This document shows positions 1 through 64,000 of a DNA stretch of 64,000 bases, piece after piece. The notes beneath the pieces are model-generated. The model saw only the letters and a program-made list of their open reading frames with translations. It searched no databases and was not told the DNA's origin. How positions within the stretch are numbered: the first letter of the stretch is position 1; each line of letters begins with the position of its first letter. Source of the stretch: an uncultured Bacteriovoracaceae bacterium (lineage in GTDB: Bacteria > Bdellovibrionota > UBA1018); NCBI GenBank assembly GCA_964536965.1, contig CAZIAL010000004.1, positions 6,614 through 70,613 of the forward strand. Reading direction: 5' to 3'. The position numbers were made by a program, and so were the translations under genes.

Positions 1-615
1 GCCCTCTTCCGCGAGAAGCCGGGCCCATACCGAGAAATGCATTTGCCCGAAGCCCACCATTTTTCGGTTCTGACCCGGCTGGATTTCCGGGGCGCCGAGG
101 TGCCAGACGTCGACCAGGCCGTCTTTCTCCGATGTGGAAAAAAAAGCGGGTACGACTCGTTCTCCTTCTGGAAAGAGTGCTGCTTTTTCCGCGATCCGCT
201 TTCCGATTTTATCGAGGACCGCGGCGGCATCCGCTCGGTTCCGGACCGGTGCGTACTTTCCGACCGAGTGGAGTCCGATCGATTCGAAAACCTTCCTAAG
301 CCCGGGATCGAATTTTCCGCGAAACTCCCAGGCTCCCATGCGCGTTCGAGGTGGCGCGAAAAGCTGGAGAAAGAGGTTCCGATGCTCGTACATTCCGTCG
401 TCGGAAGTCAGAACCGTCGAATGTGTCGCCGAAGAGAATCGATCGAAGAGCGGATCGAGATCATCGACCACGATTTTCGGCAACGCCGTCACGGGGATCG
501 ATCGCATCAGGAGCGTCGGACAGGGCCCGACGGGTGGCGTCGCGCGCGCGGGCGAACCGAGAGAAGTCCCGAGAAAGAGCGCCAGGGATAGAAGAGGACG
601 AAAGATCCTACCCAT
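1..615 (-). CDS. partial CDS (3' end off window): secreted hypothetical protein
   Basis: Absent from the ORF track because it runs off the window. My own minus-strand translation from the ATG at 615-613 is stop-free to position 1 (205 codons). It begins MGRIFRPLLSLALFLGTSLGSPARA, which is signal-peptide-like. It lies 66 nt downstream of the permease gene on the same strand. Confidence 0.55.
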   Translation of the reverse strand, partial: MGRIFRPLLSLALFLGTSLGSPARATPPVGPCPTLLMRSIPVTALPKIVVDDLDPLFDRFSSATHSTVLTSDDGMYEHRNLFLQLFAPPRTRMGAWEFRGKFDPGLRKVFESIGLHSVGKYAPVRNRADAAAVLDKIGKRIAEKAALFPEGERVVPAFFSTSEKDGLVDVWHLGAPEIQPGQNRKMVGFGQMHFSVWARLLAEEG

Positions 616-681
616 GGAGATCTTTTCGGTCGGCCAGAGGGCATGGATGAGGAAATCCGGCGTCAAAATCCAACCGCAGCG

Positions 682-1548
682 CTAGGCCCCGAAGTCCCGT
701 TTTCCCTGCGGATCGAGGACGTCCCGGAGCCCGTCGCCGGCGGCGTTGAACGCGATCAGGGTGACGAAAAGAACCGTTCCCGGAAAAAGGATCAGGTGCG
801 GATAGCTTTTCATCGCCCGGAATCCTTCGTTAGCCAGGGTCCCCCAGGAGGAGTAGGGCGGTTCGAGCCCGAGGCCGATAAAGGAGAGAAAACTCTCCGA
901 CATGATGTTCGTCGGAATCTGGAATGTGAGCGAAACGATCATCGGGCCCACGATATTCGGAAGGATGTGGCGGGCGACGATTCGGAAATCGACCGCGCCC
1001 AGGGCGCGGGCGCCCTCGACGTACAGCATTTCCTTCGCCTGGAGAACGAGCGTGCGGACCAGTCGAGCGTGCGTGACCCACGACGTAAATGAGAGTGCGA
1101 CTAAAATACCGAGAAAGCCTCGACCGAAGAAAACGGTGAGGAGGATCGCGATGAGCAGGGACGGGAAGATGTAGAAGATGTCGACGATCCGCATGAGGAT
1201 CGAGTCGGTTTTCCCTCCACGGAATCCGGCGATCGCGCCGATCACGGTTCCGACCGACAGCGAAAGCAATGCGGTCAGGATCCCGACCGCGAGCGACATT
1301 CGAGCGCCATAGATGATCCGGCTATAGAGATCCCGACCCAAGGAGTCGGTTCCCATCCAGTACGCATCGCTCGGAGTTTCGAGCTTATGTTCGATGCTCT
1401 GGGTTTCGTAGGAGTGGTTCGTGAACTGGGGGGCGAAGATCGCGGCTACGCCGATCGCGAGGAGAAAGATCACGCTCGTGACCGCGAATTTATGCCGCAT
1501 GAACTTGCGAATCCCGCGGCGACGAAAGAAGGAGAGGATTGCGTTCAC
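682..1548 (-). CDS. ABC transporter permease, OppC/DppC family
   Basis: C-terminal 288 codons of ORF 682..2007. The GTG at 1548 overlaps the upstream stop (GTGA). The N-terminus RRRGIRKFMRHKFAVTSVIFLLAIGVAAIFAP and the EAA-type loop YVEGARALGAVDFRIVARHILPNIVGP are typical of this family. The rest of the ORF is Arg/Pro-rich read-through. Confidence 0.85.
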   Translation of the reverse strand: MNAILSFFRRRGIRKFMRHKFAVTSVIFLLAIGVAAIFAPQFTNHSYETQSIEHKLETPSDAYWMGTDSLGRDLYSRIIYGARMSLAVGILTALLSLSVGTVIGAIAGFRGGKTDSILMRIVDIFYIFPSLLIAILLTVFFGRGFLGILVALSFTSWVTHARLVRTLVLQAKEMLYVEGARALGAVDFRIVARHILPNIVGPMIVSLTFQIPTNIMSESFLSFIGLGLEPPYSSWGTLANEGFRAMKSYPHLILFPGTVLFVTLIAFNAAGDGLRDVLDPQGKRDFGA

Positions 1549-2495
1549 GCGCCCTGGGCTTCCTTTCCGGAGAGACGAATCCGCGGATCGAGCATCGCGC
1601 AAACCAGGTCGACGACCAGGTTCGAGATGATGAGAATGACTCCGTAAATCAGCGTTACGCCCATCACCATCGGATAATCGCGATTCAGGACCGCTCCGAC
1701 GAAGTGTTTCCCGAGGCCCGGGACCTGGAAGACCATTTCGACGAGGAACGAACCCGTAACGAGGCTCGCGGCCAAGGGTCCGAGCACCGTGACGACGGGA
1801 ATCAGCGAGTTCCGAAGGGCGTGTCGGAAGAGGACTTTCGAAACTGTCAGCCCCTTCGCGTGCGCGGTCCGAATGTAGTCGGCGCCGAGGGATTCGATCA
1901 TGGACGAGCGGACGAGTCGCGCCGTGATGGCGAGTGGGCGAAGCGCCAGGGTAATCACGGGAAGGACCATGCTCGCGGGTTCCTCCCAGAGCGCGGGCGG
2001 AAGCCAACCTAATTCAAGCGAAAAGACGAGGACCAGGGTACTGGCGACGAGATAGCTCGGAAGACTCACGCCGGCGATCGCAAGAAAGATCGCGGTGGAA
2101 TCCATCCATGTACCCTGGCGCCAGGCCGCGAGGACGCCGAGTGGCATTCCGACGAGAACCGCGAGGAGCAGGGCGAAACCGCCGAGGAGCAGCGACGGAG
2201 GGAGCGCATTCGCGATCATCTCGTTTACGGATCGGCCGACGTAATGGAAGGACTCGCCGAAGTCGAAGGAGAACACCGCGGCCGAGATCCATTTCAGGAA
2301 TTGCTGCCAGAGCGGTAGGTTCAGCCCGTAATGAGCGTCGATCGCGTCGCGGATTTCCTGGGGGAAGACGCGATCTCCGTCGAACGGTCCGCCGGGCGCC
2401 ATGCGAAGCAGAAAGAAGACGAACGTCGCGAGGATCAGGAGAGTCGGAATCGCGCCGAGAATGCGTTTGCCCGCGTAGACGAAAAGGCCGCGCAT
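1545..2495 (-). CDS. ABC transporter permease, OppB/DppB family
   Basis: The ATG at 2495 is residue 186 of ORF 1545..3050. The product starts MRGLFVYAGKRILGAIPTLLILATFVFFLLRMAPGGPF and carries the EAA loop YIRTAHAKGLTVSKVLFRHALRNSLIP. Confidence 0.85.
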   Translation of the reverse strand: MRGLFVYAGKRILGAIPTLLILATFVFFLLRMAPGGPFDGDRVFPQEIRDAIDAHYGLNLPLWQQFLKWISAAVFSFDFGESFHYVGRSVNEMIANALPPSLLLGGFALLLAVLVGMPLGVLAAWRQGTWMDSTAIFLAIAGVSLPSYLVASTLVLVFSLELGWLPPALWEEPASMVLPVITLALRPLAITARLVRSSMIESLGADYIRTAHAKGLTVSKVLFRHALRNSLIPVVTVLGPLAASLVTGSFLVEMVFQVPGLGKHFVGAVLNRDYPMVMGVTLIYGVILIISNLVVDLVCAMLDPRIRLSGKEAQGA

Positions 2496-2497
2496 GC

Positions 2498-3382
2498 TCA
2501 GCGAACTCCCGTCAGGGGGAAGTATTCGACCCAGCCGCCGGTTTTCGGATAACCCTTCGGCGGTTTCACCGTCATGTCTCGGTCGCTGAGCACGGCCGAA
2601 TAAGCGCAGATAAACGCATCGAAAGCCGTCAGGCTGGCGCCGAGCTTCTTCAGATCGCGGTCGTAGATAAATACGCCCTTCTTCATCGCGATGGTTTCGA
2701 GGAGCTCCACGCGGGCGGCGTATCCTTCTTCGAGCTTCCGGTAATTCAGAATCAGCCGTTTCGGAAGACCGAGCGCCGTCGCGATGCTCGAGATCATCAG
2801 CTTCGGCCAGACCTCGACGAGCGGGATGCCCGTGAGATGGTGCTTCAGAAAGTGCATGCGCGCGGTCAGCGGCGCGCGATTTCCGCCCAGGGCTTCGTCC
2901 ACTTCGAAGCGAAATGCCTCGGCCAGTTTCGGCAGAATCTGGTAGCGCGCCCAGATTTCGAAAGGCCGCTGGGTGTACGGGGTGATTTCTTTTACGGCGA
3001 TGTCGAGATCGCGATTCTCCGAAGCTTTGCGCGTCTGTTCGCGCATCCATTTAATCGTCGGATCCGTGCACTTCGCGACCATCATGCAGGTCTTTTTCGT
3101 GCACGGGATACAGGGGGGGAGATCGAGCGGAACATTCACGCCCATCTTCGTCACGCGGCCGCGCTCCGAGGCGGCGGCTTCACGGATCGTTTCGAGAAGG
3201 GCCTCGTCTCCAGTTTGGTCATCGTGGCCGGAAATCCGGTCGTAAACGTCGAGCAGAAAGACCTTCTGTTCGCGCGGGTAATACTCCAAAACAGCGATGG
3301 CCGTCTTCTGGTTTTTCGCGCCGGCCAGCTCGAGCCCCAGATACCGCCGTGGCTGCATCGGAAGGACTCGGGATTCGCTCAT
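2498..3382 (-). CDS. DUF429-like (RNase H-fold) protein with Cys cluster
   Basis: The ATG at 3382 is residue 83 of ORF 2498..3628 and overlaps the upstream stop (ATGA). The N-terminal YLGLELAGAKNQKTAIAVLEY resembles the DUF429 start. A Cys cluster reads PPCIPCTKKTCMMVAKC. The family call is from memory only. Confidence 0.6.
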   Translation of the reverse strand: MSESRVLPMQPRRYLGLELAGAKNQKTAIAVLEYYPREQKVFLLDVYDRISGHDDQTGDEALLETIREAAASERGRVTKMGVNVPLDLPPCIPCTKKTCMMVAKCTDPTIKWMREQTRKASENRDLDIAVKEITPYTQRPFEIWARYQILPKLAEAFRFEVDEALGGNRAPLTARMHFLKHHLTGIPLVEVWPKLMISSIATALGLPKRLILNYRKLEEGYAARVELLETIAMKKGVFIYDRDLKKLGASLTAFDAFICAYSAVLSDRDMTVKPPKGYPKTGGWVEYFPLTGVR

Positions 3383-4458
3383 GTGATGGTCAACCCCTGG
3401 CGCGCGACCCGGAAAGGGAGATGTCGAATTCCGGAAAGCGCGGTCACGTCGCGAATGATCGACTCGCGCATGCCGAGATTCTTTTCCGGGAGATAGACGA
3501 AGAAACATCCGCCTCCGCCCGCGCCGCAGATTTTTCCGGCGGTCGCTCCGCCGCGCATGGCGGTCGCGAAGGCTTCGTCGATTTCCGGCGTCGTAATCCC
3601 CGGAGCGAGGCCTCGCCGGACTTCCCACTCGGCCGCGATCGCGTTTCCGACTCCGCGCCAGTCTTTTTCCCGAAGCGCGGATTCGAGAGCGTGCGTGGCG
3701 TGGTTGATTCCGTGGAACTGATCGCGAACCGGTCCCTGTCCGTCGATGAAGGCCTTAAAGAGAGCCCAGTTGTTGATCCCGGAATTTCTCGACTGTCCGG
3801 AATAGAAAAGGATGATGCGGTCTTCAAGCTCGGACAGGAGATCGACGGGAAGCCATCGGCGGTCATGTCGGCCCGGACCCCAACGCAGGGACTGGAGTCC
3901 CCCGAACATCGCGCCGTAATAATCCTGCATTCCGGCCGGGACCTTAATGACGGTCGTTTCGACATCGCGGGTGATTTCGACCAGGCTTTCGCCTTCGACC
4001 TCCGTCGCGACGTTTCCGTCGCACCAGACTTTCAGGGCGCCGATGATGGAAACCGAGAGAGTGGAGGAGCCACCGAGACCCGCTCCGGCCGGGCTCTTCG
4101 CCCGGGTCGTCAGGTTTAGCCCGACGGTCGGAAGAAATCGCCCCGAACGTTTCTTCTTTTCGAGGAAAAATCGCAGGTACTTCCAGTGGAGCTCGAGCGT
4201 TGGCGGCGCCTTTACCGATTCGATCTGGTTCCACATGAACCGAAGCTCGGTCCCTTGGTCTTCCGTTCGCAGGCAAACCACCGGATCGCCGTTCGTATAC
4301 GACACTTCCTCGAGATCCGTCTCCGCGTAGAGATCGATCGCGAGATTCACCGTCGTCGCCTGATTCAGAAACAGGTAAATCGGCCAAATGTCGACCGTAC
4401 CCCCGGCCAGATCGATCCGAGTGGGCGCGCGGGCGGTGATTTTCTTGAGCACCTTCAT
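3379..4458 (-). CDS. GHMP-family sugar kinase (HddA/fucokinase-like, COG2605-type)
   Basis: Motifs seen: RAPTRIDLAGGTVDIWP, GHMP motif II SPAGAGLGGSSTLSVS, GMQDYYGAMFGG and the C-terminal GAGGGGCFF. Confidence 0.85.
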   Translation of the reverse strand: MKVLKKITARAPTRIDLAGGTVDIWPIYLFLNQATTVNLAIDLYAETDLEEVSYTNGDPVVCLRTEDQGTELRFMWNQIESVKAPPTLELHWKYLRFFLEKKKRSGRFLPTVGLNLTTRAKSPAGAGLGGSSTLSVSIIGALKVWCDGNVATEVEGESLVEITRDVETTVIKVPAGMQDYYGAMFGGLQSLRWGPGRHDRRWLPVDLLSELEDRIILFYSGQSRNSGINNWALFKAFIDGQGPVRDQFHGINHATHALESALREKDWRGVGNAIAAEWEVRRGLAPGITTPEIDEAFATAMRGGATAGKICGAGGGGCFFVYLPEKNLGMRESIIRDVTALSGIRHLPFRVARQGLTIT

Positions 4459-4530
4459 TCCCCGTATTCTACGAAGCCCATTCGGGCCTGCAAAGGGAAA
4501 TGTCGCGTCAGACGGCGGGCATTCGCGGGA

Positions 4531-5070
4531 TCAGTGTTCCTGCTCGAGGTACCCAATGAACGGAAGTCCGCGGTACTTGCCCGCATAGTCGAGACCGTAT
4601 CCGACGACGAACTCGGGCCCGATTTTAAAACCGACGTAATCCACCGGCACATCGACGCGCATGGAATCCGGCTTCATCAGAAGCGTGCAAGTTTTCAGCG
4701 AAGCCGGGCGGCGGGCGCGCAGATTCGAAAGGAGGTAGGAGAGGGTCAGTCCCGAGTCCACGATGTCTTCGAAGACGATGACGTGTTTGTTTTCGAGCGG
4801 CTCGTTGATGTCGAGGGTGACTTTCACTTCGCCGGAGCTGACTTTCTTATCGCCGTAGCTCGACACGCCGAGGAATTCGCAGGAGGTCGGGAGGTCGATC
4901 TTCCGGAGAATATCGGAGAAGAAAACGAAGCTGCCTTTCAGCACGCAGATCGCGACGATCTCGCGACCGGCGTAGTCGTTCTGGATGTCCGCGGCGAGTT
5001 CCGCGATCCGCTCGTCGAGTTTTTCAGCCGAAATGAGAACCTGAGGTGCCGTATTTGCTGGTTTAGACAT
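4531..5070 (-). CDS. hpt: hypoxanthine phosphoribosyltransferase
   Basis: 179 aa. Motifs seen: LKGSFVFFSDILRKI, the PRPP motif VIVFEDIVDSGLTLSYL and the C-terminal VGYGLDYAGKYRGLPFIG. Confidence 0.93.
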   Translation of the reverse strand: MSKPANTAPQVLISAEKLDERIAELAADIQNDYAGREIVAICVLKGSFVFFSDILRKIDLPTSCEFLGVSSYGDKKVSSGEVKVTLDINEPLENKHVIVFEDIVDSGLTLSYLLSNLRARRPASLKTCTLLMKPDSMRVDVPVDYVGFKIGPEFVVGYGLDYAGKYRGLPFIGYLEQEH

Positions 5071-5884
5071 AAGCGTTATTCATCACCTCGCCGAAGCCGC
5101 CCCCACCTGGGACGATGTAGTGTTTGTCGTTCAGTCCGCGCTCCTCGGCCCAGAATTCGCCGGGAATCGATCCGAGCACGCGGTCGGTCGATAATCCTCG
5201 GTCGAGCCGGACGGCGTAAATCACGAGGTCCGGATGGGCTTTGGTTACGTTCGCAAGATACTCGGGTGTGACGATACAGTGAAGCGCAATGTACTTTTTC
5301 GCCTTGCCGCCGAGCTTCTTATAGAGGGAAACCGCCTCGACGAGCGTTCCGCCGGTCGCGCCCATCGGATCGGGGAAAAGGACGATCGAATCGTCGACGA
5401 GACCCCCGATTTTGTGGCCCGAAACCTGGCTGCCCGTGACGCGGGCGTCGATATCGGTAATCCGTCCGATGGAAATATGGTCCTGCCGCACGAGCGTCGG
5501 ATTCATGAAGTAGTTCAGCGCCGTGTAGCAGATATGCGACGGGAAGGTCCCCGCGCGCGCCAGGTTCACGGTGACGACGCTCTGGTCGGCGACGATCTTC
5601 GGTCCGGAATAAATGGCTTCGGCGGGATGGAATTCCGCCATTCGGGTCTTTACTTCGACCATTCGGCTCGGAAACTCGCGGGCGACGACGGTGTTCAGGA
5701 GCGAGGAGTAAATCGAGTGGACAAGCTCGTTGATGACAGGCTGAACGGTTTCCTGGGCGCAGAGGCGCGCGAGGAGCGAGAGGAGGAAAGGGTCCGAGAG
5801 CAGATGGACGTTCTTTCCGTAACGATGTTCGATTTCCGAAAGCCGGAACTCGACCTGCTCAAACTGTCGATCGCGTCTCGACAT
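5063..5884 (-). CDS. uracil phosphoribosyltransferase-like type I PRTase (atypical, long)
   Basis: PRPP motif [15 protein letters not shown] and C-terminal [12 protein letters not shown] (canonical Upp has PGLGDAGDR). I chose the ATG at 5884 because it is preceded by AAGGAG. The ORF-track start at 5938 has no SD sequence. Confidence 0.75.
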
Positions 5885-6479
5885 ATTCTCCTTCGTGCTT
5901 CGACGTCCGAAGCGGTTGGAAGTCGACATTCGGCTCATGGCAGAAGCGGCAGCGCGCTTCGTACATCTCCTTGGCGCCGACGGCGACGACGGAAGCGTCG
6001 CCTACGTTCTTCTGCGAGCGGGAAGCGGCCATCCCGCAGACGACGCAAACTGCCTGGAGTTTGGTGACGCTTTCGGCGACGGCGAGAAGTTTCGGCATCG
6101 GACCGAAGGGTTGCCCGCGGAAGTCCATATCCAGCCCAGCGCAGATCACGCGCATGCCGCGGTAGGCGAGTTTATTGCAAACGTCGATCACGGACTCGTC
6201 GAAAAACTGGATCTCGTCGATGCCGACGACGCGGGTATTGTCCTCCACGCGCTCGAGAATCTCGCGTGCATTCGAGACGGGAATGGAAAGAATTCGGTTC
6301 GCGTCATGGGACTGGACGTGGTCTTCGCTGTAGCGATTGTCGATCTTTGGCTTGAAGACCTGCACCTTTTGGCGGCCGTATTGCGCGCGTTTAATCCGGC
6401 GCATGAGTTCCTCGGTTTTCCCGCTAAACATGCTTCCGCAGACAACTTCGATAAACCCGGGTAGGCTCTTGTGCAGCAT
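5859..6479 (-). CDS. tdk: thymidine kinase
   Basis: P-loop [11 protein letters not shown], the motif VGIDEIQFF, and zinc-ribbon cysteines CVVCG and CRFCH. The start is taken at [15 protein letters not shown] (residue 14 of the ORF). Confidence 0.92.
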
Positions 6480-6616
6480 GGGGAAAGGACTACCAAACCG
6501 TTTCGGGGAAAGAAACAAAGGGGAGGTCTGTCGCAGCGAGCTACGAAAGATCGCCTACTCTCAAGCCCGATTCTTCGCGAACTTACACCAAGAAAACTTT
6601 CCGTCGACCGCGCCGC

Positions 6617-7345
6617 TTAGCGCAAAAACAGCATGGCGATCGCGGACAGGAACGCGAGGAAGCCCGCGATGACCAGGCCCCAGAGGAGGATCATCGGAAA
6701 AAGGGCGATCAGGAGGCCTCGGCCGGTACCCACCCGATAGGTTTCGGTCGCGCCGATGACCGAGATCACCATGGCGAAAACGCTGGCGATCAGTCCGCCG
6801 AGGATGGGAATTCCCTTAAAGACCGAAGCCGCGAGCGAGTAACCGACGATCGCGACGGCGCTTTCGTAACTCAGCCGTTCCTCGACATCGGACTGCGAAA
6901 GATTGGCGAAGAGTCGTGCCGCGAGCCAGACGAAGCCGGCGAGGAAAAGAATCTTCGCGCAGGTAATGAAAGGGTCGACGAGCACGGCGCCGACACCGAA
7001 GGCCCAGTTCGTGAATCTTTCCTGGAGCGCGAGAAGAGTTCTCGTCTGACCGGTCGAATCGATCTCGGCGGTCTTTTCGAACGCATTCATCAGGTCGGAG
7101 ATTCGCGTTTCGAAAACTTTTCCGAGCCCGGTGTACCAGAGGTACTCGAGCGCCGAACCGATCCAGTTCGTGACGATCCCGAAGACGAGCGGCGCCACGA
7201 GCCCCGGAGGGCGTGGCATCGTGCGGAAAAAACGGGTCGGCGCGGTTAGCAGCGTCTTTAGCGTGAGGAAATATCTCGCGATCGGACCGGGTTCACTCTT
7301 CGGTGCAGAAGGCAGGTAACCCGCCGATTCGAGATCGTTCGTCAT
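6617..7345 (-). CDS. Yip1-domain-like polytopic membrane protein
   Basis: 242 aa with about five hydrophobic spans. It starts immediately after the stop of the upstream DUF4340 gene (7346). Confidence 0.65.
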   Translation of the reverse strand: MTNDLESAGYLPSAPKSEPGPIARYFLTLKTLLTAPTRFFRTMPRPPGLVAPLVFGIVTNWIGSALEYLWYTGLGKVFETRISDLMNAFEKTAEIDSTGQTRTLLALQERFTNWAFGVGAVLVDPFITCAKILFLAGFVWLAARLFANLSQSDVEERLSYESAVAIVGYSLAASVFKGIPILGGLIASVFAMVISVIGATETYRVGTGRGLLIALFPMILLWGLVIAGFLAFLSAIAMLFLR

Positions 7346-8920
7346 TTAATGTCCGTGCCCGTCGTCTTCCGAGTGTCCACCCGGAACCGCCGGGGCGGTG
7401 GCGCTCGGAGCACCTGCTTTTTTCGGTGCGGCCGCGGCGCCGAAGTTCTCGTCCGTGAAATACTGGAGGTCCCACGGAAGTTGGCCCGCGAAATCCGGAG
7501 AAAGTTCGAAGACGTCCGAAGGTTTCGCGGCGAGGTTGCGGACGAAAACGCGTTTTCCGCGAACCCAGAATTCGTAATCGAAATTCGCGCACTTCATGCG
7601 AAGGCGATCGCCGACCGACGCGAAATCGCCCGTCGGCGCGAAATTCACGATGATCGGACCGGAAAGCTGGTCGAGGAGCGCATCCACCCGGCCGCGCACG
7701 ACGGGTTTTTCGCCATCGGCGGTCGAAACTTTCCAGCTTCCGTCGGCCGCTTTCTTCGCGGTCTGCTGGAACCCGCTGCCGCCGGTCCGCTGGAACTGGA
7801 TCTCGGAGATCGCGTACCGCTCGGAACCGGTGATGAGTTTCGCGTTTCGGAGCTCTTCCGGGGCCTTGTCGATCTTCTCGGCTCCGAAGGAGTCGATCTC
7901 GAAGAGCGGGTCCTGGTCATCGAGGGTCGCGAAAATCCGGCCCGGTTCCTTGCCGGCGCGTTTCTTTCCGTAAAGTCGAAGTCGTTTCGTCGCCGTTTTC
8001 GTCTGGAGAATCAGATCGTAGATCTGGGAATTTCCGGCGAGCGCGCGCTTCGCGCCGGGAGAATCCTTCTTCTCGGCGACGAAGTCCTTCGCGGTCAGGA
8101 AAAGGACCCCGGAGAGGAAGCCGTCGATCGAGTCGATGTCGCCTTCGACCACGCGGACTCCGAGTTTCAGCGTCCAGGCCTTTCCGTCTTCCGATCGCGT
8201 CGCTTCGATCGCACCGCGTCCCTTCCGGGACTGGAGAAGCTTAAAGCCGGTGACTTCCTTCTCGTTCCAGCCGAAAAGCTTCTTATCCCGGAAGTAGGCC
8301 GTATTCTGGGTGAAGACCGAGAGTTGCCAGTCGGGAACGACGAAGATTTTCCGGTCGTTCGGAACACCGTCGGTTTCGACGAGAGTGAAAACGCCGTCGC
8401 CGATCGGATGTTTTTCTCCGAAATAGGCGGTGTACTTCGGCCCGCCGTCGACAACGAACGTCAGGCGGCGCTGCACGGGCATCGCGCGGCTCTCGGGCGA
8501 AAGGCCATAATCCTTCAGAATTTGCGCTCGTTTCTCGGGCGAATCGGTGGAGAGGTCTACGGTTTCCGACGTCGTCAGATTCCCGAAATTTTTCAGGAGG
8601 CTGTTCACGGTCGTATCGTCGCCCTGGGCGCGAACCGGTTCGACGAGATTCCATTTCGAAGTGTCGTCCGGCTTGCAAAGCTTGTCCTTTAAGCTCGCGC
8701 ATTCGAGGACGATGTTCATATTCGCATTCCGGATCTCGAAGCGGGCGATTGACCGGTTCTTCAGCGGAAAAACCCGTTTGTCGTCGGCCTTCGCCGCTTC
8801 CTCGGCCGGACGCTTCGAAAACTCGAGCCAGTACGCGACGCCGCCGAGCACGCAGAGGGCGACGGCGAGTCCGAGCTGGGTGGTGAAACTCGGGAGTTTC
8901 TTCTTCCGCGCTTCCGACAT
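7346..8920 (-). CDS. DUF4340-like protein (N-terminal anchor, His-rich C-terminus)
   Basis: 524 aa with a single N-terminal TM (LGLAVALCVLGGVAYWL). It occupies the position after GldG-like genes where DUF4340 proteins usually sit. It ends HSEDDGHGH. Confidence 0.7.
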   Translation of the reverse strand: MSEARKKKLPSFTTQLGLAVALCVLGGVAYWLEFSKRPAEEAAKADDKRVFPLKNRSIARFEIRNANMNIVLECASLKDKLCKPDDTSKWNLVEPVRAQGDDTTVNSLLKNFGNLTTSETVDLSTDSPEKRAQILKDYGLSPESRAMPVQRRLTFVVDGGPKYTAYFGEKHPIGDGVFTLVETDGVPNDRKIFVVPDWQLSVFTQNTAYFRDKKLFGWNEKEVTGFKLLQSRKGRGAIEATRSEDGKAWTLKLGVRVVEGDIDSIDGFLSGVLFLTAKDFVAEKKDSPGAKRALAGNSQIYDLILQTKTATKRLRLYGKKRAGKEPGRIFATLDDQDPLFEIDSFGAEKIDKAPEELRNAKLITGSERYAISEIQFQRTGGSGFQQTAKKAADGSWKVSTADGEKPVVRGRVDALLDQLSGPIIVNFAPTGDFASVGDRLRMKCANFDYEFWVRGKRVFVRNLAAKPSDVFELSPDFAGQLPWDLQYFTDENFGAAAAPKKAGAPSATAPAVPGGHSEDDGHGH

Positions 8921-8923
8921 GGC

Positions 8924-10507
8924 TTAGAGCTTCCTCCGCCGGATCCAGACGACGATGCCGAAGATGATCATGAACAGCGGAACGATCACGACGGTGAAGA
9001 GCTGGATGTTCTTGCCTTGAATTGCCGAAAGCTGGATCGAGCCGCCCGGCTCCTCTTTGGCGCGAATCGAGATCATGCTTTCGTCGTCGAGAAGCCAGCT
9101 GACCGAGTTCGCGAAGAAGTCGAGGTTGACGCCGAAGCGGATCCACTGGTTCGTCCCGAGAAGCGATGTTCCGAGCGCGACGATCCGGGTCTTCGCGCCC
9201 TGGTAGGCGGCTGCGGTGTAGAGCGGACCTCGAATATCGGTGCCGGGATTGAACGTGGCGCCGCCCTTGATGATGCCCTGGAAATCCTTCTCGCCCCAGG
9301 CGTTCGGCGTCGTCTGGGTCAGCCAGTGGATTTTTCCGCCCTCGGGCGCGGGCGACGCGATCCGGAAAGCGCGGGTCAGCGGGAAAACGCCGTTCGGTGG
9401 CCGGCCCTGCTCTTTTCCGATCTCCTTGAGGAGCGAGAGCTCCTTCGTGATCGAAACTTCCTTCGAGAACGTCGGAATGACCGGCACCGTGGCTTCGAGA
9501 CGCATCATCTGCGAAACCGGGTCCACGATGATCGCGAGTTCCGATTCGATCCCCCATTCGGAGAGGAGCTTCGTCATCTCGGGAGAGGCGTCGTAGACGG
9601 GCCCTTTCAGGTTCAGATCGAGCGCGAAGAGCGCGCGGCCGCCGTTCTTCAGGTAGTCTCGGATGAGCGCGACTTCTGGCTCGAAGAAGGCCTTCGTCGG
9701 TCCGAGGATCGCGATGAGCGAACAGTCGGCGGCGATCTTGCCTTCGGACACGAGGTTGATCTTCTTGAATTTGTAGTTCTGCTGCTCAAGTGACTGGCGC
9801 GCGAGTTCGTAACCTTCGGCGGAGTTCGAAGCGAAGTCCCGCTCGGCATGTCCATCGATCGCGCAGATCATCGGCGTGGAGTTCCGCGAGAGCCGAATCA
9901 GCGCGTTCGTGACCTTCTCTTCGTCCGGATTCTCGATCTTCGTCTCACGTTCGCCGACGTAGACCTGGAGCGTGCCTTCGGCGCGAATCCCGGCTTGTTT
10001 CGCGCGCGACATTTCCTTCGCGGTGTCGGCGTATTCGATCGTGAGTTTCGACGAAAGCGCGCGCAGGCCATCGAGGAGCGGGCGAAGTTTTTCCCTTTCT
10101 TCGATCTTCGCCCAGTAGACGAGGCGCACCGGCTCTTTCATCTCCTTGAAGACTTTCGCGGTCTGGTCCGAAAGCGTATTCGCCTTCGTGCGGGTCAGGT
10201 CGAGTTTCTGGGGATACTTCACCGAAAGAAAATTCACGACGGTGAGGATGCCGAGGACGAGCACGACGGTGGTCAGGCTCTGGGCGCCATAGGCAAGCGA
10301 CCGGCGCGAAACGGAGTTCCGGTACAGGAAAGCGAGGAGGACGACGCTCAGGACGAAAAGCGCGAGCGCGACATGCCCCGCCCATGCGAGCTGCGGGAAA
10401 GAGTTCCGAACGAGGATGTTCGCGATCCCGAGGATCACCGTCATCAGGGCCGCGATCGGACCGGCGTTGGGATTGAAAAGAGGCGGTTTCGGGTTCTGGG
10501 GATTCAT
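8924..10507 (-). CDS. gldG: GldG-family ABC-transport auxiliary protein
   Basis: 527 aa with N-terminal TMs and one C-terminal TM (FTVVIVPLFMIIFGIVVWI). It follows an ABC-2 permease and ATPase. Confidence 0.8.
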   Translation of the reverse strand: MNPQNPKPPLFNPNAGPIAALMTVILGIANILVRNSFPQLAWAGHVALALFVLSVVLLAFLYRNSVSRRSLAYGAQSLTTVVLVLGILTVVNFLSVKYPQKLDLTRTKANTLSDQTAKVFKEMKEPVRLVYWAKIEEREKLRPLLDGLRALSSKLTIEYADTAKEMSRAKQAGIRAEGTLQVYVGERETKIENPDEEKVTNALIRLSRNSTPMICAIDGHAERDFASNSAEGYELARQSLEQQNYKFKKINLVSEGKIAADCSLIAILGPTKAFFEPEVALIRDYLKNGGRALFALDLNLKGPVYDASPEMTKLLSEWGIESELAIIVDPVSQMMRLEATVPVIPTFSKEVSITKELSLLKEIGKEQGRPPNGVFPLTRAFRIASPAPEGGKIHWLTQTTPNAWGEKDFQGIIKGGATFNPGTDIRGPLYTAAAYQGAKTRIVALGTSLLGTNQWIRFGVNLDFFANSVSWLLDDESMISIRAKEEPGGSIQLSAIQGKNIQLFTVVIVPLFMIIFGIVVWIRRRKL

Positions 10508-10513
10508 TTCAGT

Positions 10514-11299
10514 TTATCTCCAGCGGTAGGAATCGAGGACTCGGTGGGTCAGGAAGAGTCCGAGAAAGATGAATGAGAAGTAATAAACCAGGTCGGCCGA
10601 ATGGAGCATGCCCTGGCTGAAGTTCATGAAGTGGTTGATGAGGGAGACATGCATGAGGACGTCGCTCCAGACCGGGCCGGCCGAGTAGGCCGACCAGCTG
10701 ATCAGCCAGAGCATGAAGTTCACGATGATCGTGACGATGAACGTGACGATCTGGTTCTCGGTCATCGCCGAGAAGACAAGGCCGGTCGCGAGCAAGCAGC
10801 AGGCGAGGAGATAAGTGCCGAGGATCGAAGCGAAGATCGTGCCGATGTCGGGGTTTCCGTAGACCATCAGCACCGCGGGATACACGAGCGTGGTCAGAAG
10901 CATCACGCCGACGAAGAGAGCGGATGAGAGGAACTTGCCGACCACGATGTCGGTCAGACTCACCGGGCTCGTCATGAGGAGCTGGATCGTCTGGTTCTTC
11001 CTCTCCTCGGCGAAAAGACGCATCGTGATCGCGGGAGTCATCAGAAGAAAGAGGACGTTCATGTTTCCGTAGAGGGGGCGAACGACGCCTTCAGAAAGGG
11101 AGAGGGGTTTGCCCATGTTCGAAGCCTGGAAGTTCATCGCCTGCTCGTTAAAGTACCCGAGCATGTTGAAGAACATGTAACCCATGAGGAAAAGAAATAC
11201 GGCGAGGATCACATAGGCGATCGGGGTCGTGAAATAAGTCCGGAAATCGCGCCGCGCGATCGTCCAAATGTTGCGCATGGAAATGGCTTTCGACATCAT
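10514..11299 (-). CDS. ABC-2 type transporter permease (GldF-like)
   Basis: 261 aa, six hydrophobic spans. It overlaps the ATPase stop by 4 nt. Confidence 0.85.
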   Translation of the reverse strand: MMSKAISMRNIWTIARRDFRTYFTTPIAYVILAVFLFLMGYMFFNMLGYFNEQAMNFQASNMGKPLSLSEGVVRPLYGNMNVLFLLMTPAITMRLFAEERKNQTIQLLMTSPVSLTDIVVGKFLSSALFVGVMLLTTLVYPAVLMVYGNPDIGTIFASILGTYLLACCLLATGLVFSAMTENQIVTFIVTIIVNFMLWLISWSAYSAGPVWSDVLMHVSLINHFMNFSQGMLHSADLVYYFSFIFLGLFLTHRVLDSYRWR

Positions 11300-12228
11300 G
11301 CGGTCCTTTCGTCTTCGGTGGTGAGCTGGAGGAAGATCTCTTCGAGGCTGACTTTTTCGGCGCCGAACTCGAGGACGCCCATGCCGGTTTCGACGGCGGC
11401 GCGGGAAACGAGATCTCGGAGTTCGCCCTGGTTCGGCGACAGTTCGACGATCAGCTTCGGTCCGATCGCGGAAACTCCGGTCACCCCCGGAATTCCGCGA
11501 ATGGCCTCCAGGCCGCGCGGATTCGGCTCTTTCACGGTCATCTGGAGGAGCAGCCCCTTTTTCAGCCGCATCGTCAGGCCGTCGATCGTATCTTCGGCGG
11601 CGATCTTTCCGCGGTTGATGACGATGATCCGTCCACAGGTCGCCGTCACTTCCGGCAGAATATGCGAGGACAGGATGATCGTGTGCTCGCCGGCGAGCGA
11701 TTTGATCAGCTCCCGAATCTCGATGATCTGCTTCGGATCCAGGCCGACCGTCGGTTCGTCGAGGATCAGTACCGGTGGATTGTGGACGAGCGCTTGCGCG
11801 AGCCCGACCCGTTGCTTGAAACCTTTCGACAGGTTTCCGATGATTCGTTTCGAGACGGCGCCGAGGTTCGTTTTCTCCATCGCCCAGCCGATTTGCTTTT
11901 TCATCTCCGACTTCGGGACCTGATTCAGTCGCGCGGCGAAGTCGAGATAATCGTAGACCGTCATGTCCGTGTAAATCGGCGGCGTCTCCGGCAGATAGCC
12001 GATCGCGCGTTTCACTTCGATCGGATCGTCGAAGACGTCGAAACCGTTCACGCGCACTTCGCCCTCGGACGCGGGCATGAAGCCGGTGATGATTTTCATC
12101 GTGGTGCTTTTTCCCGCTCCGTTCGGACCGAGAAATCCGACGATTTCTCCCTTCGCGACATCGAAGGTGAGATCGTCGATCGCTTTGCGGGGGCCGTAAT
12201 GTTTGGTGAGTCCTTTTACCTGGATCAT
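11296..12228 (-). CDS. ABC transporter ATP-binding protein (GldA-like)
   Basis: Walker A GPNGAGKST, signature LSKGFKQR and Walker B LILDEPTVGLD. Confidence 0.93.
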   Translation of the reverse strand: MIQVKGLTKHYGPRKAIDDLTFDVAKGEIVGFLGPNGAGKSTTMKIITGFMPASEGEVRVNGFDVFDDPIEVKRAIGYLPETPPIYTDMTVYDYLDFAARLNQVPKSEMKKQIGWAMEKTNLGAVSKRIIGNLSKGFKQRVGLAQALVHNPPVLILDEPTVGLDPKQIIEIRELIKSLAGEHTIILSSHILPEVTATCGRIIVINRGKIAAEDTIDGLTMRLKKGLLLQMTVKEPNPRGLEAIRGIPGVTGVSAIGPKLIVELSPNQGELRDLVSRAAVETGMGVLEFGAEKVSLEEIFLQLTTEDERTA

Positions 12229-12398
12229 CGGCGATTCCTTTGGGGGGTTTAAGATACGAAGGTATCCGAAATCACACCGGAATCAAGCGACGCGCGTCTC
12301 GAACCACCGAAGGGGGAGTTCGGTGGTCCGGATCGCTCGGCTCCTCCTATAACGCGACGCAGGTTGCGGCCCGTCGGGAGCTTCGGATCAGATGGGTT

Positions 12399-12818
12399 AT
12401 GTCGAAAAACCGACGCATGGGCTGGCTGATCGCCGGATGGATTTCAGTGAGTCTCGCGGTCACCGGCGTTTTTCTTCCGATCGTGCCGCAAGTCCCTTTC
12501 GCGGTCCTGGCGGCATTCTGTTTTTCCAGAGGAAGTCCGCGCCTGCATCACTGGATTCTGAACCATAAACATTTCGGCCCGCCGGTGCGGGACTGGGAAC
12601 TCGACCAGGTCATTCGTCCGCGGATGAAAATCACTTCGATTCTCATGATGACCGGGGGCGCGGCGCTTGCTTACTGGAAGTTTCACGAGGACCAGCCCAA
12701 GATCGCCTACGGTATGCCGGCACTCTTCGCGCTGGCGGCCATCTTCGTCGCGACTCGACGCTCGAAATCTCGCGTCCAAGATACGTCTCGGGACGAGTTT
12801 CGTCCGCCGGTCGCTTAA
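12399..12818 (+). CDS. ybaN: YbaN/DUF454 family inner-membrane protein
   Basis: The ATG at 12399 is residue 54 of ORF 12240..12818. Motifs seen: GVFLPIVPQVPFAVLAAFCFSRGSPRLHHWILNHKHFGP. Confidence 0.8.
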   Translation: MSKNRRMGWLIAGWISVSLAVTGVFLPIVPQVPFAVLAAFCFSRGSPRLHHWILNHKHFGPPVRDWELDQVIRPRMKITSILMMTGGAALAYWKFHEDQPKIAYGMPALFALAAIFVATRRSKSRVQDTSRDEFRPPVA

Positions 12819-12866
12819 TCCGTCCTTTTTCGCGCCCGTACCGCGGGTCCTTCGAGACCCTTCGCC

Positions 12867-13931
12867 TCAGCTCTGATCTTTTCCGAATTTTTCGTAGTGA
12901 CTGACCAATGTCTTCAGCCGGTCGATCACCGCGTCCCGGGTCTTCTCGAGCGGAGCGGTCAGTTGCAGGCCGGCGGCGTAATCATGGCCGCCCCCGCCTA
13001 ATTCCATCGCGACGCGGTTGATGATGATCCGGCCCTTCGAACGGATCGAGACCCGGATGTCATTGTCGTCCTCCTCGCGGAAGAGACAGACGACTTCGGC
13101 GTCTTTCAGTAGGAGCAAGAGATTCAGGAAAGACTGCGTATCGTCCGCGGAAGCGAGATGCTTTTTACGCAAATCGAGACCCATTTCGAGCCAGGCGATT
13201 TTTCCGCCGGCGGTGACTTTCGTATTCTGGAGAAGCTGCCCGAGGAGCTGGAGGTGGGAGAGTTCCTTCGACGAGTAGATCGCCTGGTAAACCTCCTCGG
13301 GATTCACGCCTTGTTCGATCATTTCTCCGGCGATCCGGTGCGCGGCCGGCGTCGTGCGCGCGTAACGAAAGCTGTTCGTATCCGTCATGACGGAGACGTA
13401 GAGACCGAGCGCCACGTCGTGATTGATGGTCGCGAGGTCGAGCTGTTCGAACACATGATGCAGCATCTCGCCGATCGAGCTCGACTGGATGTCGGAAAGG
13501 ACGCTCGCATGGGGAGGGTACTGGACGGGCTGGGTGCCCTCGATCTCCGGATGGTGATCGATGAAGACGATTTTCTTCGCGCGCAGGCTGAGCTCGGACC
13601 AGAGTTTTCCGAGTCGGCGGGGATCGTTGGTATCGACGATGATCCAGAGATCGAAGTGATCCCAAATCTCGACCTCGCCCGGTCCGAGGAGAGTATTCTT
13701 CTTGGGATCGAGAAACTGATAGCGCCGCGGGAGAGGATCCGGGTTGTAAACGCGACACGCTTTGCGGCCGCGCTTCAGATAGTGGTAAATCGCGCTTTCC
13801 GCACCGAGTCCATCGCCGTCGGGCAGGGAGTGGGTCGAAATTAACACCCGCTTCGCATCGAAGACCGCCTGCTTAAAGCGTTGGAATTCTTTGGTTTTAG
13901 ATAGTTCGGGCGGTTTCGTTTTGGTTCTCAA
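12867..13931 (-). CDS. nrnA: DHH-family phosphoesterase (NrnA-type oligoribonuclease/pAp phosphatase)
   Basis: Motifs seen: HSLPDGDGLGA, FIDHH and the DHHA1 motif GGGGHDYAAG. Confidence 0.88.
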   Translation of the reverse strand: MRTKTKPPELSKTKEFQRFKQAVFDAKRVLISTHSLPDGDGLGAESAIYHYLKRGRKACRVYNPDPLPRRYQFLDPKKNTLLGPGEVEIWDHFDLWIIVDTNDPRRLGKLWSELSLRAKKIVFIDHHPEIEGTQPVQYPPHASVLSDIQSSSIGEMLHHVFEQLDLATINHDVALGLYVSVMTDTNSFRYARTTPAAHRIAGEMIEQGVNPEEVYQAIYSSKELSHLQLLGQLLQNTKVTAGGKIAWLEMGLDLRKKHLASADDTQSFLNLLLLLKDAEVVCLFREEDDNDIRVSIRSKGRIIINRVAMELGGGGHDYAAGLQLTAPLEKTRDAVIDRLKTLVSHYEKFGKDQS

Positions 13932-13970
13932 GTCGGACTCTCTCTCTTCCGAAAAACTCTATGTCAGGCA

Positions 13971-14390
13971 GTGGCGTTGTTAACCGAGGAAACAGTTGAA
14001 ATGAAATCTACGAAGTCGACCAAGAAGCTCTCTGCTCGCAAGACGCCCGCCGCCGCGAAGACGCTGACGAAACCCTCGGCGAAATCGATCGACCCGCTTT
14101 ATGTGATTTTCGAACAGCATCTATTCAATTTCGCGGATCCCGATTCCGACCGGAAGACTTTCATCGCCCATGTCGTGGCGGACTATATCGCTTATCTTCG
14201 TAAGAATAACATTATCGTCCCCAAATCCCTCGAACAACCGATCGTCGAGGAGCTCGGGACGCAGGTGAACACCATGCTCGTCCGGAAGATCTACGGATGT
14301 TTGACGGTCAACGAGTTCGCCGACCCTTGCGCCGCGCAAGCCCGTGACCTGAAGAAACGCGCGAAAGCGCGCGTCGCGAAGACGGGGTAA
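13971..14390 (+). CDS. hypothetical protein with Lys/Ala-rich basic N-terminus
   Basis: 139-aa ORF with a GTG start. An alternative start is the ATG at 14001 (MKSTKSTKKLSARKTPAAAKTLTKPSAK). No family recognised. Confidence 0.55.
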   Translation: MALLTEETVEMKSTKSTKKLSARKTPAAAKTLTKPSAKSIDPLYVIFEQHLFNFADPDSDRKTFIAHVVADYIAYLRKNNIIVPKSLEQPIVEELGTQVNTMLVRKIYGCLTVNEFADPCAAQARDLKKRAKARVAKTG

Positions 14391-14422
14391 GTAGGCCCGG
14401 GCGTAGCGAGGCCGTAACTACA

Positions 14423-15394
14423 TCAGCGTTTACGCCCGCGCTTCTTCGCCGGTTTCCGCGCAGTCTTCTTTTTGACGGGCTTCTTTTTCTTCCGCCTTCG
14501 CCGCTCCCGGAGGATCTTCTTTCGCGTCTCCGCCACGACGAATCGCATGATCGTGGACGCGATATTCTGCTTGCTCGCTTTTTCGATTCCTTCGAAACCG
14601 GGCGAGGAATTCACTTCGAGGATCGTCGGACCGTTCGGCCCTTCCATCATGTCCACCCCGGCCACCCCGAGTCCGAAGGCCTGGGCCGCTCGAATGGCGA
14701 TTCGGCGATAGGAGGAAGGCAGCGTGACGGGGCTGCCTTCGCCCCCGCGATGGATATTCGACCGGAACTCGCCGACGGGCGCGGTTCGCAGCATCGTCGC
14801 CACGATTTTTCCTCCGACGACGAAGACCCGGTAGTCGCGACCGGCGCTTTCCTTCAGAAACTGCTGAATGAGGACGTCTTCTTCGAGAGTATTCAGCGTT
14901 TCCAGTACGCTCGCGACGGAGACGGGAGAGTGGAGCAGCATCACCCCAACGCCCTGGGTGCCGCGCAGGACTTTCAGAATCACCGGCATTTCTTTGACGG
15001 CCATGAGCGCCGCACGAAGATTGCGGGCACCCCGCGCGAGCACGGTGGTCGGAACACGGACGCGTGACTGCGAAAGAACCTGGAGACTGCGAAGTTTGTC
15101 GCGGCTTTCGGCGATCGCCTTCGAACCGTTCACCACATAGGTATCGAGTGTCTCGAAATGTTTGACGACGGCGAGGCCGTAATCCGTGATCGAGGCGCCG
15201 ATGCGGGGCAGGACTGCGTCGTAATGGTCGAGTTCTTTTCCGTGGACCAAAATACACGGACCGCGAGATTCGACGACGAGTTGGCACTCGAGCGGATCGA
15301 TCACGTCGCATTCGACGCCGAGGCGCTTCGCCTCTTGAAGGAGACGGCGAATGCTGTGAAGATTCTTATTCCGGGACAATATGGCGATGCGCAT
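14423..15394 (-). CDS. rimK: RimK-family alpha-L-glutamate ligase (ATP-grasp) with polybasic C-terminal tail
   Basis: ATG at 15394 gives 323 aa. Sequence seen: MRIAILSRNKNLHSIRRLLQEAKRLG..., SRDKLRSLQVL, RSNIHRGG and EVNSSPG. The tail reads RKKILRERRRRKKKKPVKKKTARKPAKKRGRKR. Confidence 0.88.
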   Translation of the reverse strand: MRIAILSRNKNLHSIRRLLQEAKRLGVECDVIDPLECQLVVESRGPCILVHGKELDHYDAVLPRIGASITDYGLAVVKHFETLDTYVVNGSKAIAESRDKLRSLQVLSQSRVRVPTTVLARGARNLRAALMAVKEMPVILKVLRGTQGVGVMLLHSPVSVASVLETLNTLEEDVLIQQFLKESAGRDYRVFVVGGKIVATMLRTAPVGEFRSNIHRGGEGSPVTLPSSYRRIAIRAAQAFGLGVAGVDMMEGPNGPTILEVNSSPGFEGIEKASKQNIASTIMRFVVAETRKKILRERRRRKKKKPVKKKTARKPAKKRGRKR

Positions 15395-15421
15395 GAGGTG
15401 TTCACTATCATCGAGAAAAAA

Positions 15422-16636
15422 ATGAAGAAAGCAAAGGGCCTTACCCCATTTATGCCCGCCTGGGCCATTTCGATCGCACTCTTCGGCTTCGGCTGTGGCG
15501 GATGTTCGAGCTCCAGCGACAAGTCGGAATTGCCTTTCCAGCGTTCCGTGCAGGAAATGGAGTTCGATCGCTTGTGGGAAGAGGATTTTCCGGGACCGAT
15601 CACGGATCTGGCGCTCGCGCGAAAAAGCGGCGATCTCGTCGTCGCCACGATCCCCGACCCGGATAAGGGCGGAAAACATCTGCTGACGCTGATTTCGAAG
15701 AAGGGAAAGCAGGTCTTCCAGCTGAAGAGTCCTTACCCGGTGAAGGCTCTCGATATCGCCGACGACGGCAGTCGCGTCGTCGTCAGCAACTACGAAGGAA
15801 AGCTCCTTTCCTACGACCGCGCCGGCCAGGTCAGCTGGCAGTCGGAGGGCGGCTGCCGGCCGATCCTCATCAATGTTTCGAAGCGAATCGTCTGTTACCA
15901 CGACGACGATACGAAGCCTTCCTTCGCGTTCGACGTTTATGACTTCGAGGGGAAGCGGATCTCGCGATTCCCGATTAAGCAGGACATCCTCGCGCTGAAG
16001 GTCTCCGGCGATGAAAAGTGGGTTGCCATCGCGCTGGCCGGCGGCCGGCTTCTCGTCTTCAACTCCGTGCTGAAAGTCGAACGCGAGCATCGCGTGAACG
16101 GCGAAGTGCTGGATCTCTCTATTTCAAGCGGGGATGCGCCGACGCTCGCCGCGATTTCGATGGATGTAAAGAAGGGTCAGACCTTGAACATTTTCGAGCC
16201 GACGAAGAAGGCGCCGACGACGATGCGGCTTTCCTACCATGTGGAGCAGGTGGAAACCCTTCCCGCGGGCAAGCTGATCGCCGTTTACGGAAACTCGCCG
16301 CGCGGGCAGTACATCGCGGTCCATTCCGCGTTCGACGCCACTCTCCAGTGGCAACAGCTCGAGCAGCGTTATGCTGATTACTCCCTCGCGATTCGCGTCG
16401 GTGCGGATCGGATTCTCGCCGGATTCGAGTATGTATCTCCGGGGGAAGGCGCGGGTAATGTGCAGACCCGCCGCAGCAAGCTCGTCGTCCTCGATCTCGA
16501 CGGAAAGCTTCGAGCGGACCTGCCGCTGAAGACCGCGGAAGGCGCCTACCTGTACTCGTTCTCCTACTCGCCGGAAAGGTCCCTTCTCGGCGTCGGGACC
16601 GACGATAAGCGCCTCCAGCTGCTCGAGCTGAAATAG
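15422..16636 (+). CDS. lipoprotein with beta-propeller-like repeats
   Basis: ATG at 15422 with a lipobox LFGFGCGGC. Short strand-like blocks recur (VVVSNYEGKLLSYD, WVAIALAGGRLLVFN, LLGVGTDDKRLQLLE). Confidence 0.7.
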   Translation: MKKAKGLTPFMPAWAISIALFGFGCGGCSSSSDKSELPFQRSVQEMEFDRLWEEDFPGPITDLALARKSGDLVVATIPDPDKGGKHLLTLISKKGKQVFQLKSPYPVKALDIADDGSRVVVSNYEGKLLSYDRAGQVSWQSEGGCRPILINVSKRIVCYHDDDTKPSFAFDVYDFEGKRISRFPIKQDILALKVSGDEKWVAIALAGGRLLVFNSVLKVEREHRVNGEVLDLSISSGDAPTLAAISMDVKKGQTLNIFEPTKKAPTTMRLSYHVEQVETLPAGKLIAVYGNSPRGQYIAVHSAFDATLQWQQLEQRYADYSLAIRVGADRILAGFEYVSPGEGAGNVQTRRSKLVVLDLDGKLRADLPLKTAEGAYLYSFSYSPERSLLGVGTDDKRLQLLELK

Positions 16637-16672
16637 ATTCAGGGTCTGCTCGTCCGCGACCGATCGGAAACT

Positions 16673-17854
16673 ATGGGCCTGTGCGGTCGTGACGGAAAAT
16701 TGGCACCCATGTTCGTTCTGCTCGCGGTCCTCATCGCGGGCACGGCGCTGGATGCTCGCGCGGAGGAATTCAAGGTACTCCCGCCCGAGGCCTGCGCGAG
16801 CTTCTTCCGAAAGATCCTGAAAAAGAAGGATGACGACCTCGCGCTCATTCCTTTCGCGGAACGAAGCCTGAACGATATTTACGCCGTGCTGAACGCGCCC
16901 CACGGAAGCGACCGTAAGCTGATCGAGGCCGTGTACGCCGCGGACATTCGCCGCATGGGTTATCGCCTGCGCGCGCTTTCCAGCTCAGTCGAGGCGGTCG
17001 ACAAGGAAATTTTCAAGCTCCTCAACACCGAGTTCAAGGTTTTTGAGAAAATGATCGGTGACTCGGTTTTCGAAATGGAAATGCTGACCGCGATTCGGAC
17101 CGATCCGGCCCTGCGGCCATTCGTGACTCCCGCCATCGAAATGATGTTCTATGGACGACTCGCGGCGACCGAAAATCGAATGATCCAGAATCTGCGCCGG
17201 CTGGGCTGGACCGGAAAGGCGTCGGCGTACCGCCGAGTGATCCGCGCGATCGCGCGGGCGGCGCCGGATGTCCAAAAATCCTTTCTGAAGAAGAACGTGC
17301 TCAATCTTCAAGCCGAGAAACTGAGGCTGATCCACGCGGACTTGAAGACCGGGGCGCTCGATCCGAACGAAATCGAGGACGGGGTCCACGAGCTCCGTCG
17401 GCAAGTGCGCGAGGTGCTTCTCACGTTCACGACCTACCATGGAATGTTCTACCTGGACGATGCGGTCCGCCTGGGTGGATTACCCGAAAAAGGGCGCGGC
17501 CCTCTCAAATGGCTCGTGCCGGAGACGGTCGGCCTGATGAAGAATCCGATCGCTCTGCCGGCGAACGGGTATCTCCAGCTCGTCCACGCCGTGAAAGATC
17601 TGGGCGATCTGAAGGCGGGTGATGGAATTCGCGAGTTCATCGCCAAGGCCCTCGAAGAGATGCCGAGCGAAATGCGGGCGCGCGTCGCGGGCGAAGTCGA
17701 TGCGCTCTCCGCCGCGATCACGAACTCGGGGGAAATCGCGGGTTCGATGGCGCAGACTCGCGCCGAAGCGAGGCGCCAGTTCGAGGAACTCCTCAGTAGC
17801 CGGGTCCTCCTCGAGCTCGCCAATTATCTCGATCAGGTAGCGAAGCGGCTCTGA
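16673..17854 (+). CDS. secreted alpha-helical hypothetical protein
   Basis: 393 aa with a signal-like N-terminus MFVLLAVLIAGTALDARA. No family recognised. A possible CHAD-like HELRRQVRE is only a weak impression. Confidence 0.65.
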   Translation: MGLCGRDGKLAPMFVLLAVLIAGTALDARAEEFKVLPPEACASFFRKILKKKDDDLALIPFAERSLNDIYAVLNAPHGSDRKLIEAVYAADIRRMGYRLRALSSSVEAVDKEIFKLLNTEFKVFEKMIGDSVFEMEMLTAIRTDPALRPFVTPAIEMMFYGRLAATENRMIQNLRRLGWTGKASAYRRVIRAIARAAPDVQKSFLKKNVLNLQAEKLRLIHADLKTGALDPNEIEDGVHELRRQVREVLLTFTTYHGMFYLDDAVRLGGLPEKGRGPLKWLVPETVGLMKNPIALPANGYLQLVHAVKDLGDLKAGDGIREFIAKALEEMPSEMRARVAGEVDALSAAITNSGEIAGSMAQTRAEARRQFEELLSSRVLLELANYLDQVAKRL

Positions 17855-17945
17855 ACCGTTTTCCAAAGCGACACCGCTCGAAGCTGGGTTTCGTCATGAC
17901 TCGGTGCAAGGTCGCGCTCGTCTTGATTTAATCGTGATTTGAGCG

Positions 17946-17961
17946 TGGCACGGTCCCTGCT
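17946..17961 (+). promoter_or_regulatory. sigma-54 (-24/-12) promoter
   Basis: TGGCACGGTCCCTGCT has the GG-N10-GC spacing and matches TGGCACG-N4-TTGCW at every position except the first T of the TTGC element. It lies about 60 nt upstream of the ATG at 18022. Confidence 0.7.
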
Positions 17962-18021
17962 TTGTCGGAGACGTAGTCCGCATTTTCAATGACCCAACGT
18001 CCCCTTGGAGGAGTCCTCTCA

Positions 18022-18723
18022 ATGCAAACCTTTGGAAAAAAAACGCTCGTCGCCATCCTGGGCGCCCTTTCTCTCGCTGCCGTCGCGGGAGTTTCCCCAT
18101 CGGCTAGCGCCGCCGAAGCGGCGACGACCGCCGTGAACAGCTGTCTAGGAAACATTTGTGTCGGGATGTCGGTGAGAATCAACTACGGTCACTGGGCCGG
18201 ACACTCCGGCGCCGTCGTCGGCGTCGATCACTATAACCACACGATCACCGTCGTGAACTCGAGTGGATACTACCTTTACCCGTCGCTGAACGAGGTTTCG
18301 CCGATGCATTCGGGAAATCCTTCCTATTGCACGGGTAGCGTCTGTGTCGGCGATCGCATCCAGGTTCTCGGGGGCGCTTCGCGCGGACTGATCGGTCAGG
18401 TCGTCGCAACGAACGATTATAGCTACACGGCGACGGTGCTTCTGCCGAGTGGACGGTATCTCGAGACGAGTGTTCGGAATCTCCATGTTCTCTCTCGGAA
18501 CACGGGAAGCTATCCACGTCCGGGTAATCCATCCCCATATCCGAACCCTCGCGTCTGCCCGCCGGGCCAGGTCTATGACTATTATCGCGGCTGCGTGCGC
18601 GTGAGTTCTCCCTATCCGATCCCGCCTCGCCGGGTCGAACCGCCGCGCAACCCGCGGTATCCGCGCCAGCCCTCCTGTCCTCGCGGAACCGTGAATCGTA
18701 ACGGCCGCTGCCAGCGGTACTGA
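18022..18723 (+). CDS. secreted tandem-repeat, Cys/Pro-rich small protein
   Basis: ATG at 18022 with GGAGGAG 8 nt upstream. Signal peptide MQTFGKKTLVAILGALSLAAVAGVSPSASA. Two repeats of about 57 aa follow, then a Pro-rich tail with two CPxGxV...C loops. Confidence 0.75.
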   Translation: MQTFGKKTLVAILGALSLAAVAGVSPSASAAEAATTAVNSCLGNICVGMSVRINYGHWAGHSGAVVGVDHYNHTITVVNSSGYYLYPSLNEVSPMHSGNPSYCTGSVCVGDRIQVLGGASRGLIGQVVATNDYSYTATVLLPSGRYLETSVRNLHVLSRNTGSYPRPGNPSPYPNPRVCPPGQVYDYYRGCVRVSSPYPIPPRRVEPPRNPRYPRQPSCPRGTVNRNGRCQRY

Positions 18724-18731
18724 TCGTGAAT

Positions 18732-18771
18732 AAAAAAAGGCCCCCGGAAGAAATTCCGGGGGCCTTTTTTT
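18732..18771. terminator. bidirectional rho-independent terminator
   Basis: AAAAAAA-GGCCCCCGGAA-gaaa-TTCCGGGGGCC-TTTTTTT. It sits between two convergent genes. Confidence 0.9.
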
Positions 18772-18814
18772 ATGGAGCCGATCGGCGAAGCGCGAATGGC
18801 GCGATCGCCGAAAA

Positions 18815-19165
18815 TTACTCGTCCGATTCTTCCATCACCGGCGGAGCCATCGAAAGGGTCGCGGTAGTCGCTGCGCCCTTATGGCTCGTAATGATTTCTT
18901 TATGCTTCTTCAGCTGTTTTTCGAGTTTGGTGACCGCACTGTCGACCGTCGCATAGGCGTCGTCGGCGTGCCCTTCTCCGAAGAAATCGAGATGGCTGCC
19001 GACGATGTGGCAGTGGGAGATGAATTCGCCATGTTCCTTGTCGAACGTCCATGTGACATGAATCTTGCCGTCGAAATACTTTTTCAGCTTTTCCGATTTC
19101 TCGGTCGCGTAGGCGCGAAGGCTGTCGGAGGATTCCATGTGCTTGAAATGAATGTCGAGAATCAC
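18815..19165 (-). CDS. hpf: ribosome hibernation promoting factor (short HPF/RaiA family)
   Basis: VILDIHFKHMESSDSLRAYATEKSEKLKKYFDGKIHV aligns with the HPF N-terminus. The GTG at 19165 has GAGGT 7 nt upstream. An alternative GTG at 19210 would add 15 aa. Confidence 0.85.
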   Translation of the reverse strand: MILDIHFKHMESSDSLRAYATEKSEKLKKYFDGKIHVTWTFDKEHGEFISHCHIVGSHLDFFGEGHADDAYATVDSAVTKLEKQLKKHKEIITSHKGAATTATLSMAPPVMEESDE

Positions 19166-19213
19166 GTTAGGTACCTCATCGGTTAGGAAGCGTCCGTCGC
19201 GGACGCTCACCGA

Positions 19214-20734
19214 CTATAGAACCTTTTTGCGTTTGCTCGAAGAAAGAATTCCTAGCATGTCGCGATATTTGGCCACGGTCCGGCGCGCAATATCGATATT
19301 ATCTTTCGCTAACAACTCGACGATCTTCTGGTCGGAGAGCGGATTCTTTGGGTCTTCTTTGGAAACCAGCTGACGCAGCTTTTCCTTTACCGCTTCGCTC
19401 GCCAAGGCTTCGGAGCCATCGGACGACTGGATCGAGGAGTTAAAGAAATATTTAAGTTCGAAGATTCCGACCGGAGTGTGGACGTACTTATTCGTCGTGA
19501 CTCGCGAAATCGTGGATTCATGCATGCCAATGTCGTTGGCGACATCCTTCAGGATCATCGGCTTCAGCAGCTGGACGCCTTTGTCGAAAAAGTCACGTTG
19601 TCGGCGGACGATCGCTTCGGTCACTTTATAGATGGTCTTCTGGCGGTTGTGGATCGAACGAATCAGCCATACGGCCGAGCGCAGCTTTTCCTGCACATAG
19701 TCCTTCGTATCCTTGCTGCCTTTCGTCGGATCGGCCTTCGCGTTCTGGAGGACCGATTTATAATAGGGTGAAATCCGAAGTTTCGGCAGGCCGTCTTCGT
19801 TCAGCGAGATGACGTACTCATCCGCGACCTTATAAACGTAGATGTCGGGCGTGATGTAATGCGTGTCCGAGCTCTGGAAGTTTCGGCCGGGCTTCGGCTC
19901 GAACTCCATGATCACCTTCGTCGCTTCGACGATCGCCGGGAGCGGCATTCCGAGGGCTTTCGCGATTCCCTGATAGTTCTTCTTTTCGAGGTCGCTGAGG
20001 TGTTCGCCGATGATTTTTTCGACGAGCTCCTGCCGGGGAGTCAGGAACTTCGCCTGGAGCAGGAGGCACTCGCGTAGGTTGCGGGAGCCGACGCCGACCG
20101 GATCGAAGTTCTGGATCATCTTCAGCACTTCTTCGGCATCTTCGAGTTCGAGGCCGGATTCCCGCGCGATATCCTCGAAAGAGGCGTTTAAATAGCCGTC
20201 GTCGGTCAGGTTGCCGATAATTAGTTGTCCGAACTTAATTTCGTCATCCGCGAGGCTGGCCATGGAGAGCTGCCACATCAGATGTTCTTCGAGCGTCGAC
20301 GTTTTCGTCAGCGCGTTTTCGAAGCTCGGAAGATCGTCGAGACTTTCCTTCATCGACGGCGCGGTCATGGACGACGAGTTGTAATCGTCGATGTAGTTTT
20401 CCCAGTTCATGTCGTCCGGGTTTTCGGAATTCGTCGGCGCGAGTTGTTCTTCGGTCGTCTTCGCGGGTTCCGCGTTGAACGCCTCTTCGTCTCGATTCTG
20501 CTGGCCTTCGGCGTCCAGGCCTCCGTCTTCCGTCAGGTTCTCGGTCTCGGCCGAGGACTCGCTGTCCGGGACTTCGCCGAGTTCTTCGAGAATCGGGTTT
20601 TCGACGAGCTCCTGGTTCACGACTTCCATCAGCTCCATGCGATTCAGCTGCAGCAACTTGATCGCCTGCTGGAGTTGCGGCGTCATCACGAGTTGCTGGC
20701 TCAGTCGTAAGCCCTGTTTGATTTCTAATGCCAT
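19214..20734 (-). CDS. rpoN: RNA polymerase sigma-54 factor
   Basis: 506 aa. The N-terminus LRLSQQLVMTPQLQQAIKLLQL, an acidic linker, and the C-terminal RpoN box ARRTVAKYR are all present. Confidence 0.95.
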   Translation of the reverse strand: MALEIKQGLRLSQQLVMTPQLQQAIKLLQLNRMELMEVVNQELVENPILEELGEVPDSESSAETENLTEDGGLDAEGQQNRDEEAFNAEPAKTTEEQLAPTNSENPDDMNWENYIDDYNSSSMTAPSMKESLDDLPSFENALTKTSTLEEHLMWQLSMASLADDEIKFGQLIIGNLTDDGYLNASFEDIARESGLELEDAEEVLKMIQNFDPVGVGSRNLRECLLLQAKFLTPRQELVEKIIGEHLSDLEKKNYQGIAKALGMPLPAIVEATKVIMEFEPKPGRNFQSSDTHYITPDIYVYKVADEYVISLNEDGLPKLRISPYYKSVLQNAKADPTKGSKDTKDYVQEKLRSAVWLIRSIHNRQKTIYKVTEAIVRRQRDFFDKGVQLLKPMILKDVANDIGMHESTISRVTTNKYVHTPVGIFELKYFFNSSIQSSDGSEALASEAVKEKLRQLVSKEDPKNPLSDQKIVELLAKDNIDIARRTVAKYRDMLGILSSSKRKKVL

Positions 20735-20791
20735 TGTGTGGAGCGGTCCTTCGTCTGCCCTGGGGGCTTCAAACTTTGTGGTCGAGGTTCC

Positions 20792-21526
20792 CTAAAACTG
20801 GAAGTTTTCTCCCAGATATTTTTCGCGAGCGATGGGGCTCTGCGCTATTTGTTCGGGAGTCCCTTTCTCAATGATTTTACCATCACTGAGTAAATATCCA
20901 ATATCACAAATCGCCAACGTTTCTCTGACGTTATGGTCCGTGATCAGGACGCCAATGCCTTGCTTTTTCAGCTTCTGGATCATTTTCTGAATATCCGCGA
21001 CCGCGAGCGGATCGATTCCGGCGAATGGTTCGTCGAGGAGAAGAAATTTCGGATCGAGGGCGAGCGCCCGCGCTACTTCGACCCGGCGTCGTTCGCCGCC
21101 GGAGAGCGTGAACGCCTTTTGGCGGGCGATATGTCCGATATTAAATTCGCCGATGAGCGCCTGGAGGCGCTTGTTCCGCTCCGCGGAGTCGAGATCGAGC
21201 GTTTCCAGGACGGCGAGAATATTTTCCTCTACGGTCATCCGGCGGAAAACGCTCGCCTCCTGGGGAAGGTAGGCGACGCCTGCGCGAGCGCGTTCGTGCA
21301 TCGGCATGTCGGAAATCTCCGAACCATCGAGGACGACCCGGCCGTCGTCCGCTTTCACGAGACCCACGACCATATAGAACGAGGTCGTTTTTCCGGCGCC
21401 GTTCGGACCGAGCAATCCGACGACCTGGCCGGACTGCACCGAAAAGTCCACGCCGCGAACGATGGGGCGGGCGTCGTACGCTTTTTTAATGTCGATGGCT
21501 TCGAGGTGGTGGATTTTACTTTCCAT
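20792..21526 (-). CDS. lptB: LPS export ABC transporter ATP-binding protein
   Basis: Motifs seen: GPNGAGKTT, LSGGERRRVE and LLLDEPFAGIDP. The position upstream of rpoN matches conserved synteny. Confidence 0.93.
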   Translation of the reverse strand: MESKIHHLEAIDIKKAYDARPIVRGVDFSVQSGQVVGLLGPNGAGKTTSFYMVVGLVKADDGRVVLDGSEISDMPMHERARAGVAYLPQEASVFRRMTVEENILAVLETLDLDSAERNKRLQALIGEFNIGHIARQKAFTLSGGERRRVEVARALALDPKFLLLDEPFAGIDPLAVADIQKMIQKLKKQGIGVLITDHNVRETLAICDIGYLLSDGKIIEKGTPEQIAQSPIAREKYLGENFQF

Positions 21527-21544
21527 GGTTCGCTTTCAGAAGGG

Positions 21545-22741
21545 CTAGAGATCTCCCGACTCGTCTTCGGGATCTTCTCCCTCGGAAAACGCGTTCGACT
21601 GGTCGACTTCGACGAGATCACTGTCGCGATGGACGATGATGGTCTCGCCCGTAATCGTATCACGGTCTTGGTACACCTGAGGATAATCCCGGAGCAGGAT
21701 CAGGTTGCGCGCGCTGTCGAATTCCGCCACGCCCGCCGTCGCGTAACGCGACTTCGCGAGACGAGTTTTTCGCCGCGGATTCGAGGCATAGTCCGCGGAA
21801 GCCTGCGGCTTTTCCTCGATTTTCACGTCGTCGAGCGCGCGCACCGTCCGGAGCTTGCGCGGATTCGCATCGATCCGGAATTCCGCCCGGCGAGAACGGC
21901 TCGTCATACCCGGCTGCGAGATCTTCACGAAACGAAGATCTTCCGGACGCGACTCCTGCATCGCGAACAGGATGATGTTCTGTTTGCGGTCGATGTTCCC
22001 GTAATCCGATTCGATCGTGGTGATCTCCGGTTCTTTTCCGGGAACCTCTTTAATCACGTGGACGATGACTTCCGAAAGAAGCTGGATACGGTCGTCGAGT
22101 CCGAGATAGCGCATTCCTTTCGCGCGAAAGTCGAATTTCTCGGCCCCCATGCCGCGACCGGTTTTAGGATCGACCGTGCTTCTTCCTTCGACGGGATAGG
22201 CGAGCGGGACGATCACCTCGCGCCGGTTCGTATGGTAGAGCATGTACGGACTGATGGTTTCGAAGCCCGTCGGAAAGGTCGTGTGGACGTCGCCGAAGAG
22301 CTCGAGATCGCGCGATTCCATGAAGTATTTCGCTTCCTTCGAAGTCACCCGGGTTACGCGTCCTTGGGCATCGTAGATGTCGGCATCGACGTCGCGAGCG
22401 TGCACGATTCCGTCGGCTTGATAAAAGAACGCGCGTTCGGCCTGGAGTCGCCATTGTTTCACTCCCTGTTGGGTGGAAACATGGAGAAAGCCCTCGACCG
22501 TGTATTCGGGTACCCGATCGGCCGGGATCGTCGGAGAAACGAAAGAGTCTTCGTAGACCGGGCGGAGGGTATCGGCACTGATCGCCTCCGGAGCTCCCTC
22601 TTCTTCTAAGCGTTTCGGACTGAAGGCGACGATCTGGAAGAAGATGACCCCGCCCACCCCGAGCGAAAGCCAGAATCGAAAACGCCGGCCCGCAGCAATT
22701 CCTTTTAAGATTAAGCGTTTAGCTCGGATCGAAGTGGACAC
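21545..22741 (-). CDS. lptC: membrane-anchored LptC-like domain fused to an LptA/OstA-like domain
   Basis: 398 aa with a GTG start and an N-terminal TM (FWLSLGVGGVIFFQIVAF). The first half is LptC-like. The second half ends ATAGVAEFDSARNLILLRDYPQVYQDRDTITGETIIVHRDSDLVEV, typical of the OstA fold. There is no separate lptA before lptB. Confidence 0.7.
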   Translation of the reverse strand: MSTSIRAKRLILKGIAAGRRFRFWLSLGVGGVIFFQIVAFSPKRLEEEGAPEAISADTLRPVYEDSFVSPTIPADRVPEYTVEGFLHVSTQQGVKQWRLQAERAFFYQADGIVHARDVDADIYDAQGRVTRVTSKEAKYFMESRDLELFGDVHTTFPTGFETISPYMLYHTNRREVIVPLAYPVEGRSTVDPKTGRGMGAEKFDFRAKGMRYLGLDDRIQLLSEVIVHVIKEVPGKEPEITTIESDYGNIDRKQNIILFAMQESRPEDLRFVKISQPGMTSRSRRAEFRIDANPRKLRTVRALDDVKIEEKPQASADYASNPRRKTRLAKSRYATAGVAEFDSARNLILLRDYPQVYQDRDTITGETIIVHRDSDLVEVDQSNAFSEGEDPEDESGDL

Positions 22742-22851
22742 CCCTCCAGGATAGACCCCCGCCGGGAAGAGCGTCTATGGGTAAGTATGGGGAAGAAAGA
22801 CGCTTTCCAAGGTTTGCCGCATTCGGTGCGACGTGTTAGCTCTACGGAGCC

Positions 22852-23940
22852 TTGAAAAATCCAAGTCCCGCGTCGCTCGATCTCCCTCGGTTTGAGTCGC
22901 GGAAGCAGAGTCACCTCGAAATTTCACTCGATCCGCGCGTCCAGGCCGCGGAGTCGGCGGGGCTCGACCGAATTCGTCTGGAACACGATGCGCTTCCCGA
23001 ACTGGATTTCGCCGAGATCGACCTCGCGACCCCGTTCCTTAAGGGAGCGACTCGACGTGCACTCGCGACTCCGTTCTTCGTCAGCGGAATGACCGCGGGC
23101 CACGCGTCGGCCGGCAAAGTGAACGCACGGCTCGCCGTCGCCTGCGCGAAGCGCGGGTGGATCTTCGGCGTGGGCTCCCAGCGCCGGGAACTCGATTCCT
23201 CTCGTCCCGTCATCGACTCGTGGTCGGATCTTCCCGCTCTCGCTCCGGGCGTGACCGTGCTCGGGAATCTCGGATTGTCTCAAGCCATCCGCTCGACTCC
23301 GGAAGAAGTTCGACGTCTCGCCGCCAACGTCGGGGCTTCGGCTTTCTGCATCCATCTGAACGCGCTCCAGGAAGTTCTGCAGCCCGAAGGCACTCCTCAG
23401 TTCGCGGGGGGGCTGCGCACGCTCCGCGCGCTCGCGGGGAAGCTGAAACTTCCTCTCATCGTGAAGGAAACCGGATGCGGATTCTCGCGCGCGACGCTGA
23501 CGAAGCTGAAGACGTTACCGCTCGCCGCGATCGACGTCTCCGGACTCGGCGGAACGCACTGGGGCCGCATCGAAGGCGTTCGCGCCGGAGCGGAAGGCGA
23601 CCGTACGCGCGAGACCGCCGCGGAAACGTTCCGGGACTGGGGCGTGACAACGGTGGACTCCGTGCGTCTGGCCGCGGAAATTCTCCCGAAAACCGTTGAA
23701 ATCTGGGCGTCCGGCGGAGTTCGCAGCGGACTCGACGCCGCGAAGCTGATCGCGCTCGGCGCGACGCGAGTCGGATTCGCCAAGCCCGCGCTCGAGGCGG
23801 CGCTCGCCGGAGAAGACGCGCTCGATCACTGGATGTCGACGATCGAGTTCGAACTCCGTACCGCGCTCTTTTGTACGGGAAAGAAAAAACCTTCGGAGCT
23901 CCGATCGATGCTCCTCCAGAAACGTGGGAAGAAGAAATGA
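22852..23940 (+). CDS. fni: type 2 isopentenyl-diphosphate delta-isomerase (FMN-dependent)
   Basis: TTG start. Motifs seen: RKQSHLEISL, GVGSQR, LIVKETGCGFS, IDVSGLGGTHWGRIE and ASGGVRSGLDAAKLIALGA. Confidence 0.9.
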   Translation: MKNPSPASLDLPRFESRKQSHLEISLDPRVQAAESAGLDRIRLEHDALPELDFAEIDLATPFLKGATRRALATPFFVSGMTAGHASAGKVNARLAVACAKRGWIFGVGSQRRELDSSRPVIDSWSDLPALAPGVTVLGNLGLSQAIRSTPEEVRRLAANVGASAFCIHLNALQEVLQPEGTPQFAGGLRTLRALAGKLKLPLIVKETGCGFSRATLTKLKTLPLAAIDVSGLGGTHWGRIEGVRAGAEGDRTRETAAETFRDWGVTTVDSVRLAAEILPKTVEIWASGGVRSGLDAAKLIALGATRVGFAKPALEAALAGEDALDHWMSTIEFELRTALFCTGKKKPSELRSMLLQKRGKKK

Positions 23941-25253
23941 AAGACCCCCGCACCCTGCTTGAAAATTTCCACCGTCTGACCCGCGAGGAACGACTCGAGC
24001 GCGTGGCCGAATTCTGCGGCCTCTCCGACGACGAGGCGAAGATCCTTTCGGGGGAAACGCCTTTCCCGCTCGCCATCGCCGAGCACCTGATCGAGAACGT
24101 CGTCGGCATTTTTCCGATGCCGATCGGCGTAGCGACGAATTTCTGCATCGACGGCCGAGACGTGCTGATCCCGATGGCCGTCGAAGAGACTTCGATCATC
24201 GCCGCGGCCTCCTCGACCGCGAAGTGGGTCCGTCGCGAAGGTTCGATTCGGACTTACGCGAAAGGGAATCTGATCATCGGACAGGTGCAGCTTCCGAATG
24301 TCCGGAACGTCGCGCACGCGAAGCGGGTTCTGACCGAATCCCGCGGCGAACTCCAGTCGCTCGCGAACGCGTGCATTCCGACGCTCGTCGCGCGTGGAGG
24401 CGGGGTTCGCGAGATCGTGATCCGCGAGATCTCCCGGCCCGCGTTCGAAGGCCAGCCCGAAGGAACGATGCTCGTTCTCCATATTCTGTGCGATCCGCGG
24501 GATGCGATGGGCGCGAACCTGATCAACCAGGTCTGCGAAGCGCTGAAGCCGCGTATCGAGCAACTGACCGATGAGCGCGTCGGTCTTTGCATTCTCTCGA
24601 ACCTCGTCGACGGTAAACTCGCGGTCGCCGAAGTCGTCATTCGCAACATCGATCCGGTGGTCGGGCAGGGGATCGTCGAGGCCTCGCTCTTCGCGAAGCT
24701 CGATCCTTACCGCGCGACGACCCATAACAAGGGCGTGCTGAACGGAATCGATCCGATCCTGATCGCGACCGGCAACGACTGGAGGGCGGTCGAGGCCGGA
24801 ATCCACGCGTTCGCCGCGCGAACCGGAAAATACCAGCCCGTCACCGAATGGAAGATGGAAAACGGAGATCTCGTCGGACGTTTCGAAGCGCCTCTCGCGG
24901 TCGGCATCGTCGGCGGCGTCACCCGGCTCCATCCGACCGCGAAAATCGCGCTGAAAATGCTCGGCATCGCTTCGTCGGAAGATCTCGGCCGCATCTGCGC
25001 GGCCGTCGGCCTCGTCCAGAATCTCGGTGCGCTGAAAGCTCTGTCGACGGTGGGGATCGTAAAGGGACATATGCAGCTCCACGCCGCGAATCTCGCGATT
25101 GCCGCGGGCGCGGGCGTGCACGAAATCGGCGAAGTCCGGGATCGGCTGAACGCGGTTCTCGAAAAGGAAAAGAAGATCAACCTTTCCCAAGCCATCGCGA
25201 TCCTCGAAGAGATTCGTCGCGCGAGTCCGGCGGAAGCGAAGGTCTTCCACTAA
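23937..25253 (+). CDS. mvaA: class II hydroxymethylglutaryl-CoA reductase
   Basis: The ATG at 23937 overlaps the fni stop (ATGA). Motifs seen: EHLIENVVGIFPMPIGVATNF, DAMGANLIN, GIVGGVTRLHP and the catalytic-His context VKGHMQLHA. Confidence 0.92.
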   Translation: MKDPRTLLENFHRLTREERLERVAEFCGLSDDEAKILSGETPFPLAIAEHLIENVVGIFPMPIGVATNFCIDGRDVLIPMAVEETSIIAAASSTAKWVRREGSIRTYAKGNLIIGQVQLPNVRNVAHAKRVLTESRGELQSLANACIPTLVARGGGVREIVIREISRPAFEGQPEGTMLVLHILCDPRDAMGANLINQVCEALKPRIEQLTDERVGLCILSNLVDGKLAVAEVVIRNIDPVVGQGIVEASLFAKLDPYRATTHNKGVLNGIDPILIATGNDWRAVEAGIHAFAARTGKYQPVTEWKMENGDLVGRFEAPLAVGIVGGVTRLHPTAKIALKMLGIASSEDLGRICAAVGLVQNLGALKALSTVGIVKGHMQLHAANLAIAAGAGVHEIGEVRDRLNAVLEKEKKINLSQAIAILEEIRRASPAEAKVFH

Positions 25254-25255
25254 CC

Positions 25256-26137
25256 GTGCGCGTCTCGATTCCGGGAAAAGTTTTTCTCATCGGCGAATAC
25301 GCGGTTCTCGAAGGCGCGCCGGCTTGGGTCGTGGCCGTGCCCCCACGTTTCGAGTGGGAAGGCGCGGGCGAGGACGGGCCGCGACCGGATTTCCATGCCG
25401 AGAGCCCGGCGGGAAGATTTCTGGCGTCCCATCCGGAGATCCGGGGAATTTACCGCGATCCGTGGAATGGACAGGGCGGTTTCGGCGGTTCGACCGCGGA
25501 GTTCGCGCTCGCCGCCTACGCATCGGGGATCCGCGACGTTACCGAGGCGTGGGAATGTTATCGGAGCCTCCTCCGACCGGGCGCGGGCGACGGCCTGCTT
25601 CCGAGCGGCGCCGATCTCGTCGGCCAGTGGCTCGGCGGCGCGATCGAATGGGATCCTCAGACGAAGCGTTCGCGCGATCTCTCCCGGGAAATTTTCGATC
25701 TCCCGATCCTTTTCTTTTCGGCGACGCATCTCCCGGGCCGGAAGACGAAGACGAACGCGCATCTCGCCGCCCTCGGCAGGACCGATCACGCTCCGCGTTT
25801 CTCGGCGCTGCGTCCGCTGGTGGAGCGGGCTCGCAAGTCGCTGAGCGACGGAAACCTCTCCGAGCTGGGTCGGGCATTTACGGCCTATGGCGACGCGCTC
25901 GCGGCGCTCCGCTGTGAAGCGGAAACGGTCACGCGGGAGCGCTCGCTGATTTCGCGCATCCCCGGAGTTCTCGGAGTGAAGGGTTGCGGAGCGCTCCAGA
26001 CGGATGCCTACGCCGTCGTCGTCGAAACGCTTGCCGACGAGCGTTTACTCGACACGGTCGTCGGCGGGCTCACGCGCGATTTCGGATTGAAGCTTCTGGC
26101 TTGCGGGATCCCGCGGGCGCGGGGGATTTATGAGTAA
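25256..26137 (+). CDS. mvaK2: phosphomevalonate kinase (GHMP family, short/divergent)
   Basis: GTG at 25256, 2 nt after the mvaA stop. Motifs seen: IPGKVFLIGEYAVLEGAPA, a degenerate motif II GGFGGSTAEFALAA, and GCGALQTDAY. The product is about 293 aa. Confidence 0.75.
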   Translation: MRVSIPGKVFLIGEYAVLEGAPAWVVAVPPRFEWEGAGEDGPRPDFHAESPAGRFLASHPEIRGIYRDPWNGQGGFGGSTAEFALAAYASGIRDVTEAWECYRSLLRPGAGDGLLPSGADLVGQWLGGAIEWDPQTKRSRDLSREIFDLPILFFSATHLPGRKTKTNAHLAALGRTDHAPRFSALRPLVERARKSLSDGNLSELGRAFTAYGDALAALRCEAETVTRERSLISRIPGVLGVKGCGALQTDAYAVVVETLADERLLDTVVGGLTRDFGLKLLACGIPRARGIYE

Positions 26138-27230
26138 GCGCGCGAGATCCCTGGGCGTCCTTGCGCGAGCTCCGTCGAATATCGCGATCGTGAAGTACAT
26201 GGGGAAAGTCGACGCGCGGAAGAACCTGCCCGCGAACCCATCGCTCTCGATGACGCTTTCGAAGCTTTGCACTTTCGTCGAGCTGACTTCGCGCGAGAGT
26301 CCGGGCCTCCCGACGATTCTCGGAGAAGGGAAACCGGCCGGAGCGACGGGGGATTCGCCGACGCTCGAAACCGCGGGCACGCAGAAATTCCTGGCTCACT
26401 TCGAACGATGCCGGGACCGCGCGCCGGCGATCCTCGAGGCGGCGGGACTCGAGTTTCGCGACCGAGGACCGGCGATGATCCGCTCGGCGAATACCTTTCC
26501 CCAGGCGGCCGGGATCGCGTCGAGCGCCTCGAGTTTCGCGGCGCTGACCGCGGCGTCGATCGCGTATTTTTCTTCGGATCTGGCGCGGGCGAAAGCCCTG
26601 ATCGCCGCCTCGGACGCGGCTTCGGCCCCTTTCCGCGAATCGCTCGCTCAGCTTTCGCGCGAAGGCTCCGGATCCAGCTGCCGTTCGTTCGGCGGACCCT
26701 TCGTTTCCTGGGAAAACGAAACGGTGACGCCCGTCGCATCGAATCTGCCACCGCTCTCCGACCTCGTCGTCGTCGTTTCGGGGGGGAAAAAAGAAGTGGG
26801 TTCAAGCGAAGCGCATCGGCGCGTGCTGACCTCTCCGCACTGGTCCGGCCGGGTCGCGCGCGCCGAGGCTCGTTATCACCTGCTCTTGCCGGCGATTGTC
26901 CGTGGAGATTTCTCCGCGTTCGCGGAGCTAGCGCGGGCGGATAGCGATGATATGCACGATCTCTTCGAAACTTCGGTACCGAGTTTCGGATACCGGACGG
27001 CGGCGACGCGCGAAGTGATCGACTATTTGCCGCAGGTGGGTTCGCCTTACGCCGTGACCCTGGACGCCGGCCCGAACGTCCATGTGATCGTTCCCCAGGC
27101 GACCGAAAGTTTCTGGAAACAGCGGCTCGTCGCGCGCTTTCCGGAGCACCCGCTCCTGGTCGATCGGCAAGGGGCGGGCGCGGAGATCATGCGGATCGAA
27201 GGCGACCCGGCATCGGGAGGTTCGGTTTGA
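26130..27230 (+). CDS. mvaD: diphosphomevalonate decarboxylase
   Basis: Motifs seen: APSNIAIVKYMGK, GIASSASSFAALTAA, SREGSGSSCRS and TLDAGPNVHV. Confidence 0.9.
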   Translation: MSKRARSLGVLARAPSNIAIVKYMGKVDARKNLPANPSLSMTLSKLCTFVELTSRESPGLPTILGEGKPAGATGDSPTLETAGTQKFLAHFERCRDRAPAILEAAGLEFRDRGPAMIRSANTFPQAAGIASSASSFAALTAASIAYFSSDLARAKALIAASDAASAPFRESLAQLSREGSGSSCRSFGGPFVSWENETVTPVASNLPPLSDLVVVVSGGKKEVGSSEAHRRVLTSPHWSGRVARAEARYHLLLPAIVRGDFSAFAELARADSDDMHDLFETSVPSFGYRTAATREVIDYLPQVGSPYAVTLDAGPNVHVIVPQATESFWKQRLVARFPEHPLLVDRQGAGAEIMRIEGDPASGGSV

Positions 27231-28114
27231 AGTGGCAGAATTTTTCGACGGTCGTGCCGGGGAAGTGGGTGCTGGCGGGCGAGCACACCGTACTTCGCGG
27301 TGGACGTGCGATCGCGCTTCCGCATCCGGAGTTTAAACTCCACCTCGAGTTTCGCGCGGCGGATACGCATCTTTCGGTGGAGCCCGATCTCGGACTTCTC
27401 GTCGTTCAGGAGCTGCTGAAGCTGGCGAAGGACTGGCTCGCGGCGAGATCGCTCGATGACTGGTCGGCTCCGCGCGGAGCCCTTCGCATCACCAGTACGA
27501 TTCCTTTCGGCGCGGGCCTCGGTTCGTCGGCGGCGCTCTCGGTCGCCGTCGCGCGCTGGGTACTCTCCGCGTATGCGCTGGATCGCAATCTCGAGCGCGA
27601 GCTCGCGCGCGAACTTGAGAACCGTTTCCACGGCAAAAGTTCGGGGATGGACGTCGCGGTCGTTTCGATCGGCGAGCCGATCCTTTTTTCGATGCGCGAC
27701 GGGGCGGTCGGGCTGGGTTTGCGGGAACTGCCGTCGTTCGTCTTTTTCGATACGGGCTTACGCGCCGTGACCAAGGACTGCATCGAAAAAGTCGAAAACC
27801 TTCGGACCCGTGATCCGGTTCGGGCGGACCATCTGGACCAAGGCATGCGGCTCGCCACCGAGGAGATTCTCGAAGGTTTACGCGAATACAACGGGAGCAA
27901 GGAACCCGCCGGCGAGCGAGGAAAAGCGCGTGCGCGGATCGCGGCGGGGATGGCGCGGGCGGGGGAAATCTACCGCCACTGGGGGCTCGTCCCCGAAGAA
28001 GTCGAAGGAACGCTGGCGCGACTAAGTGCCGAGGGCGTCGTCTCGCCACGGCTGACCGGGGCCGGCGGTGGGGGCTTTATCGTGGGATTGGCTGCTGTTG
28101 CGACAGACTCCTGA
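27227..28114 (+). CDS. mvk: mevalonate kinase
   Basis: TTG start overlapping the mvaD stop (TTGA), with GGGAGG 8 nt upstream. Motifs seen: PGKWVLAGEHTVLRGGRA, PFGAGLGSSAALSVA and TGAGGGGF. Confidence 0.88.
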   Translation: MKWQNFSTVVPGKWVLAGEHTVLRGGRAIALPHPEFKLHLEFRAADTHLSVEPDLGLLVVQELLKLAKDWLAARSLDDWSAPRGALRITSTIPFGAGLGSSAALSVAVARWVLSAYALDRNLERELARELENRFHGKSSGMDVAVVSIGEPILFSMRDGAVGLGLRELPSFVFFDTGLRAVTKDCIEKVENLRTRDPVRADHLDQGMRLATEEILEGLREYNGSKEPAGERGKARARIAAGMARAGEIYRHWGLVPEEVEGTLARLSAEGVVSPRLTGAGGGGFIVGLAAVATDS

Positions 28115-28135
28115 CGGCGGCGATCGACTCTCGGG

Positions 28136-28900
28136 ATGAGTTTTAAAGCGTCGGGGCCTAGTCTCCGATGCGACAGTATGTTTGGGCGTTACACCCTTCT
28201 CTTGCTCGTGCTCGTTTCGGCTTTCCGTCCGTTATCGGCTCGTGGCGAGTTCTGTCTCGCCCTCCTCTCGCCGGTCGAGAAAGCAACGTTCACATCCGGC
28301 ACGCGAGTGACGGAGGTCCAAACCCTGACGATCGAAGGTTCGAACAGTAACGTCGACCTTGGGAAGATCTTCTACTCGATGGAAGAAGAAACTCTGATCG
28401 GAGTGTCGAACGACGGACATTTCTACATGGTCCATAGCGGTTATCGGGTCGATGCCAAGCCTTTCCGCGAGTTGCAGGTTCGGAAGACGAGTTCGATCCA
28501 GCGCGGAGCGATCCTCCGTTTCACTGACTTGTCTCCCGCCCAGCGGACTCGTCTCGACGAAGCCGTGGCCAAACTGAAATCGAAGCGCGTGGCTTCCTGT
28601 TCGGCCGGGGTCTGTAACGTCTTGTCGGAGGCAGGGGTAGACCTTCCTGGGATTGGGTCGATGTCGCGAATCTTCACTGCGGGAACATTCCAGAAACTGG
28701 TTTCAGGAGCCCTGAAGGACTTCCAAGGCAATCCTCTGAAAATCGAAATCTATCAAACCGCGCCACAAGTCCTGTCCTCGCTCAACCTGCAGCTGCGAAC
28801 CCAGGACATTATGCGTCCCATTTCCTACCTCGGGATCGTGGTCTTCATCACGATCGTCGCGGATCAAATGGGCTGGATCACTCTCCCGGTCCTCTTCTAG
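28136..28900 (+). CDS. hypothetical secreted protein with C-terminal membrane anchor
   Basis: 254 aa. Signal-like [22 protein letters not shown] and a C-terminal TM ([20 protein letters not shown]). It starts 21 nt after the mvk stop (alternative start 28178). Confidence 0.6.
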
Positions 28901-28962
28901 TCGGTTTTAAGCAGGGGCTTTATGTCGCGACGCGATATGGCGACGCCATTTGGCCCATTCCC

Positions 28963-28991
28963 TTGCACTCCGCATCCATCCCCCCTATAAC
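28963..28991 (+). promoter_or_regulatory. sigma-70-type promoter for rpsU operon
   Basis: TTGCAC (28963-28968), a 17-nt spacer, then TATAAC (28986-28991). It lies 52 nt upstream of the rpsU ATG. Confidence 0.55.
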
Positions 28992-29043
28992 CAGGGACCT
29001 CGGAAACATTCCGAAATCTAAAGCATTGAGGGGAGGTGACACT

Positions 29044-29238
29044 ATGCCAGGTATTATCATTCGCGACGGCGATTCTTTCGAAGCCGCCTTGAAGAAATTC
29101 AAGAAGAACTGCGAAAAAGCCGGCACTCTCGCAGAAGTTCGCAAACGCGAAGCCTACGAGAAACCTTCCGTGAAGAAAAAGAAGAAGGCCATCGCCGCCC
29201 GCAAGCGTCTTTCGAAAAAAGGACGTCATCGCGGGTAA
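29044..29238 (+). CDS. rpsU: 30S ribosomal protein S21
   Basis: [48 protein letters not shown], with GAGGGGAGG upstream. Confidence 0.95.
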
Positions 29239-29253
29239 TTCCGTTTTCTCGAG

Positions 29254-29298
29254 GGGAAGCTTGCGGCCATTCGCCGGAGGCTTCCCTTCTTTATTTTT
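29254..29298 (+). terminator. rho-independent terminator/attenuator after rpsU
   Basis: GGGAAGC (29254-29260) pairs with GCTTCCC (29280-29286) and is followed by TTCTTTATTTTT. Confidence 0.6.
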
Positions 29299-29341
29299 CC
29301 GACGTCCATTCTCCGACCTGCATCCGAAGGAGCGCCCTTTC

Positions 29342-29788
29342 ATGAGCATCAAAGCGAAACTTTCCGAAATGATGAAAGCCACGATGAAGTCCGGGGACAA
29401 GGAAACCCTGCTTTATGTGCGGAACCTGCACGCCGCCGTCCGCAAGAAAGAGATCGATGACCGCGTCGATCTCGACGACGCCGGAATCCAGAAAATCATC
29501 GGCACGATCATGAAACAGCGCCTCGACTCGATCGAGCAGTTCCGCAACGGGGGACGCGAAGACCTCGCCGTGAAGGAAGAAGCGGAAGCCAAGTTCCTGA
29601 AACAGTTTCTTCCCGAGCAGCTTTCGGAAGACGAAGTGAAAAAGATCGTCGACTGGGCCGTCACCGAATCCGGCGCCGCCTCCGCGAAGGAGATGGGAAA
29701 AGTCATGGCGCTGCTCATGCCGAAAGTCCAGGGCAAGGCCGATGGAAAACTCGTGAATACGCTCGTGAAGGCTCGCCTCGGCGGATAG
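29342..29788 (+). CDS. yqeY: GatB/YqeY domain protein
   Basis: ATG at 29342. Sequence seen: MSIKAKLSEMMKATMKSGDKETLLYVRNLHAAVRKKEID...LPEQLSEDEVKKIV...GKVMALLMPKVQGKADGKLVN. Confidence 0.88.
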   Translation: MSIKAKLSEMMKATMKSGDKETLLYVRNLHAAVRKKEIDDRVDLDDAGIQKIIGTIMKQRLDSIEQFRNGGREDLAVKEEAEAKFLKQFLPEQLSEDEVKKIVDWAVTESGAASAKEMGKVMALLMPKVQGKADGKLVNTLVKARLGG

Positions 29789-29832
29789 GTCTTTCGTTCG
29801 GCAGTCAACGGTAGCGCGGGTACTGAACAGAA

Positions 29833-31884
29833 GTGAGTAAAGGTCGGATTTCCCCCGAGTTCATCCAGAAAATAAAGGACGCGGTGAATATCATCGACGT
29901 CGTCGGTGAGCACGTCGTTCTGCGGAAATCCGGGTCGAACCACTCCGGTCTATGTCCTTTCCATAACGAACGCTCTCCTTCCTTTTCGGTCAGCGAAGGG
30001 AAGCAGCTCTTCCATTGCTACGGCTGCAAAAAAGGCGGAGACCTCGTCGAGTTCACGAAGGAAATCCACGGGCTTTCCTTCGCGGAAGCGGTCGAAGAAC
30101 TCGCCGAACGCGCGAGCCTCGCGCTGCCGAAAGATTTCGCGCGCCCCGAGGACGCCGATCCGGAAGCGGCGAAGCGCCGGGACGCCGCGCGCGAGAAAAC
30201 GGCGACGGCGTATAAGCTGAACCGTTTCGCCGCGAAGTTTTTTCGCGACCAGCTCGCGGCGGGGGCGACTCCGGGAAGCCCGAACGCGCATATCGCCGAA
30301 TATTTCCGAAAGCGCGGAGTGAGCGCCGCGCTTTCGCAGGCTTTCTATCTCGGCGCCGCGCCGGCCGCTTGGGACGCGCTCGCGCGTTTCTTCGTGAACG
30401 CGAAGGCGCCGCTTCCGCTCGCTTCCGAACTGGGCTTGATCAAGCCTTCGCAGAAAGACAGCGCGAAAGCGGGTGGGCCCGGCTACTTCGATCTCTTCCG
30501 AAACCGCGCGATGTTCCCGATCCTCGATCTGCGGGGAAAAGTGGTCGGATTCGGCGGACGTGGACTTCCGAACCCGAAGAACGCTCCCGATGTGGGCGGA
30601 GATTCGCCGAAGTACCTGAACTCCTCCGAATCGCTGCTCTTTCTGAAGTCGAAGCTCGCCTACGGGATGTTCCAGGCCCAGAAGCATATCCGCGAAAAAG
30701 ACGAAGTGATCCTGGTCGAAGGGTACTTCGACGTGCTCGCCCTCCATGCGGCCGGTTTCCAGAACGTGGTCGCGACCTGCGGAACCTCGCTGACCGAGGA
30801 TCACCTCGCGCTCTTTAAAAAATTCTGCACGAAAGTGACGGTGCTCTTCGACGGGGATCGGGCCGGCATCACCGCCACGGATCGCGCGATGGAACTCGGG
30901 CTGCGGCTCGGAACGATTCTTTACGGAGCGAGCCTTCCGGCGGGCCTCGACCCGGACGAAATCCTTTTCGATCAGCAGACGGGCTCTCTCCTTCCGGAGG
31001 GGACCGAACGGATGCAGGCCATTCTCGCGAAATCGGCGCCGCTTTTCGATACGCGGATCGAATCGGCGCGGGTTTTCTCGCTGAAGGGGACCGAAGAACG
31101 AACCCAGGCGGTCAAGCAGCTCGCCGAGTGGCTTTCCATGTACCGAGATCCGGTCGGCCGCGAGATGCGAATCGAAAAGGTCGTCGCGGATTTCGGCATT
31201 TCGCGTGCACTCCTCCAGACGGCGATGGATGGCGTGAAGCCGGTCCGCGGTGCGCCTCCCGTCGTAAAGGGCCCGCCTTTGGCGGCGAAAATCGCTCCGG
31301 CGCGCGGTCCACAGCCGAATCCCGCCGGAAACGCTCCGGCAAAACCGAAGAAAGCACCGAGTCAAAAAGCGTCACTGAAAGAGGTCATTTTGGTCCGCGG
31401 ACTCCTGCGCGGAGGCAATTTTAGGGCGATGCTCGAAGAGGCGCGCGCCTATCTTCCGATCGGTGCGGGGATCTCCGAGCTCGCCGATCATCCGAGCGTG
31501 CGAGCCGCCCTCAGTGCGATTCTCGATCAGGGCGTGAGCCCAGAATCGTTTATAGACTCCGTCGTCCTCGATCCACTGGCCGCTGGCGCCGCGGAACCCG
31601 GCAGTCCACTCTATGGATTCGCTCCCGAAGTTCGTACTCTGCTCTCCGAAAGTCTGATCGGAACGGACGCGCCGGGCACTGCGCCGTTTACCGAAGGTGA
31701 GTTTCGCGTCGCGGTTCAGCGCGGACTCTATCAGTCTTGGGCACGGTTCTCGCAAGACCTTAAGCTGCGTCTTCGAGACGCAGAACTGAAGAAAGACGAG
31801 GACTTACGGTCGCGTTTGGCCCAGGAATTCCTTGACGTCAAACGGAGAATGAAGGAGTTTGAGGCATTCTATGACGAAGTCTAA
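29833..31884 (+). CDS. dnaG: DNA primase
   Basis: GTG start. Zinc finger [13 protein letters not shown]...[11 protein letters not shown], and TOPRIM motifs LVEGYFDV and FDGDRAG. Confidence 0.95.
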
Positions 31885-33856
31885 AAACGCTTCTTCCGCG
31901 GCCACTGGCGCGGGCAAACCCGACTCTTCCACTGACAAAAAATCTGGGAAGGCGGCCGGGAAAAAACTCGACCCCACAAATGAAAAAAATATCGAGCAGG
32001 CGCTCGAGCAGGACCTCGCGCGCGTTCACGAACTCGTGAATGAAGGCCAGCCTCTGCTCGCGTCGGGCGGCGAAAGCGCCTTCGCGAAAAACAAAGACAT
32101 TAAAAAGCTTCTCGATATGGGAGTCCAGCGCGGCTACCTGACCTACGAAGAAGTGAACGAAATGCTGCCGCCGGAGATCACGCAGCCGGCGCAGATCGAC
32201 GAGATCATGAATCTCCTCGCCGAGAGCGACATCGAAGTCATCGACTCGATTCGTAAAGCGCGCGACGGCGACGAAGAAGAAGGCGATGCGACCGGACCGG
32301 GCCCCGCGAAATCCGATGACGACGACGATGAGCCGGCGCCGGCCGCGACCGCGGAACTCGCGCGCGGCGCGGATCCCGTTAAGCTTTACTTGAAAAAAAT
32401 GGGTTCGGTTTCGCTCCTGACCCGCGAAGGCGAAGTCGAAATCGCGAAGCGCATCGAAGCGGGCGAGATCGAAATTCTTCGCGCGCTTCTGGCGTCGAAG
32501 CTCGGAACGCTCGCGATCGTGGAGCTCGGCGAGCGCCTCGAGAGCGGCCGGACCAAAGTGAAAGATGTGATTCGCGGCGTGGACGAAGAAGTCTCCGCGG
32601 ACGACGAAAAAGTTTATATGGAGAAGGTTCTCTCCGCGATCACGAAGGTGAAATCGTTCGTCGCGTACCAGGAGAAGAACGCCGAGAAACTTTTCGGACC
32701 GGAAGGGCGCAAGCTCCCCGCCGAAGAAAAGAAGAAGCTCCAGGCGGAGGTGCAGAAACGCGAACGCCAGGTCGAAACCGCTTTCGAGTCCATCGCCTTC
32801 AACCGCAAGACGATCAACGTCCTGTCGATTAAAGTGAAGGAATACTCCGAGCGCTCGGCCGAGTACCTGATCGATCGTAAGAAGGTCTTCGATTACCTCG
32901 TCATCAAAGAGGAAAAAGAATTCAAGGAACTCGTGAAAGAGTTCAAAAAAGGCGGCGAAACGATTCCGGCCCTCTGCCGGAAGTACGACGTCGTCGAGTC
33001 GAAACTCCAGCAGCTCCTCCAGCAGGAAGAAGAAGTTTCGAAGAAGATCGAGAAGCTCGAAGAAGAATCCGGCATCGACATCATCGAACTCCGCCGGATC
33101 AACGACTCGCTGGCCGTCGGCGAACGCAAAGCCGACCAGGCGAAGTCGGAACTCGTCGAAGCCAACCTTCGTCTCGTGGTTTCGATCGCGAAGAAGTACA
33201 CGAACCGCGGTCTCCAATTCTTGGATCTGATCCAGGAAGGGAATATCGGTCTGATGAAGGCCGTCGATAAGTTCGAATACCGTCGCGGTTACAAGTTCTC
33301 GACCTACGCGACGTGGTGGATTCGCCAAGCGATCACCCGCGCGATCGCCGACCAGGCGCGTACGATCCGCATCCCGGTGCACATGATCGAAACGATCAAC
33401 AAGCTGATCCGTACCTCCCGCCTCCTCGTCCAGCAGCTCGGCCGCGAGCCGACGCCGGAAGAGATCGCCGTGAAGATGGAGCTTCCGGTCGACAAGGTCC
33501 GCAAGGTGCTGAAGATCGCGAAAGAGCCGATCTCCCTCGAAACGCCGATCGGCGAAGAGGAAGATTCGTATCTGGGCGATTTCATCGAGGACAAGAAGAT
33601 CATCAACCCGGCCGAAGCCGTGATGAACATCAACCTCTCGGAACAAACGCGGAAGGTCCTCGCGACCCTCACCCCGCGCGAAGAGAAAGTTCTCCGGATG
33701 CGTTTCGGGATCGGCGAGAAGTCCGACCATACGCTCGAGGAGGTCGGCCAAGACTTCTTCGTCACGCGGGAACGGATTCGTCAGATCGAAGCGAAGGCGC
33801 TGCGGAAGCTCCGTCACCCTTCGCGCGCGAAACTCCTGAAGGCGTTCGTCGATTAG
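31871..33856 (+). CDS. rpoD: RNA polymerase sigma-70 factor RpoD
   Basis: The ATG at 31871 overlaps the dnaG end by 14 nt. Motifs seen: region 2 [30 protein letters not shown] and region 4 [30 protein letters not shown]. Confidence 0.95.
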
Positions 33857-33868
33857 GGGACGGAACGT

Positions 33869-33907
33869 CAGCCCTAAAGGGCTGCTTGCCGGCCGGATGC
33901 CGGCAAG
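33869..33907 (+). terminator. two tandem GC-rich hairpins after rpoD (no U-tract)
   Basis: Hairpin 1: CAGCCC-taaa-GGGCTG (33869-33884). Hairpin 2: CTTGCCGGC-cggat-GCCGGCAAG (33885-33907). Confidence 0.45.
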
Positions 33908-33923
33908 CGTGAGTACCTGAATC

Positions 33924-35147
33924 GTGGAAATGACCAAATTTAGAAATAGGATGCAGGGAGTTCTTCCATCGGAAGAACTCCCTTCGTTTTTCGAGGCGCT
34001 GGAGGCGATGGGAATGCGGCCCCGAAAATCGATCCGGATTCGCCGTGACCTTGCCCCCGATTCCACCTGGGACCCGACGGCCATTCGCGAAGCGGGAATT
34101 CCCCTCGGCGAGCCGGTGCCCTGGTACGACCGCGGATTTTTCTTCGACCTGAAGCAAATGAGTCCGCATCCGTCGCGCCATCCCTGGATCGCCGCGGGCC
34201 TGGGGTTTATCCAGGAGGCTGGCGCCATGGAAGTGGTGCCCGCACTCGAAGTGGAGCCGGATCATCTCGTGCTCGATCTCTGTTCCGCGCCGGGCGCGAA
34301 GGCGAGCCATATCGGCGAATACCTGGGGACAGGGGGATGGCTCGTGGCGAATGAACCTTCGCGGGATCGCGCCAAGTTGCTCGATGCGATTCTGGCTCGC
34401 CATGGAATCGGAAACTCCACGGTGCTGAATCTGGAGCCGCGGGATCTCGTGCGATCTTTCCGTGAGCTCTTCGATCGGATTCTGGTCGATGCTCCCTGCA
34501 GTGGCGAGAGTCTGTTTGCGAAACGCGAGGAGCGGCGGAAGGACGTTTCCGACAAGGAGGTCGAACGCTGTGCGCTTCGGCAGAACGCGATCCTCGAGTC
34601 GGCCCATGCGCTCTGTGCCCCGGGGGGGCGGATCGTCTATTCGACCTGCGCTTATTCGCGAAGTGAGAACGAAGAAGTAATCGAAACGATGCGTGAGCGG
34701 CATCCCGATCTCCGGCTTCTCCGGGAACAGCGTCGTTTTCCGCACCGAGACGGGGTGCCGGGAGGATATTTCGCGGTGCTGGAAAAGGCGGGAGCGCCTT
34801 CCGCAGCTGCCGATCGTATCGCGACGCTCCGCGAGAGCATTCGGGGGCTCGGAACGCGGGGACTGGTCCGAAATGGGCTAAAAAAGTGGGACGGGAGCAT
34901 CGATGGATATGCCGTCGTCATGGACCGGAAGACGACGGAAGCCTCCGCCGACTCGCGAATGAGCCGACTTTTTCCCGGGATTCGCGGGGAGTTTTTCGAA
35001 CTCGGAATGGAAGAGGCCGCGCGATTCCTCGGGGGAGAGCGGCGTGCGAAAGTCGCGCGCGGAGTTTTCGCGATTTATCGGTGGGGCGGCGAAATCTTCG
35101 CCGCCGAAACGGATGCGACACTTTTCTATCCGCGGCATCGCCTCTAA
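33924..35147 (+). CDS. RsmB/RsmF-family rRNA cytosine-C5 methyltransferase
   Basis: Motifs seen: VLDLCSAPGAKASH, ILVDAPCSGESLF and RIVYSTCAYSRSENEEV. The start is uncertain (GTG 33924 or ATG 33930). Confidence 0.85.
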   Translation: MEMTKFRNRMQGVLPSEELPSFFEALEAMGMRPRKSIRIRRDLAPDSTWDPTAIREAGIPLGEPVPWYDRGFFFDLKQMSPHPSRHPWIAAGLGFIQEAGAMEVVPALEVEPDHLVLDLCSAPGAKASHIGEYLGTGGWLVANEPSRDRAKLLDAILARHGIGNSTVLNLEPRDLVRSFRELFDRILVDAPCSGESLFAKREERRKDVSDKEVERCALRQNAILESAHALCAPGGRIVYSTCAYSRSENEEVIETMRERHPDLRLLREQRRFPHRDGVPGGYFAVLEKAGAPSAAADRIATLRESIRGLGTRGLVRNGLKKWDGSIDGYAVVMDRKTTEASADSRMSRLFPGIRGEFFELGMEEAARFLGGERRAKVARGVFAIYRWGGEIFAAETDATLFYPRHRL

Positions 35148-35208
35148 CCGATGATTTTTTGACGCTTTTTGCTTGTCTAAACGGTGCCTTCCTCGACAAG
35201 ATCGCCTC

Positions 35209-36537
35209 ATGCAAATGAATGCGCGTTGGGTACAGGGGAGTACTGTCGGTGGGATGTGCGGAATTGCGCTCGGGCTAGGCATGGCGATTTTCGCCGCTCC
35301 GAGTTTCGCCGAAGATGAGATCGGAGTGCAAAACACGGGGAAGAGTCGAAACTCCGTGCGATCTCTCCCCGCTCGCCGGGCGACGGTTCCTCGTCCGATT
35401 CGGCCGGCGCCGCGCCGAGGACAGGAGCAGGCCGTCGATCTAGGTGCCTTGTCTTCTTCCACTGCTTCCACGCCCGCCGCGACTTCTTCCGCGAAGATGG
35501 GCGGACTGAGTCCACACGGGACCAGCAGCGTGATGCCGAACTTTAAGTTCTACTTCGACTTCCTGGCCAAGAGCTGGAAAGGGGATCCAACCCGGAGCTC
35601 CTTCGACTTCGACAGCTATCACCAGCGGATGCTCGTGGAGTTCACCCCGACGCCGGAACTGATGTTTCAAGCCGATATCTCCGCTTGGCAAACCCCGGAG
35701 TATTTCGAGGTCGACTATCAGCTGACCAAGCGCCTCCAGCTTCGTTGGGGCAAAATCTGGATTCCTTTCGATGATATGTCGCCGCACTCGATTTTCGGCG
35801 GACGGATCAACACGAGCGAATTTTTCCAAGGAAACGAAACCGCATTTTTGCCGAGCATCTGGGCGGACGCGGGGATGGGCGTGAAATACGACCTCGCCGA
35901 TTCACCTTCGTTCGCGTCGGTACTGCATTTCTATGTCGTCAACGGTTTCGGCAGTAATACGAACTCTCCCGTTTCCGGAGAAAACGGCGTCGTCGAATAT
36001 CCTGACTTCGGATCCACTTCCCGTTTCAGCACCACCGGCGCCACGGACAATAACAATAACAAGGCGATCGGCGCCCGTTGGCAAAGTAAGCTCGGACGTC
36101 GTTTCTCGATCGGCGGTTCGGTTTACAACGGCGCCTATACGAACAAAACCGCGGTAAAATCCCAGTCCATCACGATGCTCGGCGGAGACGCGCAACTTCG
36201 ACCTTCGAATACGACGGAAATTCGCGTCGGGATCGTCTCGATGAAGGTCGGGTTGAACGCTCCGGCGACGAAAGAGAGCTTCACCCGCGCGGCGAGCTAC
36301 GTCGAACTCGGTCAGCGATTCGGGCAAGACGATCGCTGGAAGTTCTTGGTTCGCGCGGGAAAAGCGCAGAACGATAACCGAGTGGTGGATGTGTCGGATA
36401 AGACCCTCGTCGGAACGACTTTGCTTCGCAGCTTCGGAAATATCGAAGCGCAGTTCACGTTTTACAAAGACATGAACAAGGTGCCGACGAAGATCGCTTA
36501 CAATTACGGGCATTTCCGACTCGTAACGGCGTTTTAG
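35209..36537 (+). CDS. putative outer-membrane beta-barrel protein
   Basis: Signal MQMNARWVQGSTVGGMCGIALGLGMAIFAAPSFA, alternating beta-strand-like sequence, and a terminal ...FRLVTAF (aromatic C-terminus). Confidence 0.65.
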   Translation: MQMNARWVQGSTVGGMCGIALGLGMAIFAAPSFAEDEIGVQNTGKSRNSVRSLPARRATVPRPIRPAPRRGQEQAVDLGALSSSTASTPAATSSAKMGGLSPHGTSSVMPNFKFYFDFLAKSWKGDPTRSSFDFDSYHQRMLVEFTPTPELMFQADISAWQTPEYFEVDYQLTKRLQLRWGKIWIPFDDMSPHSIFGGRINTSEFFQGNETAFLPSIWADAGMGVKYDLADSPSFASVLHFYVVNGFGSNTNSPVSGENGVVEYPDFGSTSRFSTTGATDNNNNKAIGARWQSKLGRRFSIGGSVYNGAYTNKTAVKSQSITMLGGDAQLRPSNTTEIRVGIVSMKVGLNAPATKESFTRAASYVELGQRFGQDDRWKFLVRAGKAQNDNRVVDVSDKTLVGTTLLRSFGNIEAQFTFYKDMNKVPTKIAYNYGHFRLVTAF

Positions 36538-36735
36538 GCTTCGGTCGCCGACACAGGTTCCGCGACCATAATATAGAGGCATCATTCCACGCGCGGGGGG
36601 TGGCCCTGTCTACGGTTTTGACAGGTGGTTAAAAGGGGTGCATTTTTTTATTGTAATACCTGACTAGAATGGTAAATTATTAAGAAGTCGCTGTACGTAT
36701 GTTGTGGGGAAATTGGGGAATCACGGGGGTGTTTC

Positions 36736-38037
36736 TTGGCAAACGTATTTGGCGCATTGAATTCGCGGAATCTTGGAATCAGCGGGGCGCTCGCCTCGGC
36801 GATCCTACTCGCCTCGCCAGTGGCATTCGCCGCTGACCCGGACCAACCTCACATCGATAAGGCGCGCCTGATTTATCAGCGCCTCGCCGGCCGGACGCCG
36901 AAAATTACCGAAGCCAACTTCGTGGCCATGGTCGCGGACGTGAAAGCGGGTCGTCTCGTCGATGCCGCCGCGAAGGCGAGCTCGGACGCAGGCTTCGTGA
37001 ACAACACCCTTCGTCTCTTCGCGGCTCCGATCAACGCGAAGTCGCAGACGTACCAGGCCCTCGACCTGACTCCGGGGATGGCTTACATCATGGGCAAAGT
37101 CCGCGATGGCGCCCCGATCAAGCAGCTGCTGACGGGAAAAGATTATTACAACATCGATCTGACGGGCGTCACCTGTAACAACAACGAAAACCCTTTCGCT
37201 TGTGCGACCCGCCTCGATCTCGATCTGAGCACGCGTCTGGTGCTGAGCAATACTCCGCAGCAGCCGATCATGTCGACGACGAACGGTGCGAACGGCGGCG
37301 CTCGCCAGCCGGCGCAGGTTCCTGCGAGTGAAATCGCCGGACTGTTCACGATGGAAGGCTTCGGCAGCGCCGGGCTTTTCGCGGGTACGAACCGCGCTCC
37401 GATCCAGCAGTTCTACAACCAGCTCTGGTGCACGCCGAACCAAAACCTTCGCGCCACCCAGGACGTGATCGGTAAATGGGTCGGTCGCGACATCAGCCGC
37501 GATCCAGAAGGCACGGGTCTCACCGTTTTCCGCAAAGAGTGCCAGTCGTGTCACTTCGCCATCGACGGCATGCGTGGAGCTTTCGCTTTCTTCGATACGG
37601 TGGATGTGAACGACCGCAACCTCGTCGCCTATGCGGCGAATGCCCAGGGCGTTCCGACGAACGCCGTGGTTCCGAAATACGCTCGCGGCGTGGCGACCTA
37701 TCCGGCGGGATACGCCGTGGTCGACAACTCCTGGGAGCTGATGTTCACGGCGGCGCAGAAAGCGACGCTCGGTTACGACGGCTCGGGCCCGACCTCGGGT
37801 CGCGGCGTCGCTTCGATGGCCGAAGCGCTTACGCACTTCGACGCTCTCGAGAAGTGCATGGTGAAGAAAGCCGCCGAACTTGTTTGCCCGGTGGATCCGA
37901 ACCTGAGCACGCTCGGAACGAACCAGCTGCTGAGCGACAAAGCGAAGCAAGAGTTCGTCGATGAACTGAAAAATTCCGGAAATCTTCGCAAGATTTTCGA
38001 AATGATCGCAGTTCGCCCGGAGTGCCTGGGTAAATAA
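36736..38037 (+). CDS. secreted CxxCH protein, PSCyt3/DUF1588-DUF1592-like
   Basis: TTG start and a signal ending PVAFA/AD. Motifs seen: LIYQRLAGRTPKITEANF, and ECQSCHFAIDGMRGAFAFFD, which resembles the CxxCH-xxxDPxGF signature as I remember it. Confidence 0.6.
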   Translation: MANVFGALNSRNLGISGALASAILLASPVAFAADPDQPHIDKARLIYQRLAGRTPKITEANFVAMVADVKAGRLVDAAAKASSDAGFVNNTLRLFAAPINAKSQTYQALDLTPGMAYIMGKVRDGAPIKQLLTGKDYYNIDLTGVTCNNNENPFACATRLDLDLSTRLVLSNTPQQPIMSTTNGANGGARQPAQVPASEIAGLFTMEGFGSAGLFAGTNRAPIQQFYNQLWCTPNQNLRATQDVIGKWVGRDISRDPEGTGLTVFRKECQSCHFAIDGMRGAFAFFDTVDVNDRNLVAYAANAQGVPTNAVVPKYARGVATYPAGYAVVDNSWELMFTAAQKATLGYDGSGPTSGRGVASMAEALTHFDALEKCMVKKAAELVCPVDPNLSTLGTNQLLSDKAKQEFVDELKNSGNLRKIFEMIAVRPECLGK

Positions 38038-38092
38038 TCGATCGGTTCGTCTTAGGGGATTTATTTCGGGGAAGAAGATCCGGGGGGATCAT

Positions 38093-38770
38093 ATGAATTC
38101 GAAAATCAAACTTTCAGCGAAGATGGTCGGAGGAGCGCTCGCGGTGTTACTCGCCGGCGGGTGCGGCATGGGGAAAGATCTCTCCGACGGCCTCGCGACG
38201 CCATCCACGAACTACGCGCAGTCGGAAGCGGTCTTTAAAGAGGTGAGCTACGGCGAAGCGGTCGGTACCGTCGTCACCCCGAACTTCCGTTCGGCGACTT
38301 CGCAGTTCCTCGATCTGATGGGGATCACGCTCGCGCAGGCGAACGCCGTGCGCGGAGTGCTCGGAAGCGCGCAGGGCAACCTTCCGGAGATCGGTGTCTC
38401 TTCGAACATGGGCGCGAACCAGGTTTTCGCCTATACGAAGATTTACAACGCCGCTTGCAACGACAAGTGCCGGCTCGACCGCGCGGGCACGACTCCGGCG
38501 GGCGAACGCGCCTGCGTCTTTAACTTCGGCCAGGCTTATAACTCCGCCGGAAATTTGGCGGCCTGGGATGCTTCGATGTCGAAGTTATCCGAACTCCTCT
38601 GGGGTCGGACCGAAATCACCGCCGGCGAAAAGGCGGCTCTCGATACGCTCCGGAACGAAGTGGCGGGCGTGGCCGCGGGCAAGGGCCTGAACGTTGCGGA
38701 TACCACCACGGCGGCCTTCCAGGCGGTCTGCGTGGCCATGGCGCTCGCGCCGGCCCATATCGTTCAGTAA
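38093..38770 (+). CDS. lipoprotein, PSD (DUF1592/1595)-like
   Basis: Lipobox LLAGGCG. LSELLWGRTEITAGEKAALDTL resembles the RxPTxxE block of PSD domains. Four Cys residues. Confidence 0.55.
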   Translation: MNSKIKLSAKMVGGALAVLLAGGCGMGKDLSDGLATPSTNYAQSEAVFKEVSYGEAVGTVVTPNFRSATSQFLDLMGITLAQANAVRGVLGSAQGNLPEIGVSSNMGANQVFAYTKIYNAACNDKCRLDRAGTTPAGERACVFNFGQAYNSAGNLAAWDASMSKLSELLWGRTEITAGEKAALDTLRNEVAGVAAGKGLNVADTTTAAFQAVCVAMALAPAHIVQ

Positions 38771-38872
38771 GTCCGGAGGTTTTCGGGCGGGGGCCCGTGA
38801 ACTTGAATAGTTAACCAGGGTTTAGGCGGTTTAGGTTTCAGTCGAAAAAGATTCGGGTACCAAGGGGGCTTT

Positions 38873-40414
38873 ATGCTAATTCGGATTCACAAACAATCTA
38901 AGGACTTTCTCGACGGCAAACAGCACGATCCCATGCTGAATCCCGAGCGACGCCAGTTCCTTAAAGAAGGATTCGCCGGCGTCGGCTCCCTGCTGATCAT
39001 GCCCGGAATGCTTTCGCTGCTTCGGGCGAATCCAGCCCGCGCCGAAGTGTTGGCCTGTAACCAGCGCCCACTCGGAACCACCTTTACCCAAGTCAGTCTT
39101 TCCGGCGGTAACGGGACGAGCTCGATGGTTTACGCCTGGGACGCCGCGGGCGCTCCGCTCCTCGGGAACAGCCGTTCGCTCGGAACCTTCGCGAACAGCG
39201 GCCAGGACACGACTTCGATCGCGGGACTGACCCTTTCGCAGTCCGATATGTTCTCGACCTTCCTTCGCGGCGGCGGCGGCGGAACGCTGACCGTGAACGG
39301 CACGAACATTCCGCGTCTTTTCGACGCGGCGATGACGACCACGATTCTTTCACGCCTCTCCGGCGGAGCGGTCGCCTGCCCGAACGATGACGACACCGAT
39401 TCGAATCCGCTGAACGTGATGAAGTTCTTCGGCAACCGTTGCGGTCTCCGTAAAGGGGTCATCGCCGACGTCGCGGGTAACCCGGCGCGGGAACTTTCGA
39501 TCGACGGCCTGCGGAACAACTTCTCGACGCTCCAGCTCGGCGGAAACCTCGCCAACGTCGGCGCGGCCGCCACGCTCCAGAGCAATACGCTGAACGACTC
39601 TCGCCAGGGCGAGTCGCTGAAAGCGGCCGTGGACAAACTGACGAAAGAGCAGTCGGGTAAACTCGGTGGAAAAGTCGGCTCGGCCGACTTCGTGAAGAAT
39701 ATGATGGCGGGACTCGACGCCGCGAAGGTGAAGTTCGATCCCGTCTATGCCGCCGACGCGCTGGATCCGACCCGCCCGGTGAACGCCGCGGTCCTCGATC
39801 CTGCGAACGGTCTGCGGATGAACTACGCCAACCTTCCGGCCGAATTCAAGCGGATCGTCACGCTCACGGACGCGCTCACGAAGCAGAACTTCGGCGCCGT
39901 GAACATGACCTTCGGCGGATTCGACTACCACCTGAACTCGCCGGCGGTGCAGCGCCAGGAGCGCCACGCTTTCGTCGCGCGGATGATCCTGGTCTGGGCC
40001 GCGAACCATATCCTTCGCCAGACCAACGGCGTGATGATGATCAACACCGACGGTGGGATCGGATTCAACGACCAAGCCCAGAACACGGTCGCGAACGGCG
40101 ACGCCGGTTCGAAGAACATCACGCTCATGATCCACGTCCAAGGGGCGGGCGCCGCCGCGGCGAAGCCAGTCTTTAAACTCGGCGGACGTTTCGGAGCCCT
40201 CGCGGTTTCGGAAGCCGCTCAGCGGGACAACGTTTTCGCTTCGCGCCGGGAAATGCCGAGCGTCGCGATCCTTTACACCTTCGCCCTGCTCTCGGGGCTG
40301 GTCGTAAATGGACAGCCGAGCGAAACGGAGTTCTTGGCGGCGATCAACGGAGGGCTGAACCTCCTGCCGGGCGGCGTCGCCCAGCTTCGCTCGCTCAGTC
40401 TGTTGCGGACCTGA
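38873..40414 (+). CDS. Tat-exported protein, distantly DUF1501-like
   Basis: ATG with AAGGGGG upstream. Twin-arginine motif ERRQFLKEGFAGVGSLLIMPG...ANPARA, and GGFDYHLNS (compare DUF1501 G-W-D-T-H). The family call is weak. Confidence 0.6.
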   Translation: MLIRIHKQSKDFLDGKQHDPMLNPERRQFLKEGFAGVGSLLIMPGMLSLLRANPARAEVLACNQRPLGTTFTQVSLSGGNGTSSMVYAWDAAGAPLLGNSRSLGTFANSGQDTTSIAGLTLSQSDMFSTFLRGGGGGTLTVNGTNIPRLFDAAMTTTILSRLSGGAVACPNDDDTDSNPLNVMKFFGNRCGLRKGVIADVAGNPARELSIDGLRNNFSTLQLGGNLANVGAAATLQSNTLNDSRQGESLKAAVDKLTKEQSGKLGGKVGSADFVKNMMAGLDAAKVKFDPVYAADALDPTRPVNAAVLDPANGLRMNYANLPAEFKRIVTLTDALTKQNFGAVNMTFGGFDYHLNSPAVQRQERHAFVARMILVWAANHILRQTNGVMMINTDGGIGFNDQAQNTVANGDAGSKNITLMIHVQGAGAAAAKPVFKLGGRFGALAVSEAAQRDNVFASRREMPSVAILYTFALLSGLVVNGQPSETEFLAAINGGLNLLPGGVAQLRSLSLLRT

Positions 40415-40454
40415 TGGCCCATCGCGGTTCTGACGGTGACTTAAGGGGAACGTT

Positions 40455-41642
40455 ATGCGGAAAAATTTCCTAAAATTAGCGGTAATCGGGTGGGCGTTCG
40501 CGCTCACGGCCTGCGTACCTATGACCATGATCGGCGGCGGTAAGTTGGAAGACGCCGCTATGGCGGTCTATCCGATTCGCACCGATGTATCGGACCTCTC
40601 CAGCGGTCTGGAAGCTTTCCGTACGGTGGTGGCCCCACTCATCTCCGATTCTCAGTGTACCGCCTGCCATACGACCCAGGCTCCGACCCTCGGGTCTTCG
40701 GTGATCGAGATCGCTTACGAAGCCGCGATCTCTCGGTTGAATAAAACGAATCCCGCATCTTCCGCGATCATCTCGAAATCGCAGGATGGCCACTGCGGGG
40801 GCTGCTCGACCGCGTCTCGTTCCGACTGGACTTCCGCAATCGAAACCTGGGCGCGCGTCGAAGTCGCGCTCGGCGGTAGCGGCGGCGGGCCTGGCCCCGC
40901 CGGTCCCGGAGCCCAGCCGGCGAATCCTCCCGTCGATCTCGGCACGCCGCCGGTCTTCATGACTCCGGTCCAGCAGATGAACGGCACGGGCGGAAACAAC
41001 CGACTGATCTCGCTCGCCGGCCGCGGCGGCGCGTTCGGCGGGGTGAGCCTCATGATCAACCTCCAGGATCCGTACGCCGCGGTGGCGAACACGGCGCGAA
41101 TCTTCACGGTTCGGCTCCAGAACAACTCCGGCAGCTATATCCTGGTCCGCGGAATCCGGATTTTCCAGAGCCAGGATGCGAACGTCGACCCGACCAATCC
41201 CCAGGACTTCCTCCCGGACGTCGGCGCGGCGTTTAGCGACGTCGACGCGGTCATCTATCCGAATGCGACGACCCAGCTTTCCTTCGGCGAAGCGCTGATG
41301 TCGAAATCCGACGGCCTCTTCTACGCCTTCGGATTCCAGGCGCTCGAAGTGACGAACGCACCGACGTGCAAAGCCCAGGCGGTCTTCAACAATACGGTGA
41401 ATCCGATCCTGAACGCTTGCACGGGCTGCCACAACGCCGGAGGGTCCGGATCGGGCCGCTGGACGCTTGCGGCGGACGCGACCAATCGGTGCCTGCAGTC
41501 CTTGCAGCGCTCGGATCTGAACACTCCGATCGCCTCTCGCCTGATTCAGGCTCCTCGGTTCCGGGTGCCGAACCATCCGAACCAGGCGCTGAACGACGCG
41601 CAGGTCGATACCATTATCAACTGGATCACGCTGGAACAGTAA
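40455..41642 (+). CDS. lipoprotein with two CxxCH (PSCyt1-like) modules
   Basis: Lipobox FALTAC. Motifs seen: VVAPLISDSQCTACH at the N-terminus, VNPILNACTGCHNAGG near the C-terminus, and a Gly/Pro linker with a beta-rich middle region. Confidence 0.65.
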   Translation: MRKNFLKLAVIGWAFALTACVPMTMIGGGKLEDAAMAVYPIRTDVSDLSSGLEAFRTVVAPLISDSQCTACHTTQAPTLGSSVIEIAYEAAISRLNKTNPASSAIISKSQDGHCGGCSTASRSDWTSAIETWARVEVALGGSGGGPGPAGPGAQPANPPVDLGTPPVFMTPVQQMNGTGGNNRLISLAGRGGAFGGVSLMINLQDPYAAVANTARIFTVRLQNNSGSYILVRGIRIFQSQDANVDPTNPQDFLPDVGAAFSDVDAVIYPNATTQLSFGEALMSKSDGLFYAFGFQALEVTNAPTCKAQAVFNNTVNPILNACTGCHNAGGSGSGRWTLAADATNRCLQSLQRSDLNTPIASRLIQAPRFRVPNHPNQALNDAQVDTIINWITLEQ

Positions 41643-41681
41643 TAGAGAATCCGCTCAAGCAGCCTCTTAACTTTGGTTTCT

Positions 41682-42557
41682 ATGAGCGAACGATCTCTCC
41701 TGACAGTTTCAAAACGACATATGGCCACGGATTTCCATTTCGAGGTCGTGGTCGATGATCGGACTCTCCGCGCGGGAGACTCGGTGCTCCTCGAAGCGCA
41801 TGCGGCGGTCGATTCCATCGAAGACGAGCTCACCGAATTTCGCGACCCTTCCCCAGTTCGGTGGCTGAACGACGCTGGCGTCGGCGAGTGGGTCGCGCTC
41901 ACTCCCCATTTCCAGCGCATTCTCGCGCAGTCCCTTCGGCTCCAGAAGGAATCCGCCGGTTACTTTTCGCCTTTCGCGAAATCGGAAGGGGAATTCAGCG
42001 AGGGCGATCTCGAAATCGAAAGGGATCGCGTGCGCAAGCGAGCGGACGGACTCCGCATCGGATTCGGTGCGATTGGAAAAGGTTATGCGCTCGACCATGT
42101 ACGCCTCCTGCTCGAGCGGCACGGCTTTCTCGACTACCGGCTGAACTGCGGTGGATCGAGTTGGATTCTTCGCGGCGGCAACGCCGGAGGCGGGCCCTGG
42201 GAAATCCAGTGGGCCTGGGACCGCGACGCCGATGGGGACTATCGAGGCCAGGCGCTCGCTCTCCGTTCGGACGAGTCCCTTGCCATCGGCGTTTCCGGGG
42301 TACTCGAGCAGGGGAATCATTTTCGTTTTCGCGGGGCGCCGGCGCCCGACGGGATCATCAGTGGATTTTATGCCGGTCGATCGGCCGCCGAGGCCGACGC
42401 ACTCTCCACCGCGCTCTTCGTGGGCGCGAGTCTCGAAGGCGCCGAAATCTTGACGAAGCTCGGGAGCGTCTTGCGAGATCCGTCGCTCGCATATGTAGAT
42501 AAGACCGGACAGATCGTTTACAATCGATGCTTCGAGAAACGTTTTGGGCAGTCCTAA
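41682..42557 (+). CDS. apbE: FAD:protein FMN transferase (ApbE family), no signal peptide
   Basis: Motifs seen: HMATDFHFEVVV, GFGAIGKGYALDHV, NCGGSSW and AADALSTALFV. An in-frame stop at 41643-41645 excludes a longer N-terminus. Confidence 0.85.
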   Translation: MSERSLLTVSKRHMATDFHFEVVVDDRTLRAGDSVLLEAHAAVDSIEDELTEFRDPSPVRWLNDAGVGEWVALTPHFQRILAQSLRLQKESAGYFSPFAKSEGEFSEGDLEIERDRVRKRADGLRIGFGAIGKGYALDHVRLLLERHGFLDYRLNCGGSSWILRGGNAGGGPWEIQWAWDRDADGDYRGQALALRSDESLAIGVSGVLEQGNHFRFRGAPAPDGIISGFYAGRSAAEADALSTALFVGASLEGAEILTKLGSVLRDPSLAYVDKTGQIVYNRCFEKRFGQS

Positions 42558-42585
42558 CCGCAGTCCGTTCGAACGAGGAATGATC

Positions 42586-43113
42586 ATGCAATCGAAGAAG
42601 AAAACGTCCCTCATCAAGTCCACTTTTCTGACCGCCGCGATGGTCGTCGAACTTTCGCGGATGAGCGCGTTCGCCACGGAGTTCGAGCCGCTCGGCAAGG
42701 CGATCGAGGGCACCTTAGGAACCAAAAAGGCTTTCAAGAAAAGTTTCGCGTTCGAAGGAAAGCCCCTGGACGTGTTTTATGCGAAGGATGGATCGGGTAA
42801 ACCGACCAAATTCGCTTTCGTGCAGAAGGGAATTTACGAGCCGAACTGCACCCACACCTGGATCGTCGGGGTCGAGGCGGGCAGCGGAAAAGTTTCCCAG
42901 GTTCGCGTGGTGGAAATGTCCTGTCCCCATGCTTATCCGACGAAAACCGAAAGCTTTTTGGGTCAGTTCAAGGGCAAGGGAGCGAAAGACGCTCCGAAGC
43001 TGAAAGCGGATATCGCGACGATCGCGAAGGCGACCGGCTCCTCGGTTCTCGCCATCGATGCGGTTCGCCGATCGGTGGTCGCCGCTTCGAAGCTGAAAGG
43101 GAAAATCAAGTAA
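42586..43113 (+). CDS. secreted FMN-binding-domain protein (ApbE substrate candidate)
   Basis: Signal KKKTSLIKSTFLTAAMVVELSRMSAFA. FMN_bind-like features seen: WIVGVEAGSGKVSQVRVVEMS, FLGQFKGKG and ADIATIAKATGSSVLAIDAVRRSV. Confidence 0.75.
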   Translation: MQSKKKTSLIKSTFLTAAMVVELSRMSAFATEFEPLGKAIEGTLGTKKAFKKSFAFEGKPLDVFYAKDGSGKPTKFAFVQKGIYEPNCTHTWIVGVEAGSGKVSQVRVVEMSCPHAYPTKTESFLGQFKGKGAKDAPKLKADIATIAKATGSSVLAIDAVRRSVVAASKLKGKIK

Positions 43114-43142
43114 AGGCCCCCAGGATTTCCCGGACCTCGACT

Positions 43143-43916
43143 CTAGAGCGCCTTCTTCGCCTTGGGCGAGGAAGGCGTTTTCGTTTTATTTCCACGTTCC
43201 ATGGTGGGCGCACCTGCCGCGCCGGACGCGGGTTCATCCGGAAACGCCGCGAACGAAATCTTGCTCTTTAGCGCGTCGTAGAGATCACCGACATTCATGC
43301 TCTCGATGTTATATTTCTTATCCTTCGGATTCTTCGGATAACAAACGAAGGCGGTGAAATCGAAGCTGTCGATCTTAATCGCCATCTCGTTCAGCTGCAC
43401 CTTCTTCGGCTTCGCTTTCGAGCCCGGCGGCGGGAGCTGAACGCGCTCCTTCTGGAATCGGGTGAGCGGGTGGTTGATGTAATTCCCTCGCGCATCCGTG
43501 CCGTTCAGGCCGAAACGGAAACGAGTGGGTGGGGCTTCTTTCGCCGCTTTCGGGTTCTTCTTAAGATGGGCGAGGTAGTCGGCCGTAAATTCGCCTTCTT
43601 TATGGGACGGATCCTTCAGTTCGTCCTCGCGACCGTAGGTCACCTTCGCGGTGAAATCGTCGGGGCGCGGACAGCGGCCGATTCGCGTGAACCCGTTCGC
43701 ATTCTGCCGGAGCGAGCATCGAATATGCTTGCTCCGGGACGGAATGGGAATGTCCGCGACGCCTTCGTTGGTCTTAAATTCGTTCCGAAAGCAGAACTCC
43801 GTGTTTTTCAGCGTCTCTAGATTCTGGATCCGCAGGTTTTCCGTCTCCGGGTCCGCGATCGCGAGCGATGCGGGGAGGAGGGAGAGCACGGCCAACGCGA
43901 AAGGAAGCTTTCTCAT
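43143..43916 (-). CDS. secreted Cys-containing hypothetical protein coupled to the RND pump
   Basis: Signal MRKLPFALAVLSLLPASLAIA. Four Cys residues and a Lys/Pro-rich tail. Its ATG overlaps the RND stop (ATGA at 43913-43916). Confidence 0.7.
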   Translation of the reverse strand: MRKLPFALAVLSLLPASLAIADPETENLRIQNLETLKNTEFCFRNEFKTNEGVADIPIPSRSKHIRCSLRQNANGFTRIGRCPRPDDFTAKVTYGREDELKDPSHKEGEFTADYLAHLKKNPKAAKEAPPTRFRFGLNGTDARGNYINHPLTRFQKERVQLPPPGSKAKPKKVQLNEMAIKIDSFDFTAFVCYPKNPKDKKYNIESMNVGDLYDALKSKISFAAFPDEPASGAAGAPTMERGNKTKTPSSPKAKKAL

Positions 43917-46900
43917 TTCCCGATATTAAACCGAGCCAGTCGAAGTTGGAACGAGTCCAAAACGGCGAAAGCGGAAGGCAGCACGAAAAGCGTCAATAAG
44001 GAGCCGCCGACCAGACCCCAGCCGAGTGCCATCGCGATGGGAACGACGAACTTATCGATCCCTCCGATCCCGTAGGCCGTCGGCATAAGCCCACAAACCG
44101 TCGTAAACGTGGTCAGGAAGATCGGACGCAAACGCGTGGAAGCGGCGCGTACGATGCTTTCGGGACCCGCTTTTCCTTCGGCGCGTTCCTGGTTTACCGC
44201 GTCAATGAAGACGATCGCATTGTTCACGATCACGCCCGCGAGGGCGATGATTCCGAGCATGCCCATGAAGCTGAGGGGAAGCTGATGGATGAAGAACGCC
44301 CAGATCACGCCGATGATCCCGAACGGGATGGAAGCCAGGACGAGCAAAGGCTGGAGAATCGACCCGAAGGTCAGAATGAGAATGAAAAGAATGCCGAGTG
44401 CCGCGATTCCGAACGCGCGAATCATGGACTGAAGGGACTCCTGCGTATCTTCGTCTTCGCCTCCGAAGGCGAAACTCACGTTCGGAAACCGGGTCCGTAG
44501 TTCGGGAAAGAACTCCGCGATTTTCGCGCTCATCTGGGTCGCGGACGAAAGGCTCGTATCGATCTCTCCGAGCACCCGGACTTCGCGTTCGTTGTTCTCA
44601 TGCTCGTAAGACGTCACCCCGCGATGGCTTTTCAGCTTCGCGACGCGCGAGAGGGGCACGAGGTTGCCCTGGGCGTTCGGCACGAGGATCCGGGAAAACG
44701 AGTCTTCGTCGGCACGGTCACTTTTCGGAAATGAGACGCGAACGTCCACTTCATCGTCGAGGCTGCGGATGGAAGTCGCGACGATTCCGTCGAAGGCGGC
44801 GCGAACGGTATTTCCGATCTGGGCGACCGAGAGCTGCGCGGCCCGTGCCTCGCTCCCGTCGACGATCAGCCGGATCTCTTCCTTCCCTTCGGCGTAAGAG
44901 TTCATGATGTCGAGCGCACCGGGAAGGGATCGCACTTTCTCCTCGAGGGCGTGCACCGCGGGAAGGATCTCCTCGAAAGTATTCCCCCGAACCGCGACGC
45001 TGATCGGCTTCCCGACCGGCGGGCCTCCCCCCGCGCGTTCGAAGGTCAGCGCGACGATCTCCGCCGGCTTCGCGACTTGCTTCTTCATCGCCTCGATGAT
45101 CTCGGCCGCGGTCCGGGTGCGGTTCTCTTCCGGATGCAGGTAAACCGCGATTTGCCCGACATGGCTTCCTCGGCGCGTATTCGGATCGTTGGGTTCCTCT
45201 TGCTGGACTCCAACGAAAGTGACGTAATCCTTCAGCTCGTTCTTCGGCAGGGTCTGGAGCTGTTTTTCGATGTCGATGAGATAGGCTTGGGTGGTTTCGA
45301 GGCTGGCACTCGTCGGCGCCGTCAGCCGGACGAAGAAAATCTCGATTCCTTCCGGAGGAAACAGGACGAAGCGCATGGTCGACGCGACCCCGATACTGAC
45401 CACGAAAAGGAGTCCGGCCGCGCCGACGGTCTTCCATTTATTCAGGACGAGTTTCGTCAGGACGCGAGCATAAGCAGGGGTGATCCGGTGATCCCACGTC
45501 CGCTTGAACCATTCTCCGAATCGCCCGATTCCTCGCAGTTCAGTCACGCTCGGAAGGACGTCTTTCCGTCGGACGAAATGGGCGATGTGCTGTGGCAGGA
45601 TGAAGAACGCCTCGAAAAGGGAAGCGGCCAAGGCGAGGATGACGCCGACCGGGATCTGCCGTACGAATTTTCCGAAAATACCGCTCATAAAGAGCATCGG
45701 AAGGAACGCCATGGTCGTGGTGAGAACGGATGCGGTCACCGCTTTCCAGATTTCCTGGGTGCCCTTGCGAGCGGCGTCCTCCGGAGAGTCGCCTTGCTCC
45801 ATCCGACGGGCGGCCGCATCCATTACGACGATCGCGTCATCGACGAGCATTCCGGAAACGATGATGAAGCCGAGCAAGGAGATCAAATTCAGGCTGAATC
45901 CGAGGTAGTGGAACAGGATCATGCCGCCGAGGAAAGAAAACGGAATCCCGAGCGAGACGATCATCGCCATTCGGAAGCGAAGAATCAGCGTGAGAACGAT
46001 CAGCACGAGCACGAGGCCCACCATCAGATTTCCGGAAAGGATTCCGATCCGGCGGTCGATGTATTCCGACATGTCGTTCACGAGCGTGTACTCCACGCCC
46101 AGTTTTCCCAGCCGATCCCTTTCTTTCGCCATGTGGGCCTTCACGACGTCGACGACCTTGATCGCGTCGGCGCGTTCCTTCTTCAGGACGGTAAGGCTGA
46201 TCGACGGCGCGCCGTTCGTCCGGCTGAGCGTTTTGGCTTTTTCGAGTCCGTACTGGACGTGGGCGACGTCGGCGACGCGGATGGGGCGGCCGAAGTCGTT
46301 CGCACGGATCACGGTGCGCGCGACCTCGTCCGCGTTCTTGAATTCGCCGACGGTCCGCACGAGTTTTTCCTTCTCGTCGATGGTAGGATTCTTCGCCTCG
46401 AGAGTTCCGGCGGGGACCGATACGTTTTCCCCGTCCAGCGCCTGGACGACCTCGTCCAGGGAGAGACGATAGCGAGCCAGCTTCGACGGATCCGCCTCGA
46501 CCTTCACTTCGAGGTCGCGGATTCCGAGGGGAGAGACCTTCGCGACGCCCGGAAGTTTTTCGATTTCTTTTTCGAGCGCGCGGGCGATCGCCCGAAACTC
46601 GACCGGATCAAGCGTGCTTCGGAGGGAGACCTCTACGATCGGGGTGAGCGTGCTCTTCACCGCGACGGCCTTCGGATCTTCCGCGCCGGACGGAGCGTCG
46701 AACAAATCCAGGATATCCTGGACGTCCGCTTTCGCTTCCGTTTCGGTCGTCTGATCGGGGTCGAGCTGGAGAATGATTTCGCTCATTCCTTCGACGGAAA
46801 CCGATCGCATTTTTTTAATGCCATCGACTTCGCGCAGATCCTGTTCCAGGGGGTTCGTCACCAGTTTTTCGACTTCTTCGGGCGACGAACCGGGAAATAC

Positions 46901-47050
46901 GGTGGAGATCGAGAGAATGTCGAAGTTCACGTTCGGGAATACTTCGCGGCGAATCAGGAAAGTCGAAGCAAGACCGACGACGACGACGAATAAGGTCAGG
47001 AGATTGCCGAAAAGTTTTTGCCGGACGAAATAGGCGATTAGGGCGTTCAT
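43913..47050 (-). CDS. RND efflux transporter (AcrB/CzcA superfamily)
   Basis: 1045 aa with a 12-TM architecture and two large periplasmic loops. The N-terminus reads [21 protein letters not shown]...[24 protein letters not shown]. Confidence 0.92.
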   Translation of the reverse strand: [1045 protein letters not shown]

Positions 47051-48579
47051 GGCTTCGCCTCGCCCCCGGGCTGACCCGTTCCGAGTTCATAAAGACCGCC
47101 TTCGGTCTCGAGGACCTGCCAGGCCGCGAGCCGGCGCTCCACTTCCGAGCGCTGCAGCGAATGCTCGGCCGCGACGCGATCATCCGAGGCGATGACCACC
47201 TGGGTAAGGCCCGATCGTCCGATGCGAAATCGGCTTTCCTCCAGGCGAAGACGTTCGGACTGGAGATTGAAAATGTCCCGGGCTCTCCGGTGGGCCTGTT
47301 CCTTGGTTTCGAGGCCGATGCAGCGATTCGTCTTCAGCACCTTCTCCTGGTCCCGTTCACGATCCGCCACCGCGCGCGCGCGAACGGCCTGGGTCGCCGC
47401 GAGCTGGGCGTCGCCTTTCACGGAGGAAGGTCCGATCGGAATTTCCGCCGCCAGCTCCACGCTCCAGGCGGGAAAGGTGCGCTGTCCGACCGTCCGCCCC
47501 GTTTCCGCGCGCGAAATTCCGTCGATCCCGTTCGCTCCATAGGTCCCGTTCAGCACGATATCGAAGCCCTCTTCGGCCCGGAGGCTCGCGGCCGTGGCTT
47601 CGAGTCCCTTCGCCTGGGCGTCCGCGGCTTTCTTGCGCAGGGATTCGGTACCGCGACCGGACTCTTTCGCGTAGGCCTGGCAGCGCGCGCGGGCGAGGTC
47701 CATCGGAGAATCGAGGTCCACCGGAACGGTCATCGGGTCCACGGCGAGGAGCTCGCGGGGAAGATCGAGAGAGATGATCAGCCCTCGCCAGACGTCGCCC
47801 AGGATTCGTTTCGCTTCTTCAGTCTCGTTTTCGGAAGCCTTCAGTGCGGATTCGGACTGCAGCACGTCCGGGCGCTCGGCCGTGCCCCGGCGGGAACGAA
47901 TTCGCGTGACGGCCAGCAGGTCGTTCTTGTTCTTCAGGTTGTTTTCTGCGGCTCGGACATCGGCCTGTCCAAGCCACGCGCGGTAATAGGATTCGATCGC
48001 GCCGAGGGTCGTGCGATCCAGTTCCGATCGATAAGCGAGTTCGTTCGCCGTGCGGCCCGTTTCTCCGGCGGAAAGGCGCAAGCGATCCGCTCCGTACCAC
48101 AGTCCGCGGAGAAGGCTCTGACGAGCGGAAAGGATGACGCGAGATTCGTAATACGGCGCGATCGCCGTGCCCGGAAAATTCAGGGACGTATTGCTGTGCT
48201 GGAGTTCCACGCCTAGGCGGGTTCCGGTCCATTGCAGCCCCTGCTGGTATCCGAGGAAGTAAGTCGTGGAAGTGTTCCGATTCGGCGCGAACGGATTCGA
48301 AGGCTCGAAGCGGTCGTCGAGTTTGCGCATTCCGAAATTCAGGCGCGAGGCGAGGGGAGCCATCGCTTGGAAGTAATTTGCATCGAGCGAGAGCTGGCTT
48401 GCGTCCACGGCCCGATACACGGCGGCCGACTTCCGCGATTTTTCGAGGACCGTGCGGAGGGTCAGGCGAAAGCCGGGAGGAATCCCTGAAGGAGGGGATT
48501 CCGCCGAAATCCCGTCCGAAGGGGTCATCAGGCTGGCGAGAAGTACGAAAGTGAAGACAGGCAAATGGAGCTTCAACAT
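47047..48579 (-). CDS. TolC-family outer-membrane efflux protein
   Basis: ATG at 48579 (MLKLHLPVFTFVLLASLMTP). Two repeated coiled-coil/beta halves. Its stop overlaps the RND start. Confidence 0.85.
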   Translation of the reverse strand: MLKLHLPVFTFVLLASLMTPSDGISAESPPSGIPPGFRLTLRTVLEKSRKSAAVYRAVDASQLSLDANYFQAMAPLASRLNFGMRKLDDRFEPSNPFAPNRNTSTTYFLGYQQGLQWTGTRLGVELQHSNTSLNFPGTAIAPYYESRVILSARQSLLRGLWYGADRLRLSAGETGRTANELAYRSELDRTTLGAIESYYRAWLGQADVRAAENNLKNKNDLLAVTRIRSRRGTAERPDVLQSESALKASENETEEAKRILGDVWRGLIISLDLPRELLAVDPMTVPVDLDSPMDLARARCQAYAKESGRGTESLRKKAADAQAKGLEATAASLRAEEGFDIVLNGTYGANGIDGISRAETGRTVGQRTFPAWSVELAAEIPIGPSSVKGDAQLAATQAVRARAVADRERDQEKVLKTNRCIGLETKEQAHRRARDIFNLQSERLRLEESRFRIGRSGLTQVVIASDDRVAAEHSLQRSEVERRLAAWQVLETEGGLYELGTGQPGGEAKP

Positions 48580-48648
48580 GGGGTCATTCGGATCTGGGGA
48601 AGGCGCGAAGTTATCGCGGTCCGCGAGAAATGACAACGAAGCTTGCGT

Positions 48649-49074
48649 CTACAGGACGAGAGTTCGATACGCGAGGCGTGCCCAGATCACCCAGAGCGAG
48701 AGCGATCCGATGGCATAAGTCATCGCTCGCGAGCGGACGTGGTTCGTCGTGCAGTGGATCAGACTATGGAGGATCCGAAACAGGACGAAAAACCATGCTG
48801 CGGCAAGGTAGAAGGGGTCCGTCGCGTTCGTCACCAAGATCAGAAGGATGGCGACGTAAAAGAGCACCGGCATCTCAAAGAGGTTCTCGAAATTGTCGTT
48901 GGGGTTCGCGACGTCCTTCAGGATTCGCTCCGCGTCGGCGCCATCCGCCAGCGACTGGGGCCGGATCCGATTCCGAACGATGAAGGAGACTCGTGAATAG
49001 ATCAACCACCCCCAGACGATGAACGTCAGGCCGACCTGGGCGAAGAGCGGGTAAAGGATGGATTTAACGTGCAT
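48649..49074 (-). CDS. MAPEG-family membrane protein
   Basis: ATG at 49074 gives 141 aa and four TMs. NPNDNFENLFEMPVLFY resembles the MAPEG N-x-x-E-N-x-P motif. Confidence 0.65.
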   Translation of the reverse strand: MHVKSILYPLFAQVGLTFIVWGWLIYSRVSFIVRNRIRPQSLADGADAERILKDVANPNDNFENLFEMPVLFYVAILLILVTNATDPFYLAAAWFFVLFRILHSLIHCTTNHVRSRAMTYAIGSLSLWVIWARLAYRTLVL

Positions 49075-49174
49075 CGTCGAAGGGTCTCTTAACCGGTTCC
49101 GAGAATCAATCGCGGAGAAGTCCCGGCGGAGATTCCATGGCGGCGGTTTTGGACGGCTGTGGTAACCGAAATTC

Positions 49175-50728
49175 ATGAAAAATTTCCTTTCGCGCATCGG
49201 GACCGCACTGGGTTTGTGCGCTTGGGGGGTCGGTTTTCCCGCCATCGCGCACGCGGATTTAAACGGAGTCATGCTCCAGTACTTCCACTGGAATCTGCCG
49301 GACGATGGCTTGCACTGGAACCAGCTCGCGGACGAATCGGAAGGACTGTTTCAGGCGGGGTTTTCCGCCGTGTGGCTTCCGCCGGCCACGAAGGGCGCGT
49401 ACGGTCCGAGCGATGTCGGGTACGCTCCCTACGACCATTATGATCTCGGCGAGTTCAACCAGCGCGGCTCGGTGCGGACGAAGTACGGGACGAAGAAGCA
49501 GTATCTGCGCGCGATCAAGGCCGCCCACCGCGCGGGGCTTTATGTGATTTCGGATGTCGTGATGAATCACGTCGGCGGCGCGGACGCGATCGAACGCGGG
49601 CGCGCCGTTCGGGTGGATCCGAAGAATCGGAATCATGTCCTCGGCGAAGAGATCGAAATCGAGGCCTGGACGAAATTTCTCTTTAAGGAGCGCGCCGGCA
49701 GGTACTCGAAGTTCCAGTGGAACTGGGAACATTTCAGCGGCGTGGATTTCGCGAAGAATCGCGATGAGCGCGGTAGTATCTACAGGCTGAGCCGCAGCGG
49801 TCACACGGGCTGGGGCTGGGAGGTCGATCGCGAAAACGGAAACTACGATTACCTCATGTTCAACGATGTCGATTTCCAGAACCCCGAGGTGCGGAAGCAT
49901 CTTCTGCAGTGGGGAGACTGGTACATTCGTGAAACCCAGGTCGATGGCTTTCGCATCGATGCCGTGAAGCATATGCAGTTCGAATTCGTCCGGGACTGGG
50001 TCCGCTGGGTGCAGGGCGCGAAACGAAATGTCTTCGCGGTCGCCGAGTACTGGCATTCGGATCTCTCGGTGCTGAAGAATTACGTCCAGAAGACCGAAGG
50101 GGTGGTCTCCCTCTTCGATTTCGGTCTGCACGATCGACTCAAGAGCGCGGCCGCGGCTCGGGGCGCCTACGATCTCGGGTCCCTCTTTCATGGGACCTTC
50201 ACCGAATTCGACCCGACTCGTTCCGTCACTTTCGTCGAAAACCACGACACTTATCGGTTCGCGCCGAAGCGGACGCGGCAGGCGGAAAGCTGGTTCAAGC
50301 CATCGGCCTATGCGCTGATCCTGCTCCGAAGGGACGGGTTTCCCTGCGTTTTCGACCTCGACTATCGCGGGGGCCACGGCACGGCGATTCGCAAACTTCT
50401 CAAGGCGCGACTCAGGTACGCGCACGGGAAGCAGATCGATTACTTCGACGATCGGGACGTCGTCGGATGGACTCGCGCGGGAAATCGCGCCCATCCCAAG
50501 GCGCTGGCCGTGGTCGTCACCGACTCCTTCTCCCTCCCGAAGAACGCGCGCAAGCGAATGTTCGTCGGCCGGAAGTCCGGCGCGGCGAACATTCGGAGGT
50601 TTCGCGAGCTGATGGGAAATCACTCGGTTGCCGTGGAAGTCGGCGCCGACGGCTGGGGCGAGTTCCCCGTCCGGAGCGCATCGGAAGAGCGGCCGGAGAG
50701 CGGGCTCTCGGTCTGGGCCGAAATTTAG
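49175..50728 (+). CDS. secreted alpha-amylase (GH13)
   Basis: A signal peptide, then GVMLQYFHWN, DVVMNHVGG, GFRIDAVKHM, EYW and FVENHDT. Confidence 0.92.
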   Translation: MKNFLSRIGTALGLCAWGVGFPAIAHADLNGVMLQYFHWNLPDDGLHWNQLADESEGLFQAGFSAVWLPPATKGAYGPSDVGYAPYDHYDLGEFNQRGSVRTKYGTKKQYLRAIKAAHRAGLYVISDVVMNHVGGADAIERGRAVRVDPKNRNHVLGEEIEIEAWTKFLFKERAGRYSKFQWNWEHFSGVDFAKNRDERGSIYRLSRSGHTGWGWEVDRENGNYDYLMFNDVDFQNPEVRKHLLQWGDWYIRETQVDGFRIDAVKHMQFEFVRDWVRWVQGAKRNVFAVAEYWHSDLSVLKNYVQKTEGVVSLFDFGLHDRLKSAAAARGAYDLGSLFHGTFTEFDPTRSVTFVENHDTYRFAPKRTRQAESWFKPSAYALILLRRDGFPCVFDLDYRGGHGTAIRKLLKARLRYAHGKQIDYFDDRDVVGWTRAGNRAHPKALAVVVTDSFSLPKNARKRMFVGRKSGAANIRRFRELMGNHSVAVEVGADGWGEFPVRSASEERPESGLSVWAEI

Positions 50729-51672
50729 CGCGGCGGCAAGGGCTGATTCGCCGGCGTCCGCAGGTTTTCGAAAACCGAGTAGGCGGAGGCGATGATGCTG
50801 TGGGGATCGCCGATGTTCGCCGGAACGATGATCGTCCGGGCTTCCGTGGCGAGCGTGCCGAGCTGCTTCACGTATTCTTCGGCCACGCGGAGTTTCGCCG
50901 CCTGATCGCCGCCCGGCGAGTTCAGGGCGTTCGCCACCGAACGTAAACCTTCGGCCGTCGCGTTCGCGACCGCGAGGATCGCCGCGGCCTTCCCGTCGGC
51001 TTCGTTGATCTGTTTGAGTTTATCGGCTTCGGAGTTTTTGATCGTTTCCTGCTTCACCCCTTCGGCACGGTTGATCTTCGAGTCGCGATCTGCTTCCGAT
51101 TCGAGAATCTTGGCTCGTTTCTCGCGTTCGGCGCGCATTTGCTTTTCCATGGCGTCGAGGACATCGCGAGGAGGGGTGATCGATTTGATTTCGTAGCGAA
51201 GGACTTTCACGCCCCAGGGATCCGTCGCATGGTCGACGGCCATGATGACCGCGTTGTTGATCTTTTCGCGTTCCTCGAAACTGCGGTCGAGGTCGAGTTT
51301 TCCGATCTCGCTCCGGAGCGCCGTCTGGGCGAGCTGGACAATGGCGAGTTCGTAGTTGGATATGCCGTAGCTGGCTTTCACCGCATCCACGACGCGAAAG
51401 AAGAGGACGCCGTCGATATTCACCGAGACGTTGTCCTTGGTGATGCAGACCTGGGCTGGGATATCGAGAACGAACTCCTTCATATTATGTTTGATGCGGA
51501 TGTTGTCCACGAACGGAATGACGACGTGGAGGCCCGCTTCGAGGATGCGGTGGAATTTCCCGAGGCGCTCGACGACGAAGATTTCCTGCTGGGGTACGAT
51601 GCGGACGGCGCGAAAGACGGTGATGACGAAGAATCCGCCGACGAGAAGCGAGAAGAGGGTCGAGATATCCAT
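50725..51672 (-). CDS. SPFH/band-7 (stomatin-like) protein
   Basis: Sequence seen: VRIVPQQEIFVVERLGKFHRILEAGLHVVIPFVD...TKDNVSVNIDGVLFFRV. Confidence 0.92.
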   Translation of the reverse strand: MDISTLFSLLVGGFFVITVFRAVRIVPQQEIFVVERLGKFHRILEAGLHVVIPFVDNIRIKHNMKEFVLDIPAQVCITKDNVSVNIDGVLFFRVVDAVKASYGISNYELAIVQLAQTALRSEIGKLDLDRSFEEREKINNAVIMAVDHATDPWGVKVLRYEIKSITPPRDVLDAMEKQMRAEREKRAKILESEADRDSKINRAEGVKQETIKNSEADKLKQINEADGKAAAILAVANATAEGLRSVANALNSPGGDQAAKLRVAEEYVKQLGTLATEARTIIVPANIGDPHSIIASAYSVFENLRTPANQPLPPR

Positions 51673-51714
51673 GACGAGGTTTCCTTAGCGAACAGAGGGG
51701 AAGTGGAGCCGCGC

Positions 51715-52161
51715 TTATCGGGCGGCTGGTTTGATGAAAATCTTATTGCCTTCGATGCGGACGATGCTGGCGCGGGCGCCCACGGCCAAAGTCGCGTCGG
51801 ATTCGTTGATCGCGGACCAGGGCGTTCCCTGGTAGGAGACTCTGCCCTCGCCGCGGGCCGGGATCGCCGATTCGAGCGTGACCGACTGATTCTGGTCGAT
51901 CTGGTAGTCGGGAGCGCCCTTCTGGAAGTTCGCAAGAATTCGTTTTCGGAACGCGAGCAGCCCGAGCGTGCCGACGATGGAAAAGGCGAGAATTTGGTGG
52001 GTAAAGGCGGAGAGTCCGAACTGCCAGGCGGCGATCGCGACGAGTAGAGAGGCCGCTCCGTAGAAGAGCATGATGATCACCTGTGTGAACACCTCGATAA
52101 CCAGGAGGACCACGCCGAGAATGGCCCAGAACCAGGGGTCCGAAAAGCTGAAGTTTTCCAT
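51715..52161 (-). CDS. NfeD-family membrane protein
   Basis: 148 aa with N-terminal TMs and a C-terminal OB-like GEGRVSYQGTPWSAINE...VRIEGNKIFIKP. It lies upstream of the SPFH gene. Confidence 0.85.
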   Translation of the reverse strand: MENFSFSDPWFWAILGVVLLVIEVFTQVIIMLFYGAASLLVAIAAWQFGLSAFTHQILAFSIVGTLGLLAFRKRILANFQKGAPDYQIDQNQSVTLESAIPARGEGRVSYQGTPWSAINESDATLAVGARASIVRIEGNKIFIKPAAR

Positions 52162-52291
52162 GCCCGAATTACAGCAAGGAAAGGGGAGGACCGCAATGGG
52201 GATCGGACGGCGTGAGCGGCATCGACCTCGGAGGGTGGCGTCCCTGCCCGCCCGACCGAGGTCGATGAATCCGCTCTACGGCGACGTACGC

Positions 52292-52621
52292 TTAGTGGAC
52301 GATCCGCTTCGAACCGCCGCCGGCCGTCGTGTAATCGTTTCCTTCCAGTTTCACGAGCTTGTTGTAGATGCCGATGAGCAAAAAGCTCGGAGCCCAGAGG
52401 CCGACGAAGTTCGCATACTCTTTCTTCTGCGAGGTGGCGAGAATGACGGCCGAAGCGGCCATGCTGCCTACCGCGAGGCCGAGCCAGGCCATGGATGGAA
52501 TCTTGCCGGTCTGATTTTCCACCCGCGCGGTCATCTGGCCTTCGGTGGTATCGCCCTGCTTCAGAAATTTCTTCGCCGAGATTTTCGATTTCGAGCGGCG
52601 TTGGGTTTGGGTTTGGTTCAT
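52292..52621 (-). CDS. small membrane hypothetical protein
   Basis: The ATG at 52621 is preceded by AAGGAG. The product is 109 aa with a basic N-terminus and two hydrophobic spans. Confidence 0.6.
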   Translation of the reverse strand: MNQTQTQRRSKSKISAKKFLKQGDTTEGQMTARVENQTGKIPSMAWLGLAVGSMAASAVILATSQKKEYANFVGLWAPSFLLIGIYNKLVKLEGNDYTTAGGGSKRIVH

Positions 52622-52726
52622 GAGGGATCTCCTTGGGTTAGGTGTGAAGAATTGTTCACCCGGGTGAATTGCAACCCGCATACCTAGTTTTCCGAGGAAG
52701 AACGCCCGCCTGGAATGAAGATTCCC

Positions 52727-54301
52727 TTAATAGAGATCCGGATCCATCAGCGAATATTCGGTCTGATGTTTTCCGCGGATCAGTCGGGAGTGGGATGAGT
52801 TAAATACGGCGTCGAGACTCGGATCTTCCATCGTCATCTGGAGAATCCGCCCGAACGTGAAAAAGTGGACGTCGGTCGTGGTGCCCCAGTCGTCGCCGAG
52901 GGCGTCGCGGAACTCTTGCGGAGCGTGGTCAGCCGATTCGGTGACCCAGTTCTTCGTCGAATCGGGACGGAGTTTTCGAATCGCTGCGGAAACCTCGGGA
53001 TTCCGTGTCGCCAGCGCGATCGGCGCGTTCGTCGTGATCAGCCGATGCCAGATGTCCTTAATCGACGCTCCTCCGAGGACGACCCTTGCCTGCGTGACCG
53101 TCGCCGCGGCCACGCCAAACAGAACACGGTGGAGGTACTGCGGATCCTGCGCGAGTTGCGCGGGGTCCAGTCCGGTGACTTCGATCGCATGCGCCTGGGC
53201 GCTGAGAATCGCGGCGCCCTTCGGTTCACTCGCGTCGATGTAACGTTTCGCCTGCCGAAGTCGCTTCGTCAGCGGCATGGCGAGGAGCCTTTCCATCGCG
53301 GCTTTCGAGCGTGACTCGGAGATCCCCGCGCCGCGGAGCTGGGCATGGACGGAATTCACTCCCCACGGGGAAAAGTCCTGGATCAGGATAGGAAAGGGGG
53401 ACGGTCCATTCACTCCCATCCAGTTCGCTTCGAGCCAGAGCGTGCCTCGGAAGGATTCGATCAGGTCCACGATGATGTCGTCGGTGAAGCGGGCATCGCC
53501 GATGATGCTCTTCAGCTCGCGAATGAGTGGGGAGCTTTTTTCGAGGGAATGCGTTTTCAGGATCTGCGCCAGCGGAATCATCAGTATCGAGTCGCCGTCG
53601 CGAACGGCGTTCTTCGAGAACTGGGTGCCCGGAAATCGCTTGAGATAGCTCAGCGTATGGGCCGGGCTGATCGCATGGAGCATGACGTAAGCGTCCTCGA
53701 TCCGTCCTCCCAGCGTTTTCACCTCGCGGTAGGCTTTCTGGGTCGCGAAGTCGAGGAGCGTGTTAATGTCGCCTTCTTCCACCTGGGCCGCCCGTCCCCA
53801 TTCCCAAAGGAAGGGATACTTCTTTCGATCGACTTCGCTCGCGAGATTTTTCCATTTCGGCTCGAGCATCCAAGGGAGGATCCGCGCGCGGACGGCGCCG
53901 TCGTAGTCCTGTCCGCTCACGCTCCAGAGCGTCGCTTCGGTATGCCCGCCGATGGAGTGTTCGAAAAAGCTGATTTGTTTCGGCGCGAGATTCGATCCGA
54001 GTTCGGCGTATTCCATGACCTGGGCTTCGGAAAGGATTCCGCGTTTCGCCATCTCGCGAAGGGCGAACATTTGCTGGTGGGCGAGTAGCGTCGAACATTC
54101 TCCCACAAACTCGTGATGCCGGAGGGAGTTCACGCTTTGCCAACCTGTCGGGCCTTGTCGCCATTCGAGCTGGAGCCCGCCCTTCGATAGCGCCGAGGCC
54201 GCGTAGACGGTATGGATCACGGTATCCGCTCGCGCACTCGAATGGACCAAAAGTCCGAGCGCGACGATCGCGGACAGTAGTGGAGGGGAGAGCCGAGCCA
54301 T
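52727..54301 (-). CDS. secreted hypothetical protein (524 aa)
   Basis: Signal MARLSPPLLSAIVALGLLVHSSARA. Coding-like composition. No family recognised. Confidence 0.7.
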   Translation of the reverse strand: MARLSPPLLSAIVALGLLVHSSARADTVIHTVYAASALSKGGLQLEWRQGPTGWQSVNSLRHHEFVGECSTLLAHQQMFALREMAKRGILSEAQVMEYAELGSNLAPKQISFFEHSIGGHTEATLWSVSGQDYDGAVRARILPWMLEPKWKNLASEVDRKKYPFLWEWGRAAQVEEGDINTLLDFATQKAYREVKTLGGRIEDAYVMLHAISPAHTLSYLKRFPGTQFSKNAVRDGDSILMIPLAQILKTHSLEKSSPLIRELKSIIGDARFTDDIIVDLIESFRGTLWLEANWMGVNGPSPFPILIQDFSPWGVNSVHAQLRGAGISESRSKAAMERLLAMPLTKRLRQAKRYIDASEPKGAAILSAQAHAIEVTGLDPAQLAQDPQYLHRVLFGVAAATVTQARVVLGGASIKDIWHRLITTNAPIALATRNPEVSAAIRKLRPDSTKNWVTESADHAPQEFRDALGDDWGTTTDVHFFTFGRILQMTMEDPSLDAVFNSSHSRLIRGKHQTEYSLMDPDLY

Positions 54302-54348
54302 TCTCTGCTTATCGGAGGGTGGCGAGGTTTTCTGAGAGCCGCGCGGAA

Positions 54349-54786
54349 CTACTGCGGTCGATTCGCCAGTTCTTTGGCGCCCCCGGAGGTTTCTTCGCTT
54401 CCCTCCCAGTTCCGCAGGACTTCGACGATTTTTTCGAGTTCCCGGCGAATGGCCGGGAGGTCGGCATAGTCCCGAGCGCGCTGCAGGGCCAACAGCTGCC
54501 GCTCGATCGCGCGTTTCCGCTCTTCCAGGCCCGTCACTTGGAGGCTCCGAAGCATCATCACATATTCCTTCTCGGCCGTCGGCAGGCCGATCTGGGACAT
54601 GACCCGGAAGAGCTGATCCTCGGAGAAATGGGATTGTTCGTCGTTCAGAACCCGGGACAGGTAGGTCGGCTGGATGCCCAGGTTCGACGCCAGGCGGGTC
54701 AGCGTGAAAGCGGGCCGCTTTCTCCGCTGGGAACGCACATATTCACGAAGGAACTGCTTATAGTCGCGATATTCGAACGCCGTCAT
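54349..54786 (-). CDS. HTH protein, TIGR02147-like N-terminal module
   Basis: FEYRDYKQFLREYVRSQRRKRPAFTLTRLASNLGIQPTYLSRVLN matches my memory of the family N-terminus. At 145 aa it is shorter than typical members. Confidence 0.65.
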   Translation of the reverse strand: MTAFEYRDYKQFLREYVRSQRRKRPAFTLTRLASNLGIQPTYLSRVLNDEQSHFSEDQLFRVMSQIGLPTAEKEYVMMLRSLQVTGLEERKRAIERQLLALQRARDYADLPAIRRELEKIVEVLRNWEGSEETSGGAKELANRPQ

Positions 54787-54869
54787 AGGGGAGGTCTATA
54801 ACGCATTGCTGCATACCGAGAAAGTGCTATTTTAATTTAATTAAAAAAAATATGAATTAAACTAAAAAG

Positions 54870-55526
54870 ATGGGAAATCGGAAAGGATCTCTCCGGAAAT
54901 CGAAGCCGGGGCTGGGGAAAACGTCGGCGGGCCAGCCCCTCGACCGCCGCGCGCGAATCATCGCTGCCGCGCTCGAATGCTTCGGGGAAAAGGGCGTACC
55001 AGGTACCCGCATGGCCGAGGTCGCGAAACGCGCCCGCATCGATCCGCCCCTGATCCATTACTATTTCCCCGACCTGGAGACCCTCCATGTCGCGGTGATC
55101 GAAAAAGCGCTCGAGGGGCTGAGAGAATACAGTCTCCGGGGCGCGAAAAACCACCCCGACCATCCGCGGCTGGAAATGAAAGAATATATCGCAGCTCCGC
55201 TGACCTGGGTTCGTGATTTCCCCGCCCACATGACGCTATGGCTTTACTTCTACTATCGCGCGACCCATATGGGTCCCTTCCGAAAAATGAATGATGCCAT
55301 CCGAAAGGTGGGTCGCGAAAGAATCCGGCTCATGATCTATCGGGGCATCGAAAACGGCGACTTCCGCCTCGCATCGGGCGTATCCGCCGAAGAGGCCGCA
55401 GCCGAAATCCAGGCCATCCTCACCGGCATCGCGGTGGTCTTCGCCACCGAAAGCGATTTCGGATTCGAGCGCGCTCTCCGCATGAATGAAGCGCGGATTT
55501 TCGCCATTCTCGGCGTCGCGAGCTGA
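54870..55526 (+). CDS. TetR/AcrR family transcriptional regulator
   Basis: RRARIIAAALECFGEKGVPGTRMAEVAKRARIDPPLIHYYFPD is an HTH typical of TetR. Confidence 0.9.
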   Translation: MGNRKGSLRKSKPGLGKTSAGQPLDRRARIIAAALECFGEKGVPGTRMAEVAKRARIDPPLIHYYFPDLETLHVAVIEKALEGLREYSLRGAKNHPDHPRLEMKEYIAAPLTWVRDFPAHMTLWLYFYYRATHMGPFRKMNDAIRKVGRERIRLMIYRGIENGDFRLASGVSAEEAAAEIQAILTGIAVVFATESDFGFERALRMNEARIFAILGVAS

Positions 55527-55640
55527 GCCGGGATCGGACCGGGATCTAGACTGCGGGCGCAACTCTTTCGTTCCGCCCTATCCTTTGCGTGCGTCGTGCC
55601 CGGAGGCGCTTCGGCTTAAGACGTGAGCAGAGGAGATTCT

Positions 55641-56312
55641 ATGCGAAAAAATCCGAGTTCTATTCTGTTGGTCCCGATGTTTTTGGTTCTAGCCGCATGT
55701 AGCGCAAAACAGGAAGGCGCCGACTTCGGTTCGCTCTTCCAAACCAACCCTCCGGCGTCGAGCCATTGTCCGGCGAATTACGCACCGATTTCGATCGAGG
55801 GGGCGGGGACGGTCACGAGCTTCGACGAGGTATTGGCGAACGGCGATCTTCGATATGCGGTCGCGGAAACCTACTTCCAGATCGCCGAGTCGGGGCAGGT
55901 GATCGCCCAAGGGCATGTCGTCGATGCGAGCGGGACTTCGCCGACCTGGAAATGTTCGAACTCCAGTCCGCGGCTTCCGGGGTATTCCGCCGAGGTGAAT
56001 ATGAATCTTCCCGTGACGATCGACCGCACGGGTACGGGATTCGATTCCGTGGTGCATGGCTATGCGCTCGAACTTTTCGACGGCTCTCCCGGCATGATGC
56101 TGATGACCAATACCTCGGGAGAACGGACCCCGATTTCCCCGGCACAGCTGCTCGGACTCCAGGACGTGACCGAGTACCGCGTTTATCGACTGGCTGACGG
56201 AAGCGTCGAAATCCGGCTCCGCCGCGAGGCCGCGCTGTCGGCGACCGGAGTGGCGATGACGACAGCGTTCGTTCGTTATACCTCCGCGCCTCGAGTCGGG
56301 AGCGGCCAATGA
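55641..56312 (+). CDS. lipoprotein, unknown function
   Basis: ATG at 55641 after AGAGGAG, with lipobox FLVLAAC. Confidence 0.7.
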   Translation: MRKNPSSILLVPMFLVLAACSAKQEGADFGSLFQTNPPASSHCPANYAPISIEGAGTVTSFDEVLANGDLRYAVAETYFQIAESGQVIAQGHVVDASGTSPTWKCSNSSPRLPGYSAEVNMNLPVTIDRTGTGFDSVVHGYALELFDGSPGMMLMTNTSGERTPISPAQLLGLQDVTEYRVYRLADGSVEIRLRREAALSATGVAMTTAFVRYTSAPRVGSGQ

Positions 56313-57088
56313 GACCGGCGAATTCTCTCGTTTCGGCTTTTGGTGCCGGAGCCTGTCTCTTCTTCGTCTCGGGATGTTCCACGATGAGCGTGGACAAGGC
56401 GAAGGTCGGGGAAGTGAAGCAAGTTTCGCTCGTCGGATTCGATCTCCAGCAGCAGATGCCGCCGTCGCTCGCCGGAGTCGTACTCGGGACGGAAACCCCA
56501 TCGGACGGGGGACTTCGCGTCGCAGGTTGTGAAAACACGACGAGCGCGGCGGAGGTGCTGAAAGACCTGGGGCGGACGCTCGCGGAAGATATGAAGTGGA
56601 AGGTGATTCCTTCTTCGACCGTGACTTCGAACGCGGTTTATCGCGAAGTGTACGAGACCTACACCAAAGGCTTCCAGCTCAAGCACCCGACCCCGGACGG
56701 ATTCCGCTGCTACACGGACAGCGGAATTCTCGACCCATTTTCGATCCAGAAAATGGATATGACGAAACGACGGGAGCTTCTGCAGGCCTTGGGAGTCGAT
56801 GCCCTGGCGACCGCGACGGTCGAAGTGCGCCTCGAGAATCAGAGTTTCCTGAAGAAGCTCGTCGCGAGCGGGGATCTGGCTTCGGTCGCCGTCGTGAAGT
56901 TTCGACTCTATAACGGAACGGACGAGGATCCGTTCTGGGTGGACGTCAACGCGAAGGGCGAAGAGACCCAGGAAACAACCTCGTATACGGTCGGTGTTTT
57001 CGAGGAAAAGCCTTTGCATGAACAAGCGGTGAAAGCGGCCCGGACCGCGATCCAGGCGCTCGTGGTCAGGTATCGGGAGGCGGGGTAG
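56309..57088 (+). CDS. lipoprotein, unknown function
   Basis: ATGA overlap with the previous gene, with lipobox FFVSGC. Confidence 0.7.
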   Translation: MRPANSLVSAFGAGACLFFVSGCSTMSVDKAKVGEVKQVSLVGFDLQQQMPPSLAGVVLGTETPSDGGLRVAGCENTTSAAEVLKDLGRTLAEDMKWKVIPSSTVTSNAVYREVYETYTKGFQLKHPTPDGFRCYTDSGILDPFSIQKMDMTKRRELLQALGVDALATATVEVRLENQSFLKKLVASGDLASVAVVKFRLYNGTDEDPFWVDVNAKGEETQETTSYTVGVFEEKPLHEQAVKAARTAIQALVVRYREAG

Positions 57089-57123
57089 CCCCCACCTGTC
57101 GGTGGCCTAAACATGAACGAGGA

Positions 57124-57155
57124 GGGGGAGCGGTAAATCCGCCCCCCTTTTTTTT
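57124..57155 (+). terminator. rho-independent terminator
   Basis: GGGGGAGCGG-taaat-CCGCCCCCC followed by T8. Confidence 0.85.
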
Positions 57156-57167
57156 CTGGCCGCGGTC

Positions 57168-57208
57168 TTGACGGATTCATATTGTTCTATTATTCTAGAA
57201 ATATGGAA
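57168..57208 (+). promoter_or_regulatory. sigma-70-type promoter plus inverted repeat; predicts leaderless arsR
   Basis: TTGACG (57168-57173), a 17-nt spacer, then TATTCT (57191-57196). The ATG at 57203 is 7 nt after the -10 box. The inverted repeat CATATT-N16-AATATG and the palindrome TTCTAGAA overlap it. Confidence 0.5.
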
Positions 57209-57547
57209 GTATATACCGCGCTCGAAGCCTTCTCATCGCTCTCCCAGGAAACACGGCTGCGGGTCTTTAAGCTTCTGATTGAATACGGTCGAGATGGCCT
57301 GGTGCCGGGGAAAATCGCCGCGGACCTGGAGATCCCCGACAATACGCTTTCCTTCCACCTTTCCCACATGGCCCGGGCGGGCCTGGTGACCTCTCGGAAA
57401 GAGGGGCGGTCGATCACCTATTTCGCGCAAACCGACCTGATCGAGGATCTCATCGGTTTTCTGGCGAAGAACTGCTGCGCGAAAGAAAAAGCGTCGCGGT
57501 CGAAAGCGAAGTCCAAGTCGAAATCCTGCAACGAAAAGGAGTGCTGA
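57203..57547 (+). CDS. arsR: ArsR/SmtB family metalloregulator
   Basis: Motifs seen: LSQETRLRVFKLLIE...LSFHLSHMARAGLV and a C-terminal Cys cluster NCCAKEK...SCNEKEC. Confidence 0.88.
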   Translation: MEVYTALEAFSSLSQETRLRVFKLLIEYGRDGLVPGKIAADLEIPDNTLSFHLSHMARAGLVTSRKEGRSITYFAQTDLIEDLIGFLAKNCCAKEKASRSKAKSKSKSCNEKEC

Positions 57548-57548
57548 G

Positions 57549-58004
57549 ATGAAAAGGTTTCATGTCCATGTCGGTGTGAAGGATCTACAGGCCTCGGTCC
57601 AGTTCTACTCGACGCTTTTCGGGCAACGTCCAGCGAAACTGAAAGAAGATTACGCGAAATGGATGCTAGAAGATCCGCGGATCAATTTCGCGATTTCGAC
57701 GCGCCCCCAGGAATCTGGAGTCGATCATGTCGGGATTCAGGTCGAGAGCGCGGAAGAGCTTTCCGAAATCACGGAGCGGCTGAAAAAGGCGGATCTCGGC
57801 GTATTCGACGAAGGGGAAACGACGTGCTGTTACGCCGAATCGAACAAGGCTTGGGTGCAGGATCCGTCCGGACTCGCCTGGGAAGCGTACCAGACGATGA
57901 ACGACGCCGAGGTTTTCAGCGCGGAGAAACCGGTGGAAGAGGAGAACACCTGCTGTGTTCCCGAAACAGAGTCGGATGACGAATCGAAGTCTTCCTGCTG
58001 CTGA
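57549..58004 (+). CDS. arsI: ArsI/CadI-family VOC metalloenzyme (C-As lyase-like)
   Basis: Motifs seen: HVHVGVKDLQASVQFYSTLFG, DYAKWMLEDPRINFAIS, HVGIQVES, the vicinal cysteines TTCCYA, DPSGLAWE and a C-terminal CC. Confidence 0.85.
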   Translation: MKRFHVHVGVKDLQASVQFYSTLFGQRPAKLKEDYAKWMLEDPRINFAISTRPQESGVDHVGIQVESAEELSEITERLKKADLGVFDEGETTCCYAESNKAWVQDPSGLAWEAYQTMNDAEVFSAEKPVEEENTCCVPETESDDESKSSCC

Positions 58005-58072
58005 GCCCTCGGCATGGAAAAGAAGCTCGGTTTATTACCTAAGTCCCGGCTGCTGGAATGGCTCGGTTCGCT

Positions 58073-58597
58073 CTAGAAGTAGTAGCGGATACCGAGGCCG
58101 CCCTCGAAGAACGCGTCGGTCGCCGGAGCGAGCGCGATGCCCGGCACGAGTTCGAGGAAGACTCCGAGGGGAGCTTTCGACGGGATCCATTCGATACCGA
58201 GGGGGACGCGTACGCCAAGCCCCAGGGTATCCCGCTCGCGTCCGAAAAAGTGGCGATCCCGATCGAGGCGCCGGTCATTCGCAAAGGCGAGGACGCCCCC
58301 GATGCCGACGTAGGGAGTGAGTTCCGTCACGAACGCGCTCGAGCGACCGAACGCGCCGGGGAAGTGGAAGAGATAGTCGGAGAAAATCAGGAAGTAATCG
58401 TTAAACGAGAACGAAAGCCCGAAGTCGAGGGCATGTTTTTGGTCGAGCCAGAGCTTCGCGCTGAGACCGGTGGGTTCCCCGATCACGATCCCGAGACCAA
58501 ATGGACCGGGTGTATTCGCCGTCGCGGCGGTGGAAAGTCCGAGCGACAGGGCGAGGACGGCGCCTAGGCGTGAAAACGAGTTCATCAGTATTTTCAT
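58073..58597 (-). CDS. small outer-membrane beta-barrel protein
   Basis: Signal MKILMNSFSRLGAVLALSLGLSTAATA, alternating strands, and a terminal GGLGIRYYF. Confidence 0.7.
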   Translation of the reverse strand: MKILMNSFSRLGAVLALSLGLSTAATANTPGPFGLGIVIGEPTGLSAKLWLDQKHALDFGLSFSFNDYFLIFSDYLFHFPGAFGRSSAFVTELTPYVGIGGVLAFANDRRLDRDRHFFGRERDTLGLGVRVPLGIEWIPSKAPLGVFLELVPGIALAPATDAFFEGGLGIRYYF

Positions 58598-58689
58598 AGA
58601 AGAGGTCTCCGGAAGGGTAGGGAGATCCATCTTCGTTCTTCGGAAAAAAGGTGCAACCTATTTTTCTGTTTTCGTCGGCAATCCTGTAT

Positions 58690-61600
58690 CTATGGATTGA
58701 GATACTCGGCGACGCCCCCGATCCCGTTTTGTTGGTAGGGGAAAATCAAGCTGTTTCGGGAGGCGCTGTAAATCATCCCCCGTCCTGCGCAAGCCATCGT
58801 CGAAATGGGCCAGTTTAAAACGGTGTTGGTCGTGGTGGTTACGTTGTACTTGTTCAGGACTCGAGTGTCCTGGTTGCAGTAGTAGATGATATTATTGCCC
58901 GCATCGTGCCGATAGGCGAAAGACTGGGCCGGGTTCGGCAAGGTGGCGACGGTGCCGATGGCGCCGCCCACCGTCTGGGTGCGAATCGAGTAGGGGCTGT
59001 GTTCGGAGGCGAATACCCATCGACTCGAGAAGCTATCCCAGGTGGCCCCCATTCGGATTTCTGAAACCTGGGTGGACGCGCTTGGCGTGCCATCTCCCGA
59101 AATCGTGTATCCCAACGGACCGGTTACGCCCGCGACATGGGCTTGGACCCCGGTCGTCGTAGAATAAGTCTTTAGAAATACGTCGCCCGACTGGGTGCCG
59201 AGCCAACGCGATTTGGAAACGAGGAGTTGCCCGATGCCGTCGAATCCGATGACGTAGGGGATGAAGCTGCTATAGAGGTTGATCTGGTTCCCTGCTTTAG
59301 TATCGGCGGTCGCGCTATAATAAAGATCGGCGCCGCCGCCGACGATGTCTTCCCAGAGTCCGCTGCCCCGGTCGATCTTCGACAATCGACTGACCGTACG
59401 ACCGGCGCAGTAAACGGTCCCGGAGGTTGGATCGACCTGAATGAAAACGGGATTGATCCGCGAGTTTTCGTTATAAGAAATCGGCTGCGACGCAGCCGGA
59501 TTCACGGTATCCGGGAAGCCGTGGGAACCGTTTCCGGCGATGGTTTGGATCGTTCCGTCGAGGGCGAATTCGCGGATGCGGAATTGGCTCGCATCGGAGA
59601 ATACGATTTTATCGGTGCCTAAATCGTTCCAGATTTGCACGTCGTGGACGTCACCGAGTCGGGCGGACGTCGCTGGGCTTCCGTCCCCCGCAGCGAATCC
59701 CGAACCCATGACGGTCTGGACCTGTCCGGATTGGTCGATCGTCCGGATTCTTCCGCGCTCGAGGTAGTAGATCTGCCCGGTCGCGTCCGCGTACACATCG
59801 GACACGTCTATCGGGCAGTTCGCGGCTAATGTCCCGTCGGCGCAGCTGCCATTGTTTCCGTTGCCGAGAATCGAAGAGAAGCTGTGGGTCACCGGATCGA
59901 GTTTGTATACTCGATTATCGTTTCGGCTAAATTCGTAGAGGGCTCCGTTTCCCCCGATGGTTCGACCGGAGACGTAGTTGACGTTTCCCGGATAGGGTGC
60001 CGCGACCTGCAGCGGGCTCCCCGCCAGAAAAGTGCGGTACCGACCGTTGTCGACCGATGGGCACGGGCCGGTATCGTGGAGAAGGTCGAGGGTAATCGAA
60101 GTGAGGGAGCTCGTGACGGGATCGTAGCTCGCGCCGATTCCATCCACGGTGCAGAGAGTGATGTCTTGGCCCGCACTATAGGCCGTGCCGGTTCCGGAAA
60201 AAGTAAGCGTACTCACTTCTCCCGCGCCGGCGGCCGCATCGGGATCGTAAACCCGAAAGGCGGGGGCGCTCGCCAGAGTCGCGGCCTGGACATTCTGGAT
60301 ATAGATCTTTCCGTCGGGCGTCGAAAAAAGCAGTTGCACTCGCTCCGCGGCGGAAATCGTAGGGAGCTGGACGGCGAGCGGAGTTTCGACGGCGGCGGTG
60401 GAGCCCCCGCCGCCGATGATCGTCGTCAGGGTATTCAGCGCGGGATCATAGCGCCGGATGCGATCATAGTCGTAGATCAGCACGCGCCCCGCGGAGTCGA
60501 GCGCGAGCCGAACGGGGCGACGGAGAGTGGCCACCCCGGGTACGGCGCCATCAGTAATCACGCCGGACCGTGGGACGAGAAGTTCCTGGATGCCGGTGCT
60601 GGGGTTTATCCGGAGGAGTCCGCGATTCGCGTCGTTGAAGTAAACGACTCCCGCAGTCGATACGACAAAGCTTTGGGGGAAGAGCGAACTGCCGAACGAA
60701 TTTTGGGTCGTGAACACCGCCGCTTCGGCGGATCCACCCGTTCCCGGATCGGTCGAACCGGCGAGTTCGCGGAGGGTGGTGCCCACGTTCAAACCCGAGG
60801 TGCTTCGATAGGAAAGGCGGCCGTTCGTGTCGAGCGCGCCCACCCGAATTCGGTAATAAGAACTGGTGGGTGAACTCGCCGTCCAGGTGTAACAGCCCGT
60901 TTCGGTGCCTGCGAGCGTGCAGCCCGCGCCTTGGGTGTTCGCAATATTCGCGACGATCGGAGTATAGTTCGAATCATCCGTGGTATAAAAAATCGAAATC
61001 GGAGTGGCTGTGAGCGTTCCCGCACTGCTCGCGTCCCATTTTATGTACACGGTACTGCCCAGCGGAGCCGCGAGGTTGATCGCAACGTCGGAGGACGACG
61101 CGGTCACGCCAGACAGAACTGGAGGGGGGACGGGGGTGAAGGTGACCGAGTCGAGATCCTGTTCCGAAGTTCCCGCTCCCGCGTTGGTCAACGAAGAAAT
61201 CAGGCCTGCTTCGTTCTTCGCCCAAGCGTAGACGGAATAGGCGCCGCCGGCGAAGCCCAAGCGGAAATTCGTATTCGGGGCGAAATTCTGCGTCGGTGCG
61301 ATGGCGACCCAGCACGGATCCGCGGCGAGCGGCGCGACCGAAGAGTTGTATTTCAAGCAATAAGCATTCACCTTCGCGGCGTCGTCGGTGACGTTAAAAG
61401 TGATGGAAACGTAATTGCTCAGAGTGGTTGCGACTCCCGAGTTCACGGACATCTGGGAGGAAGCGAAGACAGGCGCAGTCGTGTCGAGAGCGAAATCGGA
61501 GTTAGAGCCTCCATATCCTTGGTTTCCCAGCAGATCGTAGGCGGCCACGCGGATGCGGGCACGGGCGGTGTCGATGGCGGGCGAGTTCCAAACGTAGCTT

Positions 61601-61968
61601 CCGTCGTTCGATTCGCCGCCCGCGATCAGAGTCCAAGAAATTTCTCCGTCTAGCGAGTAGTACAGAGAAATCGAATCGGGCCTGATTCCGTCGACGTCCG
61701 TGGCGGTCCATGTAATCGTCGTGGCGGTACCTCCGACGAGCGCGTCTCCGCCCAGATGGGAGGTGAGAGCAACGACGGGTGAAGAAGCATTCAGAGGCTC
61801 GAAAAGGTCGGAATTCAGCACCGAGGACGAGGACATGCGGAGGGCCCGAATTTTTACGGAACAACCCAGAAATAGCGTCACGAGGCAAATCGCCGCGAGG
61901 TGCGGGATCACCCGGAAAAGGAAGCCGATGGTTGGTCGAAAACGTTCGATTTCTAACATACGTCCCAC
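58690..61968 (-). CDS. large lipoprotein with Ig-like modules and NHL/beta-propeller-like repeats
   Basis: 1092 aa with lipobox LFLGCS. Two modules of the type TITWTATD...SLYYSLDGEISW...GSYVWNSP...RIRVAAYDLLGN are followed by many Gly-rich strand repeats (GQIYYLERGRIRTID and similar). Confidence 0.8.
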   Translation of the reverse strand: MGRMLEIERFRPTIGFLFRVIPHLAAICLVTLFLGCSVKIRALRMSSSSVLNSDLFEPLNASSPVVALTSHLGGDALVGGTATTITWTATDVDGIRPDSISLYYSLDGEISWTLIAGGESNDGSYVWNSPAIDTARARIRVAAYDLLGNQGYGGSNSDFALDTTAPVFASSQMSVNSGVATTLSNYVSITFNVTDDAAKVNAYCLKYNSSVAPLAADPCWVAIAPTQNFAPNTNFRLGFAGGAYSVYAWAKNEAGLISSLTNAGAGTSEQDLDSVTFTPVPPPVLSGVTASSSDVAINLAAPLGSTVYIKWDASSAGTLTATPISIFYTTDDSNYTPIVANIANTQGAGCTLAGTETGCYTWTASSPTSSYYRIRVGALDTNGRLSYRSTSGLNVGTTLRELAGSTDPGTGGSAEAAVFTTQNSFGSSLFPQSFVVSTAGVVYFNDANRGLLRINPSTGIQELLVPRSGVITDGAVPGVATLRRPVRLALDSAGRVLIYDYDRIRRYDPALNTLTTIIGGGGSTAAVETPLAVQLPTISAAERVQLLFSTPDGKIYIQNVQAATLASAPAFRVYDPDAAAGAGEVSTLTFSGTGTAYSAGQDITLCTVDGIGASYDPVTSSLTSITLDLLHDTGPCPSVDNGRYRTFLAGSPLQVAAPYPGNVNYVSGRTIGGNGALYEFSRNDNRVYKLDPVTHSFSSILGNGNNGSCADGTLAANCPIDVSDVYADATGQIYYLERGRIRTIDQSGQVQTVMGSGFAAGDGSPATSARLGDVHDVQIWNDLGTDKIVFSDASQFRIREFALDGTIQTIAGNGSHGFPDTVNPAASQPISYNENSRINPVFIQVDPTSGTVYCAGRTVSRLSKIDRGSGLWEDIVGGGADLYYSATADTKAGNQINLYSSFIPYVIGFDGIGQLLVSKSRWLGTQSGDVFLKTYSTTTGVQAHVAGVTGPLGYTISGDGTPSASTQVSEIRMGATWDSFSSRWVFASEHSPYSIRTQTVGGAIGTVATLPNPAQSFAYRHDAGNNIIYYCNQDTRVLNKYNVTTTTNTVLNWPISTMACAGRGMIYSASRNSLIFPYQQNGIGGVAEYLNP

Positions 61969-62123
61969 TTAAATCGCCTAATAAGATATATTCGCAAGAT
62001 GGCGCGGGTAAATCTAGTGGGTCGAATGGGACCCCCCAGGTGGAAACTTGTCCGCTGGTTATGAACAGTTTAGGAGCCGAATCGCAGCGAAGATGTCGTT
62101 CCTGATCTCCAGAAAATCTCACG

Positions 62124-63582
62124 GGGCCGCGTCCCGTTAGTGGTGGAAATTTAAAAGAGGGTTTTCCAAGATGGGGTTGAACAAACCAACCATCAACAAT
62201 CTTCTGCGGTTAGCGCCACGAAAGACCAAAGGAAAACCCTCTCATGAAGAAAAGCATTACCGAAAAACTGTCCGCGCAGCTACCCGTTCCTGAAACTCTC
62301 GCCCTAGGAAACGCGTCGCTGATGGAGATCCTTCGTCACGGAGCGACATCGCTTCTGAAGACCGCCATCGAGCAGGAAATCACGGCGCACCTCGGTCGAG
62401 CTCGTTACGCGCACTCAGCAGTCGACGGTGAGTCGAAAGGTTACCGAAACGGCTACCGAGAAGCCCGAATCGACACGCCTTCGGGAGCGATCGTTTACGA
62501 TCGGCAGCGGCTGGCCGGCGATCCCGAGTTCAAATCGAAAATTCGCCGGCCCCATATGCGGCGGCCCGAGGAATTTGATGCTGCGGTGGCCGAGATGTAC
62601 GTCTCGGGCGTGTCGACGAGAAAAGTGAAGAAAGCGCTCCGCGCGGTTGCGGGTGATGACCTCCGCATGAGCCGCTCGACAGTGTCGCGAATCACGGAGC
62701 GGCTTCGCGCCGAATTCCGGGAGTGGAAGAAACGTGATCTCTCGGACCTAAAAGCCGCGTACGTCTTCGTCGACGCGATCCGGATCGGAATGCGGTTCGA
62801 GCGCACCCGGAAACAGGCCGTGCTCGTTGCCTACGCGACGCTGGAGTGCGGAAAATTCGAGACGATATCGATCGGCCTCGGAAACGAGGAGAGCAGCGAC
62901 GTGTGGGAGAAGTTCATCGCTGACATGAAACTCCGAGGGCTGAAGGATCCGATCCTGGTCGTCTCCGACGGGAACCCCGGCCTCATCGGCGCGATCGAAA
63001 GATATTTCCCGACTGCGTACCGTCAGCGCTGCGTGAAACATAAAGTCGATAACGTGATGGACTCGATCCCGAAGGAAAAATACGCCGAGGTTCGTCCGAA
63101 GCTTTCTCGGATTTTCTTCGGATCGACGAGCCTCGAGCAGGCGAAAACGGCTCTGGAAAAGTTTGTCCGGGAATACCGGAAAATTTACCCCCAGGCGGTC
63201 TCCCGGCTGTTAAACGACGTCGATCAAGCGCTGACTTTTTATCTCTTCCCGTCCGCGCATTGGCGCCGGATTCGGACGAGCAATAAACTCGAGCGGATGA
63301 ACTTGGAGATTCGGAGACGGCTGAACGTCATCGGCCGTCATCCCTCCGAAGAAGGTTGCCTTGCGCTCGTTTATCAAACGACAAAACGTCATGCCGAGAG
63401 ACAAAAGGCGTTCGGGAATGGAGATCTCGTGAAGAAACTTTGGGATCGCCTTCGAACCCAGAAGCTCGAGATGATTGCGCAGCTCGAACTTCCACTTGTC
63501 GATCAGGCGGCGTAAGAGTATTCACCCGATGCTCCCTCTGGGAAGACCTTCGAAAGTTTCCACCATTCTCGGGACGCGGCCC
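62124..63582 (+). mobile_element. IS256-family insertion sequence (~1.46 kb)
   Basis: Imperfect terminal inverted repeats: left GGGCCGCGTCCCGTTAGTGGTGGAAATTT, and right (reverse complement) GGGCCGCGTCCCGAGAATGGTGGAAACTTT. It carries a single Mutator-type transposase gene. Confidence 0.85.
62244..63515 (+). CDS. IS256-family (Mutator-type) transposase
   Basis: 423 aa. Motifs seen: YVSGVSTRKV, VFVDAIRI, WEKFIADMKLRGLKDPILVVSDGNPGLIGAIERYFPTAYRQRCVKHK and IRTSNKLERMN. Confidence 0.92.
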   Translation: MKKSITEKLSAQLPVPETLALGNASLMEILRHGATSLLKTAIEQEITAHLGRARYAHSAVDGESKGYRNGYREARIDTPSGAIVYDRQRLAGDPEFKSKIRRPHMRRPEEFDAAVAEMYVSGVSTRKVKKALRAVAGDDLRMSRSTVSRITERLRAEFREWKKRDLSDLKAAYVFVDAIRIGMRFERTRKQAVLVAYATLECGKFETISIGLGNEESSDVWEKFIADMKLRGLKDPILVVSDGNPGLIGAIERYFPTAYRQRCVKHKVDNVMDSIPKEKYAEVRPKLSRIFFGSTSLEQAKTALEKFVREYRKIYPQAVSRLLNDVDQALTFYLFPSAHWRRIRTSNKLERMNLEIRRRLNVIGRHPSEEGCLALVYQTTKRHAERQKAFGNGDLVKKLWDRLRTQKLEMIAQLELPLVDQAA

Positions 63583-64000
63583 TCGGCGCGGCCCGGGTGC
63601 GGGTGTATCGGAACCCTCCTTACACCCAATGGTATAGTCACCGGAGATAGCGGAGACATCTATTATTCGCGAAGAAACCTCACCTGTTACATAAATAATG
63701 CCGCCCCGGGTGCCAGTGGAACCGGCTGGGTTACTGCAAACACTGCAAGCCAGGCCCAACGCCAAGTTATGGGCTCAAGTCAACCCGGCCTACCGCCATT
63801 TGCCATGATTGATCAGGAAAAGAGCCAACACATTTGCAGTGGGCTCACCGTCGCGGGGATTGCGGGTACCAAGCGTTTGCTGCGTAGGAAGGAGCATTTC
63901 GCCGTCGCCGCATGGGATGCAAGCTTAAGTGATGCAACGATCACCACGATGGAAATCGGGACCAGTCTTGACTCCACCTTTCACTGCAATTCAAGCTACG
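63583..64000 (+). CDS. partial ORF open to the window end, probably 5'-truncated by the IS
   Basis: My own translation is stop-free in one plus-strand frame from 63475 to 64000 (...NGIVTGDSGDIYYSRRNLTCYINNAAPGASGTGWVTAN...ICSGLTVAGIAGT...). All three minus-strand frames contain stops here. It is absent from the ORF track because it is incomplete. Confidence 0.4.

Follow-up and report, generated by a model that had tools for sequence, protein, structure and literature searches.

We propose that a seven-gene locus of a Bdellovibrionota bacterium encodes a haem-metalloenzyme of the cell envelope that is wired to a flavin carrier, a reading of the locus as a whole to which we give a probability of about one half. 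Its gene content, synteny, invariant motifs, export signals and remote homologies are shown by the sequence analysis; complex formation, electron flow, the flavinylation of F and redox catalysis are inferred. The system reads as a much reduced, distantly related version of the planctomycete PSCyt/PSD proteins, combined with a flavin-carrier module. A substrate would be bound and transformed at the metal site of C, the presumed catalytic subunit, which is exported by the Tat route, has a mass of about 50 kDa and is predicted to have an alkaline-phosphatase-like fold and an Asp/His metal site. Electrons would then pass between this site and the membrane electron pool by way of the haem of A, a soluble periplasmic mono-haem protein, the two haems of D and the flavin of F. 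The two membrane-anchored lipoproteins, B and D, would together replace a larger protein of related loci, Dbig, while the ApbE-like enzyme E and the RnfG/FMN_bind-like carrier F would be attached to this core in a common complex, and U may serve to cross the outer membrane or to provide an anchor at it. A and C would be distantly related, pared-down equivalents of the PSCyt3/PSD protein of planctomycetes and of the Tat-exported protein that accompanies it. Because the core is joined to a flavin-carrier module, a role in redox chemistry is hinted at.

Gene order and its conservation

Genes A to F are six co-directional open reading frames (36736-43113, +) within the window, the 64-kb stretch of DNA that was analysed, and all are present at the coordinates first described. 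They are separated by 55 nt (A-B), 102 nt (B-C), 40 nt (C-D), 30 nt (D-E) and 28 nt (E-F), the last taking the ATG at 42586, with GAGGA 6 nt before it, as the start of F. The tight spacing (28-102 nt) and AT-rich 198-nt leader (48% GC, against 59% for the window) reported in the first-pass annotation were confirmed. Its six-gene unit proved real but incomplete, as a seventh conserved gene, U (35173-36537, +), adjoins A upstream. The leader contains a block, TTGTAATACCTGACTAGAATGGTAAATTATTAA (36651-36683, +), that is promoter-like (TTGTAA, 16 nt, TAAATT), gave no match in Rfam and is near-identical in the leader of locus L002, although the flanking proteins there share only ~50% identity. On the 3' side of F a terminator-like hairpin with a 17-bp stem (43145-43181, +) sits between the convergent genes F and 43143-43916 (-).

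U encodes a secreted protein of 454 aa with a Pro/Ala-rich N-terminal linker, whose unannotated family gave no match in Pfam or the PDB and is not related to DUF3570 (hhalign probability 0.3%); it is possibly an outer-membrane protein because its C-terminus reads ...RLVTAF. The same gene order was found again in two MAGs, one of Oligoflexia (L002) and one of Bacteriovoracaceae (L003), and in loci L001, L094 and L095, at 47-87% protein identity. It is complete from U to F in L002, L094 and L095, where U again lies directly upstream of A, and partial in L001 and L003; L094 and L095 have the same RpoD and RsmB flanks. Because the order recurs in these loci, the clustering exceeds what chance would give, and U with A to F form a conserved operon of seven genes. 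Furthermore, A-D occur with ApbE-F in several Bdellovibrionota lineages.

The haem proteins and their Tat-exported partner

As first claimed, A (36736-38037, +) is Sec-exported, its translation showing an AFA|A signal peptide and, downstream, ECQSCHFAIDGMRGAFAFFD, in which the haem motif CQSCH occupies residues 269-273. Residues C269, C272, H273, D277 and G-T-N (217-219) are invariant in the family, and the CxxCH cysteines are kept in orthologues throughout, with exactly one motif in 92/92 A homologues and exactly two in every D and Dbig. The A family is widespread and unannotated, with at least 595 metagenomic relatives, and its AF2 model (pLDDT 81) found no fold match in the PDB.

D (40455-41642, +) is a lipoprotein with an LTAC lipobox and a beta-rich middle domain, a di-haem c-type cytochrome in which CTACH and CTGCH each lie, as originally read from the translation, in a V-x-P-[IL]-[IL] context. 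B (38093-38770, +) bears a conserved lipoprotein-type Cys after a hydrophobic leader, as had been proposed, but the RxPTxxE-type block ascribed to it is in fact WGRTEITAGE, with no literal RxPTxxE, and no member of its family matches Pfam. B aligns with residues 659-821 of 821 of Dbig (hhalign 90% probability, E 1.5e-6), with which it shares a terminal ...Q, and the haem domains of D align with those of Dbig at 98% probability. Dbig is an unannotated di-haem protein of ~830 aa in which a lectin-type Laminin_G_3 domain is always present. In the environmental form of the locus, which is far commoner, its gene lies between those of A and C, and from these alignments B and D together would be the split equivalent of Dbig. 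The earlier notion of split domains therefore holds for B and D as pieces, but their parent appears to be Dbig and not a PSD protein.

C (38873-40414, +; 513 aa), which belongs to an unannotated family, carries the twin-arginine sequence ERRQFLK and GGFDYH, both as first noted, and across 63 cluster representatives the Tat RR is invariant, as are R27, G78, G79, D174, D351, H353, G394 and D410. In the confident AF2 model (pLDDT 86, pTM 0.85) these residues fall on or just past predicted parallel strands, and we predict an alkaline-phosphatase-superfamily-like alpha/beta core with an Asp/His metal site. No fold class other than this superfamily (sulfatases, NPP/ENPP, cofactor-independent phosphoglycerate mutase, LtaS/MCR-1) was retrieved for the model, and it fills the entire Foldseek top 50, with matches that are weak (E 0.013-0.36) and, taken one by one, not significant (best E 0.013, TM-scores under 0.25). 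The position of the invariant Asp/His residues on or just after the strands is that of alkaline-phosphatase-type metal sites. C differs from the superfamily in lacking a significant sequence or fold score, in that no conserved Ser/Thr/Cys nucleophile was identified in it, in its long helical insertions (residues 243-336) and in its obligate coupling to c-type cytochromes, which we know of for no member of the superfamily. Characterised enzymes of this class are, to our knowledge, hydrolases, transferases and mutases with no oxidoreductases among them, and this, together with the insignificance of the fold matches, counts against our model.

The relationship to the PSCyt/PSD proteins stands only in a remote form. 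None of the window proteins matched PSCyt1-3, PSD1-5, DUF1501 or DUF1552 in Pfam, even at E<=1, and within the A-F set Pfam thresholds were passed by two matches alone, that of E to ApbE and that of D to a single cytochrome c domain (Cytochrom_C, 25.6 bits, cutoff 21.3). Among 84 members of the A family, however, weak and collinear matches were obtained to PSD2 (50/84, best E 1.2e-6), PSCyt3 (29/84) and PSCyt2 (11/84), and the L089 orthologue of D matches PSCyt1 (26 bits, cutoff 22). The A family thus appears to be related, remotely and in a minimal, divergent form, to the PSCyt3-PSD2 (DUF1588/DUF1585) module. These matches, together with the likeness of GGFDYH in C to the GGWDTH motif of DUF1501, could be taken to indicate ordinary Pfam PSCyt/PSD and DUF1501 members merely split into separate genes. 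We regard this as very unlikely and largely refuted by the failure of any window protein to match at E<=1 and by the C family, in which 0/63 representatives match DUF1501 or DUF1552; PSD4, the constant companion of PSCyt3, was never detected, B is without any match, and the parent of B and D is unannotated and bears Laminin_G_3. What survives of the DUF1501-like label first given to C is its Tat signal and the uniformly alkaline-phosphatase-superfamily character of its weak fold matches, DUF1501 itself sitting in the alkaline-phosphatase Pfam clan. By position, C is the counterpart of DUF1552, the usual partner of PSCyt3 genes, and not of DUF1501.

In the published systems, which are uncharacterised, PSCyt3/PSD (DUF1588/DUF1585...) pairs with DUF1552 and PSCyt2/PSD1 with DUF1501 (He et al. 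2017, PMC5615132). The present locus resembles them in the genetic coupling of a secreted CxxCH protein to a Tat-signal partner of ~450-530 aa, in the collinear PSCyt2, PSCyt3 and PSD2 matches of A, and in haem proteins with lectin/CBM domains such as Laminin_G_3. It differs in that A, at ~400 aa against ~800-1500 aa, is shorter and is without PSD3, PSD4 and PSD5, C matches neither DUF, an extra di-haem component is present (Dbig, or B with D), the system is consistently tied to flavinylation modules, and it occurs in Bdellovibrionota and soil/sediment bacteria rather than as PVC paralogue swarms.

The flavin module

E (41673-42557, +) matches Pfam ApbE (E = 7.6e-22; best PDB match Salmonella ApbE, 2e-7) and is a divergent member of this flavin transferase family, retaining G-x-I-x-K-G-Y and the conserved Ser, His and Asp columns, with only 23/90 canonical-invariant positions matched. 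The reading frame of E is closed by a stop codon 27 nt before its start, and a signal peptide is absent from E and from all six E orthologues. F (42586-43113, +), which has a Sec-type signal peptide, scored 13.3 bits against Pfam FMN_bind, below the threshold of 22 (E 0.14), and 1.1e-3 against NCBIfam RnfG, with residues 66-189 aligned nearly end to end to 62-187 of 190. It contains AKATGS and not the canonical flavinylation motif D-x-x-[S/T]-G-A-[S/T], although the invariant A-T is retained at the expected position. In known substrates the Ala-Thr core is essential whereas Asp-to-Ala and Gly-to-Ala changes are tolerated (PMC12052999), and we consider F a candidate flavin carrier. Of the ApbE and FMN_bind pair originally assigned, the enzyme is well matched and the substrate falls below threshold, and its description as a periplasmic pair is complicated by the non-canonical motif and by the leaderless E, since a cytoplasmic E could not modify a Sec-exported F by the usual route; these points count against our model. 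Taken as a whole, the interpretation given in the first-pass annotation is supported in part.

Across 121 members of the F family NCTHTW and SCPHA, a Cys2His2 set, are invariant, whereas 'TGS[S/A/C]' is variable at its fourth position. The invariant Cys2His2 suggests a metal site instead, a further point against our model. F could then be a periplasmic copper, zinc or iron-sulfur protein on an FMN_bind/IscU-like scaffold rather than a flavoprotein, and E, cytosolic as some ApbEs are, would flavinylate a different protein or handle FAD. Its best PDB profile match is IscU/NifU (E 0.045), with both Cys aligned to cluster-ligand Cys, and one family member carries the JGI name NifU-like. We nevertheless hold this improbable, as F always lies immediately 3' of an ApbE gene, often with overlapping stop and start codons, the RnfG alignment and invariant A-T are as expected of a flavin carrier, and a few of the >286 F homologues are named FMN-binding or have PF04205. 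Moreover, Fe-S proteins are normally exported by Tat and not by Sec.

Coupling of the flavin module to the haem core

E-F appears to be a portable module that has different partners in different genomes. The survey by Meheust et al. (2021, PMC8238504) describes ApbE-dependent extracytosolic flavinylation in 'NapH-like' clusters, whose FMN-binding protein is separate, and in DUF3570/DUF4266 clusters, DUF3570 being an experimentally proven ApbE substrate; A, B, C and U are not described as clients in the sections of it covered here. The locus shares with such systems an ApbE gene that immediately precedes one for a small, FMN_bind-like secreted protein, and E-F adjoins a NapH-like polyferredoxin, as in the published 'NapH-like' systems, in L092/L093 and also at the P0183 locus. 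It differs in the leaderless E, in AKATGS (against [S/T]GA[S/T]) with an invariant Cys2His2 in F, and in lacking a NapH, MsrQ, PepSY, DsbD or Rnf/Nqr membrane partner. Indeed no membrane electron-entry component is encoded within the 64-kb window, which also counts against our model.

An alternative is that two independent modules are merely neighbours, A-B-C (with D-type haem domains) processing nutrients, for example by hydrolysing or binding a glycan or phospho/sulfo-ester in the periplasm, and U with D-E-F performing separate flavin/cytochrome electron transfer for some other process. In L089-L091 and L096 the A-B-C block is inverted with respect to U and D-E-F, with U adjoining D-E-F in L089 and L096, and L092/L093 lack A-C but have U, E, F, NapH and a small cytochrome resembling D, U adjoining ApbE-F-NapH in L092. 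The A-B-C-D clusters of L006 and L007 are without E and F, so that the co-occurrence of ApbE/FMN_bind with A-D first predicted is kept in this clade but separable. These arrangements weigh against our model, and they favour the alternative, as do the hydrolytic fold class of C, the Laminin_G_3 of every Dbig and the tie of PSCyt genes to carbohydrate use drawn by He et al. (PMC5615132). The alternative nonetheless seems to us only about half as probable as the coupled enzyme, for adjacency outlasts inversion and holds across lineages at only ~50% identity, pure hydrolysis hardly accounts for the three to five haems conserved in each system, and P0183 apparently joins NapH-E-F to an A-B-C-D-sized block, as judged by gene sizes only.

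The coupling of haem-metalloenzyme and flavin carrier is further favoured by the distant metagenomic clade, in which ApbE and DUF3570 stand in place of ApbE-F, the flavin link thereby recurring with a non-homologous carrier. The A/Dbig/C core is near-obligate in this one broad clade, Dbig following A in 62/62 loci and C lying downstream of A in 43/43, with DUF3570 in 25/25 and ApbE in 8/17, although all 80 metagenomic loci belong to a single related clade and these high counts are thus not independent events, which counts against our model. In L030, L045 and L054 of this clade the ApbE gene lies immediately 3' of C.

A candidate haem and flavin system of the cell envelope

We propose a model in which the locus encodes an envelope haem-metalloenzyme system formed by C, A, B/D, E-F and U working together, and we put its probability at about one half. 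The product of gene C (38873-40414; this and the other six genes are on the + strand) would be the catalytic metal subunit and that of gene A (36736-38037) its haem partner, and the lipoproteins B (38093-38770) and D (40455-41642) would anchor the system and pass electrons on. F (42586-43113), an FMN_bind/RnfG-like protein that would be loaded by the ApbE-like protein E (41673-42557), would provide the link to the membrane electron pool. Access to this pool would in some genomes be by way of a NapH-like protein, and for the window the pool partner would be encoded elsewhere in the genome or be a cytochrome. Finally, U (35173-36537), a secreted protein with the C-terminus ...RLVTAF, would be the outer-membrane component.

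All six reading frames A to F called from sequence alone in the first-pass annotation were found with exactly these boundaries, and the close spacing it described holds at 55 nt (A-B), 102 nt (B-C), 40 nt (C-D), 30 nt (D-E) and 28 nt (E-F), the last of these presuming that F starts at the ATG at 42586, 6 nt downstream of a GAGGA. The 198-nt leader upstream of A is indeed AT-rich, at 48% GC against 59% in the window, and the motifs it listed all occur in the translations, save that the block of B described as RxPTxxE reads WGRTEITAGE. A terminator-like hairpin with a 17-bp stem lies 3' of F (43145-43181). Because U is conserved adjoining the cluster, the unit probably comprises seven genes, U and A to F.

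In a species-level scan using one genome per species, the full U-A-B-C-D-E-F cluster was found in an Oligoflexia MAG (L002) and B to F in a Bacteriovoracaceae MAG (L003), with protein identities of 47-87%. Among the contexts of F homologues, two loci (L094/L095) carry RpoD, RsmB-like, U, A, B, C, D, ApbE and F as in the window, flanks included, and four others (L089-L091 and L096) have the A-B-C block inverted with the orientation of U and D-ApbE-F kept. E and F are neighbours in every context observed. In L092 (5340-11316) and L093, which lack A, B and C, the genes for ApbE, F, a NapH-like polyferredoxin and TatA are accompanied by U and by a D-like cytochrome of 165 aa with a single haem. 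This association suggests that U is functionally part of the flavin/cytochrome module. At the loci of the F homologues P0129 and P0183, ApbE-F seems to lie near blocks of genes of A/B/C/D size, as judged by gene size only; the P0183 locus also has a NapH-like gene beside ApbE-F, and among these loci one has a 1105-aa fn3 protein at the position that Dbig (described below) takes in a distant clade, and there is a second paralogous block with a PA14 protein. A tblastn search of the PLSDB plasmids gave no match to C or to an A-type protein.

Relation to PSCyt/PSD proteins and their partners

Ever since their first description, in Rhodopirellula baltica, proteins with PSCyt and PSD domains and their DUF1501 or DUF1552 partners have ranked with the most abundant planctomycete and verrucomicrobial families of unknown function. 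The first-pass annotation had placed A to D among them and had staked this on HMM matches; in Pfam and NCBIfam searches of the window proteins at E<=1 the literal PSCyt/PSD/DUF1501/DUF1552 assignment fails. Window A, B, C and U match no family in either library, and A, proposed as a PSCyt/PSD protein, reaches no gathering score and has no Pfam match at E<=1. At the level of the A family weak matches do recur, mostly below cutoff: PSD2 (PF07624, DUF1585) in 50 of 84 members (best E 1.2e-6), PSCyt3 (PF07627, DUF1588) in 29 (best E 0.0035) and PSCyt2 in 11, with no further Pfam family recurring. They are collinear, PSCyt2 being N-terminal, PSCyt3 at the CxxCH and PSD2 C-terminal, where the matches span model positions ~6-68 of 74. 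The CxxCH thus lies inside a PSCyt3-like region that is followed by a C-terminal PSD2 region, and these collinear matches lead us to regard A as related to the PSCyt3-PSD2 module, though minimal in form and highly divergent. The expectation that this motif is conserved was borne out, with exactly one CxxCH in 92/92 A homologues; D277 and G-T-N at 217-219 are also invariant. PSCyt3 is described as a domain that 'exclusively pairs with PSD4' and adjoins a DUF1552 gene (group III; He et al. 2017, PMC5615132). Contrary to this architecture, Pfam finds no PSD4 in the 84 A-family members, and the neighbouring Tat protein C has no DUF1552 match. For A, AF2 gives a confident model (pLDDT 81), for which Foldseek returned nothing from the PDB (best E ~1). 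Single sequences of A and C gave no useful PDB match, and with profiles of C, A and U the matches there were confined to the Tat leader or CxxCH region, or there were none. In metagenomes a pattern scan finds at least 595 stretches that encode A relatives.

The 'split' architecture envisaged in the first-pass annotation stands in that B and D correspond to pieces of a larger protein by profile-profile comparison; the parent is an unannotated protein, Dbig. In 80 metagenomic loci A is followed by Dbig, of ~810-880 aa (62/62), and then by C (43/43). Dbig has two invariant CxxCH at its N-terminus, Laminin_G_3 (34/34 members) and then a C-terminal domain. The haem domains of D are homologous to those of Dbig (98% probability, E 1.5e-14) and B to its extreme C-terminal domain (90% probability, E 1.5e-6). 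Both CxxCH motifs of D are conserved, and the C-terminal domain of window D is a Cytochrom_C (PF00034, 25.6 bits against a cutoff of 21.3); the PSCyt1 (PF07635) cutoff is passed by the L089 D orthologue alone (26 bits vs 22) and not by window D. These homologies, together with the PSCyt1 match of the D orthologue, indicate that the intuition of a split was right and that the parent is Dbig.

C has two close homologues only among 5.8 billion proteins, and 65 relatives were recovered when a HMMER profile was run in full against 1.84 billion cluster representatives. The twin-arginine signal recognised earlier is invariant in the family, as are R27, G78, G79, D174, D351, H353, G394 and D410. The DUF1501 (PF07394) identity proposed along with it is not upheld: 0 of 63 family representatives match at E<=0.1, nor does window C at E<=1. 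DUF1552 (PF07586) is likewise matched by none of the 63, for which TAT_signal is the sole recurring Pfam match, and the loci analysed yielded no genuine DUF1501 or DUF1552 protein. Judged by its position, C takes the place of DUF1552, which usually adjoins PSCyt3 genes (He et al. 2017, PMC5615132), and not that of DUF1501. Its AF2 model is confident (pLDDT 86, pTM 0.85), and in it the invariant residues lie on parallel beta-strands or directly follow them. All of the top 50 Foldseek matches in the PDB belong to the alkaline-phosphatase (AP) superfamily, among them sulfatases, AP, iPGM, ENPP, LtaS and MCR-1, none of them significant (E 0.013-0.36; TM-scores <=0.25). Taking the model together with these matches, we are moderately confident that C has an AP-like metal-binding core. 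We rejected the idea that C is flavinylated, since window C contains no [S/T]G[AGS][S/T] and the family no invariant Ser/Thr. In 14 distant loci a CARME-like SAM methyltransferase of ~450 aa with a Trm112p-like zinc-ribbon N-terminus is encoded 3' of C, directly after it in L004, L009-L011, L013, L022, L024, L027, L032, L042, L058, L065 and L075.

A more far-reaching reading, about which we are doubtful, is that A/C is a haem-dependent oxidoreductase on an AP-like scaffold, fed by di-haem lipoproteins and a covalent-flavin carrier, and that by remote homology the PSCyt/PSD-DUF1501/DUF1552 pairs share this design as redox enzymes of the envelope. Were it true, this would apply to hundreds of Planctomycetes/Verrucomicrobia gene pairs and define a new enzyme class, with the small split operon as its experimentally tractable model.

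The flavin module and the alternatives

The identification of E as an ApbE proved sound (PF02424, 78.5 bits vs 25.6, E 7.6e-22). E keeps G-x-I-x-K-G-Y but only 23 of 90 canonical-invariant positions overall; its conserved Ser, His and Asp columns plausibly correspond, by a mapping that we infer, to the published Asp-Ser-His triad. No signal or lipoprotein peptide was found on E in the window, L002, L003, L089, L094 or L092, and in the window a stop lies 27 nt upstream of its start; the ApbEs of the distant clade, unlike E, carry leaders. F has a Sec-type leader, so that a leaderless ApbE-like E invariably precedes an exported-type F, a puzzle of topology. The FMN_bind (PF04205) label given to F falls short, at 13.3 bits against a cutoff of 22 (E 0.14), and the domain is matched by 2 of the 120 F relatives listed (P0085-P0204); F is weakly RnfG-like (NCBIfam RnfG, E 1.1e-3, 18.6 bits against a cutoff of 205). 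The flavinylation motif D-x-x-[S/T]-G-A-[S/T] is absent from the F family, which has an invariant A-K-A-T-G-S without a conserved Asp. On this RnfG-like scaffold the family also bears near-invariant NCTHTW and SCPHA, a Cys2His2 set. According to an ApbE review (PMC12052999), known substrates tolerate Asp and Gly substitutions in the motif, Thr alone is essential and cytosolic ApbEs exist. With the A-T core kept and substitutions tolerated elsewhere, function of F is possible although the defining motif is missing, and its flavinylation is plausible from sequence.

On the distant clade the same core meets a different carrier. Here an HZS_alpha-like di-haem protein is found in 50/52 loci, DUF3570 in 25/25 and ApbE in 8 of the 17 whose flanks are long enough; ApbE comes immediately 3' of C in L030, L045 and L054. 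All of these distant loci form one related clade, so the counts for DUF3570, ApbE, Dbig and C are not independent events. DUF3570 is an experimentally proven ApbE substrate (PMC8238504). The presence of two unrelated flavin carriers on the same A/D/C core in different lineages argues that the core is functionally coupled to flavin-based electron transfer. With few exceptions, the environmental A-Dbig-C clusters have a divergent partner operon upstream of A on the opposite strand, encoding the HZS_alpha-like protein (2 CxxCH, ~870-1000 aa), SH3+OMP_b-brl, a second OMP, DUF4266 and DUF3570 (L004, L011, L017, L022, L024, L028, L030-L032, L039, L043, L045-L048, L054 and others), and an unannotated protein, 'X253', often lies beside ApbE or DUF3570. 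U was rejected as a DUF3570 analogue (hhalign probability 0.3%; the TTGAT of window U is not conserved), and F bears no relation to 'X253'.

These data bear on how far the genes act together. That they form two independent modules which merely happen to be neighbours is unlikely in our view. The predicted co-occurrence of ApbE-F with A-D holds in L002 and L094/L095 and breaks down in L092/L093, where ApbE-F occurs without A-C; the recurrence of flavin carriers beside the core speaks for coupling. The NapH-like polyferredoxin adjoins E-F in L092/L093 and at the P0183 locus, whereas none (PF12801) was found in the 64-kb window by jackhmmer with the L092 protein as query, which sets the window cluster apart from the NapH-like flavinylated systems described by Meheust et al. 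2021 (PMC8238504). A different arrangement, with a metal-binding F and a cytoplasmic site of action for E, we hold to be distinctly improbable. The leaderless E would suit it, and in F the FMN_bind domain may have a variant form that binds metal, to judge by its residues: its best PDB profile match, a weak one, is IscU (E 0.045), and both Cys align with the cluster ligands; the retained A-T core points instead to flavinylation. Least credible of all is ordinary PSCyt/PSD/DUF1501 membership, to which the collinear matches in the A family lend something and from which the missing PSD4 and DUF1501 matches detract. The coupled envelope system is the reading we prefer.

Both kinds of system were known before: PSCyt/PSD proteins accompanied by a Tat protein, and clusters associated with ApbE. 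In the accessible parts of the PSCyt/PSD (He et al. 2017, PMC5615132) and ApbE-flavinylation (PMC8238504) literature there is no description of families A, B, C and U, nor of the split architecture, the recurrent flavin-module wiring or the atypical E-F pair. The locus reveals a much wider, un-modelled branch of the PSCyt/PSD design (the A, Dbig and C form, of which metagenomes contain at least 595 copies) and a minimal version with every domain as a separate small protein, both branches being repeatedly wired to putative covalent-flavin electron carriers of two unrelated types. This gives a first functional pointer, to envelope redox chemistry, in a compact operon amenable to expression, haem/flavin staining and knock-out. 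Furthermore, four families (A, B, C and U) are missed by current domain libraries, and the signal-less E with its Cys2His2 F is an ApbE/FMN_bind variant outside the standard flavinylation rules.

Leader and flanking sequence

A block of ~33 nt, TTGTAATACCTGACTAGAATGGTAAATTATTAA, lies in the U-A leader (window 36651-36683) and has a near-identical copy in L002 (~7800-7850), conserved although the flanking proteins are just ~50% identical. The block may be a promoter (TTGTAA, 16 nt, TAAATT) or serve as an operator; Rfam gave no match for the leader or this block, and no riboswitch was found there. Long antisense ORFs on the - strand (31838-34228, 36805-37950, 39350-40528 and 40476-41576; up to 796 aa), which overlie rpoD, A, C and D and are without homologues among the conserved loci, look like the spurious frames usual in GC-rich DNA. 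In L003 an alpha-amylase-like gene (5127-6743) follows directly 3' of F. Its window homologue (49175-50728) is separated from F by ~6 kb (43143-49272, - strand), a stretch that holds a family-less secreted protein of 257 aa, an RND efflux pump (43913-47050) and two more genes.
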